Notes: a model not told the origin generated them from the sequence alone. A stretch of DNA of 64,000 bases from an uncultured Verrucomicrobiae bacterium (GCA_963762565.1 CAVXLD010000011.1:178596-242595); one strand, 5' to 3'. Counted from the first letter of the stretch, positions 1-64,000 are shown. Made by a program: numbers and translations.

Positions 1-99
1 GGGGTAACAAACTTCACGGGCAGTCCGGAACCGCGGTCTTTGTCTGAACTGCCGCGGTTGATGGTTGTAGGAGGTCGACGCGCGGCCGTCGGCCGCGCC

Positions 100-257
100 A
101 ATCGTTCTCGTCCTCGTCCTCGATGTACGTGCTTTTTGGGTCCCTGGCGTGGACTGCCCAAGACACCCGGTTAAGCGCGCTGATCTGCTGGAGTTATACG
201 TTCCGGCTGGCCGGGGCGCTGCGCGGTTCCAAATCGAGGACGAGGACGAGAACGATT
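100..257. repeat. MITE-like element with perfect 25-bp terminal inverted repeats (GAGGAC hexamer family)
   Basis: aatcgttctcgtcctcgtcctcgat (100-124) is the reverse complement of atcgaggacgaggacgagaacgatt (233-257); related half copies at about 15642-15765 and 56705-56732. Confidence 0.85.
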
Positions 258-451
258 AGAGGCGCGAGCGGGACGACCCGCCATTGCCGCGAAGAGCGCC
301 CTTCGCAAGCTTGACACGCCCAGGAAGCCGTAATAATACTACGCGAACGAGTTTGGGGGCAGAAGCCTGGCCCGCTCGTGTCCTCTCGGCGGCTGGGGAG
401 GCCAAGGCAAAAATAAGCTCTTGTTCCACAATCTTGGAGAAAGCATCTACA

Positions 452-1552
452 ATGGCCAGAAAAACAAAACGCGAAGTCGACCCGCAGAGATACGCGTTAT
501 CCAGGCGTCGTTTCCTGCGCAATGCCGGCATCGGGGCGGCTAGCCTCCCATTCCTCGAGTCTCTTACTAACAGGGCGGACGCGGCGTCGTCCACCGCTAC
601 CAAAAATCCGTGGCCCGACTACCCGGCTTACAAGTTTGCCTTCGTCTGTCACGTGACTGCCGACGTCTTCTTCAACGCCGTTCGAGCCGGGGCGAACGAC
701 ATGTGTGCGCTTCTGGGCACCTCCTACACCTGGACCGGCTCCGAAAACGACATCATTCCCGAGATGGTAAATGCCTTTAGAGTTGCGATTACCAATAATG
801 TTGACGGAATCGCATGCGCTGTGGTTGACCCCAAGGCTTTTAACGCCGTGACGGATGAGGCGCTGGGCAAGGGAATTCCGGTAGTTGCTTACAACGCCGA
901 AGCTCCTGCCGGCAGCGGCAGCCACGTAATGTCCTACATCGGCCAGGACCTCTTCCAGGCCGGAGTGGCGGTCGGCAAGCGCATTCTCACCTCCGTCAAG
1001 AAAGGCGACTTGGTCGGCGGTATGATCAGCGTACCGGGCTCGCTCAATGAACAACCGCGGATGGACGGCGCCGCGAGCGTGTTTAAGCCGGCTGGCGTCG
1101 ATTTTGTGCAGGTGGGCGTTGGAGCCACAGAAGGACCGGCGCTCGCCTCGATCCAGGCCTGGTATCAAGGGCATCAGAACGTCAAATTCATGTTCTCTAG
1201 CGGTGGAAGTAACGGGGTCGCCGTCGCGAAGACCATCGAGAAATTGAACCTGGCGGCCAAGGGTATCGGGGGTGCAGCTTTCGACGTTGGCCTTCCCGTG
1301 TTGCAGAATATCGCGGCTGGCAACCTAGCCTTTACAGTCGACCAGCAGGCCTACCTGCAGGGCTCCATGTCGATCTACCAGCTGTTCCTCTACAACATCA
1401 CTGGCGGACTGATCACGCCCACCGATTACAACACCGGCTTCAAGTATGTAACCAAGGACACCGTTGATGCCTATCTGCAGAATAAGGATTCTTGGGAAGG
1501 CTCAAGCCAGACGCCGGTCGTGTTCACCAGGCCAAAATCGATCAGCTTTTAG
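452..1552 (+). CDS. Sugar ABC transporter substrate-binding protein (RbsB/Peripla_BP_4-like) with Tat-type leader
   Basis: ATG at 452 after GGAG; SRRRFLRNAG twin-arginine motif; VDGIACA, GIPVVAYN, YIGQD, TVDQQAYLQG motifs; first gene of an ABC operon. Confidence 0.9.
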   Translation: MARKTKREVDPQRYALSRRRFLRNAGIGAASLPFLESLTNRADAASSTATKNPWPDYPAYKFAFVCHVTADVFFNAVRAGANDMCALLGTSYTWTGSENDIIPEMVNAFRVAITNNVDGIACAVVDPKAFNAVTDEALGKGIPVVAYNAEAPAGSGSHVMSYIGQDLFQAGVAVGKRILTSVKKGDLVGGMISVPGSLNEQPRMDGAASVFKPAGVDFVQVGVGATEGPALASIQAWYQGHQNVKFMFSSGGSNGVAVAKTIEKLNLAAKGIGGAAFDVGLPVLQNIAAGNLAFTVDQQAYLQGSMSIYQLFLYNITGGLITPTDYNTGFKYVTKDTVDAYLQNKDSWEGSSQTPVVFTRPKSISF

Positions 1553-1599
1553 TGTCCTGTCCCATTGAGGGTCGATTCGGTGCTGGGGTATCATAGGAT

Positions 1600-2682
1600 A
1601 TGAGGTCTAACACCCCAGCGCCCCAGGAGGTGAGCCGCGAGACATCCGCTTTGGTTATGCGGCGATTCATCGGCCAGCATCTGAGCGAGCTGGTTGGCGC
1701 CCTGGTAGCGATTGCCTTAGCGATCTTCTTCACGATTGAGTCGCCGCACTTCTTCACATCCGACAATGCGCTGGTGTTGTCCCAGTTCATCGCACCGTTC
1801 GCTATTTTTGCGCTTGCCGAAGTGCCGGTCCTGATCCTGGGCGAGATCGATCTGTCTGTCGGACAGATGTACATCGCATCGCCCTTTTTCGTCACCTACT
1901 GGAATAACGCCGGTGTCCCTGTCTTACCCAGCATCATCCTCGCGCTGTTGATGTGCTGTGGCCTCGGGTTGATCAACGGCCTGGTAACCGTCAAGCTTCG
2001 CGTACCGTCGTTCATCGCCACTCTGGGAATGGCCTTCGCGCTCAGAGGCATAGTCCTTATCTATTCCAATGGGGCGCCGACGAACCCGGTCGGCTCGGGC
2101 ACGCTAATGAACATCCTGGGTGGATGGGCCTGGTCCGAGGCCTTCTGGGCATTGGGCATCGCTATATTGCTCAACCTGATGCTGCGAGGCACGACCTTCG
2201 GCCTGCACATCGTCGCGGTGGGAGGAAACACAGAGTCCGCTAGAGAATCGGGAATCAGAGTGGACTACGTCAAGACTTGGTGCTTCGTGTTGTGCGCGCT
2301 GCTAGGAGGTGTGATCGGTATTTTAGATGGTTATCACCTTGGCAGTCTTGACCCTGCTACCGATGGTTTGACCTTCATGTTCTACGGCGTGACCTCTGCC
2401 GTGATTGGCGGCACCGCGCTCACCGGAGGACGCGGTACTATGGTCGGCGCCTGCATCGGCGCGTGCGTGTTAGGTATGATCAAGGACGGGTTCCTTATCC
2501 TGGGCACTAGTTCCTTCGCGCTCGACTTGGTCACCGGCCTGACAATCCTGGCCGCGATGATCCTCAACGTTCAGATCGAGCAGGCAACTTCCATTCGAAG
2601 GCCGCGCGGGTCGTTCGCCCACGCCGTGAGCTTGATCTTCTCGATCTTCCCGAGACGCAGAAAAGAAAGGGTCCGTTCATGA
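1600..2682 (+). CDS. Sugar ABC transporter permease (RbsC-like)
   Basis: GEIDLSVG, VPSFIATLG, AVIGGTALTGGRG motifs; multiple hydrophobic helices. Confidence 0.93.
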   Translation: MRSNTPAPQEVSRETSALVMRRFIGQHLSELVGALVAIALAIFFTIESPHFFTSDNALVLSQFIAPFAIFALAEVPVLILGEIDLSVGQMYIASPFFVTYWNNAGVPVLPSIILALLMCCGLGLINGLVTVKLRVPSFIATLGMAFALRGIVLIYSNGAPTNPVGSGTLMNILGGWAWSEAFWALGIAILLNLMLRGTTFGLHIVAVGGNTESARESGIRVDYVKTWCFVLCALLGGVIGILDGYHLGSLDPATDGLTFMFYGVTSAVIGGTALTGGRGTMVGACIGACVLGMIKDGFLILGTSSFALDLVTGLTILAAMILNVQIEQATSIRRPRGSFAHAVSLIFSIFPRRRKERVRS

Positions 2683-3503
2683 CGCCAAACGGAGGAACCG
2701 ATGGACCGGCTGGCGGTTTGGACGTTTTGCGGACCGAGCAGATTTCGATGAGCTTCGGCCCCGTGGTCGCGTTGCGGGGTGTAGACTTGCATCTACGGCG
2801 TGGCGAGGTTCTCGGGCTGGTCGGCGACAATGGCGCCGGTAAGTCGACGCTGGTCAAGATCTTGACGGGCCTGTATCGGCCGGACGGTGGCCGTATCTAT
2901 CTGGACGGCGAAGAGGTCGGGTTCCGTTCTGTGCAGCACGCACGCCAGCACGGCATCGAGACGGTGTTTCAAGATCTGGCCCTCGTCGATGAGCTGAGCG
3001 TTTATCATAATCTATTTCTCAACCGCGAACACACGTTCGGCGGCTGGTTCCGGTTTCTCAGAAACCGGGCGATGCGCGCCGCCGCCAGGCGGTTTCTGGA
3101 CGACATCGGGATAGACATTCCTTCCGTCGACACACCCGTGGCGAAACTGTCCGGGGGCCAACGACAAGCCATCGCCGTCGCTCGCGCGGTCCGCCAGAAG
3201 AACATCAAGATCCTGCTGCTCGATGAGCCGCTGGCGGCAATGGGAGCGAAGGAAACATCCCTAATCATTGGACTGATCAAGAGTCTGTCCAAGAAGGCGA
3301 ACATCTCGATCATCGTCATAGACCATAACTACACCCATCTCTTCGAGATCTGTGATCGCATTAACGTGATCCAGCACGGTCAGGTAACGCTGGACAAGAG
3401 TCTAACCGAGATCAAACTTCAGGAGCTCGTCGATTTCATGGTGCAGGGCTTCCGACGAGATGTAGCCACAGGAGCTTACGAAACGACTCCCGGGAAGCGT
3501 TAA
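2679..3503 (+). CDS. Sugar ABC transporter ATP-binding protein (single NBD)
   Basis: Walker A GDNGAGKST, signature LSGGQ, Walker B LLLDEP; ATGA overlap with the permease. Confidence 0.95.
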   Translation: MTPNGGTDGPAGGLDVLRTEQISMSFGPVVALRGVDLHLRRGEVLGLVGDNGAGKSTLVKILTGLYRPDGGRIYLDGEEVGFRSVQHARQHGIETVFQDLALVDELSVYHNLFLNREHTFGGWFRFLRNRAMRAAARRFLDDIGIDIPSVDTPVAKLSGGQRQAIAVARAVRQKNIKILLLDEPLAAMGAKETSLIIGLIKSLSKKANISIIVIDHNYTHLFEICDRINVIQHGQVTLDKSLTEIKLQELVDFMVQGFRRDVATGAYETTPGKR

Positions 3504-3850
3504 GGGAGCCGACGCGCAAATGAAAGCTCGTGGCCGTCAGGATCGCGCATATGAAAGTAGCGCTCGCCCCATAACGCATCGTGTGGGCTGTTTGGATGAA
3601 AGCCGTTTTCCGTGAGATGCGCCCAGAAACGGTCAACGTCAGAAACGTGAAAAATCAATCGTCCCCACTGGATATCAGCCTGGCCGTGTTCGAGGTTTAG
3701 AATCGTGTCGCTATCTTTTGTGCGAAGCGATGTGAAATCTGAGGCTTCGCCACCGTAGATGATCTCCAGGCCCAAGACTTCTCTGTAGAAGCGAACGGAG
3801 GCCTGCATGTTCGCAACCCGAAGGGTAATGGCAGAAATCTTCTCAACCAT
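3500..3850 (-). CDS. VOC/glyoxalase family protein
   Basis: ITLRVANMQASVRFYREVLGL ... WGERYFHMRDPDGHELSF. Confidence 0.9.
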   Translation of the reverse strand: MVEKISAITLRVANMQASVRFYREVLGLEIIYGGEASDFTSLRTKDSDTILNLEHGQADIQWGRLIFHVSDVDRFWAHLTENGFHPNSPHDALWGERYFHMRDPDGHELSFARRLP

Positions 3851-4085
3851 AGATAGGTCGCTTTTAACCGTAGCATATCGGGATAGGCTGCTGAAGTATC
3901 TCGGGAAAAGCAGGCCGCCAGGCGAGAACTCCGATCCGTCAAAAATTGACGCAGAATTAGCATTTCAACGCAGTCTGGACCGGTTGGACTGCTAGCCTCA
4001 GACATCCGGGTGCCACGGCGGTGATAACTCTATTAGCTTTGTTTTCCGGAGTGGCGCCAATTCCGTGAATGGCGGGGTGCAATTT

Positions 4086-4210
4086 GGGGAGGGCGCGCGT
4101 CCCCGCGCGCCGCGAGGACGGGCCACCACCCAGCGGCGTATTTTTGTCCGCGATCAAAACACGTCCCCGGTTTCGGTCACAAACGGATCGCGAGGACGCG
4201 ATCCCTCCCC
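4086..4210. repeat. REPIN-like doublet (family A), copy 1
   Basis: ggggagggcgcgcgtccccgcgcgccg ... cggatcgcgaggacgcgatccctcccc inverted pair; further copies at 15505, 21861, 22010 and 14257. Confidence 0.85.
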
Positions 4211-4220
4211 GCGAAGTACC

Positions 4221-4976
4221 TCAAGCGTTTGTGCCGCCATCAACGGTGAGGTTAGCACCGTTAACGTAGGACGACTCCGGACCAGCAACGAACGCAACCA
4301 ATGCCGCGACCTCGTCGGCATGTCCATACCGGTCAAGCGGGACAACTGCTTTTTGGGGTGAGGCCCAATCTCCTGCGGCTGGGTTTAGATCGGTATCGAT
4401 TGGTCCTGGTTGGACGTTGTTGACCGTAATACCTCGGGCTCCGAGTTCGCGGGCCAATCCTTGGGTGAACATCTTGACGGCTCCCTTGGTCGCAGAGTAG
4501 GGGGCCATGCCGGGAATCAATACCCGCTCGCCCAAGCAAGAGCCGATGGTAATAATACGTCCTCCATTTTTCATGTGTTTCAGCGCCGCCTGCGTCGCAA
4601 CAAACACGCCTCGGACGTTTACCGCAAAGAGACGATCGAAATCAGCCAGGGTCGTATCTTCCACGGAGTTCGGAATGGCGGTGCCGGCATTGTTCACGAG
4701 CACATCAAGCCGGCCAAAGGTTGTGGCGGTCTGGTCCACAGCGCTTCTGACGGCATCAGCGTCCGCGGCATCGGCCTGAATCGCGATCGCCTTGCCGCCG
4801 GCGCTTTCGATGGCCTTCACGACCGAAACAGCCGCGTCCGCTCCTTTGGTATAAGTGATAGCGACGCTCGCTCCGTCTGCGGCCAACCGTTTAGCGATCG
4901 CCGCGCCTATCCCGCGGGAGCCACCCGTAACCAACGCCACCTTGCCTTCCAGTTTTTCCGAGTTGTTCTTACTCAT
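4221..4976 (-). CDS. SDR family oxidoreductase (FabG-like)
   Basis: TGGSRGIG, NNAG, YSATK, PGPIDT motifs. Confidence 0.95.
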   Translation of the reverse strand: MSKNNSEKLEGKVALVTGGSRGIGAAIAKRLAADGASVAITYTKGADAAVSVVKAIESAGGKAIAIQADAADADAVRSAVDQTATTFGRLDVLVNNAGTAIPNSVEDTTLADFDRLFAVNVRGVFVATQAALKHMKNGGRIITIGSCLGERVLIPGMAPYSATKGAVKMFTQGLARELGARGITVNNVQPGPIDTDLNPAAGDWASPQKAVVPLDRYGHADEVAALVAFVAGPESSYVNGANLTVDGGTNA

Positions 4977-5008
4977 TTGTCTTCGCTTTCTGTTGATGTT
5001 TCCGTGTG

Positions 5009-6136
5009 TTAAGTTGTTAGTGACGAATCACCTGTCACTGCTAACCAGCGGGGATAGTCGGTATAGCCCTTGGGGCCGGCTGCATAGACCGTCGGCCAAT
5101 TGATTTCGTTGAGTGGCGCGCTAGCCAAAAAACGTTCCGGTAAATCAGGATTAGCAATGTAGGGCCGGCCGAACGCAACGGAGTCCACGAGCCCGGCTGC
5201 AATCAAGTTGTTAGCACGCTCCTGGGTCATCTCAACGTTAACAATGAAATGCCCGTGATAACGGGCGCGAAAGTGCCGGAACATGCCGTCGCCGGCGAGA
5301 TCTTCCAACGGTGTGCCCCTGAAGTCCGTAGTGGCTCCCATCATGAGCAAGTGGGCGAGGCCGTAGTCGTTCAATGTCTCGATCACGTACTCCATGTCCG
5401 GCAAAGTGTCCGGATTGGCAAGGAACGGACCTGATATGTTCATTGGACCGATCTTTATACCGACACGGCCGGACTCGACGTAGTCAAGTACCGTTTCAAC
5501 GATCTCGAACAGGAAGCGGGCGCGGTTTGTGGTAGAGCCTCCATACTCGTCAGTTCGTTGGTTAGTCGCACTATTCAGGAACTGAGCGATCAGATAGAGG
5601 TAGTTAGCTTGGATCTGTACGCCGTCGAAGCCGGCCTCCATGGCATTCTTTGCTGCTGTCCCGAAGTCGGCAACCGTCTGGCGAATCTCTGCCTTGCTCA
5701 TCGGGCGAGGAACCACGGTTGGTCTTCTGCCGGAAGGAGTGACGCTCTCTTGTTCTGGATTCACAGCAGAGGCAGACATGGGCAAGGCGCCATCGAAGAA
5801 GTCCGGGTGCGACATGGCGCCGGTGTGCCAGAGTTGGGCGTACATCAAACCGCCCTTTTGGTGAACAGCTTCGGTCACCCGGCGCCATCCTTCTATTTGT
5901 TCTTTGCTCCAGAGGCCGGGAGTGTCAGCCCAGCCATAGGCGTCGGGGCTGATCTCGGTACATTCGCCGATGATGAGCCCAGCAGACGCTCGTTGCGAAT
6001 AATACTCGACGTGGAGCTCGGTTGGCGCGTGTGCCGGGTTCGACGCGCGCATCCTGGTAAGCGGCGCCATAACAATCCGATTCCGCAGTTCCAATGCGCC
6101 CATCCGCACCGGAGTGAATAGCGGCTGCAGCTTCAT
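5009..6136 (-). CDS. Old Yellow Enzyme family alkene reductase (NemA-like)
   Basis: NRIVMAPLTRMR, QLWHTG, AGFDGVQI, NQRTDEYGGS, FGRPYIANPDLP, KGYTDYP. Confidence 0.93.
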   Translation of the reverse strand: MKLQPLFTPVRMGALELRNRIVMAPLTRMRASNPAHAPTELHVEYYSQRASAGLIIGECTEISPDAYGWADTPGLWSKEQIEGWRRVTEAVHQKGGLMYAQLWHTGAMSHPDFFDGALPMSASAVNPEQESVTPSGRRPTVVPRPMSKAEIRQTVADFGTAAKNAMEAGFDGVQIQANYLYLIAQFLNSATNQRTDEYGGSTTNRARFLFEIVETVLDYVESGRVGIKIGPMNISGPFLANPDTLPDMEYVIETLNDYGLAHLLMMGATTDFRGTPLEDLAGDGMFRHFRARYHGHFIVNVEMTQERANNLIAAGLVDSVAFGRPYIANPDLPERFLASAPLNEINWPTVYAAGPKGYTDYPRWLAVTGDSSLTT

Positions 6137-6546
6137 GCTTTTTCGTAGGTCGGGAAGCTGCTGCCAAACATTGGCTTTCCGCTCTTTGACTGTTCCTGCG
6201 TTGCCTCATCCTGAATCACGTCCCAATGCTCGACCAGAATGCCGTTCTCGATTCTGAGAATGTCGGCGGCGATCCAATTGACCGGCAGACCGAACCCGGA
6301 GAACCGACCGTGGGCGATGACAAAATCACCGTTAGCCACAATCAAGCCCGGCTCATACTTCAGTGTTGGTGGGCTGCTTTTGACTAGGTCAAACAATCCT
6401 TCGCGGCCAGGGGCGATATGTGCGCTGTGCTGAATATAGTCGGGTGACCAATAACGCTCAGCCGCGACATAGTTGCGCTGGTTGAAGAGTGTATCAAATG
6501 CCTCAAGGACTAGTGCTTTGTTCGTGTCTTCTTTCGATTGATTCAT
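6133..6546 (-). CDS. SnoaL-like / NTF2 family protein
   Basis: NKALVLEAFDTLFN ... YIQHS ... DILRIENGILVEHWDVIQ. Confidence 0.88.
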   Translation of the reverse strand: MNQSKEDTNKALVLEAFDTLFNQRNYVAAERYWSPDYIQHSAHIAPGREGLFDLVKSSPPTLKYEPGLIVANGDFVIAHGRFSGFGLPVNWIAADILRIENGILVEHWDVIQDEATQEQSKSGKPMFGSSFPTYEKA

Positions 6547-6664
6547 AGAAGGAATACTCCAGGGATAGGTGGTTAGTTAAGGACGAGCGTGCTCGTCGGT
6601 AGAGCCGGTGTTAATGGTTAGCCGAAGGTCTGCCAGACTCCGCTCCCAGCGTTGACGGCCCTGT

Positions 6665-6686
6665 CGCTCCGGCAGCTGCCGGAGCG
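6665..6686. repeat. Perfect 22-nt palindrome between the FUSC and SnoaL genes (possible RNA hairpin)
   Basis: cgctccggcagctgccggagcg is self-complementary; no U-tract, so terminator function is uncertain. Confidence 0.5.
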
Positions 6687-6698
6687 CTGCCGGCGTTG

Positions 6699-8945
6699 TT
6701 AGAGACTGTAGTCATCCCAGTAACGGTCTAGTGCGAAGGACATGGTTTGATTGCGGCAGGCCTCCAAATCGTCAGCGATGACATCCAGCCTGTGCGCCAC
6801 TGATAAATAATTCCCAACGGAATCCGAGCTTTGACCAGTCAATAGATTTTGAGTTCGAACCTCGTGTAGGACAGTCCGAAAATTTTCACGGGCCGCCTGG
6901 GCAGACGGGATCTGAACTTGGGTTGACCCTTCTTTAAAGACCTTAGTCAAACCTTCTGCTATTCCTCGAAACTCTTCTCTGGCCTTCTCGACAACCGGAT
7001 CGATTAGCTGTGCGATGCTTTCAGGCAGCGGCGAAGGTTCGGTGCGAGCACGAGCGCTGAGGCGTAGCGCCAAACGTCGCATCGTCACGGTCAACGCGAC
7101 GATCTTTTCAACTTCACTCTCCGAACAGTGTCGCCCCTTTAAACCCTTGGCCCAATTTACGCTTTCGATCGGCAGTAGACTCAAACGATCGGATAGCGGC
7201 TTATCGCCGTGACCGGGTTGTTTGCTCAAGAAGGTGGAACAGATGGAAAAGAATTCGACAAAGCGGTTTCTTAGTTCTGCCTCGGGAAGCACTGGCCAGA
7301 ACAGGCGACCAATAATGGCGGCAATAAAGATTGGTAAGACGACGGAAAAGTATGAACTGAAAACGGTTTGTACGGCGACTGGCTTCTCCGCATCGATGTT
7401 CACGCTTGCGATAATAAAAAACATCACCGCCCCGGGGTGGATATTCTGCCCTCCCAGAGCAGCCAGCCAATACCCGAAGGCTAACAGCTCGACGAACAGG
7501 AACAGGTTCATGATACTGTAGTTGGAGAGAGCGGGGCTGATCCAAAATACCAAGATCACGAAGAAGAGACCGCCCAGTGATACTTGAAAGGCGCGCTGCA
7601 ATGTTCCCCGATCCGCCTTACCACCGAGAAAATTCTTGTTATAGAAGGTCAGAGCCAACGCCGCTAAGGGGATACCGGCCGCGCCGGGAGGGTTAAACCA
7701 TTGGCAGATCAACAGCGCTACCGTGCCCGCAATGGCAGGCTTCACTCCGTCCCGGAGCCGGCTTGGGCTTATCTTTGGCCAATGAAACTTTTGCGTTTGA
7801 TCCCGTTGTGGCGGATCTCCCGGTAAGGGCAGGTCGGGTACAATCTGACGTAAGCGCAAAATCTCATCACATATGGCCAGAAGAGCCGCATTGTGGTTTG
7901 CTAGATCTAAGACATCCTCAAGAGAGTAAGTCCGTGCCTTTCCGGTGGAGAGAAGTTCTCCGATCCGAGCCTCTAGAACCTGCGAGAGTGATCTCAGTTG
8001 GTTATCATTGAGTCTGGTCTTCGATCCGATACCGCCGTTGATAAGTTGCAATTGTTGATCGATCCCCTGGTAAACGTTTGAAAGCTCTGGAGCAATGTCG
8101 CCCAGATAATCGGGGCTTCCCGGTTGTTGTCGAAACAAGTCTAAGGAGGCCTGAAAAAGACGCGTCAGAGAGACCACCGCGGCGGTATAGCTTGGCAAAC
8201 TTCGCCGGAAATAGAGACTCTCGTTGGCTCCGTTCTGAAGTAGTGCCCGTAAACGAAGGCTCTGGGAACGAACAGCGATGGCAGTCGACTGGACCTGCTT
8301 CCAGATCTTGGGTCCTGAGGCCGAGCTCCTATGTCGCAAGTCAATGAGTTTTGCCACATTGCCCAGCATGGATCGGAGTAACTCAAGAAACTCCTGACGG
8401 GCAAATCGTGGCCAGAGCAAGTGAAAGACGAGAATAATGGAAACAACGCCCGTTAGGATCTCTAGCGTTCGACCTATGCCGACATTCCAGGCGTTGGTTG
8501 GGGCAAATATGCCGGACGAACTGACCGTTATCAGAGTGTTGGCGCAGAGAAAAAATGAATAGGGGAAAAAAGTGCCGCCATACATGTACATGCAGAACCA
8601 TAAATACCCGAATGTGAACAACAGGAAGAAGAGCCGATCCTGTTGATAGTTACCGACTAACCATACCCCGATAAATCCACCGATAATTGTGCCGGCAACT
8701 CGAGCGATTGACCGTTGGGCTATCGCTCCAACGTACTGGGCCGGGGCCAGAACTAACACGGTGAATAGTGCCCAGCTGGAATGACCAAGCCTGATGAGTT
8801 GCGAGAGATAGACCGCTAATAGGCCAGCCAAAGCTACCTTGATACCAAACACCGTCTTAGGGTTCGCAACGACGGAAGCCAACTCTTGGGCCAGGCTTCG
8901 GACAACTGCCCATGGGCGCGGGTAGGACTTAGCGGTGACGCTCAC
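6699..8945 (-). CDS. FUSC family efflux inner-membrane protein (AaeB-like)
   Basis: WALFTVLVL, RSIARVAGTIIGG, RTLEILTG, LLWPR; two hydrophobic blocks; downstream of the HlyD and DUF1656 genes. Confidence 0.88.
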   Translation of the reverse strand: MSVTAKSYPRPWAVVRSLAQELASVVANPKTVFGIKVALAGLLAVYLSQLIRLGHSSWALFTVLVLAPAQYVGAIAQRSIARVAGTIIGGFIGVWLVGNYQQDRLFFLLFTFGYLWFCMYMYGGTFFPYSFFLCANTLITVSSSGIFAPTNAWNVGIGRTLEILTGVVSIILVFHLLWPRFARQEFLELLRSMLGNVAKLIDLRHRSSASGPKIWKQVQSTAIAVRSQSLRLRALLQNGANESLYFRRSLPSYTAAVVSLTRLFQASLDLFRQQPGSPDYLGDIAPELSNVYQGIDQQLQLINGGIGSKTRLNDNQLRSLSQVLEARIGELLSTGKARTYSLEDVLDLANHNAALLAICDEILRLRQIVPDLPLPGDPPQRDQTQKFHWPKISPSRLRDGVKPAIAGTVALLICQWFNPPGAAGIPLAALALTFYNKNFLGGKADRGTLQRAFQVSLGGLFFVILVFWISPALSNYSIMNLFLFVELLAFGYWLAALGGQNIHPGAVMFFIIASVNIDAEKPVAVQTVFSSYFSVVLPIFIAAIIGRLFWPVLPEAELRNRFVEFFSICSTFLSKQPGHGDKPLSDRLSLLPIESVNWAKGLKGRHCSESEVEKIVALTVTMRRLALRLSARARTEPSPLPESIAQLIDPVVEKAREEFRGIAEGLTKVFKEGSTQVQIPSAQAARENFRTVLHEVRTQNLLTGQSSDSVGNYLSVAHRLDVIADDLEACRNQTMSFALDRYWDDYSL

Positions 8946-8948
8946 AGT

Positions 8949-9851
8949 TTAGTGCCTCGATAAACCGGGAGTTTCAGGTGCAGGATGGGGCTCGACGGCA
9001 ACCGTGACCGTCTGGCCGATCCTCAGTGGTACGGGAGGCTTTCCGGTAATCTTGATCCGGACAGGGAAACGTTGTGGCAGCCGAACCCAATCAACGGTCT
9101 GATTGACGGCAGCCAATAGACCCGTCGCGCTCCCACCGGAGCCATCTTGAACAAAGACTCCCCAGGCGACGCTCTCGATGTTTCCGCCAAAAGGCTGGTC
9201 CCGATATCCCATCAGGGTCAGCTTTACATCCCGACCAGGCTTGATCGAGACGAGCTGAGTTTCCTTAAAGTAGGCCGCAATCCAGAAGGAGCTCGAATCA
9301 ACCAAGGCTAGGAGCTGATCTCCCACATGGACGTAAGCGCCAGGACTGGTGTTGACATTGGTTAGGTAACCATCAACCGGCGCATAAACCTTGGTGTAAC
9401 TCAGATTCAGCTCAGCTTGTTGCAGGTTGGCTCGGGCCGCACCTAGTTCGGCCTGGGCCTCGGCAAAGGCGTTTTGAGCATTTTGGAACAGCTGTTTTGA
9501 ATCGACGTTTCTTTTGAATAGATCGGTCTCCCGGTCAAGATCCTGTTGCTTCTGCAGGAGATTGGCCTCCAGATTCGCAACCGACGCCTTAGCGGAGGCT
9601 AAAGCAGTTTGATAATCCGCAGGATCAATTTCAAACAAAAGGTCGCCGGCCTTTACTTCCTGATTATCGTGTACCGGAATCTTAACAATCGGACCAGCGA
9701 CGCGGGGTGCGATTCCCACAATGTTCGCTCTGACCTGGCAATCGCGTGTCCAGGGGTCAGTGATATATTTCCGATATAGAAGCCAAGCGCAGGTCGCCGC
9801 CACTGCGACGGCGATCAATGTAACCAGGTATCGATAAAGCGCGATTTTCAC
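8949..9851 (-). CDS. HlyD family efflux adaptor (AaeA-like)
   Basis: PWTRDCQVRA, IAPRVAG, VYAPVDGY, YFKETQL, WVRLPQRFPVRI; GTG start at 9851 overlaps the upstream stop (GTGA). Confidence 0.92.
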   Translation of the reverse strand: MKIALYRYLVTLIAVAVAATCAWLLYRKYITDPWTRDCQVRANIVGIAPRVAGPIVKIPVHDNQEVKAGDLLFEIDPADYQTALASAKASVANLEANLLQKQQDLDRETDLFKRNVDSKQLFQNAQNAFAEAQAELGAARANLQQAELNLSYTKVYAPVDGYLTNVNTSPGAYVHVGDQLLALVDSSSFWIAAYFKETQLVSIKPGRDVKLTLMGYRDQPFGGNIESVAWGVFVQDGSGGSATGLLAAVNQTVDWVRLPQRFPVRIKITGKPPVPLRIGQTVTVAVEPHPAPETPGLSRH

Positions 9852-10069
9852 GGGGCGAAGACCAGGCCAATTAGACTTCCGAACAACACGGCTAGCGCGG
9901 CAAAGAAGAGCGGTAGGTGCCAGACGTGTCGAGTTACGCCCAAATGTTCGAGCAAGCTTGTGACTGCCCAAGCACACAAGAAGCCGAGAACAACGATCGC
10001 CATCGACCAAGGAGTATTGAAATCATAGATCGACTGCTCGCCATTCCTCAGATAGTTGGCTATATCCAT
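9848..10069 (-). CDS. DUF1656 / AaeX-like small membrane protein
   Basis: 73 aa, two TM helices, RHVWHLPLF motif; positioned before the HlyD gene. Confidence 0.8.
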   Translation of the reverse strand: MDIANYLRNGEQSIYDFNTPWSMAIVVLGFLCAWAVTSLLEHLGVTRHVWHLPLFFAALAVLFGSLIGLVFAP

Positions 10070-10099
10070 AGGTAAGGTTCCTTTCTGCCATGGCGGGTC

Positions 10100-11074
10100 T
10101 TACTTTTGGCTATTGAAATCCAATAGAACCTTGCCACCGCGCTGGGAGTGCTCGATTGCTTCTTTGATCTGGGACGGTTTGTAGGTTGTGGTGAATGGCA
10201 AACTTAATTTGCCGGAAGCGACGACTTCAGTTGCCTCAGTTAGTGCCGCTCGCATTTTAGGTAGATACTCTTCGTGATACATCCAGAAGCCGTGGATGGT
10301 TAACCGCTTGCCAATGAGATCGGCGTGCAGCACGTGAATCGGCAAACCGCTCAGTGGCGCATAGCTGACGAGATGAGCGCCCGGAGAGAGCAGGCTTGCC
10401 ATCGTTGCTGTCGCTGGACCACCTACGGCATCAAGCCCCAGAGATATTGGCGTACCGCCGGTTGCAATCTGAATTCGCTTTGAGAGTTCCGGCGATTCCA
10501 CAACAACGTAATCAGCACCGAGCTTATCAATTTCTGGGATAAGCTCGGGCCGCCTGACAATACCGATAACGTTGAGATGGCGCGATTTTGCAATCGCGAT
10601 CAGGCATCGCCCGACCTGGGAATTTGCTGCGTTTAATACAATCCAGTCCTTTGGCTTTAGCTTTACAAATGCGTCTAAAAGAAGAACTGCGGTCGTAGGA
10701 TTGATATTTAACATCGAGGCCGTTTTGGCATCGACTGAGGGAGGAACGACGAAAAGCCCTTGGGCCGGAGCCAGCACCTTTTTGGACCAGGTAAATGTCC
10801 CAAAAGGGATCGTAACCCGATCGCCTACCTTGACGCTGGTGACTTCCGGCCCGATCGCCTCCACAATTCCCGCACCTTCACCTCCTATGACAGAAGGAAG
10901 CTTCGGCTTTAGATGGTACATTCCGTTCGCTAAAAGGAGGTCGCTGTAATCAATCGGCGCATACTCTATGCGGACTAGAGCCTTGCCCCCAGACGGGGCG
11001 TTGGGTTCCGAAACTTCGACCAGCATCAAGTTCTGAGCTGGATTACCGTAGGCGGTGAGATGGATGGCTTTCAT
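10100..11074 (-). CDS. MDR-family NADPH oxidoreductase (enoyl-thioester reductase-like)
   Basis: LPSVIGGEGAG, NINPTTA, NAANSQVG, LDAVGG, GKVLL. Confidence 0.9.
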   Translation of the reverse strand: MKAIHLTAYGNPAQNLMLVEVSEPNAPSGGKALVRIEYAPIDYSDLLLANGMYHLKPKLPSVIGGEGAGIVEAIGPEVTSVKVGDRVTIPFGTFTWSKKVLAPAQGLFVVPPSVDAKTASMLNINPTTAVLLLDAFVKLKPKDWIVLNAANSQVGRCLIAIAKSRHLNVIGIVRRPELIPEIDKLGADYVVVESPELSKRIQIATGGTPISLGLDAVGGPATATMASLLSPGAHLVSYAPLSGLPIHVLHADLIGKRLTIHGFWMYHEEYLPKMRAALTEATEVVASGKLSLPFTTTYKPSQIKEAIEHSQRGGKVLLDFNSQK

Positions 11075-11079
11075 TTGGG

Positions 11080-11685
11080 CTATTCTCCTCCCTCCAAGAA
11101 ATCTCGACCTGCGAGAGGGCCACCTGCTTGCTGCATCAGTCCTCCATCGCGAAGGTTTCCAAGATCAACGACGGAGTAGCCAAGACCTTCGAGAAAGGTT
11201 GCCACCCGCTTCTTCGCGCCTTCATCGTCACCAGAAATAAACGCAACTCGTCTCGCCCCGTTAACAACAGGATCCGCCTCCAAGTTTGAAGCGAACATGT
11301 TGTTCAGTGCTTTAACTACTCGTGCTCCAGGGGCTAGCGCCGCGACGAGCTGGCTAGTGGATAGGTTTCCGACATTGGCGGGCGTGAAACTTCCAGCTTT
11401 ACCGTGGAAAGGATTGACCCCATCGATCAGAATCTGATTTTTCCACTTGGGCAGACTTACAAGTGTTTCGGGTACCTTGTCCCAGGGCACAGCAAGAAGT
11501 ACCAGTTCGCAGGCTGCCGCTTCTTCCTTGGTGGCAGCCATTGCTCCAGGACCAACTTGGTTGACGATTTCCCGCAGGCTCTCGGGGCCGCGGCTATTGC
11601 TAAGCTTTACCTGATGGCCGGCCTTCAGCGCCCGTTTTGCGAATGCCTGAGCGAAAGCTCCTGACCCGATGATTCCGATTTCCAT
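11080..11685 (-). CDS. NADPH-dependent F420 reductase-like / dinucleotide-binding oxidoreductase
   Basis: IGIIGSG, SNSRGPESL, LLAVPW, RVVKALN, SGDDEGAK, VDLGNL; ATG at 11685. Confidence 0.88.
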   Translation of the reverse strand: MEIGIIGSGAFAQAFAKRALKAGHQVKLSNSRGPESLREIVNQVGPGAMAATKEEAAACELVLLAVPWDKVPETLVSLPKWKNQILIDGVNPFHGKAGSFTPANVGNLSTSQLVAALAPGARVVKALNNMFASNLEADPVVNGARRVAFISGDDEGAKKRVATFLEGLGYSVVDLGNLRDGGLMQQAGGPLAGRDFLEGGE

Positions 11686-11759
11686 TAGCTGTATTTCCAA
11701 ATTGGGCTAGCAGCTCAATCGTTGATAGGGTTAGTCGTTTTCTCTTTTTCTGATACGGG

Positions 11760-12524
11760 CTATAACTTTGAACCGCCGTCCACCGGGATAATCGCCCCGG
11801 TAATCCACCGGGCGGCATCCGATGCAAGGAAGGCGATAACGTCTGCTACATCGGAAGGCTGGCCTATCCGTTTGAGAGCTTGCATGCCCAGTGCCAGATC
11901 GCGTCCGGCGTCGGTCTTCGTGAAATTCGACATGTCGGTTTCGATTACCCCCGGAGCGACTGCATTGACTCGGATACCGCGCGGGCCTAGTAAGGCTGCG
12001 AAATGCTTCACCAGGGTGTCGAGCGCTCCCTTAGTTGATGCGTAGGCGGGCAAAGAAATAACGTTTTGCGACCCGCCAGGCGCAAAGCGTGCCGCCAGGG
12101 AAGAGACAAGCACGATGCTAGAACCGTCCGTGAACAGCGGCAGCAGGTGTTGCACGAGAAAGAAGGGGGCGCGCACATTCGTCGCGAAGAGCGCATCGAA
12201 ATCTTCAACCGTGTGATTCTCGATGGGGGCTGCTTTCGAGATACCTGCGTTAGCAATAAGAATGTCGAGCTTATTACCGACAATTTCACGAGCCTGTTCA
12301 GCCAGCTTGGTTACGCCGTCCGGCGACGCTAAATCGGCGGATAGCAGATCAGCTTGGCCGCCGGACGCTTCGATCTCTTTGCGCAGAGCGTCTGCCTCCG
12401 ATGCGCTTCGCCCGTAGTGAATGATTAGACGAGTGCCGGTGTTGGCGAGTGCAATTGCTGTGGCGCGTCCAATCCCGCGGGATGCACCGGTAATAAGAGC
12501 GATCCTTTTGTAAGTACTAGTCAT
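11760..12524 (-). CDS. SDR family oxidoreductase
   Basis: TGASRGIG, ANAG, YASTK, VNAVAPGVIET. Confidence 0.95.
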   Translation of the reverse strand: MTSTYKRIALITGASRGIGRATAIALANTGTRLIIHYGRSASEADALRKEIEASGGQADLLSADLASPDGVTKLAEQAREIVGNKLDILIANAGISKAAPIENHTVEDFDALFATNVRAPFFLVQHLLPLFTDGSSIVLVSSLAARFAPGGSQNVISLPAYASTKGALDTLVKHFAALLGPRGIRVNAVAPGVIETDMSNFTKTDAGRDLALGMQALKRIGQPSDVADVIAFLASDAARWITGAIIPVDGGSKL

Positions 12525-12595
12525 ATTAGTTCCTGATAACCGGCTCGTAGCCGGGTTAAATGTTTTGCGTGAACGAAACGTCCGTGTTCACTCAT

Positions 12596-13313
12596 TTAAG
12601 CAACCGTGATCTCACCCATGTCGATGGCGACTAACAGCGGCTCCATCACCGGTTGATAGTTGCCCTCGTAAGCGTATACCCGGCGCCTGGTTGGAAATAC
12701 AATTTGCCCCACTTCTCGGTACTCAGAGGCATAGTTCAATCCTCGAGCCCCGCCCATGACGTCCACGGTGTAGTCATGCCTGCGCAGGAGCCCATCTGGC
12801 CCGAAGCACGAGATCTGTTCGCGGGTATGGCTTTTGACGTGATCGGGAAAGACCACCTTTAGTCGTCGCCAGGTTTCGCCATCGACTTCGACGCGGCGAG
12901 ATCTCTTCAGTAACAAAACCATCGTAGGTATAGAGAAAGGGTGTGGTCAGGTAGGTCCACAGGGCTTCACCTTGGAAGTAGGCCACGTGTAGGTGATCCC
13001 ATGGGGTCTCTTGCTTGTGGCCGGCGAAATGTTTCTCGGGAGCGTAGCGAGTCTGGATGGGCGTTCCGTCAACCCGTTCCATAACCACTTTTGAGGGCTC
13101 GAAGACGAAGCGTTTATCCTGACCTGGAAATTCAGTGACCAGTTTCTGCGTTTTTGTGCTCGCGGTGATAACGACGTTCTTAAGGTAATCGCCTTGGCCC
13201 TTTACAAACCAGATCGCACCAGTGATTGATGCGGCGACCTTTATCGTATTTAGCTCGCTCCAACGCTTGAGGCCGCCATGGGCGGAGAGGGCGGTTTGCA
13301 AAAGGTCGTTCAT
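12596..13313 (-). pseudogene. Conserved hypothetical protein, frameshifted near 12895
   Basis: AHGGLKRW ... PWDHLHVAYFQGEALWTYLTTPFL ... EEISP continues in another frame as VEVDGETWRRLKVVFP ... FGPDGLLRRHDY; real lesion or sequencing error. Confidence 0.7.
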
Positions 13314-13378
13314 AGTTTCCCCATTCTTTTTGATCAGCGATTATGCCGCCGTGACCTTCCGGTGGTTCAGCTCACCGT

Positions 13379-13566
13379 TTAATGGGCTAGCTTTCCGCCA
13401 TCCTCGTGTCTGCCAGAGACAACAATACGCGCTCCTTCCCGGCGAAAGCGAACGCGGTGGCTCGGCCTATCCCGGTGAGCGCGCCAGTAATGAGAACCAC
13501 GGGCGGCGTTGCCTTTGCTTTGGCGGCAGCGCTGGTTAATGGCTCGAGCTCTTTATGAGTAGTCAT
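13379..13566 (-). pseudogene. Truncated SDR N-terminus
   Basis: VVLITGALTGIGRATAFAFA, then after a frameshift EGARIVVSGRHEDGGKLAH*; the rest of the SDR is absent. Confidence 0.7.
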
Positions 13567-13765
13567 GGGGGATCTTACCGGGATGCACGAGTTGCGCATC
13601 AGCACGTGGGTTAGATTTTCCGGTACTACCTTTCAGTGCGACTCAGCAAGAGATTGGACTGATACCAATGGTGTAGCTTGCGCTCCCTCGTCTGGGATAC
13701 CACAAAATCTTGCTACGGAGCGATCGTCACAAACCAGGATGCGACTAGTCTGCAGTTTGTCGAAC

Positions 13766-14227
13766 ATGGAATCAGACGCTCCTGAAATTGGTCCCAGCGG
13801 GCGCCCGCGGAGAGACCAAAAGGAAACGGAGTTGGCACACTCTGAGGCGAAATCCATTATCCTAGAGGTGCCCGTCAGAGACGCTTACGCTTGTTGCTGT
13901 CAAATCGAAGAATTGCCCCGATTCATCAGGTCTTTAAGGGACGTTCAGAAGATTGACGATACGCATTTCTTGTTAACTTCCATGATTGATGATGAACAAC
14001 GCAGAACTGTCCTTCAGATTATACTTCGGGTCCCGGAGAGGCGTCTGGTGTGGCAAGCGGTCTCCGACTATTTTCCGCGGGGCGTTATCGTATTCGAGCC
14101 CCTTTCCGATCGCAAAACGGAGATCACAGTTAAGCTGCGATCGAATATTGAGCCCGCGGCCCTGGCCCAGGCAACCACTGACTACCTGACGAGTTTCAAA
14201 CAGTTCATGGAACAGGGGACAGCCTAG
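13766..14227 (+). CDS. SRPBCC / polyketide cyclase-like protein
   Basis: SIILEVPVRDAY ... EELPRFI ... VPERRLVWQ ... GVIVFEPL ... TEITVKL ... LTSFKQFME. Confidence 0.75.
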   Translation: MESDAPEIGPSGRPRRDQKETELAHSEAKSIILEVPVRDAYACCCQIEELPRFIRSLRDVQKIDDTHFLLTSMIDDEQRRTVLQIILRVPERRLVWQAVSDYFPRGVIVFEPLSDRKTEITVKLRSNIEPAALAQATTDYLTSFKQFMEQGTA

Positions 14228-14256
14228 GAGAACCGGGGGTTCGTGAGGAGCAATTC

Positions 14257-14350
14257 GGGGAGGGCGCGCTGCCTGTCCGACATAGCCTGATGCTTTCAAT
14301 CGATTTTCTTCCCAACGTGGCGACGTCGGATCCCCGCGCGCCGCGAGGAC
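14257..14350. repeat. Family A REP interrupted by a family B palindrome
   Basis: ggggagggcgcgc|...cctgtccgacatagcct...tggcgacgtcgga|tccccgcgcgccgcgaggac. Confidence 0.75.
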
Positions 14351-14607
14351 TTCGCTGCTGGCTCCGTAGGAGCCGAATCTTTATAGTCGGCATTTTCGTA
14401 TCTCGGGTACGATAAGTCGTAATTATTTCCGAGAAATTGCGCCGGCAAAAGCAGCGAATTTGGCAGGCGAAAATCTTTTTTCGAGAGGGCATGCTAGCCC
14501 TCTTCTTGGGGGTGGCACGCCATGTGCATACCAAGCGGTCCCGTGACTACGCAGGAGTACATACCTGTAATCGCTGACGCCTCTATCGGCAGCAGCAAGG
14601 AGGAACA

Positions 14608-14880
14608 ATGTTTTTAGTCTTACCACAATCAATCGTGATCCCTGAAGCCTTGGAACGCCTCGAAGATGACAATTTCGAGGATTGGTTGACAGCCGTCGTG
14701 ATCGAGGCCGCGAATCAGCCGGCCGTCGAGGACCAGTTTTCTAAGACCGCCCATCAGAATGCGAGCGGAATCACAGATCTCTGGATGCTAGAGATCGCTG
14801 AGCGCCAGGGCAAAGTGTGGACGGGCAAGTTTCAAGTCCAAATTAACGGCGTCGAAGAGACAAGGACCGGAAGCGGATAA
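14608..14880 (+). CDS. Hypothetical acidic protein (may continue to about 14974 through a frameshift)
   Basis: Strong SD AGGAGG before ATG; protein-like composition. Confidence 0.5.
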   Translation: MFLVLPQSIVIPEALERLEDDNFEDWLTAVVIEAANQPAVEDQFSKTAHQNASGITDLWMLEIAERQGKVWTGKFQVQINGVEETRTGSG

Positions 14881-14993
14881 CATGCTGGAACAACCGGCCG
14901 AAGAGCTTTCCTTCGCCTTCAATACTGCCACCGCGGAAATGACCTTCCACTTGGTCCCAGAGCTCAGGAGATAGCCAATTCCCCAGTCAGAAC

Positions 14994-15488
14994 ATGTCAG
15001 CAAACAAGTTAAAACCAGTAGGACTTCCTAAGAGAAGTGGAGTCAGACCCAAAACTATTTTGGGACCGTTGCATCTACAATATAGCGGACACGGCGACCC
15101 GAAGTATTTGCATCAGTTAATCAAGGATGTATTAGCGTGGCCGGACATTGATGTCGATTCATTGTCGAATGAGCCTGCGAACCTCGTCAGCTTCCGGTTG
15201 AAAGAGAATGCGGTCACCGACGAATCTTCGGCATTCCTTAGCCCGAGAGAATTTGCCAGGATACACTTGAGCGCGCCGACTATTATTTTAGCGCTACCAT
15301 TGATCTGGGCGCACTGGGCAATCGTTGGGGGGTGGGCCGAACCGCATTACCTGCGTTCATTCGGACTGATGCCCGCCGGTGCGGTTGTCGTGTACACTCC
15401 GAAAAACGCGGAGGAGTTAGCAATTTGCTATCTACTGTTTTCTAAAGCGTACCAATTCGCTACGAAACCGATGCTGGAGACAGCGTGA
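14994..15488 (+). CDS. Luciferase-like domain (DUF5519-like) protein
   Basis: LPKRSGVRPKT, REFARIH, GWAEPH, VVYTPKNAEEL, AYQFA. Confidence 0.75.
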   Translation: MSANKLKPVGLPKRSGVRPKTILGPLHLQYSGHGDPKYLHQLIKDVLAWPDIDVDSLSNEPANLVSFRLKENAVTDESSAFLSPREFARIHLSAPTIILALPLIWAHWAIVGGWAEPHYLRSFGLMPAGAVVVYTPKNAEELAICYLLFSKAYQFATKPMLETA

Positions 15489-15504
15489 GGGACGAACGCG
15501 GCCC

Positions 15505-15627
15505 GGGGAGGGCGCGCGTCCCCGCGCGCCGCGAGGATGTGCCATAACCCAAGGATCTATTTTCGCCTGTGGTTAGAACACGTGCTCGGCTTCGTTAGCA
15601 ACGGATCGCAAGGACGCGATCCCTCCC
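15505..15627. repeat. REPIN-like doublet (family A)
   Basis: Same inverted REP pair as 4086; spacer very similar to the 21861 copy. Confidence 0.85.
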
Positions 15628-15777
15628 GGTGAGGCGGGCCCGGATTCGAGGACAGCTTGTCCGCCATAGCCCACGCTCTAAATCGCCATCCGCTCTACGT
15701 CGGCCTCGCAAGCGAGGCGCGCTCCACAATAAGGAGTCGGCGAAGGCGGAAGAACGAGAACGATGCGCTTGCGCGCG

Positions 15778-16479
15778 TTACAACCGCAACAACCCGCGAC
15801 GGGTCGCTTCGGCAACGGCTTCCGTACGACTGGCTACATTCATCTTGGCAAAGATCGCTTTACCGTGCGACTTCACGGTTCCTTCGCTGATAAAAAGGGT
15901 CGCCCCGATCTCTTTGTTACTTTTTCCCCGGGCCATTAGCTTTAGGACTTCGATCTCACGCTTGCTCAAGGTTTCGCCGCTAACGCGTTCAGCCAGCTTA
16001 GCGACTATATCGACTGGGACGGAGGTTTGGCCGGCATGGACCCGCCGGATGCTGTCCATCAACGCCTCCCTCGGGACGTCCTTCAACAAATACCCTTTCG
16101 CGCCGGCTTGGATAGCTCGATAGATATCCTCATCACCGTCAAATGTGGTCAGCACAATAATCCGAGCTTTATCGTCGCAGGCTCGGATCTCCCTGATCGC
16201 GTCGACGCCGTCCAACTCCGGCATCCGTAGGTCCAGCAGGGTTACATCCGGCCGGTGCAGTTTCCAAAGTTCAACCGTTTCACGACCGTTGCTCGCTTCG
16301 CCGACAACCGTCATATCGGCTTTATTGCGCTGAATCATCGACACCAGACCTTCGCGAACAACACCGTGATCGTCGGCAATCAAGACGCGGATTCTGAGCT
16401 TTCGCTCCGCGCTACCCCGCTCAGTTTTGACCATGGAAACAGAATGCGATTTTGAAGCCGGTCTGGCTTTGGGGCTCAT
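15778..16479 (-). CDS. NarL/LuxR-family response regulator
   Basis: VLIADDH, TLLDLRMP, GYLLKD, LSKREIEVL ... SNKEIG ... TVKSH. Confidence 0.95.
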   Translation of the reverse strand: MSPKARPASKSHSVSMVKTERGSAERKLRIRVLIADDHGVVREGLVSMIQRNKADMTVVGEASNGRETVELWKLHRPDVTLLDLRMPELDGVDAIREIRACDDKARIIVLTTFDGDEDIYRAIQAGAKGYLLKDVPREALMDSIRRVHAGQTSVPVDIVAKLAERVSGETLSKREIEVLKLMARGKSNKEIGATLFISEGTVKSHGKAIFAKMNVASRTEAVAEATRRGLLRL

Positions 16480-19400
16480 AACTCTGGTTTCGTATCCAGG
16501 GCGATAGGTGATGGTCGCTTCGTTGCCGCACTCGGGTTCCGGCGGCCATGGTTAAGGGGCAATATTACCGTTATCGTCGTCCCTTTGCCTAGAGAACTTA
16601 CTATTTTCAAGTCGCCTCCCATTTCTTCAGCACGTTCGCGCATACCGGTTAAACCAACACCGTCATGCCGCTCACACACTTGGAATCCAACGCCGTTGTC
16701 AACGAATTCCAGACGAACTTCCTTTGCATTAGAAACTAACCGGGTGGTGAAGTTGCTAGCGCGGGCGTACTTCAGGGTATTGCTTAAGGTTTCCTGACCA
16801 ATCCGCAATAGATTCTCCTGCCAGGCTGCCGGCAGAACTGGTAGTTTGCCCTTCAATTCAAATGTAGTGCCAAGCGTGGTTGCCACCGTTGTGCTTTTGA
16901 CTACACCTTTGAGCGCCTGCCAGAAGTTGTCTTCCTCCAAAGCTCGCGGACGGAGAGCATGTACTGATCTCCGGGCTTCGATCAAACTCCGTCGCGCGAG
17001 TTCGCCCGCCTGATGGATATGCCGATCGGCCTCCTGGCGGTCACCATCGGAGATAGCATATTCGGCTGCCTCCAACTGCACAATTACTCCGGTGAACCCT
17101 TGGGCAAGCGTATCATGGACATCGCGAGCCATTCGGTTTCGTTCGGCTAAAACAGCGGCTTGCCGGCTCTGCTCGCCGACTTCGGTGAGCCGAATAGCGA
17201 GCATTACTTGATGGGCAAGCGCTTGCATGAGTCCAATCTCTTCCGTCCGATAGGGAGCTCTCTCGCTGTGACCTACCGTAATCATGCCCTTCACGTCGCG
17301 ACCGACTAAAATTGGGACTGCCAAAAATTTCTTTGTCTCCCGCAGCATCAGGTATTCTCGCAATTGCTGATCCAAGCGCGGGTCTGTCTCGATCTCGTCG
17401 CACACTATCGGACCGGCGGTAAAAAAAAGCTCCTGCACGATGGGATGCTCTTTCCATGAGGCCGGACTATGAACGAGCGGGTGTTTCCGATCGATCTCTA
17501 CGGGGCGCAAGGAGTCCACCTCTAATCGCAAAAGCAGAGAATCTGCTGATTCATCGAAAAGCCATAGACTCGTAGTTTGTCCGCCCAACAGACGGCAGAT
17601 CGTGCTCAGCATTTTCCCGAGAAACTTTTCGGGTTCTGATGCAGTCGCCAAGACGTCCAGGCTGTAGGTCAAGGCTTCCACTTGGCCTCGCGCCACTTGT
17701 TCGGAAGCTCGCAGCGCGTCCTCCGCTCGTTTTCGTTGGCTGATATCTCGCAGGACTGCCTGCAGATAGCGGCCCCGGACCGTGGTCAATGCGACTTCTA
17801 CTGGAACGATCTCCCCGTTTCTGCGGACGAAGTCTCTTTCAAACCGGAGATAGGGCTCCGTCTTCATCATTTCCATCCGGGCCGGCAACAAGGACTGGTC
17901 TTCCGGTACGAAGGTCTCGGAGATCGGAGTGCCGATCAGTTCTTCGGCCGAGCAGCCTGCTAACTGCGCGCCGGCAGAATTTACCGAAACATAGTTAAGA
18001 TCGGTGTCGATGACAAAAATGGCGTCCGGCGAAACTTCAATCAGGTCTCGATACTTCTCTTCGCTCTTTCTGAGATCCGCATAGAGATGCGCATTCTCAA
18101 GCGATATGGCAGCTTGAGACGCAAGCAGTTTCAACACGGTTATGCGCTCCTGAGTAAAGGCATTGTTCGTGAGATTATTTTCAAGATAAAAGACGCCAAT
18201 TGTCTTGGTCTGCCGGACGATCGGTACGCAGAGCACCGATTTCGCCTGCGTTTTAAGAAAGTAATCATCGTCTGAAAATGGATTTCTGACGGCGGCATCC
18301 TCAAGGACCACTGTCGATTGAGTCTTTATCACGTACTGAAGGGTGGATTGTGGAGCCGCTTCGCCGAGTAGAATCGCACTTTCAGCTGTTTGATCCTCTT
18401 TCTGCCCGAGTGCACCAGGAGCGATCGCTGGACGAGACCGCTGCGCTGAGGAAAGTACAATCTCAACCCGGCCATTGATGGTGGCAGCCTCCGCCTCAAT
18501 CTCTGGTTGGTTATTCCGGATAAGCAACAATAGGCCTCGCTGCGCTCCGGCGTGTTCTACCGCGATTTTCATTAAGGTTTTGATCAGTTTGTCGAGGACG
18601 ATCTCACTGGAAATCGCCTGTAACGCCTTAACGATGGTCGCTGAATCCAGCAGATTGGCTGTCTGGTTCGCGACGAGCTCTGTTGGCTGTAGACTGCGCT
18701 TCGCCTCGGAAGTGATGGAGACCGCGTCAAACTTCAACGACCCAGATCGATCGAGCGCCAGCGCCGGATTTTGTTGATCGATTAGCCGAACTTTAGCCAC
18801 GGCGCCCCATTGTTGATAACAGTGACGAGCACGCCTCAAGTAAGTGTGAGCGACGGTTTCCAAACCTCGCGCCAGATAGAATTTTGCGGCTAGTTCATTG
18901 GCTAAAGCTTCGTTCTGAATGAACCCATTTTTCTTGGCCGAATTGATTGACTCTACATAAAAGGACTGAGCCTCGGAATGTCTTCCTTCAAGACGGGCGG
19001 CCTCCGCTGAGACCAGAGCTCCCAAGCAACGAAAATTTTCGGGACAATTGCGGGCCCAACCGTGGAGCAACTCGCCGTGGGCTTTGATCGAATTAAGATA
19101 CTCGATTCGTGTGTCTACGCCGGCCGCCGGGTAGAGCTGCGCTAGCGCCAGCGCCGAATAAAAAGGATACTCGGCTAACTCCAGGAACGACTGCGATCTC
19201 CAAGCGAGATGCTGAACTCTCTTGGCGGCGGCAACGGCTCCGCCATAGTCACCGGCATGGAAGCAGGCCTGCAGTTTTCTAAGCCAAAATCGAAACTTAG
19301 CCGCGCTTAGTTCTATTTCTTGGTCAAGACGTTCTTCGGCGGCTGACTCGTCGAAATCAGGATTATCAAGACTGCTTAAATTGGCCGTGAGACCGCGCAA

Positions 19401-21758
19401 GGCTCGGATGTAAGCCAGTTGCGAATTGATGAAATCAACTACCATTCCGTAGCCGGTTTTCCGAGCAATCCGGAGGGCTAATTCGGCCTCTTTCTGGATG
19501 GCAATTAGCTGTTCGCCGCTGGCCAAGAGATTAGCGACAATGGAGGCGCAATTGTAAACCGCGAAGGCAAGGTCACCGACTTCAGGTGCAGCCGCAGAGG
19601 CCAGGCGTAACCACTCCCGGCCGTACTTCATATGCCGGTTCCAAGGATCAATGTGATGCCCAAGACAAGTGTATACCCGGATCTTGAAGCGATCCGATCC
19701 GTATCGGTTTAAGAGTTCGAGGCTGAGTTTGCCAAATCGATAGCCGTTTTCATAGTCACCGAAACGTGAGCCAAGCGTTCTAGCAAAAACTGCGTAGACG
19801 TAACAGGATGCATCGCTGTTACCATGCTCCAAGCTGAGATTGACCATTCGGGCGATCAACAGGTCACGCACGTTGTGATCGGTGAACCAGGATGCTGGAA
19901 GGATGACCGTGAGCATCTCAAGCGCGCGTTTGCATACCGGATCGGTCATCCTTGGCAAATTGACCAGATCCTCAATTGGACGTTGCTTGAGCTTTGGCCA
20001 AATTTGCCGGTACTCTCGCGCGACCTCCTCCTCAGTCGGGTCTATCGGACAAGCAATGCCGATTGACTGCAGGCATTCCAGGCAGACCTGAACCGCGCGA
20101 GGCGAACGACCCGACGTGGTATAAAGCACTGCCTGTAATTCTGCGATAGCCGCTCGATCTCTGTCCGGCTTAGCCAAAGCAGTCAGTTGCGATAATCGCT
20201 CTTCGGCCTGGTTTAGTTGGCCCGTTAGCAACTCGCATTCTGCTAGATTGAGGTTTACGGCCAACCTTATCTCATATTGAGAATTCCACCCATCGTTGCC
20301 CAACAGGCTATTACAGTTCGCCAGATAGTTTGACGCCGAAACGTAAGCCGCAGCCGCCTTGGCGCGTTTCGCGGCGGTTAGATTGAGTTCTATCAACCTG
20401 GTTCGCTCTACAGGGGAGGTTAGTCGATCGAGACCACGGTTGAACTGATTAACAACATCGAAAATCGCATCTTCGATTTGTTGCTGGGACATGTTCTCCA
20501 GCAGTAATCTGCCAATCCGGAGGTGTTCTAATACCCGATCGGATTCCGGGATAAGGTGATAAGCGGCCTCTTGCACACGGTCATGGACAAATTTCATCGA
20601 TTGCCCCTGGCGTGTGACTAGCCCTGCACGAATCGCTTCGTCGAGTGCTCTATCGAGAGCCAGCGGCGACTTGCCGCTGATCGTGCTAACCACGGGCACT
20701 GTCGCGTTGCTGCCCAAACAAGCCCATTGCTTTAGAATCTGTCGCGTCTCGCCGGTGAGATCGTCCAGTTTCTCTCTGATTAGGCCGGCGACATTCGAGG
20801 CGAACGATCTGCTCCGGATTGTATCTAGATCCCAATTCCATCCAGATATTGCCGGGTCAAAGTAAAGCAGTTTCTCTTCTGCGAGCGCCTTGCAGAATTC
20901 GATCACGAAAAACGGATTGCCGTTCGTTTTCGCGTATAGTATTTCGGTCAGCGGTTTAGCCCGATCTGGTTTGGAGCGGAGTGAATCTACCAGGAATTGG
21001 GCCGCATCCTGAAAGGCCAGCGGCGCCAACGGAATGTCGCGTACGTCGACGCCGGTATCGCGAAGCTTTTCCAAGGTCAAATTCAGCGGATGTGCAGAAT
21101 TGACTTCATTCGCCCGGTAAGCACCAATTAGTAGAAGGTATTTGACCTCTGGCTCGGTGAGTAGATCCTCGAGCAGTTTAAGGGTTCCCGGATCAACCCA
21201 TTGCAGATCATCGAGAAATAAAACTAGCGGGTCTTCGGGTCGCGCGAAGACAGCGACGAACCGCCGAAAGATTATCTTGAAGCGATTCTGTGCGTCTCGA
21301 GGTGGGAGCTCTGGAACTGAAGGCTGTTTTCCTAGTATCAGCTCAAGCTCAGGTAGCAAATTGCAAATGAGTTGGCCGTTCGTTCCCAGCGCGTCCATTA
21401 ATCGCCGTCGCCATACAGTGATTTGAGTATCATCTTTACGCAGGATTTCGTGGACGAGTCCGTGAAAGGCCTGGGTGACGGTAGAATAAGGAATATCGCC
21501 TTTCTGCAGATCGAACTTACCGGACGCAAAGAATCCAGCTGAGCTTGAGGCGTATTTACGAAATTCGTTTACGACGGTGGATTTTCCGATTCCGGAGAAA
21601 CCAGATACCAGCACAAATTCTGGAACGCCGTCGGATAAGACGCGATCGAAAGCGGCGTGCAGAGAAGCAATCTCGGAATCCCTTCCGTAAACTGTGTCCG
21701 AAAAAGTAAGCTGGACCGGGAAATCCTCGGTACAGCCAGTGGAAACTTCGCTTCCCAT
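16476..21758 (-). CDS. AAA(STAND-like)-helical-GAF-PAS-GAF-HisKA_3 sensor histidine kinase
   Basis: YGRDSEI, Walker A GFSGIGKS, LFLDDLQW, GNPFF, FVHDRVQEAAY, YLENNL (GAF), PAS, ERNRMARDVHDTLAQ, DNGVGF, GLTGMRER. Confidence 0.92.
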   Translation of the reverse strand: MGSEVSTGCTEDFPVQLTFSDTVYGRDSEIASLHAAFDRVLSDGVPEFVLVSGFSGIGKSTVVNEFRKYASSSAGFFASGKFDLQKGDIPYSTVTQAFHGLVHEILRKDDTQITVWRRRLMDALGTNGQLICNLLPELELILGKQPSVPELPPRDAQNRFKIIFRRFVAVFARPEDPLVLFLDDLQWVDPGTLKLLEDLLTEPEVKYLLLIGAYRANEVNSAHPLNLTLEKLRDTGVDVRDIPLAPLAFQDAAQFLVDSLRSKPDRAKPLTEILYAKTNGNPFFVIEFCKALAEEKLLYFDPAISGWNWDLDTIRSRSFASNVAGLIREKLDDLTGETRQILKQWACLGSNATVPVVSTISGKSPLALDRALDEAIRAGLVTRQGQSMKFVHDRVQEAAYHLIPESDRVLEHLRIGRLLLENMSQQQIEDAIFDVVNQFNRGLDRLTSPVERTRLIELNLTAAKRAKAAAAYVSASNYLANCNSLLGNDGWNSQYEIRLAVNLNLAECELLTGQLNQAEERLSQLTALAKPDRDRAAIAELQAVLYTTSGRSPRAVQVCLECLQSIGIACPIDPTEEEVAREYRQIWPKLKQRPIEDLVNLPRMTDPVCKRALEMLTVILPASWFTDHNVRDLLIARMVNLSLEHGNSDASCYVYAVFARTLGSRFGDYENGYRFGKLSLELLNRYGSDRFKIRVYTCLGHHIDPWNRHMKYGREWLRLASAAAPEVGDLAFAVYNCASIVANLLASGEQLIAIQKEAELALRIARKTGYGMVVDFINSQLAYIRALRGLTANLSSLDNPDFDESAAEERLDQEIELSAAKFRFWLRKLQACFHAGDYGGAVAAAKRVQHLAWRSQSFLELAEYPFYSALALAQLYPAAGVDTRIEYLNSIKAHGELLHGWARNCPENFRCLGALVSAEAARLEGRHSEAQSFYVESINSAKKNGFIQNEALANELAAKFYLARGLETVAHTYLRRARHCYQQWGAVAKVRLIDQQNPALALDRSGSLKFDAVSITSEAKRSLQPTELVANQTANLLDSATIVKALQAISSEIVLDKLIKTLMKIAVEHAGAQRGLLLLIRNNQPEIEAEAATINGRVEIVLSSAQRSRPAIAPGALGQKEDQTAESAILLGEAAPQSTLQYVIKTQSTVVLEDAAVRNPFSDDDYFLKTQAKSVLCVPIVRQTKTIGVFYLENNLTNNAFTQERITVLKLLASQAAISLENAHLYADLRKSEEKYRDLIEVSPDAIFVIDTDLNYVSVNSAGAQLAGCSAEELIGTPISETFVPEDQSLLPARMEMMKTEPYLRFERDFVRRNGEIVPVEVALTTVRGRYLQAVLRDISQRKRAEDALRASEQVARGQVEALTYSLDVLATASEPEKFLGKMLSTICRLLGGQTTSLWLFDESADSLLLRLEVDSLRPVEIDRKHPLVHSPASWKEHPIVQELFFTAGPIVCDEIETDPRLDQQLREYLMLRETKKFLAVPILVGRDVKGMITVGHSERAPYRTEEIGLMQALAHQVMLAIRLTEVGEQSRQAAVLAERNRMARDVHDTLAQGFTGVIVQLEAAEYAISDGDRQEADRHIHQAGELARRSLIEARRSVHALRPRALEEDNFWQALKGVVKSTTVATTLGTTFELKGKLPVLPAAWQENLLRIGQETLSNTLKYARASNFTTRLVSNAKEVRLEFVDNGVGFQVCERHDGVGLTGMRERAEEMGGDLKIVSSLGKGTTITVILPLNHGRRNPSAATKRPSPIALDTKPEL

Positions 21759-21860
21759 TCGTCTCTGGAAAATACATCTTTCCGAGGGTTTCGCTTTCGA
21801 ATTCCGAGCGGCGCGTCGGTCACCACTCTTTGTCCCGAAGCGGCGTCCGAGCCCGTATTC

Positions 21861-22043
21861 GGGGAGGGCGCGCGTCCCCGCGCGCCGCGAGGACGTGCCA
21901 TAAACGAAGGGTGTATTTTCGTCGGTGGTTAGAACACGTGCTGGGCTTCGTTAACAACGGATCGCGAGGACGCGATCCCTCCCGGCGATGGGCCCGCGGT
22001 CACGTATTCGGGGAGGGCGCGCGTCCCCGCGCGCCGCGAGGAC
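21861..22043. repeat. REPIN-like doublet (21861-21983) plus single REP (22010-22043), family A
   Basis: Near-identical to the copies at 4086 and 15505. Confidence 0.85.
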
Positions 22044-22074
22044 TCAATCCAAGAACGAAGCGCCTGGCCTTATT

Positions 22075-23373
22075 CTACTTCAACTCAACTTTGGCTACCA
22101 CGATAGGAGCCAATGTTTCCGGATGCGAAACCTTACCACCCTGGTAATGATCTATTTGGCTATTAGTAATGTAATAAAAAGTATCGCCTACAATTGCTCC
22201 GGTGGTAGGAAGTTGGGTGTATTGAGTTTTACGTTCGAGCACCTTTAAGGCAGTGGCTTCGGTTCGGGTGTTATCTAACTGGACCATCACCACTCGGGGA
22301 CTGCCCATGCTGTTCTGAACACCGACCAACTGGTTTTCCCAGGTATAGAGCCCATCAAATCCGGAGAGAGTCATGTTCTGTCCGGGGCGAACTGGGCGGA
22401 CCCTCGAATCATTCCTATCCAGAACCAGGAGTCCGAATGCGTCAGCGATGAATACACTTCTATCATCACCAGACAAGGCAATTCCGTTCGGATAAAATAG
22501 ATGACGCGAGGTCGGTACTGGGACTAGCTTCGTTTGACCTCGCGGCAACTTGTACACCTGATGGGCAGTGCTATCGGTCAGATAGACATCACCATCCCGG
22601 CACACCACGACGTCATTGAACAAGTGATCGGATTTACCCGTCGGTGGAGGATATTTCCGAATCAATTGGCCAGTCGGACTGAAATGGAAGAGCGCCGCAT
22701 TCTGCGCGTCTTCTCCCGAAGCCACCCAGACGCTGCCGTTGCTCGGATCCATCCGGATGCCGAGAACTTGCGTAAGCCCGTACTTTTTTGGTGGTACGAA
22801 ATCGGTTAACCGGCCGTTCTCGTCATACCGGACAATCTTCTTTTCGTTCAAGCTTCCCATCAAGAAAGAGTGGGTTCGTTCGTCGTAGGCGAGGCCTTCA
22901 GGGATCAGCAATTGATCGTCGACGGTAAATGCCGATACGGATTGATGGACTGCTGGGTAGAGACTATTAACCTTATCTGCGGTCTGAACGAAGTCCGGGC
23001 AGTTCGCTAATCGTTTGAATGCGCCATCCAGCGGAAAATCAAATCCCTGATCTGCTTGGGCGACCTCTTGAGCGAGTTCGATCGTCTTATCCGCCTCTCC
23101 GATAGAGGCGTAGTCCGTAGCTAATTGATATTTGACTGCGATCTGTTCGCACAGCGGTTCCCTCAGAAAGGGTTCAAACGCATTTATTTCCGAGCGCGCA
23201 GCAGCGACTGCGGCCGGAGCAGGCGTCGAGCTAGGAATGCAAGCGCCATGATTAGAGCAGCAATAAAACAGAGCTGCTGCGAATGATAGATGACAGATGA
23301 CAAATGACAGGTTGGCGGAGGCGTGAGCGAACGGCAAACCAGGGGAGATGACTCCTAATTTGTCATCTGTCAT
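22075..23373 (-). CDS. SMP-30/gluconolactonase-like beta-propeller protein, probably secreted; start uncertain
   Basis: LIPEGLAYD, HLFNDVVV, DVYLTDS, YPNGIALS, GFDGL; the first ~30 codons are repeat-derived. Confidence 0.75.
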   Translation of the reverse strand: MTDDKLGVISPGLPFAHASANLSFVICHLSFAAALFYCCSNHGACIPSSTPAPAAVAAARSEINAFEPFLREPLCEQIAVKYQLATDYASIGEADKTIELAQEVAQADQGFDFPLDGAFKRLANCPDFVQTADKVNSLYPAVHQSVSAFTVDDQLLIPEGLAYDERTHSFLMGSLNEKKIVRYDENGRLTDFVPPKKYGLTQVLGIRMDPSNGSVWVASGEDAQNAALFHFSPTGQLIRKYPPPTGKSDHLFNDVVVCRDGDVYLTDSTAHQVYKLPRGQTKLVPVPTSRHLFYPNGIALSGDDRSVFIADAFGLLVLDRNDSRVRPVRPGQNMTLSGFDGLYTWENQLVGVQNSMGSPRVVMVQLDNTRTEATALKVLERKTQYTQLPTTGAIVGDTFYYITNSQIDHYQGGKVSHPETLAPIVVAKVELK

Positions 23374-23388
23374 TTGTTATTTGTCATT
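23282..23388. repeat. Inverted pair of AATGACA-type heptamer tandem repeats
   Basis: aatgatagatgacagatgacaaatgaca ... tgtcatctgtcatttgttatttgtcatt. Confidence 0.8.
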
Positions 23389-23399
23389 AGCGACGAGCC

Positions 23400-26201
23400 T
23401 CAGGCGAGTCGCGATTGGCAATCGGGATAGGCTGAAGCTCGGAGAGGAGTTTCTGGAAACGGCGGATCGGATCGCAACGGATCCCAGTCTGATAGCTTAG
23501 CGATATCACCGTAGGTTAACGCGCGAGGAACTTGTTCTAGCGCCTGGAGCTGTTGGATCGCCAACTCATTTTCGCCAGCCCAAATGTAGACTTGAGCCAA
23601 TTCCGTTGCTAACACCGGTCCGTCGACCGCGTCTTTCGAAATCGGTAGCATCGCGGCGGCTTTACGCCCCTCGTTCAATGCGTCTTCCTTGCGTCCAAGC
23701 GCCGCATCTGTGAGCGCCAACATCATCAAAGGGTTTGGGTCATCCGGCCACTTTTGCAGATAGGCGAGTTGCAATGGACGGGCAGCCTCGAAAGCAGTTT
23801 TTGCCGCCGCGGCGTCGCCTTCAGATGTCTTAATTTCACCGATCAGAAAATCTCGGCAGACGAATCTTCGATCTCCGAGATCAAACTCCGGCTTGGGATC
23901 TTCGGCCAGGATCTGCTCGGCCTTGGTAAACTTTCGATCTCCCAGTGCAGCAGTGATCTTCAATAGGGTGGCGCGTCCCATCCCTCGCAGCGGACCGTTG
24001 GGCTCATCGAGCAAAGAATGAAATCCGGAAGTATCACCTTTCTCTTGCCAGAGTAGAACTGCCTTTTTGTAAGCGATTGATTGGTTAATCGCGCCGGCTT
24101 TAGCAATTTCAGCAAACCCACGATGGACTTGGTCGTACTGGCGATGGAAATCGTAAATACCGGAGATGTCGATGATCCAACGCACATTTTTCGGGTCGAG
24201 GGTTCCGGCCTTCTGGTAGTCTTGCAAGGCCTCGAGCCATTGTCCTTGGCGTGAGGCGACGACCCCTAAAAGACCAAACAGAGACGCCGAGTTTGGCAAG
24301 CTGCGGCGCGCGATATCGAGTTCTTTGCGAATTGCCGGATAGTCGTGCGCGGTAACCAGTAAATGGTAACCGGCCTCAAGATGAACTTCACCTAGATCCG
24401 GCCGTAAGCTCAATGCTTTTTGAAGTGCATCTTCTGCGGCCGTACGCCGGGTATCGGTATGGTCGGCATTACTCCAATATAAAACGTCATGAGTTCGCGC
24501 CAGTAAGGCCAAGGCCAGAACAAACCCAGGGTCCCGGTTAACGGCCTCTTCCAAGAGTCTTGCTGCACTGTAGAAGGGTTCCTTGCTCTGAGTCTGTTCG
24601 TCGTAATTCGCGATCAGTTCTTTCGCATGAAGAAAGAGTTCATAGGCGGTCATATCCCGTGTCGGTATCTCGCCAATCGAGCTTTTTTCAGTCGTAGAAA
24701 GCTTGGCTCGCAGTTCCTGCGAGACGGCTTCGGCGAGTTCAGTCTGAATCGTAAAAACCTCGGTTAACTGGCCGTCGTATTGTTCCGCCCAAAGCTGGCG
24801 TCCGGTCTGAGCTTCTTCGAGACGCGCCGTTACCCGGATCCGGTTATTTTCTCGCTGGACACTGCCATTGAGAAGGTAGCGTACGTGGAGCGCTTCACCA
24901 ATTTCCTTGGAAGACGGCCGGTGCGCCGGATCCCGATACGCTTGAATACTTCCACGGCTAACTACCTGAAGATCGGAGATCTTCGCCAGATTAGTGAGAA
25001 TGTCGTCCTGGACTCCGTCAACGAAGTAGGAGTCGTCTTTAACCGGGCTAAGATTTTCGAAAGGGAGAACCGCGATTGATTTGGCGGTGCCATCTCTCGA
25101 GAAAACGCCGCTTTGGAACAGAAATATTATCGGTGCGGCTAGCAGAATGGCTCCCGCTGCAGCTATCCAGAAAGTTTTCCGGTCGATCTTTTTTCCTTCG
25201 ATTCTTCTCTGGCATTTCGTGATCGCTTCCACCAGAGCCTGCCCATTTTGAGGTCGGTCCTTCGGATCGGGGCTTAAAAGGGTTGTCACCAACTTCCGTA
25301 CCGGCAAAGGAATTCCGGCGGCTGTGAGCGCGGCAATCACCGGTTCGGGCCGGGTCAACTGTTGCGCGAGTTCAGAGACCTGATCGGCTTTGAAGGGTTG
25401 GTTGCCGGTGAGCAAATAGCATAACGTGCTACCTAAAGAGAAATAATCGGACCGTTGATCGATCTCGAATCCCGAGAATTGTTCGGGACTTGCGAATGCC
25501 GGTGTTCCGATGAAGCCGTCATAGGAGATCCGATCGCTTGGTTCCTGGTGTCCGACCATTTTGGCGAGGCCAAAATCGATGACTTTGACGTTTATCTCCG
25601 GGCCATGCAGGAGCATCAGATTAGCGGGCTTCAGATCGCGATGTACCAGCCCATGCTTTTCGGCTGCTGTCAGTGCTTTGGCCACTTGAGCGACCACGGC
25701 CAAGGCGTCGGCTGTTGATAACGGTCCGGTCCGTTCGACTCGTTCCGCTAAAGTCTCACCTTCGACTAACTCCATTGCGTAAAAACAGGGGCCGTAGGGA
25801 CGGGCGCCATAGTAAAGAACGCTAGCCACATTCGGATGCCGCAGTTTGGCGGCCGCGCGTGCCTCCCGGAGAAACCGTTCTCGATTCGAATCTACGCCGG
25901 CCGCCTTGAAGTCAATGACTTTGAGCGCAACCGGGAACTGCAACGTGGTATCGACGGCCTGATAAGTAATCCCCATGGCTCCTCGCCCTAACTCAACGAA
26001 AGACCCATCCGGATGTGTTAAGATCTTGTAGGGTTCGAACTGGTTCTCGACGTTCTCTTCGTCGAGATCGGCGAAATCGAACAAGGGCATCAACAGGCAA
26101 TCAAGGCAATAACCATAAAATGAAGCGTTGGGATTAATGCTTTTGTGACAACCCCGGCAGAAGCGTTCTCGCACTAAAAGCTCAGGACCCTGCCCGTTCA
26201 T
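23400..26201 (-). CDS. Hanks-type Ser/Thr kinase with TM helix, TolB-like (SIAVLPF) and TPR domains
   Basis: LGRGAMG, VALKVI, HRDLKPAN, DFGLAK, GTPAFASPEQ, KSIAVLPFENLS, WDPLRSDP; start MNGQG at 26201; probable 1-nt indel near 23465. Confidence 0.92.
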   Translation of the reverse strand: MNGQGPELLVRERFCRGCHKSINPNASFYGYCLDCLLMPLFDFADLDEENVENQFEPYKILTHPDGSFVELGRGAMGITYQAVDTTLQFPVALKVIDFKAAGVDSNRERFLREARAAAKLRHPNVASVLYYGARPYGPCFYAMELVEGETLAERVERTGPLSTADALAVVAQVAKALTAAEKHGLVHRDLKPANLMLLHGPEINVKVIDFGLAKMVGHQEPSDRISYDGFIGTPAFASPEQFSGFEIDQRSDYFSLGSTLCYLLTGNQPFKADQVSELAQQLTRPEPVIAALTAAGIPLPVRKLVTTLLSPDPKDRPQNGQALVEAITKCQRRIEGKKIDRKTFWIAAAGAILLAAPIIFLFQSGVFSRDGTAKSIAVLPFENLSPVKDDSYFVDGVQDDILTNLAKISDLQVVSRGSIQAYRDPAHRPSSKEIGEALHVRYLLNGSVQRENNRIRVTARLEEAQTGRQLWAEQYDGQLTEVFTIQTELAEAVSQELRAKLSTTEKSSIGEIPTRDMTAYELFLHAKELIANYDEQTQSKEPFYSAARLLEEAVNRDPGFVLALALLARTHDVLYWSNADHTDTRRTAAEDALQKALSLRPDLGEVHLEAGYHLLVTAHDYPAIRKELDIARRSLPNSASLFGLLGVVASRQGQWLEALQDYQKAGTLDPKNVRWIIDISGIYDFHRQYDQVHRGFAEIAKAGAINQSIAYKKAVLLWQEKGDTSGFHSLLDEPNGPLRGMGRATLLKITAALGDRKFTKAEQILAEDPKPEFDLGDRRFVCRDFLIGEIKTSEGDAAAAKTAFEAARPLQLAYLQKWPDDPNPLMMLALTDAALGRKEDALNEGRKAAAMLPISKDAVDGPVLATELAQVYIWAGENELAIQQLQALEQVPRALTYGDIAKLSDWDPLRSDPPFPETPLRASAYPDCQSRLA

Positions 26202-26245
26202 AGTTTCAGGGTTAGCGGAAAACGCAGGAGCGACGCAATGCAAAT

Positions 26246-26458
26246 GTGAGAGGTGATTAGTGATTAGTGATTTGTGATTAGTGATTGGTGGAACAACCGT
26301 CGGAGCCGTAGCCCACACTGGGAACGGCTCGGCACGATTTCCGGTGTAACCACCAGAGTGCGACAAACGCTAATGTCTCTGCAAAACCTTGTAGGTCATT
26401 CGGGAGCCTCGCCCACCAATCACCAATCACTAATCACCAACCACTTTTCACCTCTCAC
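26246..26458. repeat. Heptamer (GTGATTA/G) inverted-repeat element between the sigma and kinase genes
   Basis: gtgagaggtgattagtgattagtgatttgtgattagtgattggtgg ... ccaccaatcaccaatcactaatcacc ... tcacctctcac. Confidence 0.85.
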
Positions 26459-27203
26459 GCTTTGCTAGTGAGGCCCTGAAAGCGCGAATCTCATCGTCGA
26501 AATCGGAAGAGCTCATCACGGTGCGTGCGACTTCTTCGCGGAGTAGCTCGCGATAACGTGCTCGTAACCGATAAATCGCCGCTTTGACTGCACTGATGCT
26601 GAGCCCCGTGCGTTGAGCTACTTCAATATAAGAGCTTTCTTCATCCTCCAGGAGAAAACCACAGATTTGATCGAACAGCTTCTTTCTACCGCTTCGCTCC
26701 ATCTCCGCTTCCAACCGGATCAACGCTCCCTCAATTAACGCGGCGACCCAGCGGGCATCGAAGATCTGTTCTGCGGTTTGGCCCGGGTCAGTGAGTTGGT
26801 AACCGACTTCCGCCGTATCGTCATCCAAAAATATAATCTTGGCTTGGCCTCCTCGTTTCTCGGTCCTCGCCCGCTCAGCGGCGTGTTGCAAGAAGAACTG
26901 CAGCGATCCCAGCAAGAATTTCCGGAACTTTCCGCGATGTGGATCTGCCCGGATGAAAGCATTTTTTTCCAGGAGATGAATAAAAAAATCCTGGGTCAGA
27001 TCTTGTGCGTCTTGCCGGTTATGTCCGTGGCGTCGAATAAAGGCATATACCGGACTGGAATAGCTTCGGTAGAGCGCCTCGAGAGCAGTCCGCCTTTGTT
27101 GATCGTCGGTGGCGGCCGAGACCAGGCTCCATTGGGTGGTCTCGAATGCGAGATGTCCCCCTGCGCTTGAACTTAGCCATCCAGTCATGCCGGGGCTGAA
27201 CAT
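26448..27203 (-). CDS. ECF sigma-70 factor (kinase-associated PVC type)
   Basis: FETTQWSLV, DAQDLTQDFF, RGKFRKFLL, KRGG, FDARW, AVKAAIYRLRARYRELLR; start 27203 or 27188. Confidence 0.9.
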   Translation of the reverse strand: MFSPGMTGWLSSSAGGHLAFETTQWSLVSAATDDQQRRTALEALYRSYSSPVYAFIRRHGHNRQDAQDLTQDFFIHLLEKNAFIRADPHRGKFRKFLLGSLQFFLQHAAERARTEKRGGQAKIIFLDDDTAEVGYQLTDPGQTAEQIFDARWVAALIEGALIRLEAEMERSGRKKLFDQICGFLLEDEESSYIEVAQRTGLSISAVKAAIYRLRARYRELLREEVARTVMSSSDFDDEIRAFRASLAKRER

Positions 27204-27205
27204 AC

Positions 27206-27340
27206 GTGAGAAGTGAGACGTGAGAAGCGAGAAGTGATTCGTGGAGCGCTGCCTCGCTTGCGAGGCCGACTCGGTCGGCACCGTGGAGGGTTGCCTAGCT
27301 TGCGAGGCGGAGGGTGGGGTGCGGTGATTGGTGATTGGTA
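27206..27340. repeat. GTGAGAA heptamers plus family C palindrome (27241-27268)
   Basis: gtgagaagtgagacgtgagaagcgagaagtgattc; gtggagcgctgcctcgcttgcgaggccg matches 15701-15727 in reverse. Confidence 0.7.
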
Positions 27341-27700
27341 CCGTTCCCGGCGATCCCGGCGTTTTTCAGCCGTATAGGTCCCATTGGTCTCATAAGTCCC
27401 ATCCGTGGACCGGTCCGCTGCTCGGGTTCCTCTCAACGCGCCTTCAGCGCCAAATACTTTTTTTAACCGAATACCTAGGGCTCGCAGACTCACCCGGTAA
27501 CCGCCGGACTAAATTCAGGCCAGCGCTTCCCGCCTCCGGACGCCATTTCGCCCAGTCGTTCACACTCTGGCCGGCAGATTTATTGCGCTATCCGAAAAAA
27601 ATCCGCAACTTTTGGTTTTTTTTCCGGGATTTAGACGCTATGGAGCGCGGCGTTTCCCTCTGAGGGCTGGCGCACCAGAAGCTGAAGAAGAAAACAAACT

Positions 27701-29869
27701 ATGCAACGTCTACTTAGAAACAAAGCCGGCGGGCCGAATAATTCGGGTCCGGCTTTCTTCGATCAAGGGAAAGCGATCGACTCGAGTCGAGGTGTCGCTA
27801 TCCGAAATCTACTCCGGGGTGTAACGACTTTGGGGTCCGTATTAATTCTGTCAGGTCCATGCGCGCTCTTTGCTGCGCAAAACACCATTGAGATGGCTCC
27901 GTTGGTTGCCAAATCGACTTATCTGGCGCCGCTGGATACGACCCAAGAGATCGGTGTAACCCTGTGCTTACCGCTGTCCGACTCGAAGGGCGCCGCGGAA
28001 TTTGAGCGCCGGGTCTCGACGCCCGGAGACGCGCTATTCCATCAATACATCACGCCGGAAGAATTTGCGGCTAGGTATGGCGCTAACGCCGCGGATTACG
28101 CCGCGCTCAAAGCATGGGCGGCCACAGTCGGCTTGAAAGTGTCGCAAGAATCGATTGCTCGGACGGTGCTAGGCCTCCGCGGCACCGCTGGCCAGATGCA
28201 AACGATCTTCAAGACTCAGCTCAACCAGTACAAGGGACCGGATGGGGCGGAGTTTTATTCGGCGAGTTTCAGTCCGACCATTCCGAACGAGATCGCTTCC
28301 AAGGTTTCCAGCGTGCTTGGGTTAACCGGGAGCAGGCAATTTGCACCGCATATTAAGATCGGCAAGGTGCTTGGGGAATCCCCCAAATGGGGTCCTACTA
28401 CTGACGCCACCGGCAAAACGAACGGCACGCACGGAAGCGGTCCTGGTGGAGGTTACACTGCCGCCAATCTACGCACGGCGTATGGTATTCCTGCGTTCGG
28501 TAAGTATCAGAGCAACACAGTAGTCGCGCTGTTCGAGCAAGGCGGTTTCTCAATCACTGACGTCGCCAAGTATGCGGATGCGAATAATCTGCCATTACCG
28601 AAATTGACGCCGGTTAGCGTTGATAAATCTCCCACCACCGTCTCAAACGCGGGTGTGGAAGGTGAAGCCGTTCTCGACATCGACATGATCATGGGAATCA
28701 ATCCCTCTGTATCGGAGATCCGGGTGTACGAGGATTCGATCGATATTTTCCCAACGGCGTTGGTCGACGCATTGACGCAAATTGCTGACGACAAAAAAGT
28801 GTCGGTTGTGAGTATCTCCTACGGAGACGACGAGTACAACCAAGGTAGCGCGGCGATGGAAGCCGAAAACGCCGCTCTGGGACAGCTAACCGGGGAAGGC
28901 ATTACGATCCTGGCGAGTTCTGGTGACCAAGGAGCATACGGACGTGGGCCAAACGGTCCCTACAATGTGGAAGATCCATCTTCTCAACCTTTTGTTACCG
29001 GGGTTGGAGGTACTACTCTGTTCACTGACGGGAACTCCAACTACGAGGGCGAGCAGGTGTGGAATGAATTGGCTAACTTTGCCGGTGCTACTGGCGGCGG
29101 AATCAGCTCCTACTGGACGATTCCATTCTTTCAGTCTTCGGAACCGATATCCAATTATGTGACCCAAAACGGTGGATCTTCCACCTATCGCAACGTGCCG
29201 GATGTGGCTGCGGTTGCCGATCTTTTCACCGGGGTCTCCGTTTACTCGAAGATTAACGGTGGCTGGCTCATCATTGGGGGAACGAGTGTCTCGGCTCCGA
29301 TTTGGGCAGGTTACGTCACTCTTATTAATTCGGGTCTTCATTATCTCGGGCTTAAAGATGTCGGCTACTTCAACAGCCTGTTATACGCCGTGGGAGGTCA
29401 GGTCACCGGAGGCGGCGGAGACGCCGCTTATGAATTATTCGATATCATCGAAGGTACCAACGGCCTCCCTGCAAATATATCTTTCGGAAATCCGGGATTT
29501 AGTGCTGGAGCCGGGTACGATAACTGTTCCGGTAACGGCTCGTTGTGGGGATCAAACTTCTTCCCGCAATTGGCGGACCTTTATGTCGGAGGTAATTTCA
29601 ACGGAATCAGCAATCTGAATGTCGTTGCAGGGTCGACGTCGGCCGTAGCGACCTGGCAGGCGTACCCGGGAGCAACGGGCTACATCGTCCAACTCGCGGA
29701 TCTTAATGTTGGTTTTGCTTATCCTGCGGGTAGTGTCTATCTGACAAAGAACACGACGTTCAAACTCACTGGGCTGATCCCAAATACTGGGGACTACTCA
29801 CTGATTGTTTGGGCAATTACCCCGAATAGCTGGGCTGAGGGAGCTTGGACGTTCTCGACTAGTCCCTAA
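27701..29869 (+). CDS. S53 family (sedolisin/kumamolisin-like) peptidase with prodomain and C-terminal FN3-like extension
   Basis: Prodomain YITPEEFAARYG; catalytic EAVLD, SSGDQG, GGTSVSAP; RNVPDVAA; AGYDNCSGNGS. Confidence 0.92.
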   Translation: MQRLLRNKAGGPNNSGPAFFDQGKAIDSSRGVAIRNLLRGVTTLGSVLILSGPCALFAAQNTIEMAPLVAKSTYLAPLDTTQEIGVTLCLPLSDSKGAAEFERRVSTPGDALFHQYITPEEFAARYGANAADYAALKAWAATVGLKVSQESIARTVLGLRGTAGQMQTIFKTQLNQYKGPDGAEFYSASFSPTIPNEIASKVSSVLGLTGSRQFAPHIKIGKVLGESPKWGPTTDATGKTNGTHGSGPGGGYTAANLRTAYGIPAFGKYQSNTVVALFEQGGFSITDVAKYADANNLPLPKLTPVSVDKSPTTVSNAGVEGEAVLDIDMIMGINPSVSEIRVYEDSIDIFPTALVDALTQIADDKKVSVVSISYGDDEYNQGSAAMEAENAALGQLTGEGITILASSGDQGAYGRGPNGPYNVEDPSSQPFVTGVGGTTLFTDGNSNYEGEQVWNELANFAGATGGGISSYWTIPFFQSSEPISNYVTQNGGSSTYRNVPDVAAVADLFTGVSVYSKINGGWLIIGGTSVSAPIWAGYVTLINSGLHYLGLKDVGYFNSLLYAVGGQVTGGGGDAAYELFDIIEGTNGLPANISFGNPGFSAGAGYDNCSGNGSLWGSNFFPQLADLYVGGNFNGISNLNVVAGSTSAVATWQAYPGATGYIVQLADLNVGFAYPAGSVYLTKNTTFKLTGLIPNTGDYSLIVWAITPNSWAEGAWTFSTSP

Positions 29870-29889
29870 TCCGGCGGGCCTCGTGATTA

Positions 29890-29916
29890 GCACGGCCGCT
29901 GTCAGGGCGGCCGTGC
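29890..29916 (+). terminator. 10-bp stem hairpin downstream of the S53 gene, followed by AAATAGC heptamers (29928-29960)
   Basis: gcacggccgc-tgtcagg-gcggccgtgc; no clear U-tract on the + strand. Confidence 0.45.
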
Positions 29917-30142
29917 AGTCCTGAAAAGAATAGCAAATAGCAAATAGCAAAATAGCAAATGGGCGGACCAGGGCCGTCTGAGCGGGAACGAGACGCAGCG
30001 ATCTGGGCCTAGTCGTTGAGCCGAAAGCCATTGAGGCTAAACCAAGTACTTGGTCGAAGCGATTGCGTTTCAGAGCGGCCGGCGATGGTCAAACGGCCGG
30101 AGCTGGATGAAATGCTCGTTTAAACAGAACGCCTGATTTTCT

Positions 30143-30367
30143 ATGCCGGATCAACTGCCAAAAAGATCTAAGACGCCTGCCCAGGAGGCTTTTGAGACGC
30201 TGGCCTTTTTGTGGGGCGGTCTAGCCGTCGCGGCATTTTTTGGCTGGCAATACAACATGCCGCTCGTTCATCCGCTCGTTCAGCAGATTAACGATGCAGT
30301 CAGCCCGTACACGCTGCCTTGGCTAGAGAAAACCTTTGGGCAAGCGAACCCAGAACTCGGCTTCTAG
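30143..30367 (+). CDS. Small hypothetical single-TM protein
   Basis: ATG-started ORF with one hydrophobic helix; 12 bp before the next ORF. Confidence 0.45.
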   Translation: MPDQLPKRSKTPAQEAFETLAFLWGGLAVAAFFGWQYNMPLVHPLVQQINDAVSPYTLPWLEKTFGQANPELGF

Positions 30368-30379
30368 GGAATTAAGAAG

Positions 30380-30595
30380 ATGGAAATTGACGCGATCCGG
30401 ATCGGCGCGATCGACAGGCCACAGACTTGGAAACGATTTCTCTCGGCGGCTCTGGATTGGCTAAAGGAAAAGTTCCAAGCCGACTATTCCACTTGCGCGA
30501 CCGGCACCGACTCCAGCGCGATCGACAGCTTAGAGACGCATTGGTATTGGCGGCCTAATACTGGAGAAGCCGAAGCGCGATTACTGGCGGATTGA
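30380..30595 (+). CDS. Small hypothetical protein
   Basis: ATG-started ORF, operon-like spacing. Confidence 0.4.
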   Translation: MEIDAIRIGAIDRPQTWKRFLSAALDWLKEKFQADYSTCATGTDSSAIDSLETHWYWRPNTGEAEARLLAD

Positions 30596-30663
30596 AGGCC
30601 GATAATAGGAGCTTTCGCCCGTCGGAACAGCCCTGGAAACTATCCAGGGCTAGAGGCGCCGAT

Positions 30664-31617
30664 TCAACAATGGAGCTTCGGTTTCAGACTTGCCTGCTCG
30701 CAAGGGAGCTGCGCCCGAAACCAGCGGGCTAACTTACCCGGAACAACATTCCAATATTCGCCCCGGTAGCGCTGATCAACATATCTGAGCAACTCTAAGT
30801 ATCGGGCAACCGGGTACCGCCAGCCAGAGGTGGCCTTCTCTTTAAATGTCAGATAGTCAGGATGAACGTTCACCAAAGCCATGCCGCCGTGCTCAGCCAC
30901 CCAGTCAAGCTTTCGTTGCCAGATCTCGGCTGATTGCTCCTGCAAGAGAATGAACAAAGTAGAGTCTTGCGCCAGGGTGTAAGGAAGCTCAATGTACCCC
31001 GGTCGCCCATTCTTTGCCGGAACCAGAAATGGAAAGATCGTGTTCATGCAATCAGGTTGCGGTTCGAATGGATCTGTGTCGAAGGTCGAAGCGTCATATT
31101 CAATATCGAGTTCCCGGATCCAATCTAAATCGTGAAACATAAAGGCGGCCCGAAATCCGGTCGCGTTCCACTCGTCCAAGTAATGATTAATTGAACGAGC
31201 TTGCTGTTGGTACTTTTTACGGGATTGAAACAGGTTGCGGTCGTGACGCAAGTCATGTACGCCAACCTCGAATCCCTGGGCGAGCAGCCAATCCCGCAAT
31301 TCCTTTGGCGATAAATATTCACCTTCTGGCACGAAATTGAATGAGGAACGAAAGCCCAGGGCTAAGTCTAACTCGGCGAGTTCTCTCACTCGATCTAGCC
31401 CTGGCTGACCTTCGACGTCGTGAGTTAGCACGAATGCGAACCGCTTCCCCTCAGGCCATCCTTGCCAGCCTTCCGGGCGCCTGCCTGCGCTTTCCAGGAT
31501 CGGCCACACTCGCCCAGCGCTCCGCAACTGCCGCCTGACCAACCATCTGCGACATGCCAGCCGTAGCTGCGAATTCAGGTAAGGCTTGATAGAATAATAA
31601 AGTTGTCGTGCTAGCAT
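30664..31617 (-). CDS. Polysaccharide deacetylase-like protein
   Basis: FVLTHDVE, GFRSSFNFVP, EVGVHDLRH, GFRA, ELPYTLAQD, VHPDY. Confidence 0.8.
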   Translation of the reverse strand: MLARQLYYSIKPYLNSQLRLACRRWLVRRQLRSAGRVWPILESAGRRPEGWQGWPEGKRFAFVLTHDVEGQPGLDRVRELAELDLALGFRSSFNFVPEGEYLSPKELRDWLLAQGFEVGVHDLRHDRNLFQSRKKYQQQARSINHYLDEWNATGFRAAFMFHDLDWIRELDIEYDASTFDTDPFEPQPDCMNTIFPFLVPAKNGRPGYIELPYTLAQDSTLFILLQEQSAEIWQRKLDWVAEHGGMALVNVHPDYLTFKEKATSGWRYPVARYLELLRYVDQRYRGEYWNVVPGKLARWFRAQLPCEQASLKPKLHC

Positions 31618-31699
31618 CTATTTCAATGGGCAGCCGCTCTACACCGGCAGTCCGCGGTGCATCCGATGGACGACGGAATCGGTAAACTCAGCAGGGTAC

Positions 31700-32782
31700 T
31701 CACGCGATATGCCGGTAGAGTATTCTTCCGCACCAGCGCAAAACTGGTACCGGCATCATGCTAAAGATCCGGTTGTGAAAGCCGGAAGCCTGATCCGTAT
31801 CTTCCATGAATCGATTCTTCCTGAAATTGAATCGATAATAGTGAACCATGCTTTCCTCTGTTCCCCACCCAAGCTTATATCTACGAAGACCCTCATTCGT
31901 GATGGAGGTCCGGCCAAAGTCAAGTGTCACGAATGCTTGCCTTTTCAGATGACAAATGGACTCCCACATCACGAGGTTGTTACCCCGGAGGTGCAGGTCG
32001 TCCTTATCCGAAGCGCCAAACTTGTAGTACGCCCGTGTACCTTGATGCAAAAAGACAGCGCCAGCAATCGGTTTCGTTTTCGCTCGGGCGATCGTGACAA
32101 ATCCCAGCCCTTTTTGTAAGAGGTTTCTCTGAATGCTTCGGAAGAATTTTACCGGCTGAGGCGGAATTCCATGGTTCTTCCGTGTTAGACAATGAAGCGA
32201 GTAGTACGCGTCCATCAACCCGCTGGAGGAACCGATTTCTACGACTAACCCGTTCCGTTGGGCTTGACGCACATGTCGTCGCACGGCGTCCCTACAGCCC
32301 TTAAAAAGGTGGTCACACCCCGGCGACAAATCCAAGGAGTGCGTATAGAAAACAAGGCTTGGAACAGCGAACTCTGGTACGTTTGCTTCTCCATGTAAGA
32401 CCAGGCTTTTCCACCCCCTAGCCCGCGCTTCCTTCAAAACTGGAGAGAGCAGCACACCTGGTTCGATATTCTCACTAGTTAGAGCTTCCGACCGATCCGT
32501 GAAAGGCAGCGCCACTCCTCGATAGCCTGTGAACCAACGTCTCACCTCCATGCACGGTAGGAGCCCCAACAAGCCATTATCCCTCCGCACTAAAAAGTAG
32601 GTGGGCTGGTATCCATAAGTTTCGCATAGTACCCTGGCCCAAGCCGAACCATGGAAGATCGTCGCTTTAGCATAGGACTTCAGAAAATTATCCCACTGGC
32701 CGTTTAGCAATGGATTCACAATCTCGACGCTTTCGGACAGGCCGGATCGTTCGAGATAGTCTCTGACTGCTTGAACCTGCAT
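31700..32782 (-). CDS. GNAT / FemAB-like acyltransferase
   Basis: ATIFHGSAW, ALPFTD, YYKFGAS, NNLVMWESI, LDFGRTS ... GLRRYKLGWG. Confidence 0.85.
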   Translation of the reverse strand: MQVQAVRDYLERSGLSESVEIVNPLLNGQWDNFLKSYAKATIFHGSAWARVLCETYGYQPTYFLVRRDNGLLGLLPCMEVRRWFTGYRGVALPFTDRSEALTSENIEPGVLLSPVLKEARARGWKSLVLHGEANVPEFAVPSLVFYTHSLDLSPGCDHLFKGCRDAVRRHVRQAQRNGLVVEIGSSSGLMDAYYSLHCLTRKNHGIPPQPVKFFRSIQRNLLQKGLGFVTIARAKTKPIAGAVFLHQGTRAYYKFGASDKDDLHLRGNNLVMWESICHLKRQAFVTLDFGRTSITNEGLRRYKLGWGTEESMVHYYRFNFRKNRFMEDTDQASGFHNRIFSMMPVPVLRWCGRILYRHIA

Positions 32783-33315
32783 TTTGAGCGCTTACTGTTG
32801 TGCGATCCACTTACCAACACGTTCATTCATTTTCCGATCAGCTCCGTCTCAGTCGGCGTTAGCTTTATAGCGTCGCTCAGTGATGGTGTTCGGGTCGCGT
32901 GGCCCGAGTGGTCGTGAGCTTCGGAGAAAAAAATAAGGCCCGGCTAGGCGTTTTCTCCACAATAGGCCTTTGGAGCATTCGGACCGCTACAGGACTAGAA
33001 GAGCTATGGCGGGATCAGACTATCGGCGACGACCTGGGTCTTCAACCCCGGAAGTCAATCCGGCTACCCGACCTTCTCCCAGCCCGAGTCCCGAAGTAAA
33101 TCCGGCACAGGAAAACGACCGCGAAGGACAGCCCGAAACGCATATGAACTAACCGCTGAATGAAGACCTTCAATTGTGAACTGGCAAGATGCTTTTCAGC
33201 GGAAGAATAGGTTTGGCTAACGGAGCGCTCTAGCAAGAACGGCCCCATCAACGACAAGATGAAACACGTCCGCCAGGTCCTTCGCCGCCGATCCAGAGCG
33301 GAACCTCAGATTTTT

Positions 33316-33549
33316 ATGAAACCGGAAGAAATTGTTCTGCTGCCAGCGACTCACGAGACCGTTGCGTGTTTCCACGTCAAAGAAGATCTTGTTTCCAACT
33401 TTCTTCGCCATCTCGAGAGCGAAGGGATAGAGGTCACCGAGCCGCCCCAACGCCAGGGAAATCCAGAAATGCCCTTCGTAAAAGTGAACGTCGAAGAGGG
33501 AATTCCGGAAGCAAAGCTCCAACAAGCACTCGATGATTTCAAAAGATAA
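33316..33549 (+). CDS. Small hypothetical protein upstream of treZ
   Basis: 77-aa ORF with globular-looking composition ending 23 bp before treZ. Confidence 0.5.
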   Translation: MKPEEIVLLPATHETVACFHVKEDLVSNFLRHLESEGIEVTEPPQRQGNPEMPFVKVNVEEGIPEAKLQQALDDFKR

Positions 33550-33572
33550 CCGGTAACCTTGCAGGTAGTTCG

Positions 33573-35480
33573 ATGGAATACTATCGACGGATGCCGATCG
33601 GCGCCGAGGTACAGCGGAATAGGGGCGGCGTGCATTTCCGGGTTTGGTCAACGACTGCGTCGAACGTTAGGGTTCGGGTGAGTGGTGATGCCGAGGTCAA
33701 CAACAGCCCGGTGCGGGCTGTCCTGAATCCGGAGGGCAATCACTATTTTTCCGGCTATGTACCCGAGGCCAAAGCCGGCGATTTCTACAAGTTCATTATT
33801 GACGAACGCCTCTTGCCCGATCCGGCAGCTCGTGCTCAGTACGGCGGCCCGCATGGACCCTCCATGATCATCGATTCAGACGACTACACCTGGCAGGACG
33901 AACATTGGAATGGGGTTCCCTCCGAAACTCAAATTATTTATGAGATGCACCTCGGCACTTTCACTGCTGAAGGTACCTGGACCGGCGCGCGCGGACGTAT
34001 TGGTTATCTTAGTGACCTAGGCGTGACGGTCATTGAGATTATGCCACTCGCCGAATTCAGCGGCAAATTCGGCTGGGGGTATGATGGTGTCTGTCTATTT
34101 GCACCATCGGCATTGTATGGCCAACCTCACGAGGCGAAACGTTTCATCGATGAATGCCACCGGGCCGGAATTTCGGTAATCCTGGACGTGGTTTACAATC
34201 ACGTCGGGCAGGACGGCAATTATCTCCCCCTCTTTTCGCCCGACTACTTCACCGATCGGTATCAAACGGAGTGGGGAAAACCCTTCAACTTTGACGGGCT
34301 TAATTCGGGACCCGTTCGTGAATTTTTTGTTGAGAATGCCAAGTACTGGATCCGCGAGTTTCATTTCGACGGATTCAGGTTTGATGCTACCCAGCAAATT
34401 TTCGATACTTCTCCCCGGCATATTCTCGCTGAAATTTCCGCAGCTGTGAGGGAAGCGGCGGGAACTCGCCGGCTTTACCTCGTGGCCGAGAATGAGCCTC
34501 AATGCGTAAAGCTGGTGCAGTCTCCGGAAGAAGGGGGATATGGATTAGATTCAGTCTGGAATGATGATTTTCATCATTCAGCGATCGTTGCCCTTACCGG
34601 GCGGGCTGAAGCTTACTATTGTGATTACCAGGGCTATGCGCAGGAATTTCTGTCCGCGGCTAAATGGGGTTTTCTGTACCAGGGGCAATATTACGCCTGG
34701 CAAAAGAAGAATCGGGGTACCTGGGCGGTAGGCCTATCTCCCGATCGTTTTGTAAACTTCATTCAAAACCACGATCAAGTGGCGAACTCGCTTGCCGGTC
34801 ATCGCGTCCATACCTTAGCCGGATCAGGGGCGGTACGAGCCATGACCACGTTGCTCTTGCTTGGCCCGTGGACGCCGATGCTTTTCCAGGGTGAAGAATT
34901 CGCGGCTTCCACCCCGTTTCTCTACTTTGCGGACCAGCCGCCAGAGATAGCATCGAAGACAGCGGAAGGACGAGCCGAGTTTCTCAAGCAATTCCCGAGC
35001 TTGTCTTCACCTGAGGTTGCGCAACATCTGCCGAACCCAAACGACCATTCGACTTTCGAGCAATGCAAATTGAATTTTGAAGATCTGCAGACACATGAGC
35101 CGATTTATTCGCTGCACAAACACCTCATCGCTCTTCGTCGATCCGACCCGGTAATCAATGGCCGGGAAAGACATTTCCTGGATGGTGCAGTTTATGGGCC
35201 TCATCTGCTGATACTTCGGTATTTCGGACTGGCATCCGGTAATGACCGGCTGGCCATTATCAATTTTGATCGAGATCAGGTCATTTCGCCTGCGCCTATT
35301 CCGCTTTTGGCTGCGCCGCCGGATCGAGCCTGGGAACTCATCTTTTCGTCAGAGGATCCTCAGTACTCCGGTCAGGGCGCTCCGGCGATTCATTTTGACG
35401 AGCGACTCAGAGTAGCCGGGTATTCGGCGACCGTCTTCAAGAGCAGCCCAAGTCAGTTGATGGGATTTGTCGCGGGGTGA
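33573..35480 (+). CDS. treZ: Malto-oligosyltrehalose trehalohydrolase (GH13)
   Basis: IYEMHLGTFT, WGYDGV, DVVYNH, DGFRFDA, VAENE, WNDDFHH, QNHDQVAN, PMLFQGEE. Confidence 0.92.
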   Translation: MEYYRRMPIGAEVQRNRGGVHFRVWSTTASNVRVRVSGDAEVNNSPVRAVLNPEGNHYFSGYVPEAKAGDFYKFIIDERLLPDPAARAQYGGPHGPSMIIDSDDYTWQDEHWNGVPSETQIIYEMHLGTFTAEGTWTGARGRIGYLSDLGVTVIEIMPLAEFSGKFGWGYDGVCLFAPSALYGQPHEAKRFIDECHRAGISVILDVVYNHVGQDGNYLPLFSPDYFTDRYQTEWGKPFNFDGLNSGPVREFFVENAKYWIREFHFDGFRFDATQQIFDTSPRHILAEISAAVREAAGTRRLYLVAENEPQCVKLVQSPEEGGYGLDSVWNDDFHHSAIVALTGRAEAYYCDYQGYAQEFLSAAKWGFLYQGQYYAWQKKNRGTWAVGLSPDRFVNFIQNHDQVANSLAGHRVHTLAGSGAVRAMTTLLLLGPWTPMLFQGEEFAASTPFLYFADQPPEIASKTAEGRAEFLKQFPSLSSPEVAQHLPNPNDHSTFEQCKLNFEDLQTHEPIYSLHKHLIALRRSDPVINGRERHFLDGAVYGPHLLILRYFGLASGNDRLAIINFDRDQVISPAPIPLLAAPPDRAWELIFSSEDPQYSGQGAPAIHFDERLRVAGYSATVFKSSPSQLMGFVAG

Positions 35481-35815
35481 CACTGAATCCGTCGGAACTT
35501 GTCGGCCGATGTGGAGTTCAGTCAAAGACGGACCCAGCGCGAAGCCTCGCATCCGGTCTTCTACACCCATAACCCAATGCCGGGAGTTTTTATTCCTCGC
35601 TCGGGAGCTTACAGCCTCCTTGCTACTTAAATCTCCAAAACCTTGGTGCTTAAACGGTCTGTAGGCTAAGTTTTGTTTGGCGCTTCGCACCGCTGCTGGC
35701 CTTCACTTTTTCTTTAACGGCTTGGCGGCTATTCTGATTGTGCTCGACAGAAATTCTGGCGGGCATAGCCTTTGTCTGGTAGGTCGTAATTCATTGTCTA
35801 AGAACCATTTCTTCA

Positions 35816-36526
35816 ATGAGACTTCCGAACTGGTTCAAAGTTGTCTGGTGGGCCTTGCTTATTGCTCTCCTAACTTTTTTTCTCTTACAAAGATATCCAG
35901 ACCTGGTTGAGGGCCGGGCCGCACCTTTCGATGTGTTTGTGTTCTCGGTTTGGGCAGCTCTCGTTCTCGTTCCTCTTTTCCAGGAACTCAATTTATTCGG
36001 ACTGGAATTGAAGCAGGAAGTTCGGGAGCTAAGATCTGAACTCAAATCCGAGTTTGTGAACCTGCGCACCCAAATTCGGAGTACTGCCGAGGCTGAAGCG
36101 CGGGTTAATTTGGTGCCCTTGCCGGACGCCGAGCTGCCAGCTCTAGAAAAGCGCGCTCAAGTCGCTATCAAAAAGACCATCCAACAACATGGCTCACCAC
36201 ACGAGCCGAGTCTTACTTCGCGGATTTCAGTGGACGATTACACGCAGGCCCTCTTTGAGGCGCGCTACAGTATCGAACGCGAGCTACGACGAATCGCAGC
36301 AGCACGCCTCGACATCAGTGGGGAAGGTAGTCCGCGCCCGATCACGGAGATCATTGGGACGCTAGTCGAATCGCAATTGCTTGATTTCGGACTCGCCACC
36401 GCGATCAGGGAAGTTTATGCCATCTGTTCTTTTGCTGTCCACGGACAGACTCCGTCCGAGGCGCAGGTCCGCTTCGTGGAGAATGTCCTCCCTGGTTTGT
36501 TAAAGGCGTTGCATGCGATTCATTGA
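35816..36526 (+). CDS. Hypothetical protein: two TM helices, coiled coil, C-terminal HEPN/DUF4145-like helical domain
   Basis: N-terminal hydrophobic pair; ARYSIERELRRI ... IREVYAICSFAVHG. Confidence 0.65.
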   Translation: MRLPNWFKVVWWALLIALLTFFLLQRYPDLVEGRAAPFDVFVFSVWAALVLVPLFQELNLFGLELKQEVRELRSELKSEFVNLRTQIRSTAEAEARVNLVPLPDAELPALEKRAQVAIKKTIQQHGSPHEPSLTSRISVDDYTQALFEARYSIERELRRIAAARLDISGEGSPRPITEIIGTLVESQLLDFGLATAIREVYAICSFAVHGQTPSEAQVRFVENVLPGLLKALHAIH

Positions 36527-36577
36527 AAACTCAATCCGCTAGCGGCGTACTGGGCGGAAGTTCGCAAAGACGGATTC

Positions 36578-36745
36578 TTTGAACAGAAGTTAGCAAGGGT
36601 AGCAAAGTTTACAGTTCCCGGAGGTCGTTTCCGAGATAAGGATCAAGCCAGGTTTTGGCGGTGATTTCGACCCAATTACTTAGTTTGTAGCGTGTCTACC
36701 TTTGCCTCTGTTGCGGCTATGCCGCGCTGTTACCTTCTGTTCAAA
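36578..36745. repeat. Inverted-repeat element between convergent genes
   Basis: tttgaacagaagttagcaagggtagcaaag ... ctttgcctctg...ttaccttctgttcaaa. Confidence 0.65.
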
Positions 36746-36867
36746 AATCTGCTTTGCATCCTTGCTGTATGAGAAGGAATTGGGCAACGGCCCGTATAGA
36801 CGCGACCCCAATTTCGCCCCCCGATTTCTGAAGGCTGCCAGACTTATAATCGCGACCAGTCCGGCCG

Positions 36868-37515
36868 TTATTGAGTCGGGATGATGACTTCTACACGGCG
36901 ATTTTTGGCCCGGCCGTCGGGATTGTCTGCTCCGTTAGCTCCGGTGTTTGGCGCAACCGGATTAGCCTTACCGAACCCTCTGGTCTGCAGTCCCGTTGCC
37001 GGAACACCGCCCTGAGTGGTTAGCCATTGCTTGACCGAGGTGGCCCGGCCCTCTGAAAGCCTTTGGTTGTAGGGATCACTCCCTTTCGAGTCTGTGTAAC
37101 CATTGATCAGCACCGATCCTTTTGACTTGGAGCGGATAATCGTGGCCAGCTTTTTGAGGGTTTCTTCTGCCGCGGGTTTCAGGTTCGTTTTGTCGAAGTC
37201 AAACAGCACATCACCTGGTAGTTCGACTCGGATTTCGGTTTTCCTGACGTCCGCACCCAGATCGGTCATTGCCTTAGCTAAGTCCTGGACATTTGCCTTC
37301 AAACCCACCGGTCCGCCTCCCACGCCTTGGGTCGAGCCTCCTATTCCCTGAGATATGCCGACAATAGCCCGGATATCGCTGTTCAGCGTCAGAGGGGCGT
37401 TCCGCGGGTCGGCCGGATTGATACTCCTGATGTCAGGCGTCTGCGCCTGTAGAGGCGTCGCGTCCGCGCCGAAAAGCAAAGCCGCGGCCAAGACCGCGCT
37501 TAGTTTTGGGCTCAT
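36868..37515 (-). CDS. OmpA C-like domain protein with signal peptide
   Basis: DVLFDFDK, GYTDSKGSDPYNQRLSEGRA, GRAKNRRVE. Confidence 0.93.
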   Translation of the reverse strand: MSPKLSAVLAAALLFGADATPLQAQTPDIRSINPADPRNAPLTLNSDIRAIVGISQGIGGSTQGVGGGPVGLKANVQDLAKAMTDLGADVRKTEIRVELPGDVLFDFDKTNLKPAAEETLKKLATIIRSKSKGSVLINGYTDSKGSDPYNQRLSEGRATSVKQWLTTQGGVPATGLQTRGFGKANPVAPNTGANGADNPDGRAKNRRVEVIIPTQ

Positions 37516-37988
37516 TGGGAGATGGGCAGGTCTTCAAAAGGCAAGATATCAGGGATCACCAAATTGATCTTAGTCGTTGTCGCAGGTGGAGCCGGGAATT
37601 TGAACCACACGATGAGTTTTCCAGCGGCTGGAATAGGCAACGAGCCGCTTCCATCCCAACCAGTCCCGATGTTTCCACCAACCGCCGGTGCAGCCAGAAA
37701 GGCGTTCTGGCTGTCCTTAAGGACCTGGTATTTCTTCTTGTCCTGTGTATCCAGAAAGTAGACGTCAGCCAACTTATAAGAACGAATATTAGCGTCGCTG
37801 GTGCCTTTATTCCGGTACATAAGCTGGATGGTCAGAATGCCTTCCTTCGCAGCGGCCTTGATCACGTCCACTTCGAGATCACCTTGGGTGGCCGGTTGGG
37901 TTTGGATTGCATCTGCCGGGCTGGGCAGTGTACCGGTTAGCAAGAGCAAGCCGGGAAGCAACGGGAGGAGGAGCTGCTGAAGTTTCAT
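37512..37988 (-). CDS. Hypothetical secreted beta-sandwich protein coupled to the OmpA gene
   Basis: Signal peptide MKLQQLLLPLL...; KKYQVLKD, WFKFPAPP; ATGA overlap with the OmpA gene. Confidence 0.75.
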   Translation of the reverse strand: MKLQQLLLPLLPGLLLLTGTLPSPADAIQTQPATQGDLEVDVIKAAAKEGILTIQLMYRNKGTSDANIRSYKLADVYFLDTQDKKKYQVLKDSQNAFLAAPAVGGNIGTGWDGSGSLPIPAAGKLIVWFKFPAPPATTTKINLVIPDILPFEDLPISQ

Positions 37989-38170
37989 AGAACGCACCAA
38001 AATGTTTTTGGTTTGGGTTATGCCCCGCGTGACCGCTAACCCAGCTTCGTATATCAATCAGGGTTGCCATGTGCAAGGATAAAGCTGACGGGACCCCTCG
38101 CTCGTTGGCCAGGCGACGCCGTGAGCATCTCCATTGAGTATTGGGCAGCGGCTCCAGACGGTCGCGCGCT

Positions 38171-38334
38171 CCCATTTTTCTTTTTGAGCGCGAGGAACGA
38201 GCGAGCAAGAATCAAAAGCAAAATACAGTTACTCTTCCAGCGCGGAGCGGAAGCGAGCTCAAGCTTAAAACGGAATAAATGGGGGTAGCCCGTAGGGGGC
38301 AACGTTTATGCCGGATTTGAGCTTGAACTCGCCG
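38171..38334 (+). repeat. Hairpin element, empty allele of the RT-containing site
   Basis: 38171-38310 matches 45761-45902; 38311-38334 matches 47410-47433. Confidence 0.9.
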
Positions 38335-39187
38335 GAGAGGAGCGGTAGCGGAATCACCCGGAGAGAGGAATGAGAAGTGAACGCTGAACGGTGGGAAGTG
38401 ATTGGTGATCACTGTCGCCAAAGCCGGACTCCAGCCATAGCCATCCACAATGCAAAGAGGTTAATGACCATTCGATTGAAGCAAAGAAGGACAAGCCATA
38501 GGAAACAAAAATGTAACCAGATTCCCAAACCCCACTGACAGGCGAGCTGGCTCCCGCGCCCTGAAATTTCCAGCAACCATGTGGCATTCACAATGAGGAC
38601 TACAAGCAGGGTGGTTAAGGCGATCAGACGCCAAGCTCCCACTAAGGTCAATCCGAGAAGCGAAAGTGTTTCAGTAGAAGGCATTGTCGCCTGCCACACG
38701 TCGAAGAGAAGACCAACCTGCAAGCCTATGAGATTCGGGATTACCCACCACCTTTCCTTTCTCAGAGCATATCTTGTTGCCACAGCGAGCATCAGCCTAA
38801 TTCAAGGAATTTTCGCGCGTATCCCTCTGTGTTCCTAATACCAGCTTCCTGTCTAATCGAAGACGAGTCGCCCGGGTTCGCCATCGGCCTCAGTGAATCA
38901 AAAACAGGTCAGTACGCTACTAACCATGCACAAAACTTCAGAGGGCTCGACACTATCCTTTTCGTTCTCTCGATGACGCTGTTCCAATCCTCGAACGGCT
39001 TCTCATTCGTGATCTGATCCGCCGGGGAGAGCGGGAGGGGAGGAAGATTCAGGCGGTGCGGGAGAAGGTTCAGGTTAGGCTTGAGAAGAAGAACCACGCA
39101 CGTTTAGGCCCAAAGCGGCCGTGAGAAGTGAGAAGTGATTGGTGAGAGTTGAGAGGGGAAAGGCAACGTGATTTGTGATTGGTGGGG

Positions 39188-40009
39188 TCAGGGCTCTCCT
39201 GTTCCGAAGAAGGGTTTATGGCCAGAAGAAACGCACGGTGCCGAAAGAAGTGCCGTTTTTCCTATCTCGCTCAGCACCTTCTGGAGCCCCTCTTTGGCCC
39301 AAGGCTCCCATGATGACCAGGGCGGCAACCAAAACCAACCTCCAGCAGCTTCGCCAACAACAGTCGCTGTTCCTCGCGCCGCAACGGCAGCTGTCAAAAG
39401 ACAGATCAACGCAGCCCGTCGTTCATGGTGTTTCTCCATGCGCAACCGGCTCCACACCTCATCAGGCAAATCCAGCTGTTTGGAGAGTTTTGATTCTACG
39501 TTGCTAGAGGTAACCGCTGTGTCATACAGCCAATCAAACCGTCTCCCACGTTTGAAAATCGGCGCCAACTGCATTGTGGGTTCGGGCGTGAGCACTCCCA
39601 GAAAGGCGTTTGGAAATGCTTCAATTATCGGGCCATTCCGGGTTACGCCCGATACTCTTTGCTCAGAGATTTCGACGAACCGGCTGAATTGAGTGCACGC
39701 AATGGCCGTGGCGTCTCTTAGCTTTAATCCTGCACCGCAATGACTAAGCCTGGGTTTACACCGTTTGTGAAAAGGTGCCCGGACAAAAGCTTCTTCGCAG
39801 GGACGTCGAATCGTCTCCTGAGAAGCCGACGGGAGTAGTGGCCCATCAAGCGCTACAACGGAAGCGCAGAAGCCATCAGGAATCTTAAATGTTCGGCTTT
39901 CGAAATCAGTCCTCGCTAGCCAGACCGTTAATTCATCGCCGTTGAGGCACGCGATCGCCGTTGAGCGGCGCTTTTCCGAAAAACCGATGTCGACGCCCAG
40001 GAGTTTCAT
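39188..40009 (-). CDS. DUF429 family predicted nuclease (RNase H fold)
   Basis: MKLLGVDIGFS, VALDGPL, RPCE, IIEAFPNAFL, AALICLLTA, GWFWLP; start at 40009. Confidence 0.78.
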   Translation of the reverse strand: MKLLGVDIGFSEKRRSTAIACLNGDELTVWLARTDFESRTFKIPDGFCASVVALDGPLLPSASQETIRRPCEEAFVRAPFHKRCKPRLSHCGAGLKLRDATAIACTQFSRFVEISEQRVSGVTRNGPIIEAFPNAFLGVLTPEPTMQLAPIFKRGRRFDWLYDTAVTSSNVESKLSKQLDLPDEVWSRLRMEKHHERRAALICLLTAAVAARGTATVVGEAAGGWFWLPPWSSWEPWAKEGLQKVLSEIGKTALLSAPCVSSGHKPFFGTGEP

Positions 40010-40291
40010 ATGCCGAACACTTATATAAGGAAAAACCGAGCCAAGTGGTCGAGGCTTGAACGACCACAAGATGAGAGGTGGACGCGATTGGTCATGCTCC
40101 AGCATCTCCGATCTGGCTAGGCTAGACCAATCGCCGGAGTCTGGAAAAGCACAGGTTTCCGCAGTTAGTCTCAAACCCGCGGCACCAGAAGCTTCTGGAT
40201 GACACCGAAGCTCTCCTCTATTGTGATCATCAATTTGATCGCCACTTTGTCCTTTCTTTATCATAAATCCACAAACCCGCGGTGACTCGCA

Positions 40292-40921
40292 TTGACGGAC
40301 CCGAACAATCTCAAATCCGCTGCCGAGTATCTTCTTCAAGTGGCTCGCAGCTCTGAAGGCCGCCGCTATCGTAAGCAGCCCAAGATCGACGCGTTAAGAC
40401 AATATAAGGAAGAGATCTTGGAGGCACACCGCAGTGGTCTCAGCGTGCACCGGATCGCGCAGATCTTTAGGGAACGCGGCGTTGACATCTCCGTGCCCCA
40501 TTTGGTGCGAACCGTTCGACGTTTTGTCGACGAAGAGGAGCGGACCAGTGGCAGGGCTTCCGGTCAACGACCTCCTCCGACGAAAGAAACTAAGTCCCAG
40601 GCGACATATCAGGTTGCCGAGCAACCTTCTGCCCTTGTCCAGGAGGAGGAATTCGCCAAGCAATTGCGGCTCGCGCGCTATTTGGCTGGGGCCAATCTGC
40701 CGCGGTCGCGATCGCTACAGCAGGTTCGCGAGGCAAGAACGCCTAAGCAAGAGCGACTCGGTACAAAACCGACTGCTAAAGCCAAGAGAGAAACGACCAG
40801 CAAAAAAGCTCAGGGTGAAGAATTGGCGAAGGAGCGTCGCCGCGCCGGGCGACCGCTTCATAACGTATCGTCATCCGGTACGGGGCGAGGGGAGAAGCAA
40901 CGGCCTTCGCCCGGTCGTTAG
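40292..40921 (+). CDS. Hypothetical HTH-like protein with basic low-complexity tail (intact copy)
   Basis: KIDALRQYKEEILEAHRSGLSVHRIAQIFRERGVDISVPHLVRTV; paralog at 53155 differs mostly at synonymous sites. Confidence 0.72.
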   Translation: MTDPNNLKSAAEYLLQVARSSEGRRYRKQPKIDALRQYKEEILEAHRSGLSVHRIAQIFRERGVDISVPHLVRTVRRFVDEEERTSGRASGQRPPPTKETKSQATYQVAEQPSALVQEEEFAKQLRLARYLAGANLPRSRSLQQVREARTPKQERLGTKPTAKAKRETTSKKAQGEELAKERRRAGRPLHNVSSSGTGRGEKQRPSPGR

Positions 40922-41051
40922 AAGCTCGGTTAGGAGATGGCTTAATGGCCCGATTGTCTTCGCCATCACGAGTCTGGCCGAACGTTCATGCGGAATCGAC
41001 TCTGCGGACTACTCAGGCCCTCAGGGTTTTTTTGAAAAAAATTAGCCCGAC

Positions 41052-41297
41052 CTACCCGGTCTGACTTTCTATTTCGCCGAAGGTTCTCGACTTCAGTTCC
41101 ACGCCCGTGATCTGGTCCATCTGGTCCGGACCAACAACCTCGATTTGGCCAGCCGCCCTTTCGAAAACGAGTCGCATGGAGGGGGTGACCCAAACGTGCT
41201 CGCGAGTTCTCACGTAGATCGAGTCACCGCCAACTCGGTGTATGGTAAACGGCTGCCATTCTCTGGCTCTTAGGAGTTCCCGAATTCGTTCGATCAT
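41052..41297 (-). CDS. Small conserved hypothetical protein, copy 1
   Basis: IRELLRAREWQPFTIHRVGG; 75/81 aa identical to 59417-59662. Confidence 0.75.
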   Translation of the reverse strand: MIERIRELLRAREWQPFTIHRVGGDSIYVRTREHVWVTPSMRLVFERAAGQIEVVGPDQMDQITGVELKSRTFGEIESQTG

Positions 41298-41570
41298 ACG
41301 GTACGGCTATGCCCAAACGGGAAGTCCGACAAGGATGGCAGCTTCCGTGACCCGAAGACTGGGCAGCACTCATGACGCGATCGCGCTTGGAAATCAGGGT
41401 AAGTAGGGGGATGGCCACCGGCGGCGATGTTATGTGCGCCGCAAAAATCGAGCATCTTCTGGGCCTCACGGATACCGCCGGCGCTGAATCTGAAGCCTCC
41501 CCGCCGAACCTGGCAAGAGCGCGAGTCTTGCGGTTTGGTCCGCCCGGCCTATTTTTGATCTGCAAGCACT

Positions 41571-42863
41571 ATGAAGGCAGCGGATTCATCGACGAAGGCG
41601 CTGAGCATTCTTCACTTGCTGATGGGAGATTATCATCCTCGCAATTTTGCGGTCAGGCTTTGGGATGGCCGGGAGTGGCCCGCAGAAACCGGCTTGCCTG
41701 TCTTTACGCTGGCCTTCAATCATCCTCATGCCTTACGGTCCCTGCTGCAGAGTCGCGGCAGCGATCTAGCGATCAGCGAATCTTACATCCGGGGTGAGCT
41801 TGATCTCGAAGGAGACATCGAAGCTGCGATGCCGTTGGTCAAGTATTTGACTGATCGCCACTGGCCCACCTCAACGGCCCTACGGATCGGGTGGAATGGG
41901 TTCCATCTCTCTGTCAACGGCGGGTCCAAACGAAACGGGCAAAGGCCTGCCATGCTGTCCGAGGAGCTGCATTCGATTGAGCGAGATCGCCAGGCGATAA
42001 CCTATCATTACGACGTCTCGAATGATTTCTATGCGTTATGGCTTGATCAACGAATGGTCTATTCCTGTGCTTATTTTGAAACCAACGAGGAAGATTTGGA
42101 CACGGCTCAGACACGCAAGCTCGATTACCTATGCCGGAAACTGCGACTGCGCCCCGGTGAACGCCTGCTCGACATTGGCTGCGGCTGGGGTGGCCTGATC
42201 ATCCATGCCGCCCAGCAGTACGGAGTAGAAGCCCTTGGCATCACGCTCAGTCGCAACCAAGCCGAGCTGGCTAACGAGCGAGTAGCGCGGGCCAGCTTGG
42301 ATAGCCGGTGCCGGGTGGAAGTGCGCGATTACCGCGACCTGAACGATAGCGACGGCTTCGACAAACTGGTTAGCGTCGGCATGTTCGAGCACGTGGGTGA
42401 AAGCAAGCTCCCGCGCTATTTTGAACACGCATGGGAATTGTTGAGACCGGGCGGAGTTTTCCTCAACCACGGTATCGCTTTACGTGCGAGCGAGCCGCAG
42501 CCGAAGGGTCCGAACTTTATGAGTCGCTATGTCTTTCCGGATACCGAGTTGGTGCCAATCAACGCGACGCTGCGATATGCCGAAGAGGCCGGGTTCGAAG
42601 TCCGTGACGTGGAGAGCCTGCGGGAGCATTACGCGCTCACTTTGCGCCACTGGGCTCGCCGTTTGGAACTTCGTCGCGACGAGGCGCTACGAGTGGTAGA
42701 CGAGCCAACCTATCGGGTTTGGCGATTGTTCCTGCCGGGATCAGCATATTGGTTCGCAGCGGGAGCGTTGAGCGTTTATCAAGCGTTGCTCCTCAAACCC
42801 GAGGAAGGCCGCAGCGGTCTGCCGCTGACCCGGCGGGGCTGGTACCTAGCCAATGACAAATGA
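41571..42863 (+). CDS. cfa: Cyclopropane-fatty-acyl-phospholipid synthase
   Basis: YHYDVSNDFY, MVYSCAYF, LLDIGCGWG, SVGMFEHVG, ESLREHYALTL. Confidence 0.92.
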   Translation: MKAADSSTKALSILHLLMGDYHPRNFAVRLWDGREWPAETGLPVFTLAFNHPHALRSLLQSRGSDLAISESYIRGELDLEGDIEAAMPLVKYLTDRHWPTSTALRIGWNGFHLSVNGGSKRNGQRPAMLSEELHSIERDRQAITYHYDVSNDFYALWLDQRMVYSCAYFETNEEDLDTAQTRKLDYLCRKLRLRPGERLLDIGCGWGGLIIHAAQQYGVEALGITLSRNQAELANERVARASLDSRCRVEVRDYRDLNDSDGFDKLVSVGMFEHVGESKLPRYFEHAWELLRPGGVFLNHGIALRASEPQPKGPNFMSRYVFPDTELVPINATLRYAEEAGFEVRDVESLREHYALTLRHWARRLELRRDEALRVVDEPTYRVWRLFLPGSAYWFAAGALSVYQALLLKPEEGRSGLPLTRRGWYLANDK

Positions 42864-43024
42864 CAAAAACGAGCCCTCTTTAATCCTAAAATCCGAAGAT
42901 GAAATAAACCGCAGATTACGCAGATTCAATGTATGGCAAATGAGCACGCGCGCTGAATTTGCGTTAATCCGCGGAATCTGTGGATCGTAATTTGGAATCG
43001 GGGTTAATTTTGTCATTTGTCATT
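42852..43024. repeat. Element with perfect 17-bp TIRs and nested inner inverted repeats
   Basis: aatgacaaatgacaaaa (42852-42868) / ttttgtcatttgtcatt (43008-43024); inner ccgcagattacgcagatt ... aatccgcggaatctgtgg. Confidence 0.85.
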
Positions 43025-44674
43025 TCTTAGCGGCCGGGAGCGGTCCAGCAGTAAGGCAACGCCATCCCCTGAGCGCAACGTTCCGAAAGCTAGACCAAGC
43101 GCGTCGGTGAGGCGCGCGCTACAGAAAAGATCAGCGATTGATTGATTGCCAGTGCGGATCAATGCCGCCGCTTGCAAAGCCAGAGCCATTTTTTCAACCA
43201 GCCAGCGAGCGCCAAACTCCGTGCCCATTTCAGCCGGCTTAGCCCAACTCAGAGAGCCAACGAAGCGATCGAAAATGGAATTACCTCCTATGGCTACGCT
43301 GATTTCTTGCCAGAGAGCTTCGATGGTATCCGGATCCTTTTGCATGGCTCTCAGAACATCCAGGCATTGGACATTGCCGGCCCCTTCCCACAGAGAATTC
43401 AAAGGAGCGTCCCGGTAAAGGCGAGGAAGCGGCGATTCTTCAACATATCCGTTCCCGCCGAGACACTCCAAAGCCTCCGCTACTACCGCTGGCGTCCGCT
43501 TTGTGATCCAATACTTGGCGATTGCGGTAGCGATACGAGCAAACTTGTGTTCGCGCGGGTCTTGACGTGCCCGATCAAACGCATGAGCGAGGCGAATAGA
43601 CAGTGCGGTCGCAGCTTCCGACTCCAAACACAAATCGGCCAGAACGTTTCGCATCAATGGTTGATCGATCAAAAGGCGTCCGAATGCGGATCGATGGGCT
43701 GCATGATGGGTTGCTTCGGTCACTGCTTTGCGCATGGAAGCCGCCGAGCCCACGGCACAATCCAACCGGGTATGGCGCACCATTTCCATAATCGTCGCGA
43801 TCCCGCGGCCTTCTTCCCCGATTAATTGCGACCATGCCCGCTTGAACTCCACTTCGCTGGACGCATTTGAGCGGTTACCAAGCTTGTCTTTCAGGCGGAG
43901 AAGATGGAAGGCGTTTCTAGTTCCATCCGGTCGCCAGCGAGGGAGCAAGAAGCAGGAGAGGCCCTTAGGCGCTTGCGCGAGCATCAGAAAGGCGTCACAC
44001 ATCGGTGCAGAGCAAAACCATTTATGACCCGTAATGACGTAATCCCCGCCCGGTCCACCTCCATCGACTGGCTCGGCCAGCGTCGTATTTGCTCGTACGT
44101 CGCTGCCTCCCTGGCGTTCGGTCATACCCATACCGAAGAGCGCACCCCGTTTTTGAGAAGCCGGCATTGAGCGAGGATCGTAGGTAGACGAAAGGATTCG
44201 TGGTTCCCATTCTCTCGCGAGTTCCGGCTGCAATCGAAGCGACGGGATCGCCGCGAATGTCATGGTTAACGGGCAACTCGTACCTTCGTCGACCTGATGT
44301 CTGAGAAACGCTAGAGCGGCTCGCGCGACGTGCGCACCGGCATCCTTGTTGATCCAAGGCAGAGAATGGATTCGCACTTCGACGCCGATGCGCATCAATT
44401 CATGGTACGCCGGATGGTACACGACTTCGTCGATCCGGTAACCAAACCGGTCATGCGTTCGCAGCTCCGGCGGAAATCGGTTAGCCTGGATGCCTAGATT
44501 GATGATCTCTGGGCTACCGAGCAGTTCTCCAAGTTTGTGCGCTTCCGGCTCGATCCAACCGCCGCCCTCTCGCCGGACTGCCTCTTTCAGGGCCTGGTCG
44601 CTGTCGAAAAGATTGTAATTCTCTAAAGGTGGCGGCTGATTGAATACGATCTCGGGGGAATAGTTGGCGCCCAT
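43013..44674 (-). CDS. aidB: AidB-family acyl-CoA dehydrogenase
   Basis: VFNQPPPL, CPLTMT, GMGMTERQGGSDVR, GHKWFCSAPMCD, RLKDKLGNRSNASSEVEF, EALECLGGNGYVE, WEGAGNV. Confidence 0.9.
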   Translation of the reverse strand: MGANYSPEIVFNQPPPLENYNLFDSDQALKEAVRREGGGWIEPEAHKLGELLGSPEIINLGIQANRFPPELRTHDRFGYRIDEVVYHPAYHELMRIGVEVRIHSLPWINKDAGAHVARAALAFLRHQVDEGTSCPLTMTFAAIPSLRLQPELAREWEPRILSSTYDPRSMPASQKRGALFGMGMTERQGGSDVRANTTLAEPVDGGGPGGDYVITGHKWFCSAPMCDAFLMLAQAPKGLSCFLLPRWRPDGTRNAFHLLRLKDKLGNRSNASSEVEFKRAWSQLIGEEGRGIATIMEMVRHTRLDCAVGSAASMRKAVTEATHHAAHRSAFGRLLIDQPLMRNVLADLCLESEAATALSIRLAHAFDRARQDPREHKFARIATAIAKYWITKRTPAVVAEALECLGGNGYVEESPLPRLYRDAPLNSLWEGAGNVQCLDVLRAMQKDPDTIEALWQEISVAIGGNSIFDRFVGSLSWAKPAEMGTEFGARWLVEKMALALQAAALIRTGNQSIADLFCSARLTDALGLAFGTLRSGDGVALLLDRSRPLRNDK

Positions 44675-45420
44675 GAGATAGGGGAACCAAAGATGATCGC
44701 GCGGTCCCGGGTCCGTAGCAACACTCCGGGAGTTGTTTATTTTTGGGTATCGCCGGCTATCCGGCGTCTTTATGCAGTCAGTGTTTGCGTCGAAGCAGTC
44801 TTACGTCTACGGATCTCTACGGTACACTCCTTCTCGGACCTGGTCCGTTAGTCTCTAGCGACGTATCAAGCGAAGAGCTCAGCTTGAACACAACATCGGA
44901 GCGAGTGGAGGAAAAACTGGAGATTCCGCGGTTATCGTAATCGGGAGCTAAGCGATTTTAGCAACCGATCCAGAACCGCCAGCAGAGCTGTTACAATCGA
45001 TTGAGGCCCATGTGTGTCCCTTGGATCATCCGGAATTGAGTAACGTCATAGATGGGTCGATCGGCGCCCGGAAAACCGACATAACCAAGGTCTGGCTTTT
45101 TGCGTGTAATGTGCGCATCTAACATGAGCTTTGCGGAGATTATCGAGGAAGCTGCCCGGGCTGACACCGGCGGAACGGCAGGCAATCTATCGGCGGATCG
45201 AAGATCTCGATAGGGAGCCGCGATTCGAGGTGACGGAGGAGATGGCGCTGCGATCGAGGAAGCAACGCGCTCCCTTGAGACTGGGAAAGGAATGCCACTA
45301 GAAGAAGTATGCCAGCGATTTCTTGCCAAATGGGCAATCTTTCTGTGCGTACACTATATCTTCTAGTTCACGGCCCCCTAGCGACTGGTGGCATGGCGCC
45401 GCCAATCGCAACGAGGCAAA

Positions 45421-45592
45421 AAAAACCCGCGGTGACTCGCATTGACTGATCCTGATCATCTCAAATCCGCTGCCGAGTATCTTCTTCAAGTGGCACGCAG
45501 CTCTGAAGGCCGCCGTTATCGAAAGCAGCCCAAGATCGACGCATTGAGACAGGATAAGGAAGAGATCTTGGAGGCGCTGCCGCTGGGCCGCT
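45421..45592 (+). pseudogene. 5' fragment of the HTH-like gene (copy 2), broken at the heptamer insertion point
   Basis: Matches about 40273-40432. Confidence 0.8.
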
Positions 45593-45904
45593 AGCGCGGC
45601 CGTGATCCGACGTCGCCAAGGCTATGTCGGACAGGGAGGTGAGAAGTGATTGGTGATTCGTGATTGGCAATCCAATCGAAGCAACATAGCCAAAGCGGCG
45701 ATCTCTCCGGACCGTGAGTAGCACACAACTGATTTTCAAGACGTTGCAGCATGTTCCCGACCCATTTTGCTTTTTTGAGCGCGAGGAACGAGCGAGCAAG
45801 AATCAAAAGCAAAATACAGTTACTCTTCCAGCGCGGAGCGGAAGCGAGCTCAAGCTTAAAACGGAATAAATGGGGGTAGCCCGTAGGGAGCAAACGTTTA
45901 TGGC

Positions 45905-47266
45905 ATGAACATACCTACGACAGAACAAGAGGCAGCGAAGCTGAGCATGCGCGAAGCGATGCTGCCTCCGAGAGTTCAACGATTGAGACAGAAGCTCAGT
46001 AGGAAAGCTAAAGAGCAGAAGCGATTTCGCTTCTACAGTCTGTATGACAAGATCATCGACAAGGAGACGTTGACGGCAGCTTACCGCCAGGTAAGAGCCA
46101 ACGATGGAGCGCCAGGGATAGACGGGGTAACGCTAGCTCGCATCGATGAAGTTATAGGTGAAGAGCGCTTTGTGGAGGAACTCCACAACGAACTCAAGGC
46201 AGGGCAGTACAAAGCCTCGCCAGTACGGAGAGAATACATACCGAAGGCCAACGGGAAACTGCGACCACTGGGAATACCGGTGATCAAGGATCGAGTCGTG
46301 CAGGCAGCGGTGGTGCAGATCATCGAGCCAATCTTCGAAGCGGACTTCGAGGATTGCTCTTATGGGTTCCGACCTGGGCGCAATGCGCATCAGGCGCTGG
46401 AGCAGATCGCAGCAGCACTAAAGGCAGGCAAGACAGAGGTCTACGACGCAGATCTGGAAGGCTACTTCGATTCCATACCGCACGACAAACTCATGAAGTG
46501 CATCAGGATGAGAGTGGTCGATGGCGCGGTGTTAGGACTGATCAAGCAGTGGTTGGAAGCACCAGTAGTGGAAGAAATCCGGGAAGAAGGGAAACGGGAG
46601 AGGAAACCTCGACACAAAGTGACGAGAAACAGCAAAGGCACTCCGCAAGGGGGAGTGGCCTCACCACTATTAGCTAATATCTACCTGCATTGGTTTGACC
46701 GGGTATTCCACTCCGAACAAGGACCGGCTAAGTGGGCAAAAGCGACGCTGATCAGATACGCGGACGATTTTGTGATACTGGGCCGGAAAATCACACCGAG
46801 GCTTGAGAGCTTTGTTAGCGAGAAGATCGAACAGTGGCTCGGGCTGAAAATCAACCGGGACAAAACGCGCATCTATGAGGTCAAAGCCAGTGAAAACGGG
46901 CTAGACTTCCTAGGGTACAACTTCAGCTTGGCGCTTGCTGCGCACGGCCCAAAACGCCGGTACTGGCGAGTGTCTCCGAGCAAGAAGTCAGTACAGCGCG
47001 AAACCGTCCAATTGCGAGCTATGATCTCCAACCGGCAGCAACACATACCGGTCACTGAATTAATAGAGCGACTAAACCGGCACTTGCGGGGATGGAAGAA
47101 CTATTACGGTAAGTGGCACTGTGGAGCGGCCATGAAGCGGATCAACTGGCAGGTGGAAAATCGGTTGAGAAAGCATCTTCGGCGACGTAGCCAGCGACCC
47201 TGGCGAATCCCCAAAGGGAGCACACTGATGGCGCAGCTTCACAAGTTCGGACTGGTACGGCTCTGA
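45905..47266 (+). CDS. ltrA: Group II intron reverse transcriptase/maturase (no endonuclease domain)
   Basis: GAPGIDG, RPLGIP..DRVVQ, SYGFRPG, DADLEGYFD, GTPQGG..SPLLANIYL, RYADD, DFLGY, LRGWKNYY. Confidence 0.95.
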   Translation: MNIPTTEQEAAKLSMREAMLPPRVQRLRQKLSRKAKEQKRFRFYSLYDKIIDKETLTAAYRQVRANDGAPGIDGVTLARIDEVIGEERFVEELHNELKAGQYKASPVRREYIPKANGKLRPLGIPVIKDRVVQAAVVQIIEPIFEADFEDCSYGFRPGRNAHQALEQIAAALKAGKTEVYDADLEGYFDSIPHDKLMKCIRMRVVDGAVLGLIKQWLEAPVVEEIREEGKRERKPRHKVTRNSKGTPQGGVASPLLANIYLHWFDRVFHSEQGPAKWAKATLIRYADDFVILGRKITPRLESFVSEKIEQWLGLKINRDKTRIYEVKASENGLDFLGYNFSLALAAHGPKRRYWRVSPSKKSVQRETVQLRAMISNRQQHIPVTELIERLNRHLRGWKNYYGKWHCGAAMKRINWQVENRLRKHLRRRSQRPWRIPKGSTLMAQLHKFGLVRL

Positions 47267-47292
47267 GAAACTTTACTACGAAGACCTTTGAC

Positions 47293-47409
47293 GAAAGCTG
47301 GATGCAGGAAATCTGCACGTCCAGTTTGATGAGGGAGAGGGACATGAGCAATCAAGAATGGTATGCAGTCCTTAGGCACAGATGGGGAAACCCTGATACT
47401 CGCTTTGCT
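47293..47409 (+). ncRNA. Group II intron domain V and partial domain VI
   Basis: aagctggatgcaggaaatctgcacgtccagtttgatgaggg with AGC triad and GAAA-type loop; no canonical ...ctctAC 3' end seen. Confidence 0.85.
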
Positions 47410-47495
47410 CCGGATTTGAGCTTGAACTCGCCGAAGAGCGCGCCCTTAGCGTGCTTGCATCTTTGCGTGAAGATTGGAGGATTTCAACTGACGCC

Positions 47496-48104
47496 ATGAT
47501 AAAACCTTACCTGTCGGTCGTCGCCGTTCTGATTATTGTGCTCAATGCATTGCTACTGATTCCTGCCACCAGCGCCTACACAGTTCCGGTAGCGCTGTTA
47601 GGACTTTTGTTAGGACTTTTTGTGTTGATTCTTTCGTTTCGAGCAGGCGCGAAGGCCACGCCCCCGTCTATAGGGGCTCCAGCTCCAGCGACCTTGCCGC
47701 CGCCCGTCACGGCTACCAACCAGGCCGAAACCGAGATCGTGGCATTCTTCGCCCTTCTTCAGGATAAGGGCCGCCTTGTGGATTTTCTGATGGAAGACCT
47801 GACCGCATTTGACGACGCGCGGGTCGGAGCTGCAGCCAGAGTCGTTCATCAAGGCTGTGGAGAAGTTCTAAAGGAATACTTCAAGATCACTTCAGTCTCC
47901 GAGGCAGAAGAAGGTTCTCAGGTCGTCGTGCCAGCGGGTTACGCTGCCGACCAATACCGGATGATTGGGAAACTGGCCGGAAATCCGCCCTTTACCGGCA
48001 AACTTGTTCACAAGGGCTGGAAGACCGAGTACGTGAAACTCCCGCGAAGCACCAAAACCGATCGCCTGCCAGCGATCGCACCTGCAGAGGTCGAAATTGG
48101 GTAG
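47496..48104 (+). CDS. DUF2760 domain membrane protein
   Basis: Two TM helices, then LLQDKGRLVDFLMED ... VGAAARVVHQGC ... PPFTGKLVHKGW ... IAPAEVE. Confidence 0.88.
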   Translation: MIKPYLSVVAVLIIVLNALLLIPATSAYTVPVALLGLLLGLFVLILSFRAGAKATPPSIGAPAPATLPPPVTATNQAETEIVAFFALLQDKGRLVDFLMEDLTAFDDARVGAAARVVHQGCGEVLKEYFKITSVSEAEEGSQVVVPAGYAADQYRMIGKLAGNPPFTGKLVHKGWKTEYVKLPRSTKTDRLPAIAPAEVEIG

Positions 48105-48120
48105 AATCGGTGGATAAACT

Positions 48121-50001
48121 ATGGAATCTGTGGCCCAAACTTCGGAACTCGCTACTGGTCAAGTCAGCGCACGTTTCAGTCTCGGGATCGATCTGGGAAC
48201 CAGCAACAGCGCGGTTGCAGTTGAGGATTTCGAGACCGGCCGCGCCGCAATTGTCGAGATCACTCAACTCCTTGGACCAAATCGGATCGGGGAAAAGGTG
48301 ACCCTTCCGTCTGCGATCTATGTCCCGCATCCAAATGAATTCCCGGAGGACGGATTGCTCCTTCCTTGGCAAGAAAAGGGTAGCGGCCTGATCATTGGGC
48401 ATTTCGCACGGGAGCACGGCGCATTGATCCCTGACCGGCTGGTCATTTCTGCGAAGTCTTGGTTGTCGAATTTCCACATCGACCCGAGAAAGCCGGTCCT
48501 TCCCTGGAAATCGGATATCGAGGAGCAAAAACTTTCCGCTTTAGAATGTTCCTGCCGTTATCTCGAGCACATGAAGGAAGGGTTTCTGTATGGAGAGCGG
48601 GCCGAGGGGCGAACATGGAATATCACGGAAGGGCAGATCGTCATCACCGTTCCCGCCTCATTCGATGAGGTCGCACGAAATCTAACTGCTGAGGCTGCAC
48701 AGGCCGCGGGCTTTGGCAAAGTCATCCTCCTGGAAGAGCCTCAGGCAGCCTTTTATGCGTGGATGGCGCAGTCCGGAAACGGTTGGCGAAACCAAGTCAG
48801 CCCCGGGGATATCATCCTGGTCTGCGACGTCGGAGGGGGTACCGCGGATTTCAGTCTGATCGCAATCGCCGAAAAAAAGGGGAATCTCGAAGTAGAACGG
48901 ATCAGTGTCGGCGAGCATATCCTTTTGGGAGGTGACAACATGGACTTGGCGCTTGCCTACGCGCTCAATGCGCAACTGGAAGCGGCAGGGAAATCGATCG
49001 ACCGATGGCAGTTTCTCGCCTTAGTTCATGCCGCCGGCAACGCCAAAGTAAGCCTGTTCACCGATCTGGGGCTCGACCAAATTCCGATCGCCGTTCCATC
49101 TCGAGGATCAAGTCTGTTGGCTAAAACCATCTCAACTACGTTGGATCGCGCCATGCTTGAACAAATCATCCTGAACGGCTTTTTTCCCCTGACCAGTGTC
49201 TCTGACTTGCCACAGGAAAGCCGCGGCGCCGGCCTTCGAGAGTTCGGTCTTCCCTACGCAGCGGATCCGGTTGTTAGCAAGCACCTCGCGCGATTCCTCA
49301 GGCGAAGCCTGACCAACGTGAAAGCCAGTGAAACACTGGGCGCGCTCGTGAAATTCCAAACGCTCGAAGGCGAGCATATCAAGCCGACTGCCGTTCTTTT
49401 CAATGGAGGTGTATTCAACGCTGCCCCAATCCGCCACCGCGTTCTCGATTTGCTAGCGTCATGGAACGATGGGATCCCGGTTCGAGAACTTCAGGGATTC
49501 CAACCCGACCTGGCGGTTGCCAAAGGAGCTGCTTTGTACGGTCGTAACCGTGCTACCGGCAAGGGGATTCGGATCAAGGCTGGCACCGCCCGCTCCTACT
49601 ACCTTGGTTTGGAATCGACCATGCCCGCGATCCCGGGATTTAAGCCACCGATCAAAGCCATCTGCGTCGTTCCGCAAGGGATGGAGGAGGGGAGCGAGTT
49701 GCTGATTGATGCGCAGGAGTTCGGGCTCATGACCGGACAGCCTGCTGACTTTCGCTTCTTCGCGTCCGAAGTCCGCAGCGGCGACCTGCCTGGCCAAATC
49801 ATCTCCAACGCCGAGCGCGAGTTGGAAGAAACCAGCAGAATTGAGGTAACGTTACCTGCTGTCGAGGGATTTCCTGAAGGCCAGACGATTCCAGTCGTCA
49901 TTAATCCAATGGTGACCGAGCTTGGTAACCTTGAGCTCTGGATGAAACATACCCGCTCGGAGCGCCGTTGGAAGCTCGAGTTTCAGCTGCGGATGGAATA
50001 A
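48121..50001 (+). CDS. Hsp70-family (DnaK-related) protein
   Basis: GIDLGTSNS, SAKSWL, ITVPASFD, LEEPQAA, DVGGGTADF, GGDNMD, LFNGG. Confidence 0.9.
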   Translation: MESVAQTSELATGQVSARFSLGIDLGTSNSAVAVEDFETGRAAIVEITQLLGPNRIGEKVTLPSAIYVPHPNEFPEDGLLLPWQEKGSGLIIGHFAREHGALIPDRLVISAKSWLSNFHIDPRKPVLPWKSDIEEQKLSALECSCRYLEHMKEGFLYGERAEGRTWNITEGQIVITVPASFDEVARNLTAEAAQAAGFGKVILLEEPQAAFYAWMAQSGNGWRNQVSPGDIILVCDVGGGTADFSLIAIAEKKGNLEVERISVGEHILLGGDNMDLALAYALNAQLEAAGKSIDRWQFLALVHAAGNAKVSLFTDLGLDQIPIAVPSRGSSLLAKTISTTLDRAMLEQIILNGFFPLTSVSDLPQESRGAGLREFGLPYAADPVVSKHLARFLRRSLTNVKASETLGALVKFQTLEGEHIKPTAVLFNGGVFNAAPIRHRVLDLLASWNDGIPVRELQGFQPDLAVAKGAALYGRNRATGKGIRIKAGTARSYYLGLESTMPAIPGFKPPIKAICVVPQGMEEGSELLIDAQEFGLMTGQPADFRFFASEVRSGDLPGQIISNAERELEETSRIEVTLPAVEGFPEGQTIPVVINPMVTELGNLELWMKHTRSERRWKLEFQLRME

Positions 50002-50041
50002 TCCTCGAGGCCCGGATCATACCGTGTCCTACGTGACATCG

Positions 50042-50061
50042 CACCTTCGGCGCCGAAGGTG
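50042..50061. repeat. Perfect 20-nt palindrome between the two Hsp70 genes
   Basis: caccttcggcgccgaaggtg. Confidence 0.55.
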
Positions 50062-50131
50062 TCCTCAATGGCAAACGCCTTTAGCCATTAACTCGCGAAC
50101 AATCCTGGCTTAACTTCCTAACAGGACTGCT

Positions 50132-52879
50132 ATGGCAAAATTCAGCATCGGCATCGACCTTGGCACAACAAATTGCGCCATGGCATTCGCGCCTCTCGAA
50201 ACCGCCAATCCGCATTCGAAGACATTTCTAATTTCCCAATGGGAAACCTTGACCGGATTTTCAGAGGCTTCGACGCTGCCTTCCTTTCTTTACCTGCCAA
50301 CGGAATACGAAGTCGCCCAGATTTCGCGACAAGGCACAAGGACAGGGGAATGGATCCCAGGTCGCCTTGCAAGAAAGCAAGCGGTCGAATCACCCGGACG
50401 TGTGGCACACTCCGCCAAGTCGTGGCTGTGCCATCACTCGGTGGATCGAAGTGCACCCTTTCTCCCCTGGCGATCGGACGAAGTCCCTGTCGAGAAAAGG
50501 ATTTCACCGATCCGAGCATCCGCGCTTCTACTCGAATACCTTCGCATCGCCTGGGATATGCAGCTCGCCCACGAGGGTGCCCATTTCGACGAACAAGAGA
50601 TTACTATCACCGTTCCGGCATCTTTCGATGCAGCCGCACAACGCCTCACTTTGGACGCCGCGTCGGAAGCTGGTTTTCCGGAAACGGTCCGATTGTTGGA
50701 GGAACCACAGGCAGCATTTTACTGTTGGCTGGAGCAGCATCGAGGCCGGGACGGGCTCTGGGAGCGGATTCCTGGCAACCGCGCTCACCACGTACTTGTC
50801 ATTGATATCGGCGGCGGTACCTCCGATTTCAGCCTTTTCGAGATCACTCGTCGAAGCGGAACGACGCCTCCGAACATTAAACGAATCGCAGTGGGTGACC
50901 ATCTGCTTCTTGGCGGCGACAACATCGATCTCGCGCTGGCGCACCATGTAGAATCGCGACTGGCAAACGACGAGCTTTCCCCAACCCAATGGAATTTTCT
51001 CGTGGCTCGCTGTCGCGATGTGAAGGAGCGCTGCCTAACCGAGCCCTCCGGAGATTCCTTTCCGGTCTCGATCCCCGGACGCGGATCGAGTCTGCTCGGC
51101 GGCGCGCTTAGTGCCAGGATCACGCGTGCCGAGGTTGAGTCGATCGTGCTGGACGGATTTTTCCCCGAGTGTGATTCCGGTGAACGGCCAGCGCGAACCC
51201 AGGCTGGGTTGCGAGAATGGGCCCTCCCTTACGCTGCGGACAGTGCGGTTACGCGCTACCTCGCCGAGTTTCTTTCTGGTCTCCCGTCTGTAGAGGCAAT
51301 CCTCTTCAATGGCGGATCGCTCTATCCCGCAACGTTGCGCCGCCGGCTCCAGCAGCAGATCGCTCGTTGGCAGGGCGGCAGCGAACCACAAATCCTTGAT
51401 AATACAACACTGGACCTTGCGGTTGCCATTGGAGCCGCAAGCTTTGGCGGGATTATCTATCGACGCGCCCAGCGCATCGAGGCCGGGGCAGCCCGCGCCA
51501 TTTATCTCGAGGTGCGCAAACGGACCCGGGAAGAAAACCCGCTTCTTGTCTGTCTTCTGCCCCGGAACGCGCCATCGGAAGAAGAATATCGAATTTCTCA
51601 ACCTGGGCTAGAGCTTCGGGTAAATCGTCTGGTTAGGTTCCACCCTTATTACTCGGCGCGAGGGGACCCAAGCCACAAAGCCGGCTCCCTGGTAACGTGG
51701 AATGACCGCGATTTCCAACCATTACCTCCGCTCCAAACCACTGCTCGAATTACGGGTCCCGCTCCAAACGACAACCAGCTTCCAGTCACCCTGACTGCCC
51801 GAATGAACGAGCTCGGTTTGCTTCGGGTTGCCTGCATCAGCGCAAATCCATCGATACAAAAATCATGGTTGCTTGAGTTCGATCTTCGCCCCCACCTGCT
51901 TGAGGACGGAGACTCGGAACAGATTGATACCGCTGCCGATCTGGGAACTGAGCCGACCAAATTGGATGGTGCGCTCCACCGTATCACAACGCTTTTTTCA
52001 CGGCCTTTGGACGGGCGCGACAAGCTCACTGCCAATCATCTTCTCAAAAGCCTCGAAAAGATTCTCGGAATGCCCAGAGCTGATTGGAATCTGCTGCTGA
52101 TTCGGTCACTGTGGCCCGCTCTTAGCGAGAGCTTTTCTTGCCGCGAAGAATCAAGCGAACACGAGGAAGCATGGTTGATCCTGGCCGGGTTTCTTCTTCG
52201 GCCCGGATTCGGAGGAGAAGGGGATACCGCGCGGATCGACGACCTGTGGCGGCTTCACACGAGCAAACTCGCTTATCCCGGGAAACGCAGCCAAATTCAG
52301 CAGTATATCCTCTGGAGACGGGTTGCCGGCGGCCTGACCCAGGAGCGACAGGAGCTGATCCTGGCTCCGGAACTGCGAAGCCTGCGCCTAAAGAAAAATC
52401 TGCCTGCGGAGTTTGTTCGGCTTGTCGGCTCACTCGAAAGAATCGGCTCGAACCTGAAAACGGAGATGATCGATCTCTTTCTGGAGACCGCACCCGAACT
52501 GGCCATCACGAAACAATACACCGCACCTTATCTGGTGGCGCTTGGGCTACTTCTGAATCGTACACCGTTTTACGCCGGTCCGGATTGCGTTGTTCCACCG
52601 GTGCAAGTGGAACGAGCATTCGAAGCGTTATCGGATCTCGATTGGAGCGCACCCGAATTAGCGGAGGTACAGACCCTTTTTCTCCGCGCCGGACGGATCG
52701 TGGACGACCCAGCCATTGATCTGCCAAAAGGGCTCCGGGAAAAGATCGTTTCGAAACTGGCGAAATCCGGGGTTGCCGAGGTCAAGCTCGGAAGACTCCG
52801 CAAGTTTATACCAATCGCCGGATCGGAGCGCACCAGTCTCTTCGGTGAATCTCTTCCGCCCGGTCTGATGATTAGCTAA
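50132..52879 (+). CDS. Hsp70-family protein with DUF3731-like C-terminal domain
   Basis: GIDLGTTNC, DIGGGTSDF, GGDNID; C-terminal WLILAGFLLRPGFG, WRRVAGGL, FGESLPPGL. Confidence 0.9.
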   Translation: MAKFSIGIDLGTTNCAMAFAPLETANPHSKTFLISQWETLTGFSEASTLPSFLYLPTEYEVAQISRQGTRTGEWIPGRLARKQAVESPGRVAHSAKSWLCHHSVDRSAPFLPWRSDEVPVEKRISPIRASALLLEYLRIAWDMQLAHEGAHFDEQEITITVPASFDAAAQRLTLDAASEAGFPETVRLLEEPQAAFYCWLEQHRGRDGLWERIPGNRAHHVLVIDIGGGTSDFSLFEITRRSGTTPPNIKRIAVGDHLLLGGDNIDLALAHHVESRLANDELSPTQWNFLVARCRDVKERCLTEPSGDSFPVSIPGRGSSLLGGALSARITRAEVESIVLDGFFPECDSGERPARTQAGLREWALPYAADSAVTRYLAEFLSGLPSVEAILFNGGSLYPATLRRRLQQQIARWQGGSEPQILDNTTLDLAVAIGAASFGGIIYRRAQRIEAGAARAIYLEVRKRTREENPLLVCLLPRNAPSEEEYRISQPGLELRVNRLVRFHPYYSARGDPSHKAGSLVTWNDRDFQPLPPLQTTARITGPAPNDNQLPVTLTARMNELGLLRVACISANPSIQKSWLLEFDLRPHLLEDGDSEQIDTAADLGTEPTKLDGALHRITTLFSRPLDGRDKLTANHLLKSLEKILGMPRADWNLLLIRSLWPALSESFSCREESSEHEEAWLILAGFLLRPGFGGEGDTARIDDLWRLHTSKLAYPGKRSQIQQYILWRRVAGGLTQERQELILAPELRSLRLKKNLPAEFVRLVGSLERIGSNLKTEMIDLFLETAPELAITKQYTAPYLVALGLLLNRTPFYAGPDCVVPPVQVERAFEALSDLDWSAPELAEVQTLFLRAGRIVDDPAIDLPKGLREKIVSKLAKSGVAEVKLGRLRKFIPIAGSERTSLFGESLPPGLMIS

Positions 52880-53154
52880 CGCGTACGCCTTGACCCGGAA
52901 CCGAACCTCAGGCCGAAGCTTTCAAGCTCCACCTCGAGGATGTCGGCGAGTTGACCCCTGGAAGGAGGGATGCACACCGCGCGATCCGTATCTACCGCTG
53001 AACCCATGGGGATTAGGATCCCGATTCTGGTCTAAATTCCCCGTCAGGAGAAGCTTCTGGATGATACCCAAGCTCTCCTCTATTGTGATCATGAATTTGA
53101 TCGCCAATTTGTCATTCCTTTATCATAAACCCGAAAACCCCGCGGTGACTCGCC

Positions 53155-53700
53155 TTGACTGATCCTGATCATCTCAAATCCGCTGCCGAGTATCTGCTTC
53201 AAGTCGCGCGCAGCTCTGAAGGCCGCCGCTACCGCAAGCAGCCCAAGATCGACGCATTGAGAGAGTATAAGGACGAGATCCTGGAGGCGCACCGCTGGGC
53301 CGCTAGCGCGGCTGTGAGAGGTGAGAAGTGATTAGTGAGAAGTGAGAGGGGGAGGGGATTGGTGAAACGTGAAAAGTGAAAGGCTGAGAAATGATTAGTG
53401 AACGGTGATTGATCAGCGTCCACCGGATCGCACAGATTTTCAGGGAACGTGGTGTTGATATCTCCGTGCCCCATTTGGTGCGTACAGTCCGGCGTTTTGT
53501 CGACGAAGAAGAGCGGGCCGGTAAGGGGGCACCCGCTCCACTCCATCTAGCGAGTCCTATGGCAAAGGAACGCCAACCGGAATCGTCTGCCGCTGAAGCA
53601 ACGAAGCCAAAGGCCCCGGTCACGTACCAGGTTTCTGAGCAACCCAGCAGCAAAGTCCAGGAGGAGGAATTGGCAAATGAGAGGACGCGGGCTGGGAGGG
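53155..53700 (+). pseudogene. HTH-like gene copy 3, split by a ~116-bp heptamer insertion (53296-53412)
   Basis: Both halves align to 40292-40921; upstream region 53049-53154 matches 40187-40291. Confidence 0.85.
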
Positions 53701-54291
53701 TAGTTCACAGAAGACTCCGTCATCTGTTCAGCAACGAAGCGAAAAGCAGCGGCATTCGCCTGGTCGTTAAGCTGGATTACCGCACTACATCTTTTCTAGC
53801 TTCCAGACTGCCAGGCGTACACAGTGCAGAGCGAGAACGCGTTTCAGATCGAGTAGGAGCACAAAGACGATTTAGTCACGGCTCCACGCTCCGCAATCTT
53901 ACTTGAAAGCGTGTCAACTTCCGAAGAAAAAGACGCGTATTGAAGAGATGGCACCCGCCAGTTCAATGGGCAGCACACAGAGCGAGGCTTCCACGACTGC
54001 CACCAAAAATACAACCTGCCAAAACATCGAACCCGGTAACGAAAGGCGCTCGTGTTTCCTGTTTGTTACTGCAAACAACTTCATACCAGTTGTACGCTCT
54101 CGGACACTTGCTTGCATGATAATTGCAGAAAAAAGGCGGATTCATGACCAAACGAAAGATCGCATCGTGCGAATTTCCTATCGTTGTGACAAATCTTTCC
54201 TGAAGTCCAGCGCGGGACACAACCGAAGAGATGCTTCTGTCATCTTTCGTTCCTTTCTGTCTAGGAATTTGTGCTTCTGTATACATAAAGC

Positions 54292-55330
54292 ATGAAAGTT
54301 ATTGCGATCAACGAGTTCGGTGCGACCGATAAATTTTTCGAGAGAGCGGGACATCCGCGGCCGCGTGCGGATGAAGTCCTGATTCGGATTCGAGCCGGTT
54401 CATTCAATCCAATCGATTATAAGATCCGGCAGGGCCGTTTCGGCGGCGATCTTCCGATGGTGCTTGGTCATGATGCGGCCGGAGTCATTGAAGAGGTGGG
54501 AAGCAACGTTGGCCGGCTGCGAGTTGGCGACGAAGTCTGGGCCTACCTCGGCGGGCCATGCAGCAACGGCGCGTATGCAGAATATGCCTGCATGCCGCAC
54601 GAATTCGTAACGGTCAGGCCTCGAATATTGTCCTTTGAAGAAGCCGCTTCCGTTCCGGTCTCCGGCTTGACCGCAAATCAGTCCATCCGCCTCAAAGCCA
54701 GACCGACTCCAAATGATTCGGTTTTTATCGCGGCGGTGCCGGGGGGCTCGGTTCTGCCGCCATCCAGATATTGCAGATGATCGGTGTGGAGAAAATTGTC
54801 GACCACGTCCGGCACGGGAAGCCAGTACCAATTCATGGTCGATGAGCTGCGGTTGAGTCCCGAGCAAGTTATTGATTATCCCGGCAAAGGATTGAAACAA
54901 TTGACCGAAGAGGCGATCGCGGCAAACGGTGGCTGCTCTTTTCGACAAGACGCTGGATTTCGTCGGAGGCGAGATGAAACGTCTCTGTTTTGAATTGGTG
55001 GATTTCGATGGAGACATCGTGTCGACGGTCGAAGAGATCGACCCGTTTGCCGTGCCGGTCTGGCACGGAAGAGCGAGCCCGCTTTTCCGCAGATCGGCCT
55101 CCCTCCATTTTCACTTCGCTGGGAGCGACGAGGCCTTTACGGCTCGAAAGAAACCTGGCCGGGTATACGCTCAACAACTCCATGAATTAACATTCCTTTA
55201 TGAAGCCCAGAGACTATGGCCGGTGGGAGTCCAAAATATTGGCGAACTCTCAGTCGAAACAATCCGGCGAGGCCACGAGATGCTCGAAGCCGGCGGTGTT
55301 CAAGGGAAACTGGTCTACTCGGTCCCCTAA
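54292..55330 (+). pseudogene. MDR-family quinone oxidoreductase with two frameshifts (~54740, ~54940)
   Basis: MKVIAINEFG, NPIDYKIR, VLGHDAAG, GAYAEY, ... GVQGKLV spread over three frames. Confidence 0.8.
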
Positions 55331-56496
55331 CTAGCTAGCCCTCGATGACCCGGCTGACCAACATGTCATTATGCGTATTGACTGAAAAAAACTGCGATCA
55401 GCAACGCACGCGCGTAGGACGGCAGGGCAAGCGGCGCAGCGCTGAGTACCAGTAGTAATTCTGGATTCTCGCGACAGGGGAAAAAGAAAAAATAGAAGCT
55501 GAAGAGCTGGTAAAGGAAAGACTGCCTTTTACTAAATGGGAGCTAATTCCAAAAGAAAAGGAGGATTTTAATAGGGTTGCGCTCGCTAATCGAAACTCTC
55601 ACTGAACTTGTGGCAGCTTGCCGAGGCGCGCATCAGCTCCTTGCCTAGGAACGTTTTGCAATATTGGTCGGTGGCGCCGATTTTCCGGATCAGTAAAACC
55701 CAGCATCCTGTATTACCGATACACCCGCTTCGTGCCGGCTACCGGCCAAAGAAACCAGGCCGTCTTCGCAAGCGAAACGATGATCGCGTAGACGTTGAGT
55801 GGTTCGAAGTCACGAAATCATTTAACCAAGGGAAGATAAAGGAGCTTAGAGAGATGAACAGAAGGACCACTTGGACACCAAGCAGAAATCCGAGCCATCT
55901 GCGCAGAACTGGGCTTCTACCAATAAGCCAGGCGTCATTGCCAATCCAAACGGCAGGGTCAAAGTGGCAAGCAGCTCTAACAGAATATCGATCTCGGTCG
56001 CGTTAGAATAGTTGCGCGGAGAAGAGTTAAGGGCGGCTGATTCTTCCAAGACATTTTGGCAGACGAGAAAAAGGGTGCCGGAAATGACGAGGTAAAAGCC
56101 CAGCTCGGACAACTTTGGCCTTTCGATCATAAGCCGCCGATACATCGGCCCAATAGCCGATGACGCAAGTGATTGGGTCAAGAAGTAGTAGAACGCAGAG
56201 CCGAACTCCGGATCCCGGCGTCGCTGGTAGAACCAAGAAAGTCAGGCAGGCCAAGGCATCGACAAGCGAAGCGGCGCTGCCAATAACGTCAGCCCAGCTG
56301 CGTTCAGATACCTCGTTAGATCTTTCTACTTCTACTTCGTCCAAAGGCCCCTCTAGTCTTCTTTTGACATGTCATAACATCACCGGGAACCGCCGTGACC
56401 CCGAGTTATGAAAAACATTGAAAATATAGATTATCTTGCCAGACTGCGACCTTTTTCGTATGCTGCCGCCAGCTTGGTCTTACTCATTCCCGACCG

Positions 56497-57086
56497 AAAA
56501 CACCGCGGCGACTCGCATTGATTGATCCGGATCTTGATATTCTCAAATCCGCTCGTCGCAGAGAGGAAAAGAAAAAGCTGGCTCGATCAGAGGGGGAACA
56601 GGTTCTGGGGACCAATCGAGCCAGCAAAACTACCGTATGAAAATCCGATTTCTAATCAACAACTTTTTTGCGGACCGGTGGTGTTCACAACTTTTCCGTC
56701 GACCGGATTCGAGGACGAGGACGAGAACGAAGCGACGCACGAGAATGCAAGGAAGAGATCGTGGAAGCGCTAGGCCGCTGACGCGGCTGTGAGAAGTGAG
56801 AAGTGATTGGTGAGAAGCGAGAGGTGGAGGGGGTTTGGTGAAAGGTGAAAAGTGAAAGGTCAGAGGCCCGACTCTGAGCAAGCGAAGCGGGTCGCACGAG
56901 TGATTCGTGAGAAGTGATTCGTGATTGGTAATCCGATCGAAGCGACATAATCAAAGCCCCGACCTCTCTGGACCGTCCAGTAGCCACCAGGCTTTGGCTG
57001 ATGGCCAGAGGATTATCACAACTGATTTTCAAGACGTTTCGGCATATTTCCAACCCATTTTGCTTTTTGTTAGCGAGGAACGAGCG
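56497..57086 (+). repeat. Degenerate HTH-gene head (copy 4) plus heptamers plus linker shared with 45640-45795
   Basis: ccgcggcgactcgcattga; ggaagagatc...; cacaactgattttcaagacgtt; cccattttgctttttg...gcgaggaacgagcga. Confidence 0.75.
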
Positions 57087-57187
57087 ATCGTTGCCACACC
57101 TCAAGACCACTCTTGAACCGCCCTCATGGCCTTGTAGATATTGGGGCTGCAACTCATCCCCATAACATCCCCCCAATCCCCCATATT

Positions 57188-58991
57188 ATGCATCTGCCAC
57201 GCCGCTTTGCCCTTTGTTGTTTGTTCTCTATTGGGTCGCTCGGTCTGGTTCGCGCGACGCCGCCTGATTTCGGACCGAACGTGATGATCTTTGACCCCAG
57301 CATGCCGACGAGCCAGATCCAGGCGACCGTCGACGCCATCGCCAACCAGCAGGTCTCCAACCAGTTCGGAACGCAGCGCTACGCACTGCTGTTCAAGCCC
57401 GGCACATATGGATCCAGCGCCAACCCCCTCAATTTTCAGGTTGGCTACTACACCGCCGTGGCGGGCCTCGGCCTCTCCCCGAACGACGTCGTCATCAACG
57501 GGTCCATCGACGTGTACAACCAGTGCAGCGACGGCAGCTGCGTCGCGCTCATTAACTTCTGGCGCTCCCTGTCGAACCTGACCATCAACGTGACCAACCC
57601 GAGCTTCGGCTGCCACACCGGCGAATTCTGGGCCGTGTCGCAGGCTGCGCCGATGCGTCGCGTCCACATCAACGGGCTTGCCACCTTCGATGGATTATTG
57701 CACCGGCCCGTCGTTTGCCAGCGGCGGCTTCATCGCCGATTCGGAGTTCGCCGGCAGCACCGTGATCAACGGCTCGCAGCAGCAATGGTTGACCAGGAAC
57801 AGCAATCTCGATGGCTGGACCAACGGCGTCTGGAACCAGGTGTTCTCCGGCGTCATGGGTGCGCCCGCGCAGTGTTTTCCCGGTCATTGCCCGATGCGGC
57901 GGAATCCCTACACTACGCTCGCCACCAGCCCGGTGACCCGAGAGGCGCCATACCTTTACATGGACTCCAGCTGGGAACTACAACGTCTTCGTCCCCGCGG
58001 TGCAGACGAACTCCGCGGGCACGACGTGGGGCAGCGGCGCGACGCCCGGCTCGTCCATCCCAATCGAGAAGTTCTTCATCGCGCAGCCGACGGACTCCGC
58101 GGCGAAAATCAATGGAGCTTGCTCTTCGGCAAGAACCTCATCCTGACTCCGGGCGTCTACAACCTGAACCGCGCATCGATGGTCACGCGTCCCGACACAG
58201 TGGTGCTCGGTCTCGGTTTCCCCACACTGATCCCGCAAAACGGAAATGCGTCGATGATCGTCGCTCAACGCCAAGGGAGTGATGCTCTCGGGGATCATCT
58301 TCGACGCGGGCCCGACAAACTCTCCGGTGCTACTGCAGGTCGGGAGCTCCATTCCGCGGCATTGACAGTGCCAGCCTCCGACCCGTCGGCTCTTCAGGAT
58401 GTGTTCTTCCGCATCGGCGGCGCTGAGCCGGGAAAGGCGACCATCAGCCTGTCAGTCAACAGCGACAACGTCATCCTCGATGACATCTGGGCATGGCGGG
58501 CCGACCACGGCAACGGCGTGGGCTGGACGGGCAACACCGCCGACACGGGCGTGATCGTCAACGGCAACAACGTCACCGCTTACGGCCTGTTCGTCGAGCA
58601 CTACCAGAAATACGAGGTGATCTGGAACGGCAATGGGGGCACGGACATCTTCTTCCAAAACGAGATGCCCTACGACCCGCCTAGCCAGGCGGCCTGGATG
58701 GAGGCTCCCGGCGTCGATGGCTGGGCAGCCTTCAAGGTCGCCAACACCGTGACCAGCTTCAAAGGATATGGTATGGGCAGCTACAGCTTCTTCAACCAGG
58801 GCGTAAACATCTACGCCGCGAACGCGTTTGAGGTCCCCGCCACCCTCCCGCCGTCGAGCCTGAATGATCTGCTCACGATCTTTCTCAGTACGGCGGGATC
58901 CGGCGGCATCCTGAACGTGATCAACGGCACAGGAGGGTCGTCGACCATCGCCAATCCGGATACTCCGGTCACTGTCGTGAGCTACCCTTGA
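57188..58991 (+). pseudogene. Secreted GH55-like beta-1,3-glucanase (bacterial Lam55A type), about five frameshifts
   Basis: PDFGPNVMIFDPSM, RYALLFKPGTY, NFWRSLSN, WAVSQAAPMRR, WAWRADHG, EHYQKY, FFQNEMPYD. Confidence 0.75.
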
Positions 58992-59119
58992 AGGCTTGAC
59001 GCCGCATCTGATCCCGGGTCATCAACGCCCCTCTATAGTGGGCGGCGCTTGAGGTTTAGCTAAGAGGGGTCACATCTTTTTAAAGTTTAAAGATACATCA
59101 GTGACGCATTTGAAGACAG

Positions 59120-59379
59120 CGGCCTGCGGCTTGCGCGCTACCTGGCCGCGGGAGGCTCGCCGCCATCGCGGGCACTGGAGCCGGCTCTTAAGACAACGCC
59201 TAAGCGTGAGGGACCTGCTTCTAAGGCGGACGCCAAAACCAAGGTGGCAACGGGGAGCGAGAAGCCCCGCGAGGAAGAATTGGCGAAGGAGAGGCGGCGG
59301 GCGGGGACGGGGGTTCACAAAGTGCCGGTATCAGGTTCGGGGCGAGGGGAGAAGCAGCGATCTTCGCCGGGTCGTTAGA
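59120..59379 (+). pseudogene. 3' fragment of the HTH-like gene
   Basis: Aligns to about 40660-40921 (LRLARYLA, TPK, EELAKERRRAG, SGRGEKQR..PGR*). Confidence 0.75.
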
Positions 59380-59416
59380 AGCCCAGAGTTTCCTTTGGGA
59401 AAGGAATTAGCCTGAC

Positions 59417-59662
59417 CTACCCGGTCTGACTTTCTATTTCGCGAAAGGTTCTCGATTTCAGTTCCACGCCCGTGATCTGGTCCATCTGGTCTGGACCAAT
59501 AACCTCGATTTGCCCGGGCGCCGTTTCGAAAACGAGTCGCATGGAAGGGGTGACCCAAACGTACTCGCGAGTTCTCACGTAGATCGAGTCACCGCCAACT
59601 CGGTGTATGGTAAACGGCTGCCATTCTCTGGCTCTTAGGAGTTCCCGAATTCGTTCCACCAT
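59417..59662 (-). CDS. Small conserved hypothetical protein, copy 2
   Basis: Paralog of 41052-41297; flanks are also duplicated. Confidence 0.75.
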   Translation of the reverse strand: MVERIRELLRAREWQPFTIHRVGGDSIYVRTREYVWVTPSMRLVFETAPGQIEVIGPDQMDQITGVELKSRTFREIESQTG

Positions 59663-60333
59663 ACGGTATGGCTACGCCCAAACGGGAAGTCCGACAAGGA
59701 TGGCGCTTTTCTCCTTCAGCATCCCCAACCCGCGGTCGCGGGTGCAATTCCGACACAGCGCAGTACTCCAACACTCTACGCCATGGTCCAGAAGGCCGCA
59801 AACCAAGGTTTCGCCTTGAGGGTCGACTTGGGGGTCGAGTCTTAACAAGCAACAGACTGTACCAGCGTTTGGCCTTGGTTTTTAATTGGTGCTTTGTTGA
59901 TCAAGCCCCGCATGCGAAGCGCAACATGAAGCGATTTCTGCGTGACCAAGCTTCAGACGGTCGAAAGGGAAGAATCGTTGCCTGTGAATAAGGCTATTAG
60001 CCGGGTTGTCTGGCTATCAAAGCCAGCCGTGCCGCGAACAAACATCTGGAAAGTCTGTTGCTTATTAAGACTCGACCCTACAGTGCACCTACTTCCAGGT
60101 GCCCGATCTGGCTGCACCAAAGCCTACTCCCACTCCAAGCCCTACACCGATGGCTTCTGCGACTGGGAGTCCCAGCCCGCGGACTTCTCCCTCGGCTCGA
60201 GATGGTAATCCGACCGACAAAAAAGAGAGGTGAGTGCCAGGCACTTTCTCTTATTCAAGTCGCCGGGGATGCTGGTACACGCGCGTCACAGATCCGTCGG
60301 ACATAGCGCCTTCGCTCGAATTGCTGCATTGCC

Positions 60334-61813
60334 TTAGAAGCGCAGCGTGATCCGGCCTGAGAGAACGTTGATCGGCCCTTTGTCACTATTGTAGCCGGGA
60401 TTAAAAAAGAGTTGATAATCCAGGGTGAAACTCAAGTTCTTGTAGACAGCGAGATTGTAAAAGGTTTCGGTGAAATTTTCGTAGCCGAAATGAGGAAGCT
60501 TGCCGTCGCCAATCAGGACGCCCAAGCCACCGGCGTTAAAGTAGTCGCGATGCGCCACACCGATGTCGGCCAGGCCGAAGGCAACTCCGAAAATATCGTT
60601 TGAGCGAGCCCAGCGTTCACCGTTCACAGTAATACCAACCGAGGCGCTTCGATCGATGTCCGTAAACATGTAGGCTTCCAGACGCGGATCCCGATAGGCA
60701 AACCTAGCGAACGCGCCAACGTCCTTCGCCAATTCCTGTTCGAAGCCAAGAATCAGTCCATAATCAATCCGATAGGGCTCGCGCAGGCCGTTAATAAGGA
60801 TACTCTGATCAGCAAGCAGCGACGTAAAATCAGCCAGATGTTGGTGCAGGAGCCAACCAGTAAGGCGAACCTTTCCCGGATGGCCAAAGAGCTGGTATCG
60901 TCCTCCAGCTCACCAGCCAGCTGATAGGCCTTAAGATAGTGACCATCGGTCGCCAGACCATTATTGACCCGGGGAAGAGTAAAATAACCGACTCGAGCAG
61001 CCCACGCTTTTTGATTTAGTTCGACGGTCAAACCGTACTCAAAACCCAACGAGTCCGCGGCGTAGTCGAAAGCACCGGCATCGACCAGAGTCCAGTTTAG
61101 AAATTGGGAGCTCGGATCGTGAGATAAGTGTTGTTATCGAATTGGTCCGTGATGGCCATTTTGCCCGCGGTAATCGTCAGCCGCGAAATATCAACGTTTT
61201 CAGCTAACTGCAGCGGACCGGCGTCCAGATGCTCCTGCTCACCTCCGAAGCCGATAATCTGACGAATAAAAAGATGGGGAATGAAGACATCACCGCGATA
61301 CTTGCCAATCTTGTATGCCTCGGAGTTGGGGAACTCAGCGATACCGTGAGTAACTCCTAAACCAAAGCCCTGATAATATTCTGGGTTGAAGTAAAATTCT
61401 GCTCCCGGCCATAGCCGGAAATCAAAGAAGAGATCGGCCGTGGAAGTCTGTCGGAAATTATCTGTGGAACGCAGGCTATTTGTGCCGTTGTAAGGATCAT
61501 GGAAGCCCGGCTGACCTTCTAGAACTTCTATCGCGTCTCCGTGGATCGCCCAATTCTGCGTCATCGTGTCTGCTTTTGTCTCCACCGGAGGCTGTGGTTC
61601 AACCGTTTGTTTTCCATCTATGGAAGTCAGCGATGGTGAAGGGCTCGGCGAAGCCTCTTGCGCGGAACTCAGGAATGAGCACGAGAACTGCGTAGCTCCT
61701 ATCGTCAACAGATAAACGGCCACTCTTGGCACGGTCATTGTCGTAAGGAGCGACCGCCTGACGAACCGTAGAACGACAAATAACTTAGCAGATACGGGTG
61801 CGCATTTCTTCAT
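60334..61813 (-). pseudogene. OprB-family carbohydrate / high-affinity Mn2+ porin, frameshifted
   Basis: LWPGAEFYFNPE, FPNSEAYK, FDNNTY, GAFDYAADS, FTDIDRS, GGLGVLIGDG, NPGYNSDKGP, terminal F; three or more frames. Confidence 0.8.
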
Positions 61814-61979
61814 GGAGCGTAAATAAGGATGGTGATTTAATCGTCAGTAGTGTTTTGGCGACCTAAGATTCTTTTTCTCTTCTAAGAACCCGGACAGACG
61901 CTCGGCTCATGTTTTGCAGGGCGGGTTGCTTACAGCCGTGACCGCTGCTTTAGCGTGGTTTTCGGTTTAGGCTAAGCGC

Positions 61980-62453
61980 TCAAACCGGTTGATCTCCATG
62001 CAGTTCGTGCAGTTCGACCAACAGCTTTAACTGCTCAAGTGTCTGTTTGCTCAGATGGTGTTCCAAACCATGGACATCGTGTTCGATCACGCTCTTTGGA
62101 AGATCGAGGGATTGCAGAAAAGCGGTCAATATACGGCGCCGAGCATGAACATCCCGAGCCACAGTATGACCAGTTGCCGTCAGCGTGAATCCCCGATACT
62201 TCTCATGCTTAAGATATCCCTTTTGCGCCAACCGCTTGACCATACCGCAAGCGCTTGCATCGGTCACTGAAAGAGACTCGGCCACGTCGGCGACACGCGC
62301 GTAACCCTTCTCTTGGATAAACTCGAATCTGCAGACCAGGTAGTCCTCTCCGCTTTCGGTTGATCGATGGTCCCCTCCAACGCCTTGGCGCCGATCTCTG
62401 CACTGCAAATTCGCAGGCTTTAAATCTTGGCTATGCGGGTGAAGGTTCGCCAT
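61980..62453 (-). CDS. mntR: DtxR/MntR-family metal-dependent repressor
   Basis: EDYL, GYARVADVAESLSV, MVKRLAQKGYL, YRGFTLT, DVHGLEHHLS. Confidence 0.82.
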   Translation of the reverse strand: MANLHPHSQDLKPANLQCRDRRQGVGGDHRSTESGEDYLVCRFEFIQEKGYARVADVAESLSVTDASACGMVKRLAQKGYLKHEKYRGFTLTATGHTVARDVHARRRILTAFLQSLDLPKSVIEHDVHGLEHHLSKQTLEQLKLLVELHELHGDQPV

Positions 62454-62490
62454 AGAAGGAAAGTGGTGAGTGCATGCCCAGCGGCCGTGC

Positions 62491-62949
62491 TCAAGCACTA
62501 GTTAATAGAGTGTTAGTTGGACTTGCAGGTGTCCGGACCGCTTTAAGCATCAGCACAGGTACATCGACGCGATGGCGGACATTATCCGCGGTGCTTCCGT
62601 AAAGCAGGTCGCTAATAAAGCGGTGGCCATGGGTGGACATAGCCACGAGATCACAGCCTCGACTTCCGACCCAGCGGATGATCTGATCCGCAGGTTCACC
62701 GTAAGCTAATTCTGATTCGACCAGGATGCCCGCCGCCACCAGTCGGGACCGGACAGATCCCAGATAAGCTTTATCGCGCTGGATTTCAGGACTTACTGCC
62801 TCAGCGCCAAACAAGCGTGCAGCCCAGCCGTCGGCCACATGCAGGAGTACCAACGAACTGTGGAAGGTTAGCGCCAGTTTAGTGACATGCTCCAAAATCG
62901 TTTGGTCAGCAGCGTCGCATCCAGGGCAACTAAGTATTTTTTGGTACAT
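62491..62949 (-). CDS. Universal stress protein
   Basis: MYQKIL, LLHVADG, GEPADQI, DLVAMSTHGH ... YGSTADNVRH..VPVLML. Confidence 0.9.
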   Translation of the reverse strand: MYQKILSCPGCDAADQTILEHVTKLALTFHSSLVLLHVADGWAARLFGAEAVSPEIQRDKAYLGSVRSRLVAAGILVESELAYGEPADQIIRWVGSRGCDLVAMSTHGHRFISDLLYGSTADNVRHRVDVPVLMLKAVRTPASPTNTLLTSA

Positions 62950-62963
62950 GCCTTAAAGGATTT

Positions 62964-64000
62964 TCAGCGAGATGCGAACACAGCCATTGCGTCATGGATC
63001 GCCCCCGGCAAACCATAAATGTCAAGACCGGTGATGAGCAGGCAGGAAGTCCAGCCAGCGATGGCGAGGAAGCGCCCATTGCGATAGGATCCCATGAGCT
63101 TCCGGGAACCGGCAAAGCAGAGGAGTGGAAACATGGCCAGCGGGCAACTGGATGGCGAGGACCACCTGGCTGAGATTTAATAGATCGTTCACACTGCTGT
63201 CCCCGCGGAAGCCAATGAGCAAGATCGCCGGCACGATGGCCAGCAAGCGGGTGATCAATCGCCGCAGCCAGGGGCGGATCCTCCAATCCATGAATCCCTC
63301 CATCACCACCTGCCCGGCCAAGCGTACCGGTGATCGTGCTGCTTTGCCCGCTCGCAAGGAGCGCCACGGCAAAAGATAGGCTCGCTGCAGCAGTGCCGAG
63401 TAGCGGAGACAGCGTCAGGTAAGCCACCGTATCCAGTCCGCATCCTGTATCGAACGCTACCACCTCGCCGCTGGGCAGTGTCATCTTGTCCTTGCCCGAA
63501 AAAGACCATCGCCGCCAGCACCAGGATGGCGGCATTCACAAAAAACGCCAGCGACAGCGCAATGACGGAATCGAGTGTATTGAACTTGATCGCGCGGCGC
63601 ACCGATGGCATCGTCGGCTTGCAGTTTTCTCGATTGAACGAGTGCGGAATGCAGATACAAATTATGCGGCATCACCGTGGCTCCTATGATGCCGATGGCG
63701 ATGAAAACCATGTCCTTGTTTTTAATGAAAGCTGCCAGGTTCGGAGTGACCGTTGCAGAAGCTATTTCAAGCAGATTCGGAGTGGTCTGCGGGAGCACGA
63801 AGATTTCGATATAATAACAGACGCCGATCGTTCCGATCAGGACGACGATCACTGCCTCGATCAACCTCATGCCCAGCCTTTGAAGCGACAGGAGCAGAAG
63901 CACGTCGAACGCGGTGATGATGACCGCTGTGAGCAGCGAAATTCGCGGGAATAAGAGATGGATGGCGACTGCGCTGCCCAGGACCTCGGCCAAGTCGCAG
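62964..64000 (-). pseudogene. mntH: Nramp Mn2+ transporter, partial at the window edge, with several frameshifts
   Basis: DLAEVLGSA, IIGATVMPHNLYLHS, FVNAAIL, ASGQSSTITGT, AGQVVMEGF, RRLITRLLAIVP, SQVVLA. Confidence 0.88.

Follow-up and report, generated by a model that had tools for sequence, protein, structure and literature searches.

The closest described counterparts of the locus reported here are RmInt1-type group II introns (ISRm2011-2, Sinorhizobium meliloti), which are endonuclease-less and encode an intron-encoded protein (IEP) with reverse transcriptase (RT) and maturase domains only. Their homing site lies in a multi-copy element associated with insertion sequences (IS), and passages of PMC1802570 and PMC5894124 describe many empty sites, with inactive fragments beside active copies. 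The intron lineage analysed here has all of these properties, its own multi-copy element being a hairpin repeat that is IS-associated in several genomes. According to a passage of PMC4424553, most bacterial intron copies are truncated or inactivated, and passages of PMC4181065 and PMC5894124 say that bacterial and RmInt1-type introns fragment chiefly by losing the 3' end together with the IEP. RmInt1 fragments thus keep the 5' ribozyme and lose the 3' end with the IEP, whereas at our locus the opposite is seen, the ribozyme being lost and the IEP kept. The two also differ in target, which is a folded repeat of ~170 nt for the present lineage and a transposase gene region for RmInt1.

Class C (IIC) introns, including IIC-attC introns, recognise stem-loops such as terminators and integron attC sites. 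They share with the present lineage a target marked by a conserved multi-copy hairpin, but here insertion takes place inside the 3' strand of a stem, after a 6-bp IBS1 pairing, and not downstream of a terminator. Copies truncated at the 5' end are typical of target-primed retroelements, as in non-LTR retrotransposons and in the retrohoming of linear introns. Our insert resembles them in its 5' loss, in short microhomology at the upstream target DNA and in being apparently young and dead on arrival; its 3' end, however, is truncated too, flush with the target, which would not be expected from reverse transcription that simply aborts. Free-standing group II-like RTs (G2L1-5; PMC4424553) are likewise group II-type RT genes without a ribozyme, but as portrayed in passages of that source they are conserved stand-alone gene families, whereas the insert is a single recent fragment with domain V (D5). 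It also departs from the G2L pattern in that a D5/D6 remnant is present and the arrangement occurs in one of 43 family genomes and in none of seven close relatives, and from retrons in that it has a GIIM maturase domain and D5, with no retron RNA family found in the Rfam scan.

The insert and its locus

The window, a stretch of 64,000 nt, lies at the end of contig C11 of assembly G000, from an uncultured Verrucomicrobiae bacterium (6.1 Mb in 15 contigs, 93.7% complete). An insert of 1,507 nt (45903..47409, + strand) splits one copy of the ~170-nt hairpin repeat into a 5' half (the 5' exon; 45761..45902, +), which ends in a near-invariant ...GTTTATG containing IBS1, and a 3' half (the 3' exon; 47410..47440, +), which starts CCGGATT. 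The first-pass annotation had described two near-identical hairpin copies, joined at 38.3 kb and split by 1507 bp at 45.9 kb, and both repeat searches and BLAST agree with that description. Positions 45761-45902 match 38171-38310 at 97.2% over 142 columns in gapped BLAST, and the repeat search pairs 38181-38302 with 45772-45893 at 99% and 38311-38339 with 47410-47438 at 97%; the halves abut at 38310|38311 and are separated by 1,507 nt at 45902|47410. A closer empty allele lies outside the window on contig C7, where 27602-28081 corresponds to window positions 45421-45902 at 98.6% and 28082-33843 to 47410-53175 at 99.2%. These C7 and C11 flanks are the two copies of a 6-kb segment that was duplicated recently and that holds a DUF2760 gene along with a pair of Hsp70-like genes; the only difference between them is the insert. 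The insert itself is single-copy in the genome. Immediately upstream of the split repeat, repeat searches and BLAST delimit a segment common to other copies (45421..45760, +), which contains the relict 5' portion of a small HTH-like gene (intact at 40292-40921) and a block of ~40 nt conserved ahead of six repeat copies; a GTGATTG-type heptamer array is found at 45636-45667.

The ORF of the insert (45905..47266, +) is uninterrupted and encodes an intact IEP of 453 aa with RT and maturase (X) domains and a YADD motif. Pfam recognises RVT_1 (2.4e-36) and GIIM (1.8e-11) and nothing else, with no match to an endonuclease domain anywhere in the 453-aa ORF. Its length is the same as in the relatives L163, L166 and L040, and it is 96% identical in amino acids to L163. 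The ORF is followed by a domain V hairpin (47295..47329, +), whose fold is kept between the window copy and its relatives, and by a domain VI that is unusually long and of which the 5' strand and the inner part are present and the 3' strand is missing (47330..47409, +), as judged from the folds of L163, L040, L164 and L190 against that of the window. The Rfam model for D5-D6, Intron_gpII (RF00029), aligns to 47293-47404 at 39.3 bits (E 7e-5), which is 0.7 bits under its gathering score of 40. Pfam and Rfam thus agree with the earlier description of an intact 453-aa YADD RT/maturase followed by domain V and part of domain VI. The absence of a 5' ribozyme, claimed at the same time, also holds: no Rfam D1-D4 family matches within 36000-50000 at E<=1, and similarity to relatives starts at the ATG. 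The 493-nt 5' part of the intron is absent from the whole of G000, the sole match being 41 nt at 83% inside another intron.

The piece spans the last 2-5 nt of D4a, the IEP ORF, D5 and the 5' two-thirds of D6. Relative to its relatives it lacks ~493 nt of 5' sequence and 37 nt of 3' sequence, and folding assigns the lost 37 nt to the 3' strand of domain VI, with the bulged branch A, and the 3' splice site. Both repeat halves are complete to the base, and both truncations are flush with the exon boundaries. The bases GC at 45903-45904 are D4a bases of the intron, the full-length form in sequencing run X1 having ...TTGGC ahead of the ATG. At the left join the exon end ...TG plus intron base G1 overlaps with D4a ...TTGGC, so that TGG at 45901-45903 is common to exon end and intron and the left junction can be placed only to within 3 nt; no microhomology is seen at the right junction.

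Among the components of a functional mobile group II intron, the window copy has the RT and X domain, domain V and an IBS1-matching site, and lacks a 5' D1-D3 region starting GUGYG with its EBS as well as the D6 branch A and AY end. Without D1-D3, EBS sites, branch point and 3' splice site, it is therefore predicted to be unable either to splice or to move, and, judged by its sequence, it is a permanent split in its repeat copy. The repeat has an AUG of its own (45900-45902), followed by GCA UGA; this stop overlaps the RT start codon and places the RT ORF 2 nt behind the AUG, a location through which translation of the ORF may still be possible.

Close relatives and the homing site

All seven close relatives of the RT (80-96% amino acid identity) are ordinary introns of about 2,035 nt, with about 493 nt of D1-D4a ahead of the ATG. 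The nearest relative from a genome, on contig 461 of G014 (locus L021, the same as L040), has an RT with 90% amino acid identity, is 87.5% identical in nucleotides over 45905 to 47409, and has a match to Rfam D1-D4 (RF02005, 63.9 bits) upstream of the ORF. Six metagenome contigs, with RTs 80-96% identical, all carry a 5' part of ~505 nt directly before the same ATG that is 85-88% identical to that of L040, one of the six ending at its contig edge. They include the closest relative of all, L163 (96% amino acid and 93.7% nucleotide identity), an intron of 2,035 nt with 493 nt ahead of the ATG. The relatives' introns start GTGCGCC and match Rfam D1-D4 subtype 6, and an extension of 37 nt past the position of the window's right junction, ending ...CTAC, is present in all five relatives whose 3' end is on the contig. 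All close relatives being complete introns, with similarity bounded at 45905 and 47409, the window copy is truncated at both ends. A gathering-mode cmscan of 20 relatives' loci reported D1-D4 in six and missed L040 (63.9 bits in E-value mode), so this count is not a measure of completeness. Similarly, when a narrow 5'-end HMM built from six close introns was applied to 116 more distant RT loci with at least 560 nt upstream, it recognised 70, and its 46 misses, which include L044, L056 and L076 with their Rfam D1-D4, mark a limit of sensitivity.

In members of this repeat family, full-length relatives occupy the position that the insert has in the window. BLAST aligns the 5' exons of L166 and L200 with the repeat (E 3e-15 and 3e-18), their last base being that of the window's 5' exon, and L040 has a 19-nt exact match to the repeat at the insertion position. 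The insertion point lies after GTTTATG and before CCGG; the exon end in the window, CGTTTATG, is that found in L040, L166 and L200, and the 3' exons of L040, L190 and L165 start CCGGATT or CCGGCTT, resembling by eye the 3' arm of the repeat. None of 80 genome RT loci matched the repeat in BLAST, a method that misses split or diverged exons; short-query BLAST afterwards recovered four of 11 exon pieces. The remaining seven, comprising the 5' exons of L190 and L163 and all five 3' exons, are without significant BLAST match to the repeat, and their likeness to it was judged by eye.

A candidate EBS1 in domain I of the relatives, C(A/T)TAAAG, pairs with the insertion site. It reads CTTAAAG in L163 and L164, which are inserted in a repeat variant with the exon end TTAAG rather than TTATG, and CATAAAG in L040, L166 and L200. 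It covaries with IBS1 position -2 in five of six relatives, the misfit being L190. An intron-internal motif resembling the 5' arm of the repeat, GGAATAAATAACCGG, was considered as an alternative EBS1 and rejected, as it shows no covariation with the exons. The closest relative, L163, has the EBS1 variant that pairs with TTTAAG and not with the window's TTTATG. As full-length members of the lineage occupy the same base of the same repeat family, and EBS1 and IBS1 covary, the repeat is the homing site of this lineage. The uninterrupted copy at 38.2 kb (38171..38345, +), recognised by its repeat match and RNA fold, and seven others in G000 are, on the same sequence comparisons, unoccupied homing sites, giving eight empty copies and one filled in a genome that is one of 29 of 43 in the family to carry the repeat.

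We consider it very probable that the insert derives from the interior of a bacterial group II intron of the endonuclease-less type and lies at its lineage's homing site in a folded repeat. The first-pass annotation had offered, as one possibility, a doubly truncated relic captured in a repeat; comparison with the relatives upholds the truncation, but the repeat is the intron's natural homing site and not a chance captor. Occurrence of the hairpin context around more than one intron, as at the shared site of L166 and L200, is accounted for by homing. The homing site of this soil Verrucomicrobia intron lineage is thus a conserved folded repeat, with EBS1/IBS1 covariation between sub-lineages.

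Age and origin of the fragment

Each of the two junction strings occurs in one of 43 family genomes, G000 alone, and in none of the 42 others. The sequencing run X1, whose contigs match the unique flanks of the window without difference, is probably the source sample. Near-identical full-length copies are found in this run: a 1,292-nt contig matches 45901-46901 with one difference (at 45936) in 1,001 bases, its upstream end entering D4a sequence, and two contigs run beyond 47409 into the 37-nt tail. Donors would therefore co-occur in the sample, and the G000 assembly (93.7% complete) holds no full-length donor copy. Contig depth in X1 is ~82-89 on the ORF and 18.6-19.8 on the unique flanks, such depths not being copy numbers. 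Only full-length ends, at 93-97% identity, appear in the runs of two further DNA studies and in an RNA library. The substitutions specific to the window copy comprise eight synonymous and five non-synonymous changes, with a pN/pS of 0.19 compared with 0.15-0.26 in relatives. These data suggest that the window copy is very young, and its ORF would still be open because of this youth and not through recruitment.

We tentatively favour entry of the fragment through one aberrant round of retrohoming, with template switching at both ends. Group II RTs are able to switch templates, the property behind this one-step proposal. A processed internal intron RNA would have served as template for the intron RT, an end-to-end template switch would have joined either side of the copy to the cut DNA of the homing site, and the fragment would have entered in one step; the TGG overlap at the left join fits such a course. 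Because both exon halves are complete to the base, one aberrant retrohoming event is favoured, and two later random deletions fit less well. The locus is a clean natural case of an intron fragment in which the protein is retained and the ribozyme is gone, with both junctions flush on the target, and it bears on mis-insertion by group II RTs and on how stand-alone RT genes may arise. The further idea that the intron RT pasted in, in one step, a copy of what is essentially the IEP messenger with D5 seems to us unlikely; the insert would then be a bacterial counterpart of processed-pseudogene insertion and, placed just behind the repeat's AUG, a snapshot of the birth of a free-standing group II-like RT. 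A limited literature search found no precedent for a fragment flush at both ends.

An alternative would have a full-length intron home normally and then lose ~493 and 37 nt in two separate DNA-level deletions, through illegitimate recombination or slippage during replication. Bacterial introns are often fragmented, as stated in a passage of PMC4424553, and the 3-nt TGG overlap at the left junction would fit a microhomology-mediated deletion, but the right junction offers no microhomology and both deletions would have to end exactly on exon boundaries. Moreover, a difference of 1 in 1,001 bases from the full-length copies leaves little time for two independent events, and we regard this sequence of events as less probable.

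It is improbable that the junctions are an artefact of assembly or consensus and that the true locus is a full-length intron or an empty repeat. The contigs of X1 do join the ORF to full-length 5' and 3' parts, and none of the contig pieces listed for X1, X5, X6 and X15, in which minor variants are dropped, bridges 45902|45903 or 47409|47410. In addition, runs X1-X4, all from one study, contain 0.95 of the sampled words of 45700-47600, and by arithmetic the missing 5% corresponds approximately to the two junction spans plus the difference at 45936, as the loss of both spans and one SNP would give. Logan contigs, however, lose low-depth branches between high-depth repeats, and the genome stands at ~19x against ~82x for the intron; the window copy also has a private base at 45936. 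We know of no assembler behaviour that would remove 493 nt on one side and 37 nt on the other, exactly up to a target site, when the joins have no more than 3 and 0 bases in common.

The first-pass annotation had also suggested that the RT was recruited for the hairpin family and that the 38.2-kb copy served it as partner or substrate; the RT would be a free-standing enzyme acting on, or regulated by, the hairpin repeats and a nascent group II-like RT. Such RTs exist (described in part of PMC4424553), and an intact ORF without a ribozyme, 2 nt behind a conserved AUG and with overlapping UGA and AUG, has the appearance of one. When the closest RT homologues were checked for normal 5' domains, however, all seven had them, so that the proposed form is seen in one of eight close members of the lineage and the other seven are complete introns, an outcome that leaves recruitment as first proposed without support. 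Its junctions are found in none of the 42 other family genomes, the D5 relic is still attached, the copy is near-identical to active-looking ones, a pN/pS of 0.19 indicates neither excess nor relaxation of protein change, and the hairpin family is widespread without any RT (29 of 43 genomes). An RT serving the hairpin family would have been a new kind of retroelement; we now consider it highly improbable, the locus appearing instead to be a dead, recent copy of an ordinary intron. Least probable of all is that the insert is the 3' half of a split, trans-splicing intron with its 5' half elsewhere in the genome, for although the IEP and D5 are kept and fragmented introns can function in trans (as noted in part of PMC3410883), the 493-nt 5' part is absent from G000 and the branch point and 3' splice site are gone as well.

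Structure and distribution of the repeat

G000 contains nine full copies of the repeat (five on C7, two on C11 and one each on C10 and C12) and a 34-nt fragment. Within the family, 29 of 43 genomes, G000 among them, have BLAST matches to the repeat, and a single genome has as many as 16. One predicted fold is shared by 27 distinct copies taken from G000 and from genomes related to it. It consists of a long 3' hairpin preceded by a 5' hairpin whose loop region, of the GCGAGGAACGAGCG type, is invariant; two of the nine G000 copies add an extra apical hairpin. The common fold has 30 predicted pairs, with 97.3% of cells paired and compensatory changes in 13 of the 30; none of 500 shuffled controls reaches any of the five measures used, and in slid controls of the alignment 25-40% of cells are paired. 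The RNA fold of the uninterrupted copy (38171-38345) has an energy of -59.8 kcal/mol (z -2.95).

The stem flanking the insert corresponds to helices 4-5 of the shared structure, and the intron site lies within helix 5, after the invariant GUUUAUG. The stem that had first been drawn between the flanks, 45844-45870 against 47404-47431, therefore survives in part: a stem is present in the covarying fold of the 27 copies, but positions 47404-47409 are part of the insert and not of the hairpin arm, so that they pair with ...aataaa only incidentally. In empty copies the place of this partner is taken by tttat of the 5' half.

The alignment of the repeat has 53 G.U cells against four A.C cells, and because G.U far exceeds A.C the folded strand is predicted to be the + strand, the same as that of the intron. 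In a comparison with REP/REPIN elements, which are short palindromes arranged as inverted pairs and linked to a Y1 (RAYT) transposase, this strand-specific G.U excess argues for a single folded strand. Rfam 15 gave no match on 38171-38345 at E<=1 and none in L004, L127 or L130 at E<=0.5, and in the L132 repeat only a sub-threshold mir-218 match (29.7 against 62 bits). By this modelling the repeat is a strongly covarying folded element without an Rfam match.

In some genomes the repeat is associated with mobile elements. G063 has a 1.56-kb ISL3-family element, and all eight of its examined copies (99.7-100% identical) contain the repeat, placed on the opposite strand in the interval from the left inverted repeat to the start of the transposase. 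The 54 ORFs flanking repeat copies at other loci include 13 transposase genes (five ISL3, three IS21 istB, one IS21 istA-like, three IS110 and one IS200-like) and two tyrosine recombinases; Y1_Tnp appears once among the 54 (L137). An ISL3 origin of the G000 repeats was nevertheless rejected, since G000 has no ISL3 transposase and shares only IS positions 54-204, without the terminal inverted repeat. We also rejected an integron attC reading, as no core-site motifs were seen by eye and the spacing of 1.6-14 kb on C7 is unlike a cassette array. A role for the repeat AUG as a leader peptide start was set aside as a general function, because the ORFs vary from 7 to 101 codons, one of 27 overlaps a downstream gene start, and changes in the arms are non-synonymous yet compensated in the stem. 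As a structured multi-copy element new to Rfam, found inside ISL3-family insertion sequences in some genomes, the repeat merits study in its own right. A contig from an RNA library carries an uninterrupted copy of the repeat, a weak hint of transcription.

Structure and distribution of the folded repeat

The folded repeat of around 170 nt, the homing site of the intron lineage, shows strong covariation and a fold that is specific to one strand, and a search of Rfam returned no family matching it. The repeat is present in 29 of the 43 family genomes; in the genome under study it occupies window positions 38171-38345 and eight further places, and further loci (L120-L162) contain it as well. Two copies on C7, another contig of the same genome (C7:23033-23273 and C7:26367-26600), bear an additional apical-loop hairpin of 60-80 nt, which is the variable tip of the repeat structure, distinct from the intron site.

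ISL3-family insertion sequences carry the repeat internally in the family genome G063 and in similar genomes, and elsewhere it adjoins IS21 and IS110 genes. Runs of GTGATTG-type heptamers lie beside repeat copies in the window (45636-45667, 38391-38407 and 39128-39184), and a 30-nt version of such a run was found on eight contigs, on both strands. The window contig (C11) and C7 also share, at 99% identity, a duplicated three-gene unit made up of DUF2760 and two Hsp70-like genes, the second of them with DUF3731 (window 47451-52879; C7:28082-33843), with the duplicated regions of both contigs being mosaics of shared segments.

Overlapping start and stop codons at the repeat

At window 45900-45908, the conserved AUG of the repeat is followed by GCA and UGA, the latter overlapping the start codon of the RT at 45905; this overlap is possibly a termination-reinitiation arrangement produced by the junction. 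On the uninterrupted C7 paralogue, the repeat AUG begins an ORF of 30 codons, and the UGA that closes this ORF shares bases with the ATG of the DUF2760 gene (window 47410-47499; C7:28082-28170). This paralogue was the only one of 27 copies examined in which the stop of the repeat ORF overlaps the ATG of a downstream gene.

Intron relatives, their targets and neighbouring RNAs

A motif like the 5' arm of the repeat (GGAATAAATAACCGG type) was found inside the ribozyme of all six full-length relatives (L163, L040 and others), at intron positions of about 360-375 of the 5' part; comparison of these six revealed no co-variation of the motif with the exons. Distant members of the RT clade (50-60% at the amino acid level) are inserted directly after tandem arrays with units of 7-9 nt, as seen in the 5' exon ends at loci L041-L119 and L167-L242. 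Repeated DNA as a target seems to be a specialisation of the clade.

The genome under study encodes a second group II intron RT, unrelated to that of the window (C7:606400-607000; L002), with a D5-D6 match of 53.8 bits and no match in the Rfam D1-D4 search. Acido-Lenti-1 RNA (RF01687) matched above the gathering score in L079 (1453-1498) and L132 (1140-1194), near an intron and near an IS110 gene with a repeat copy.
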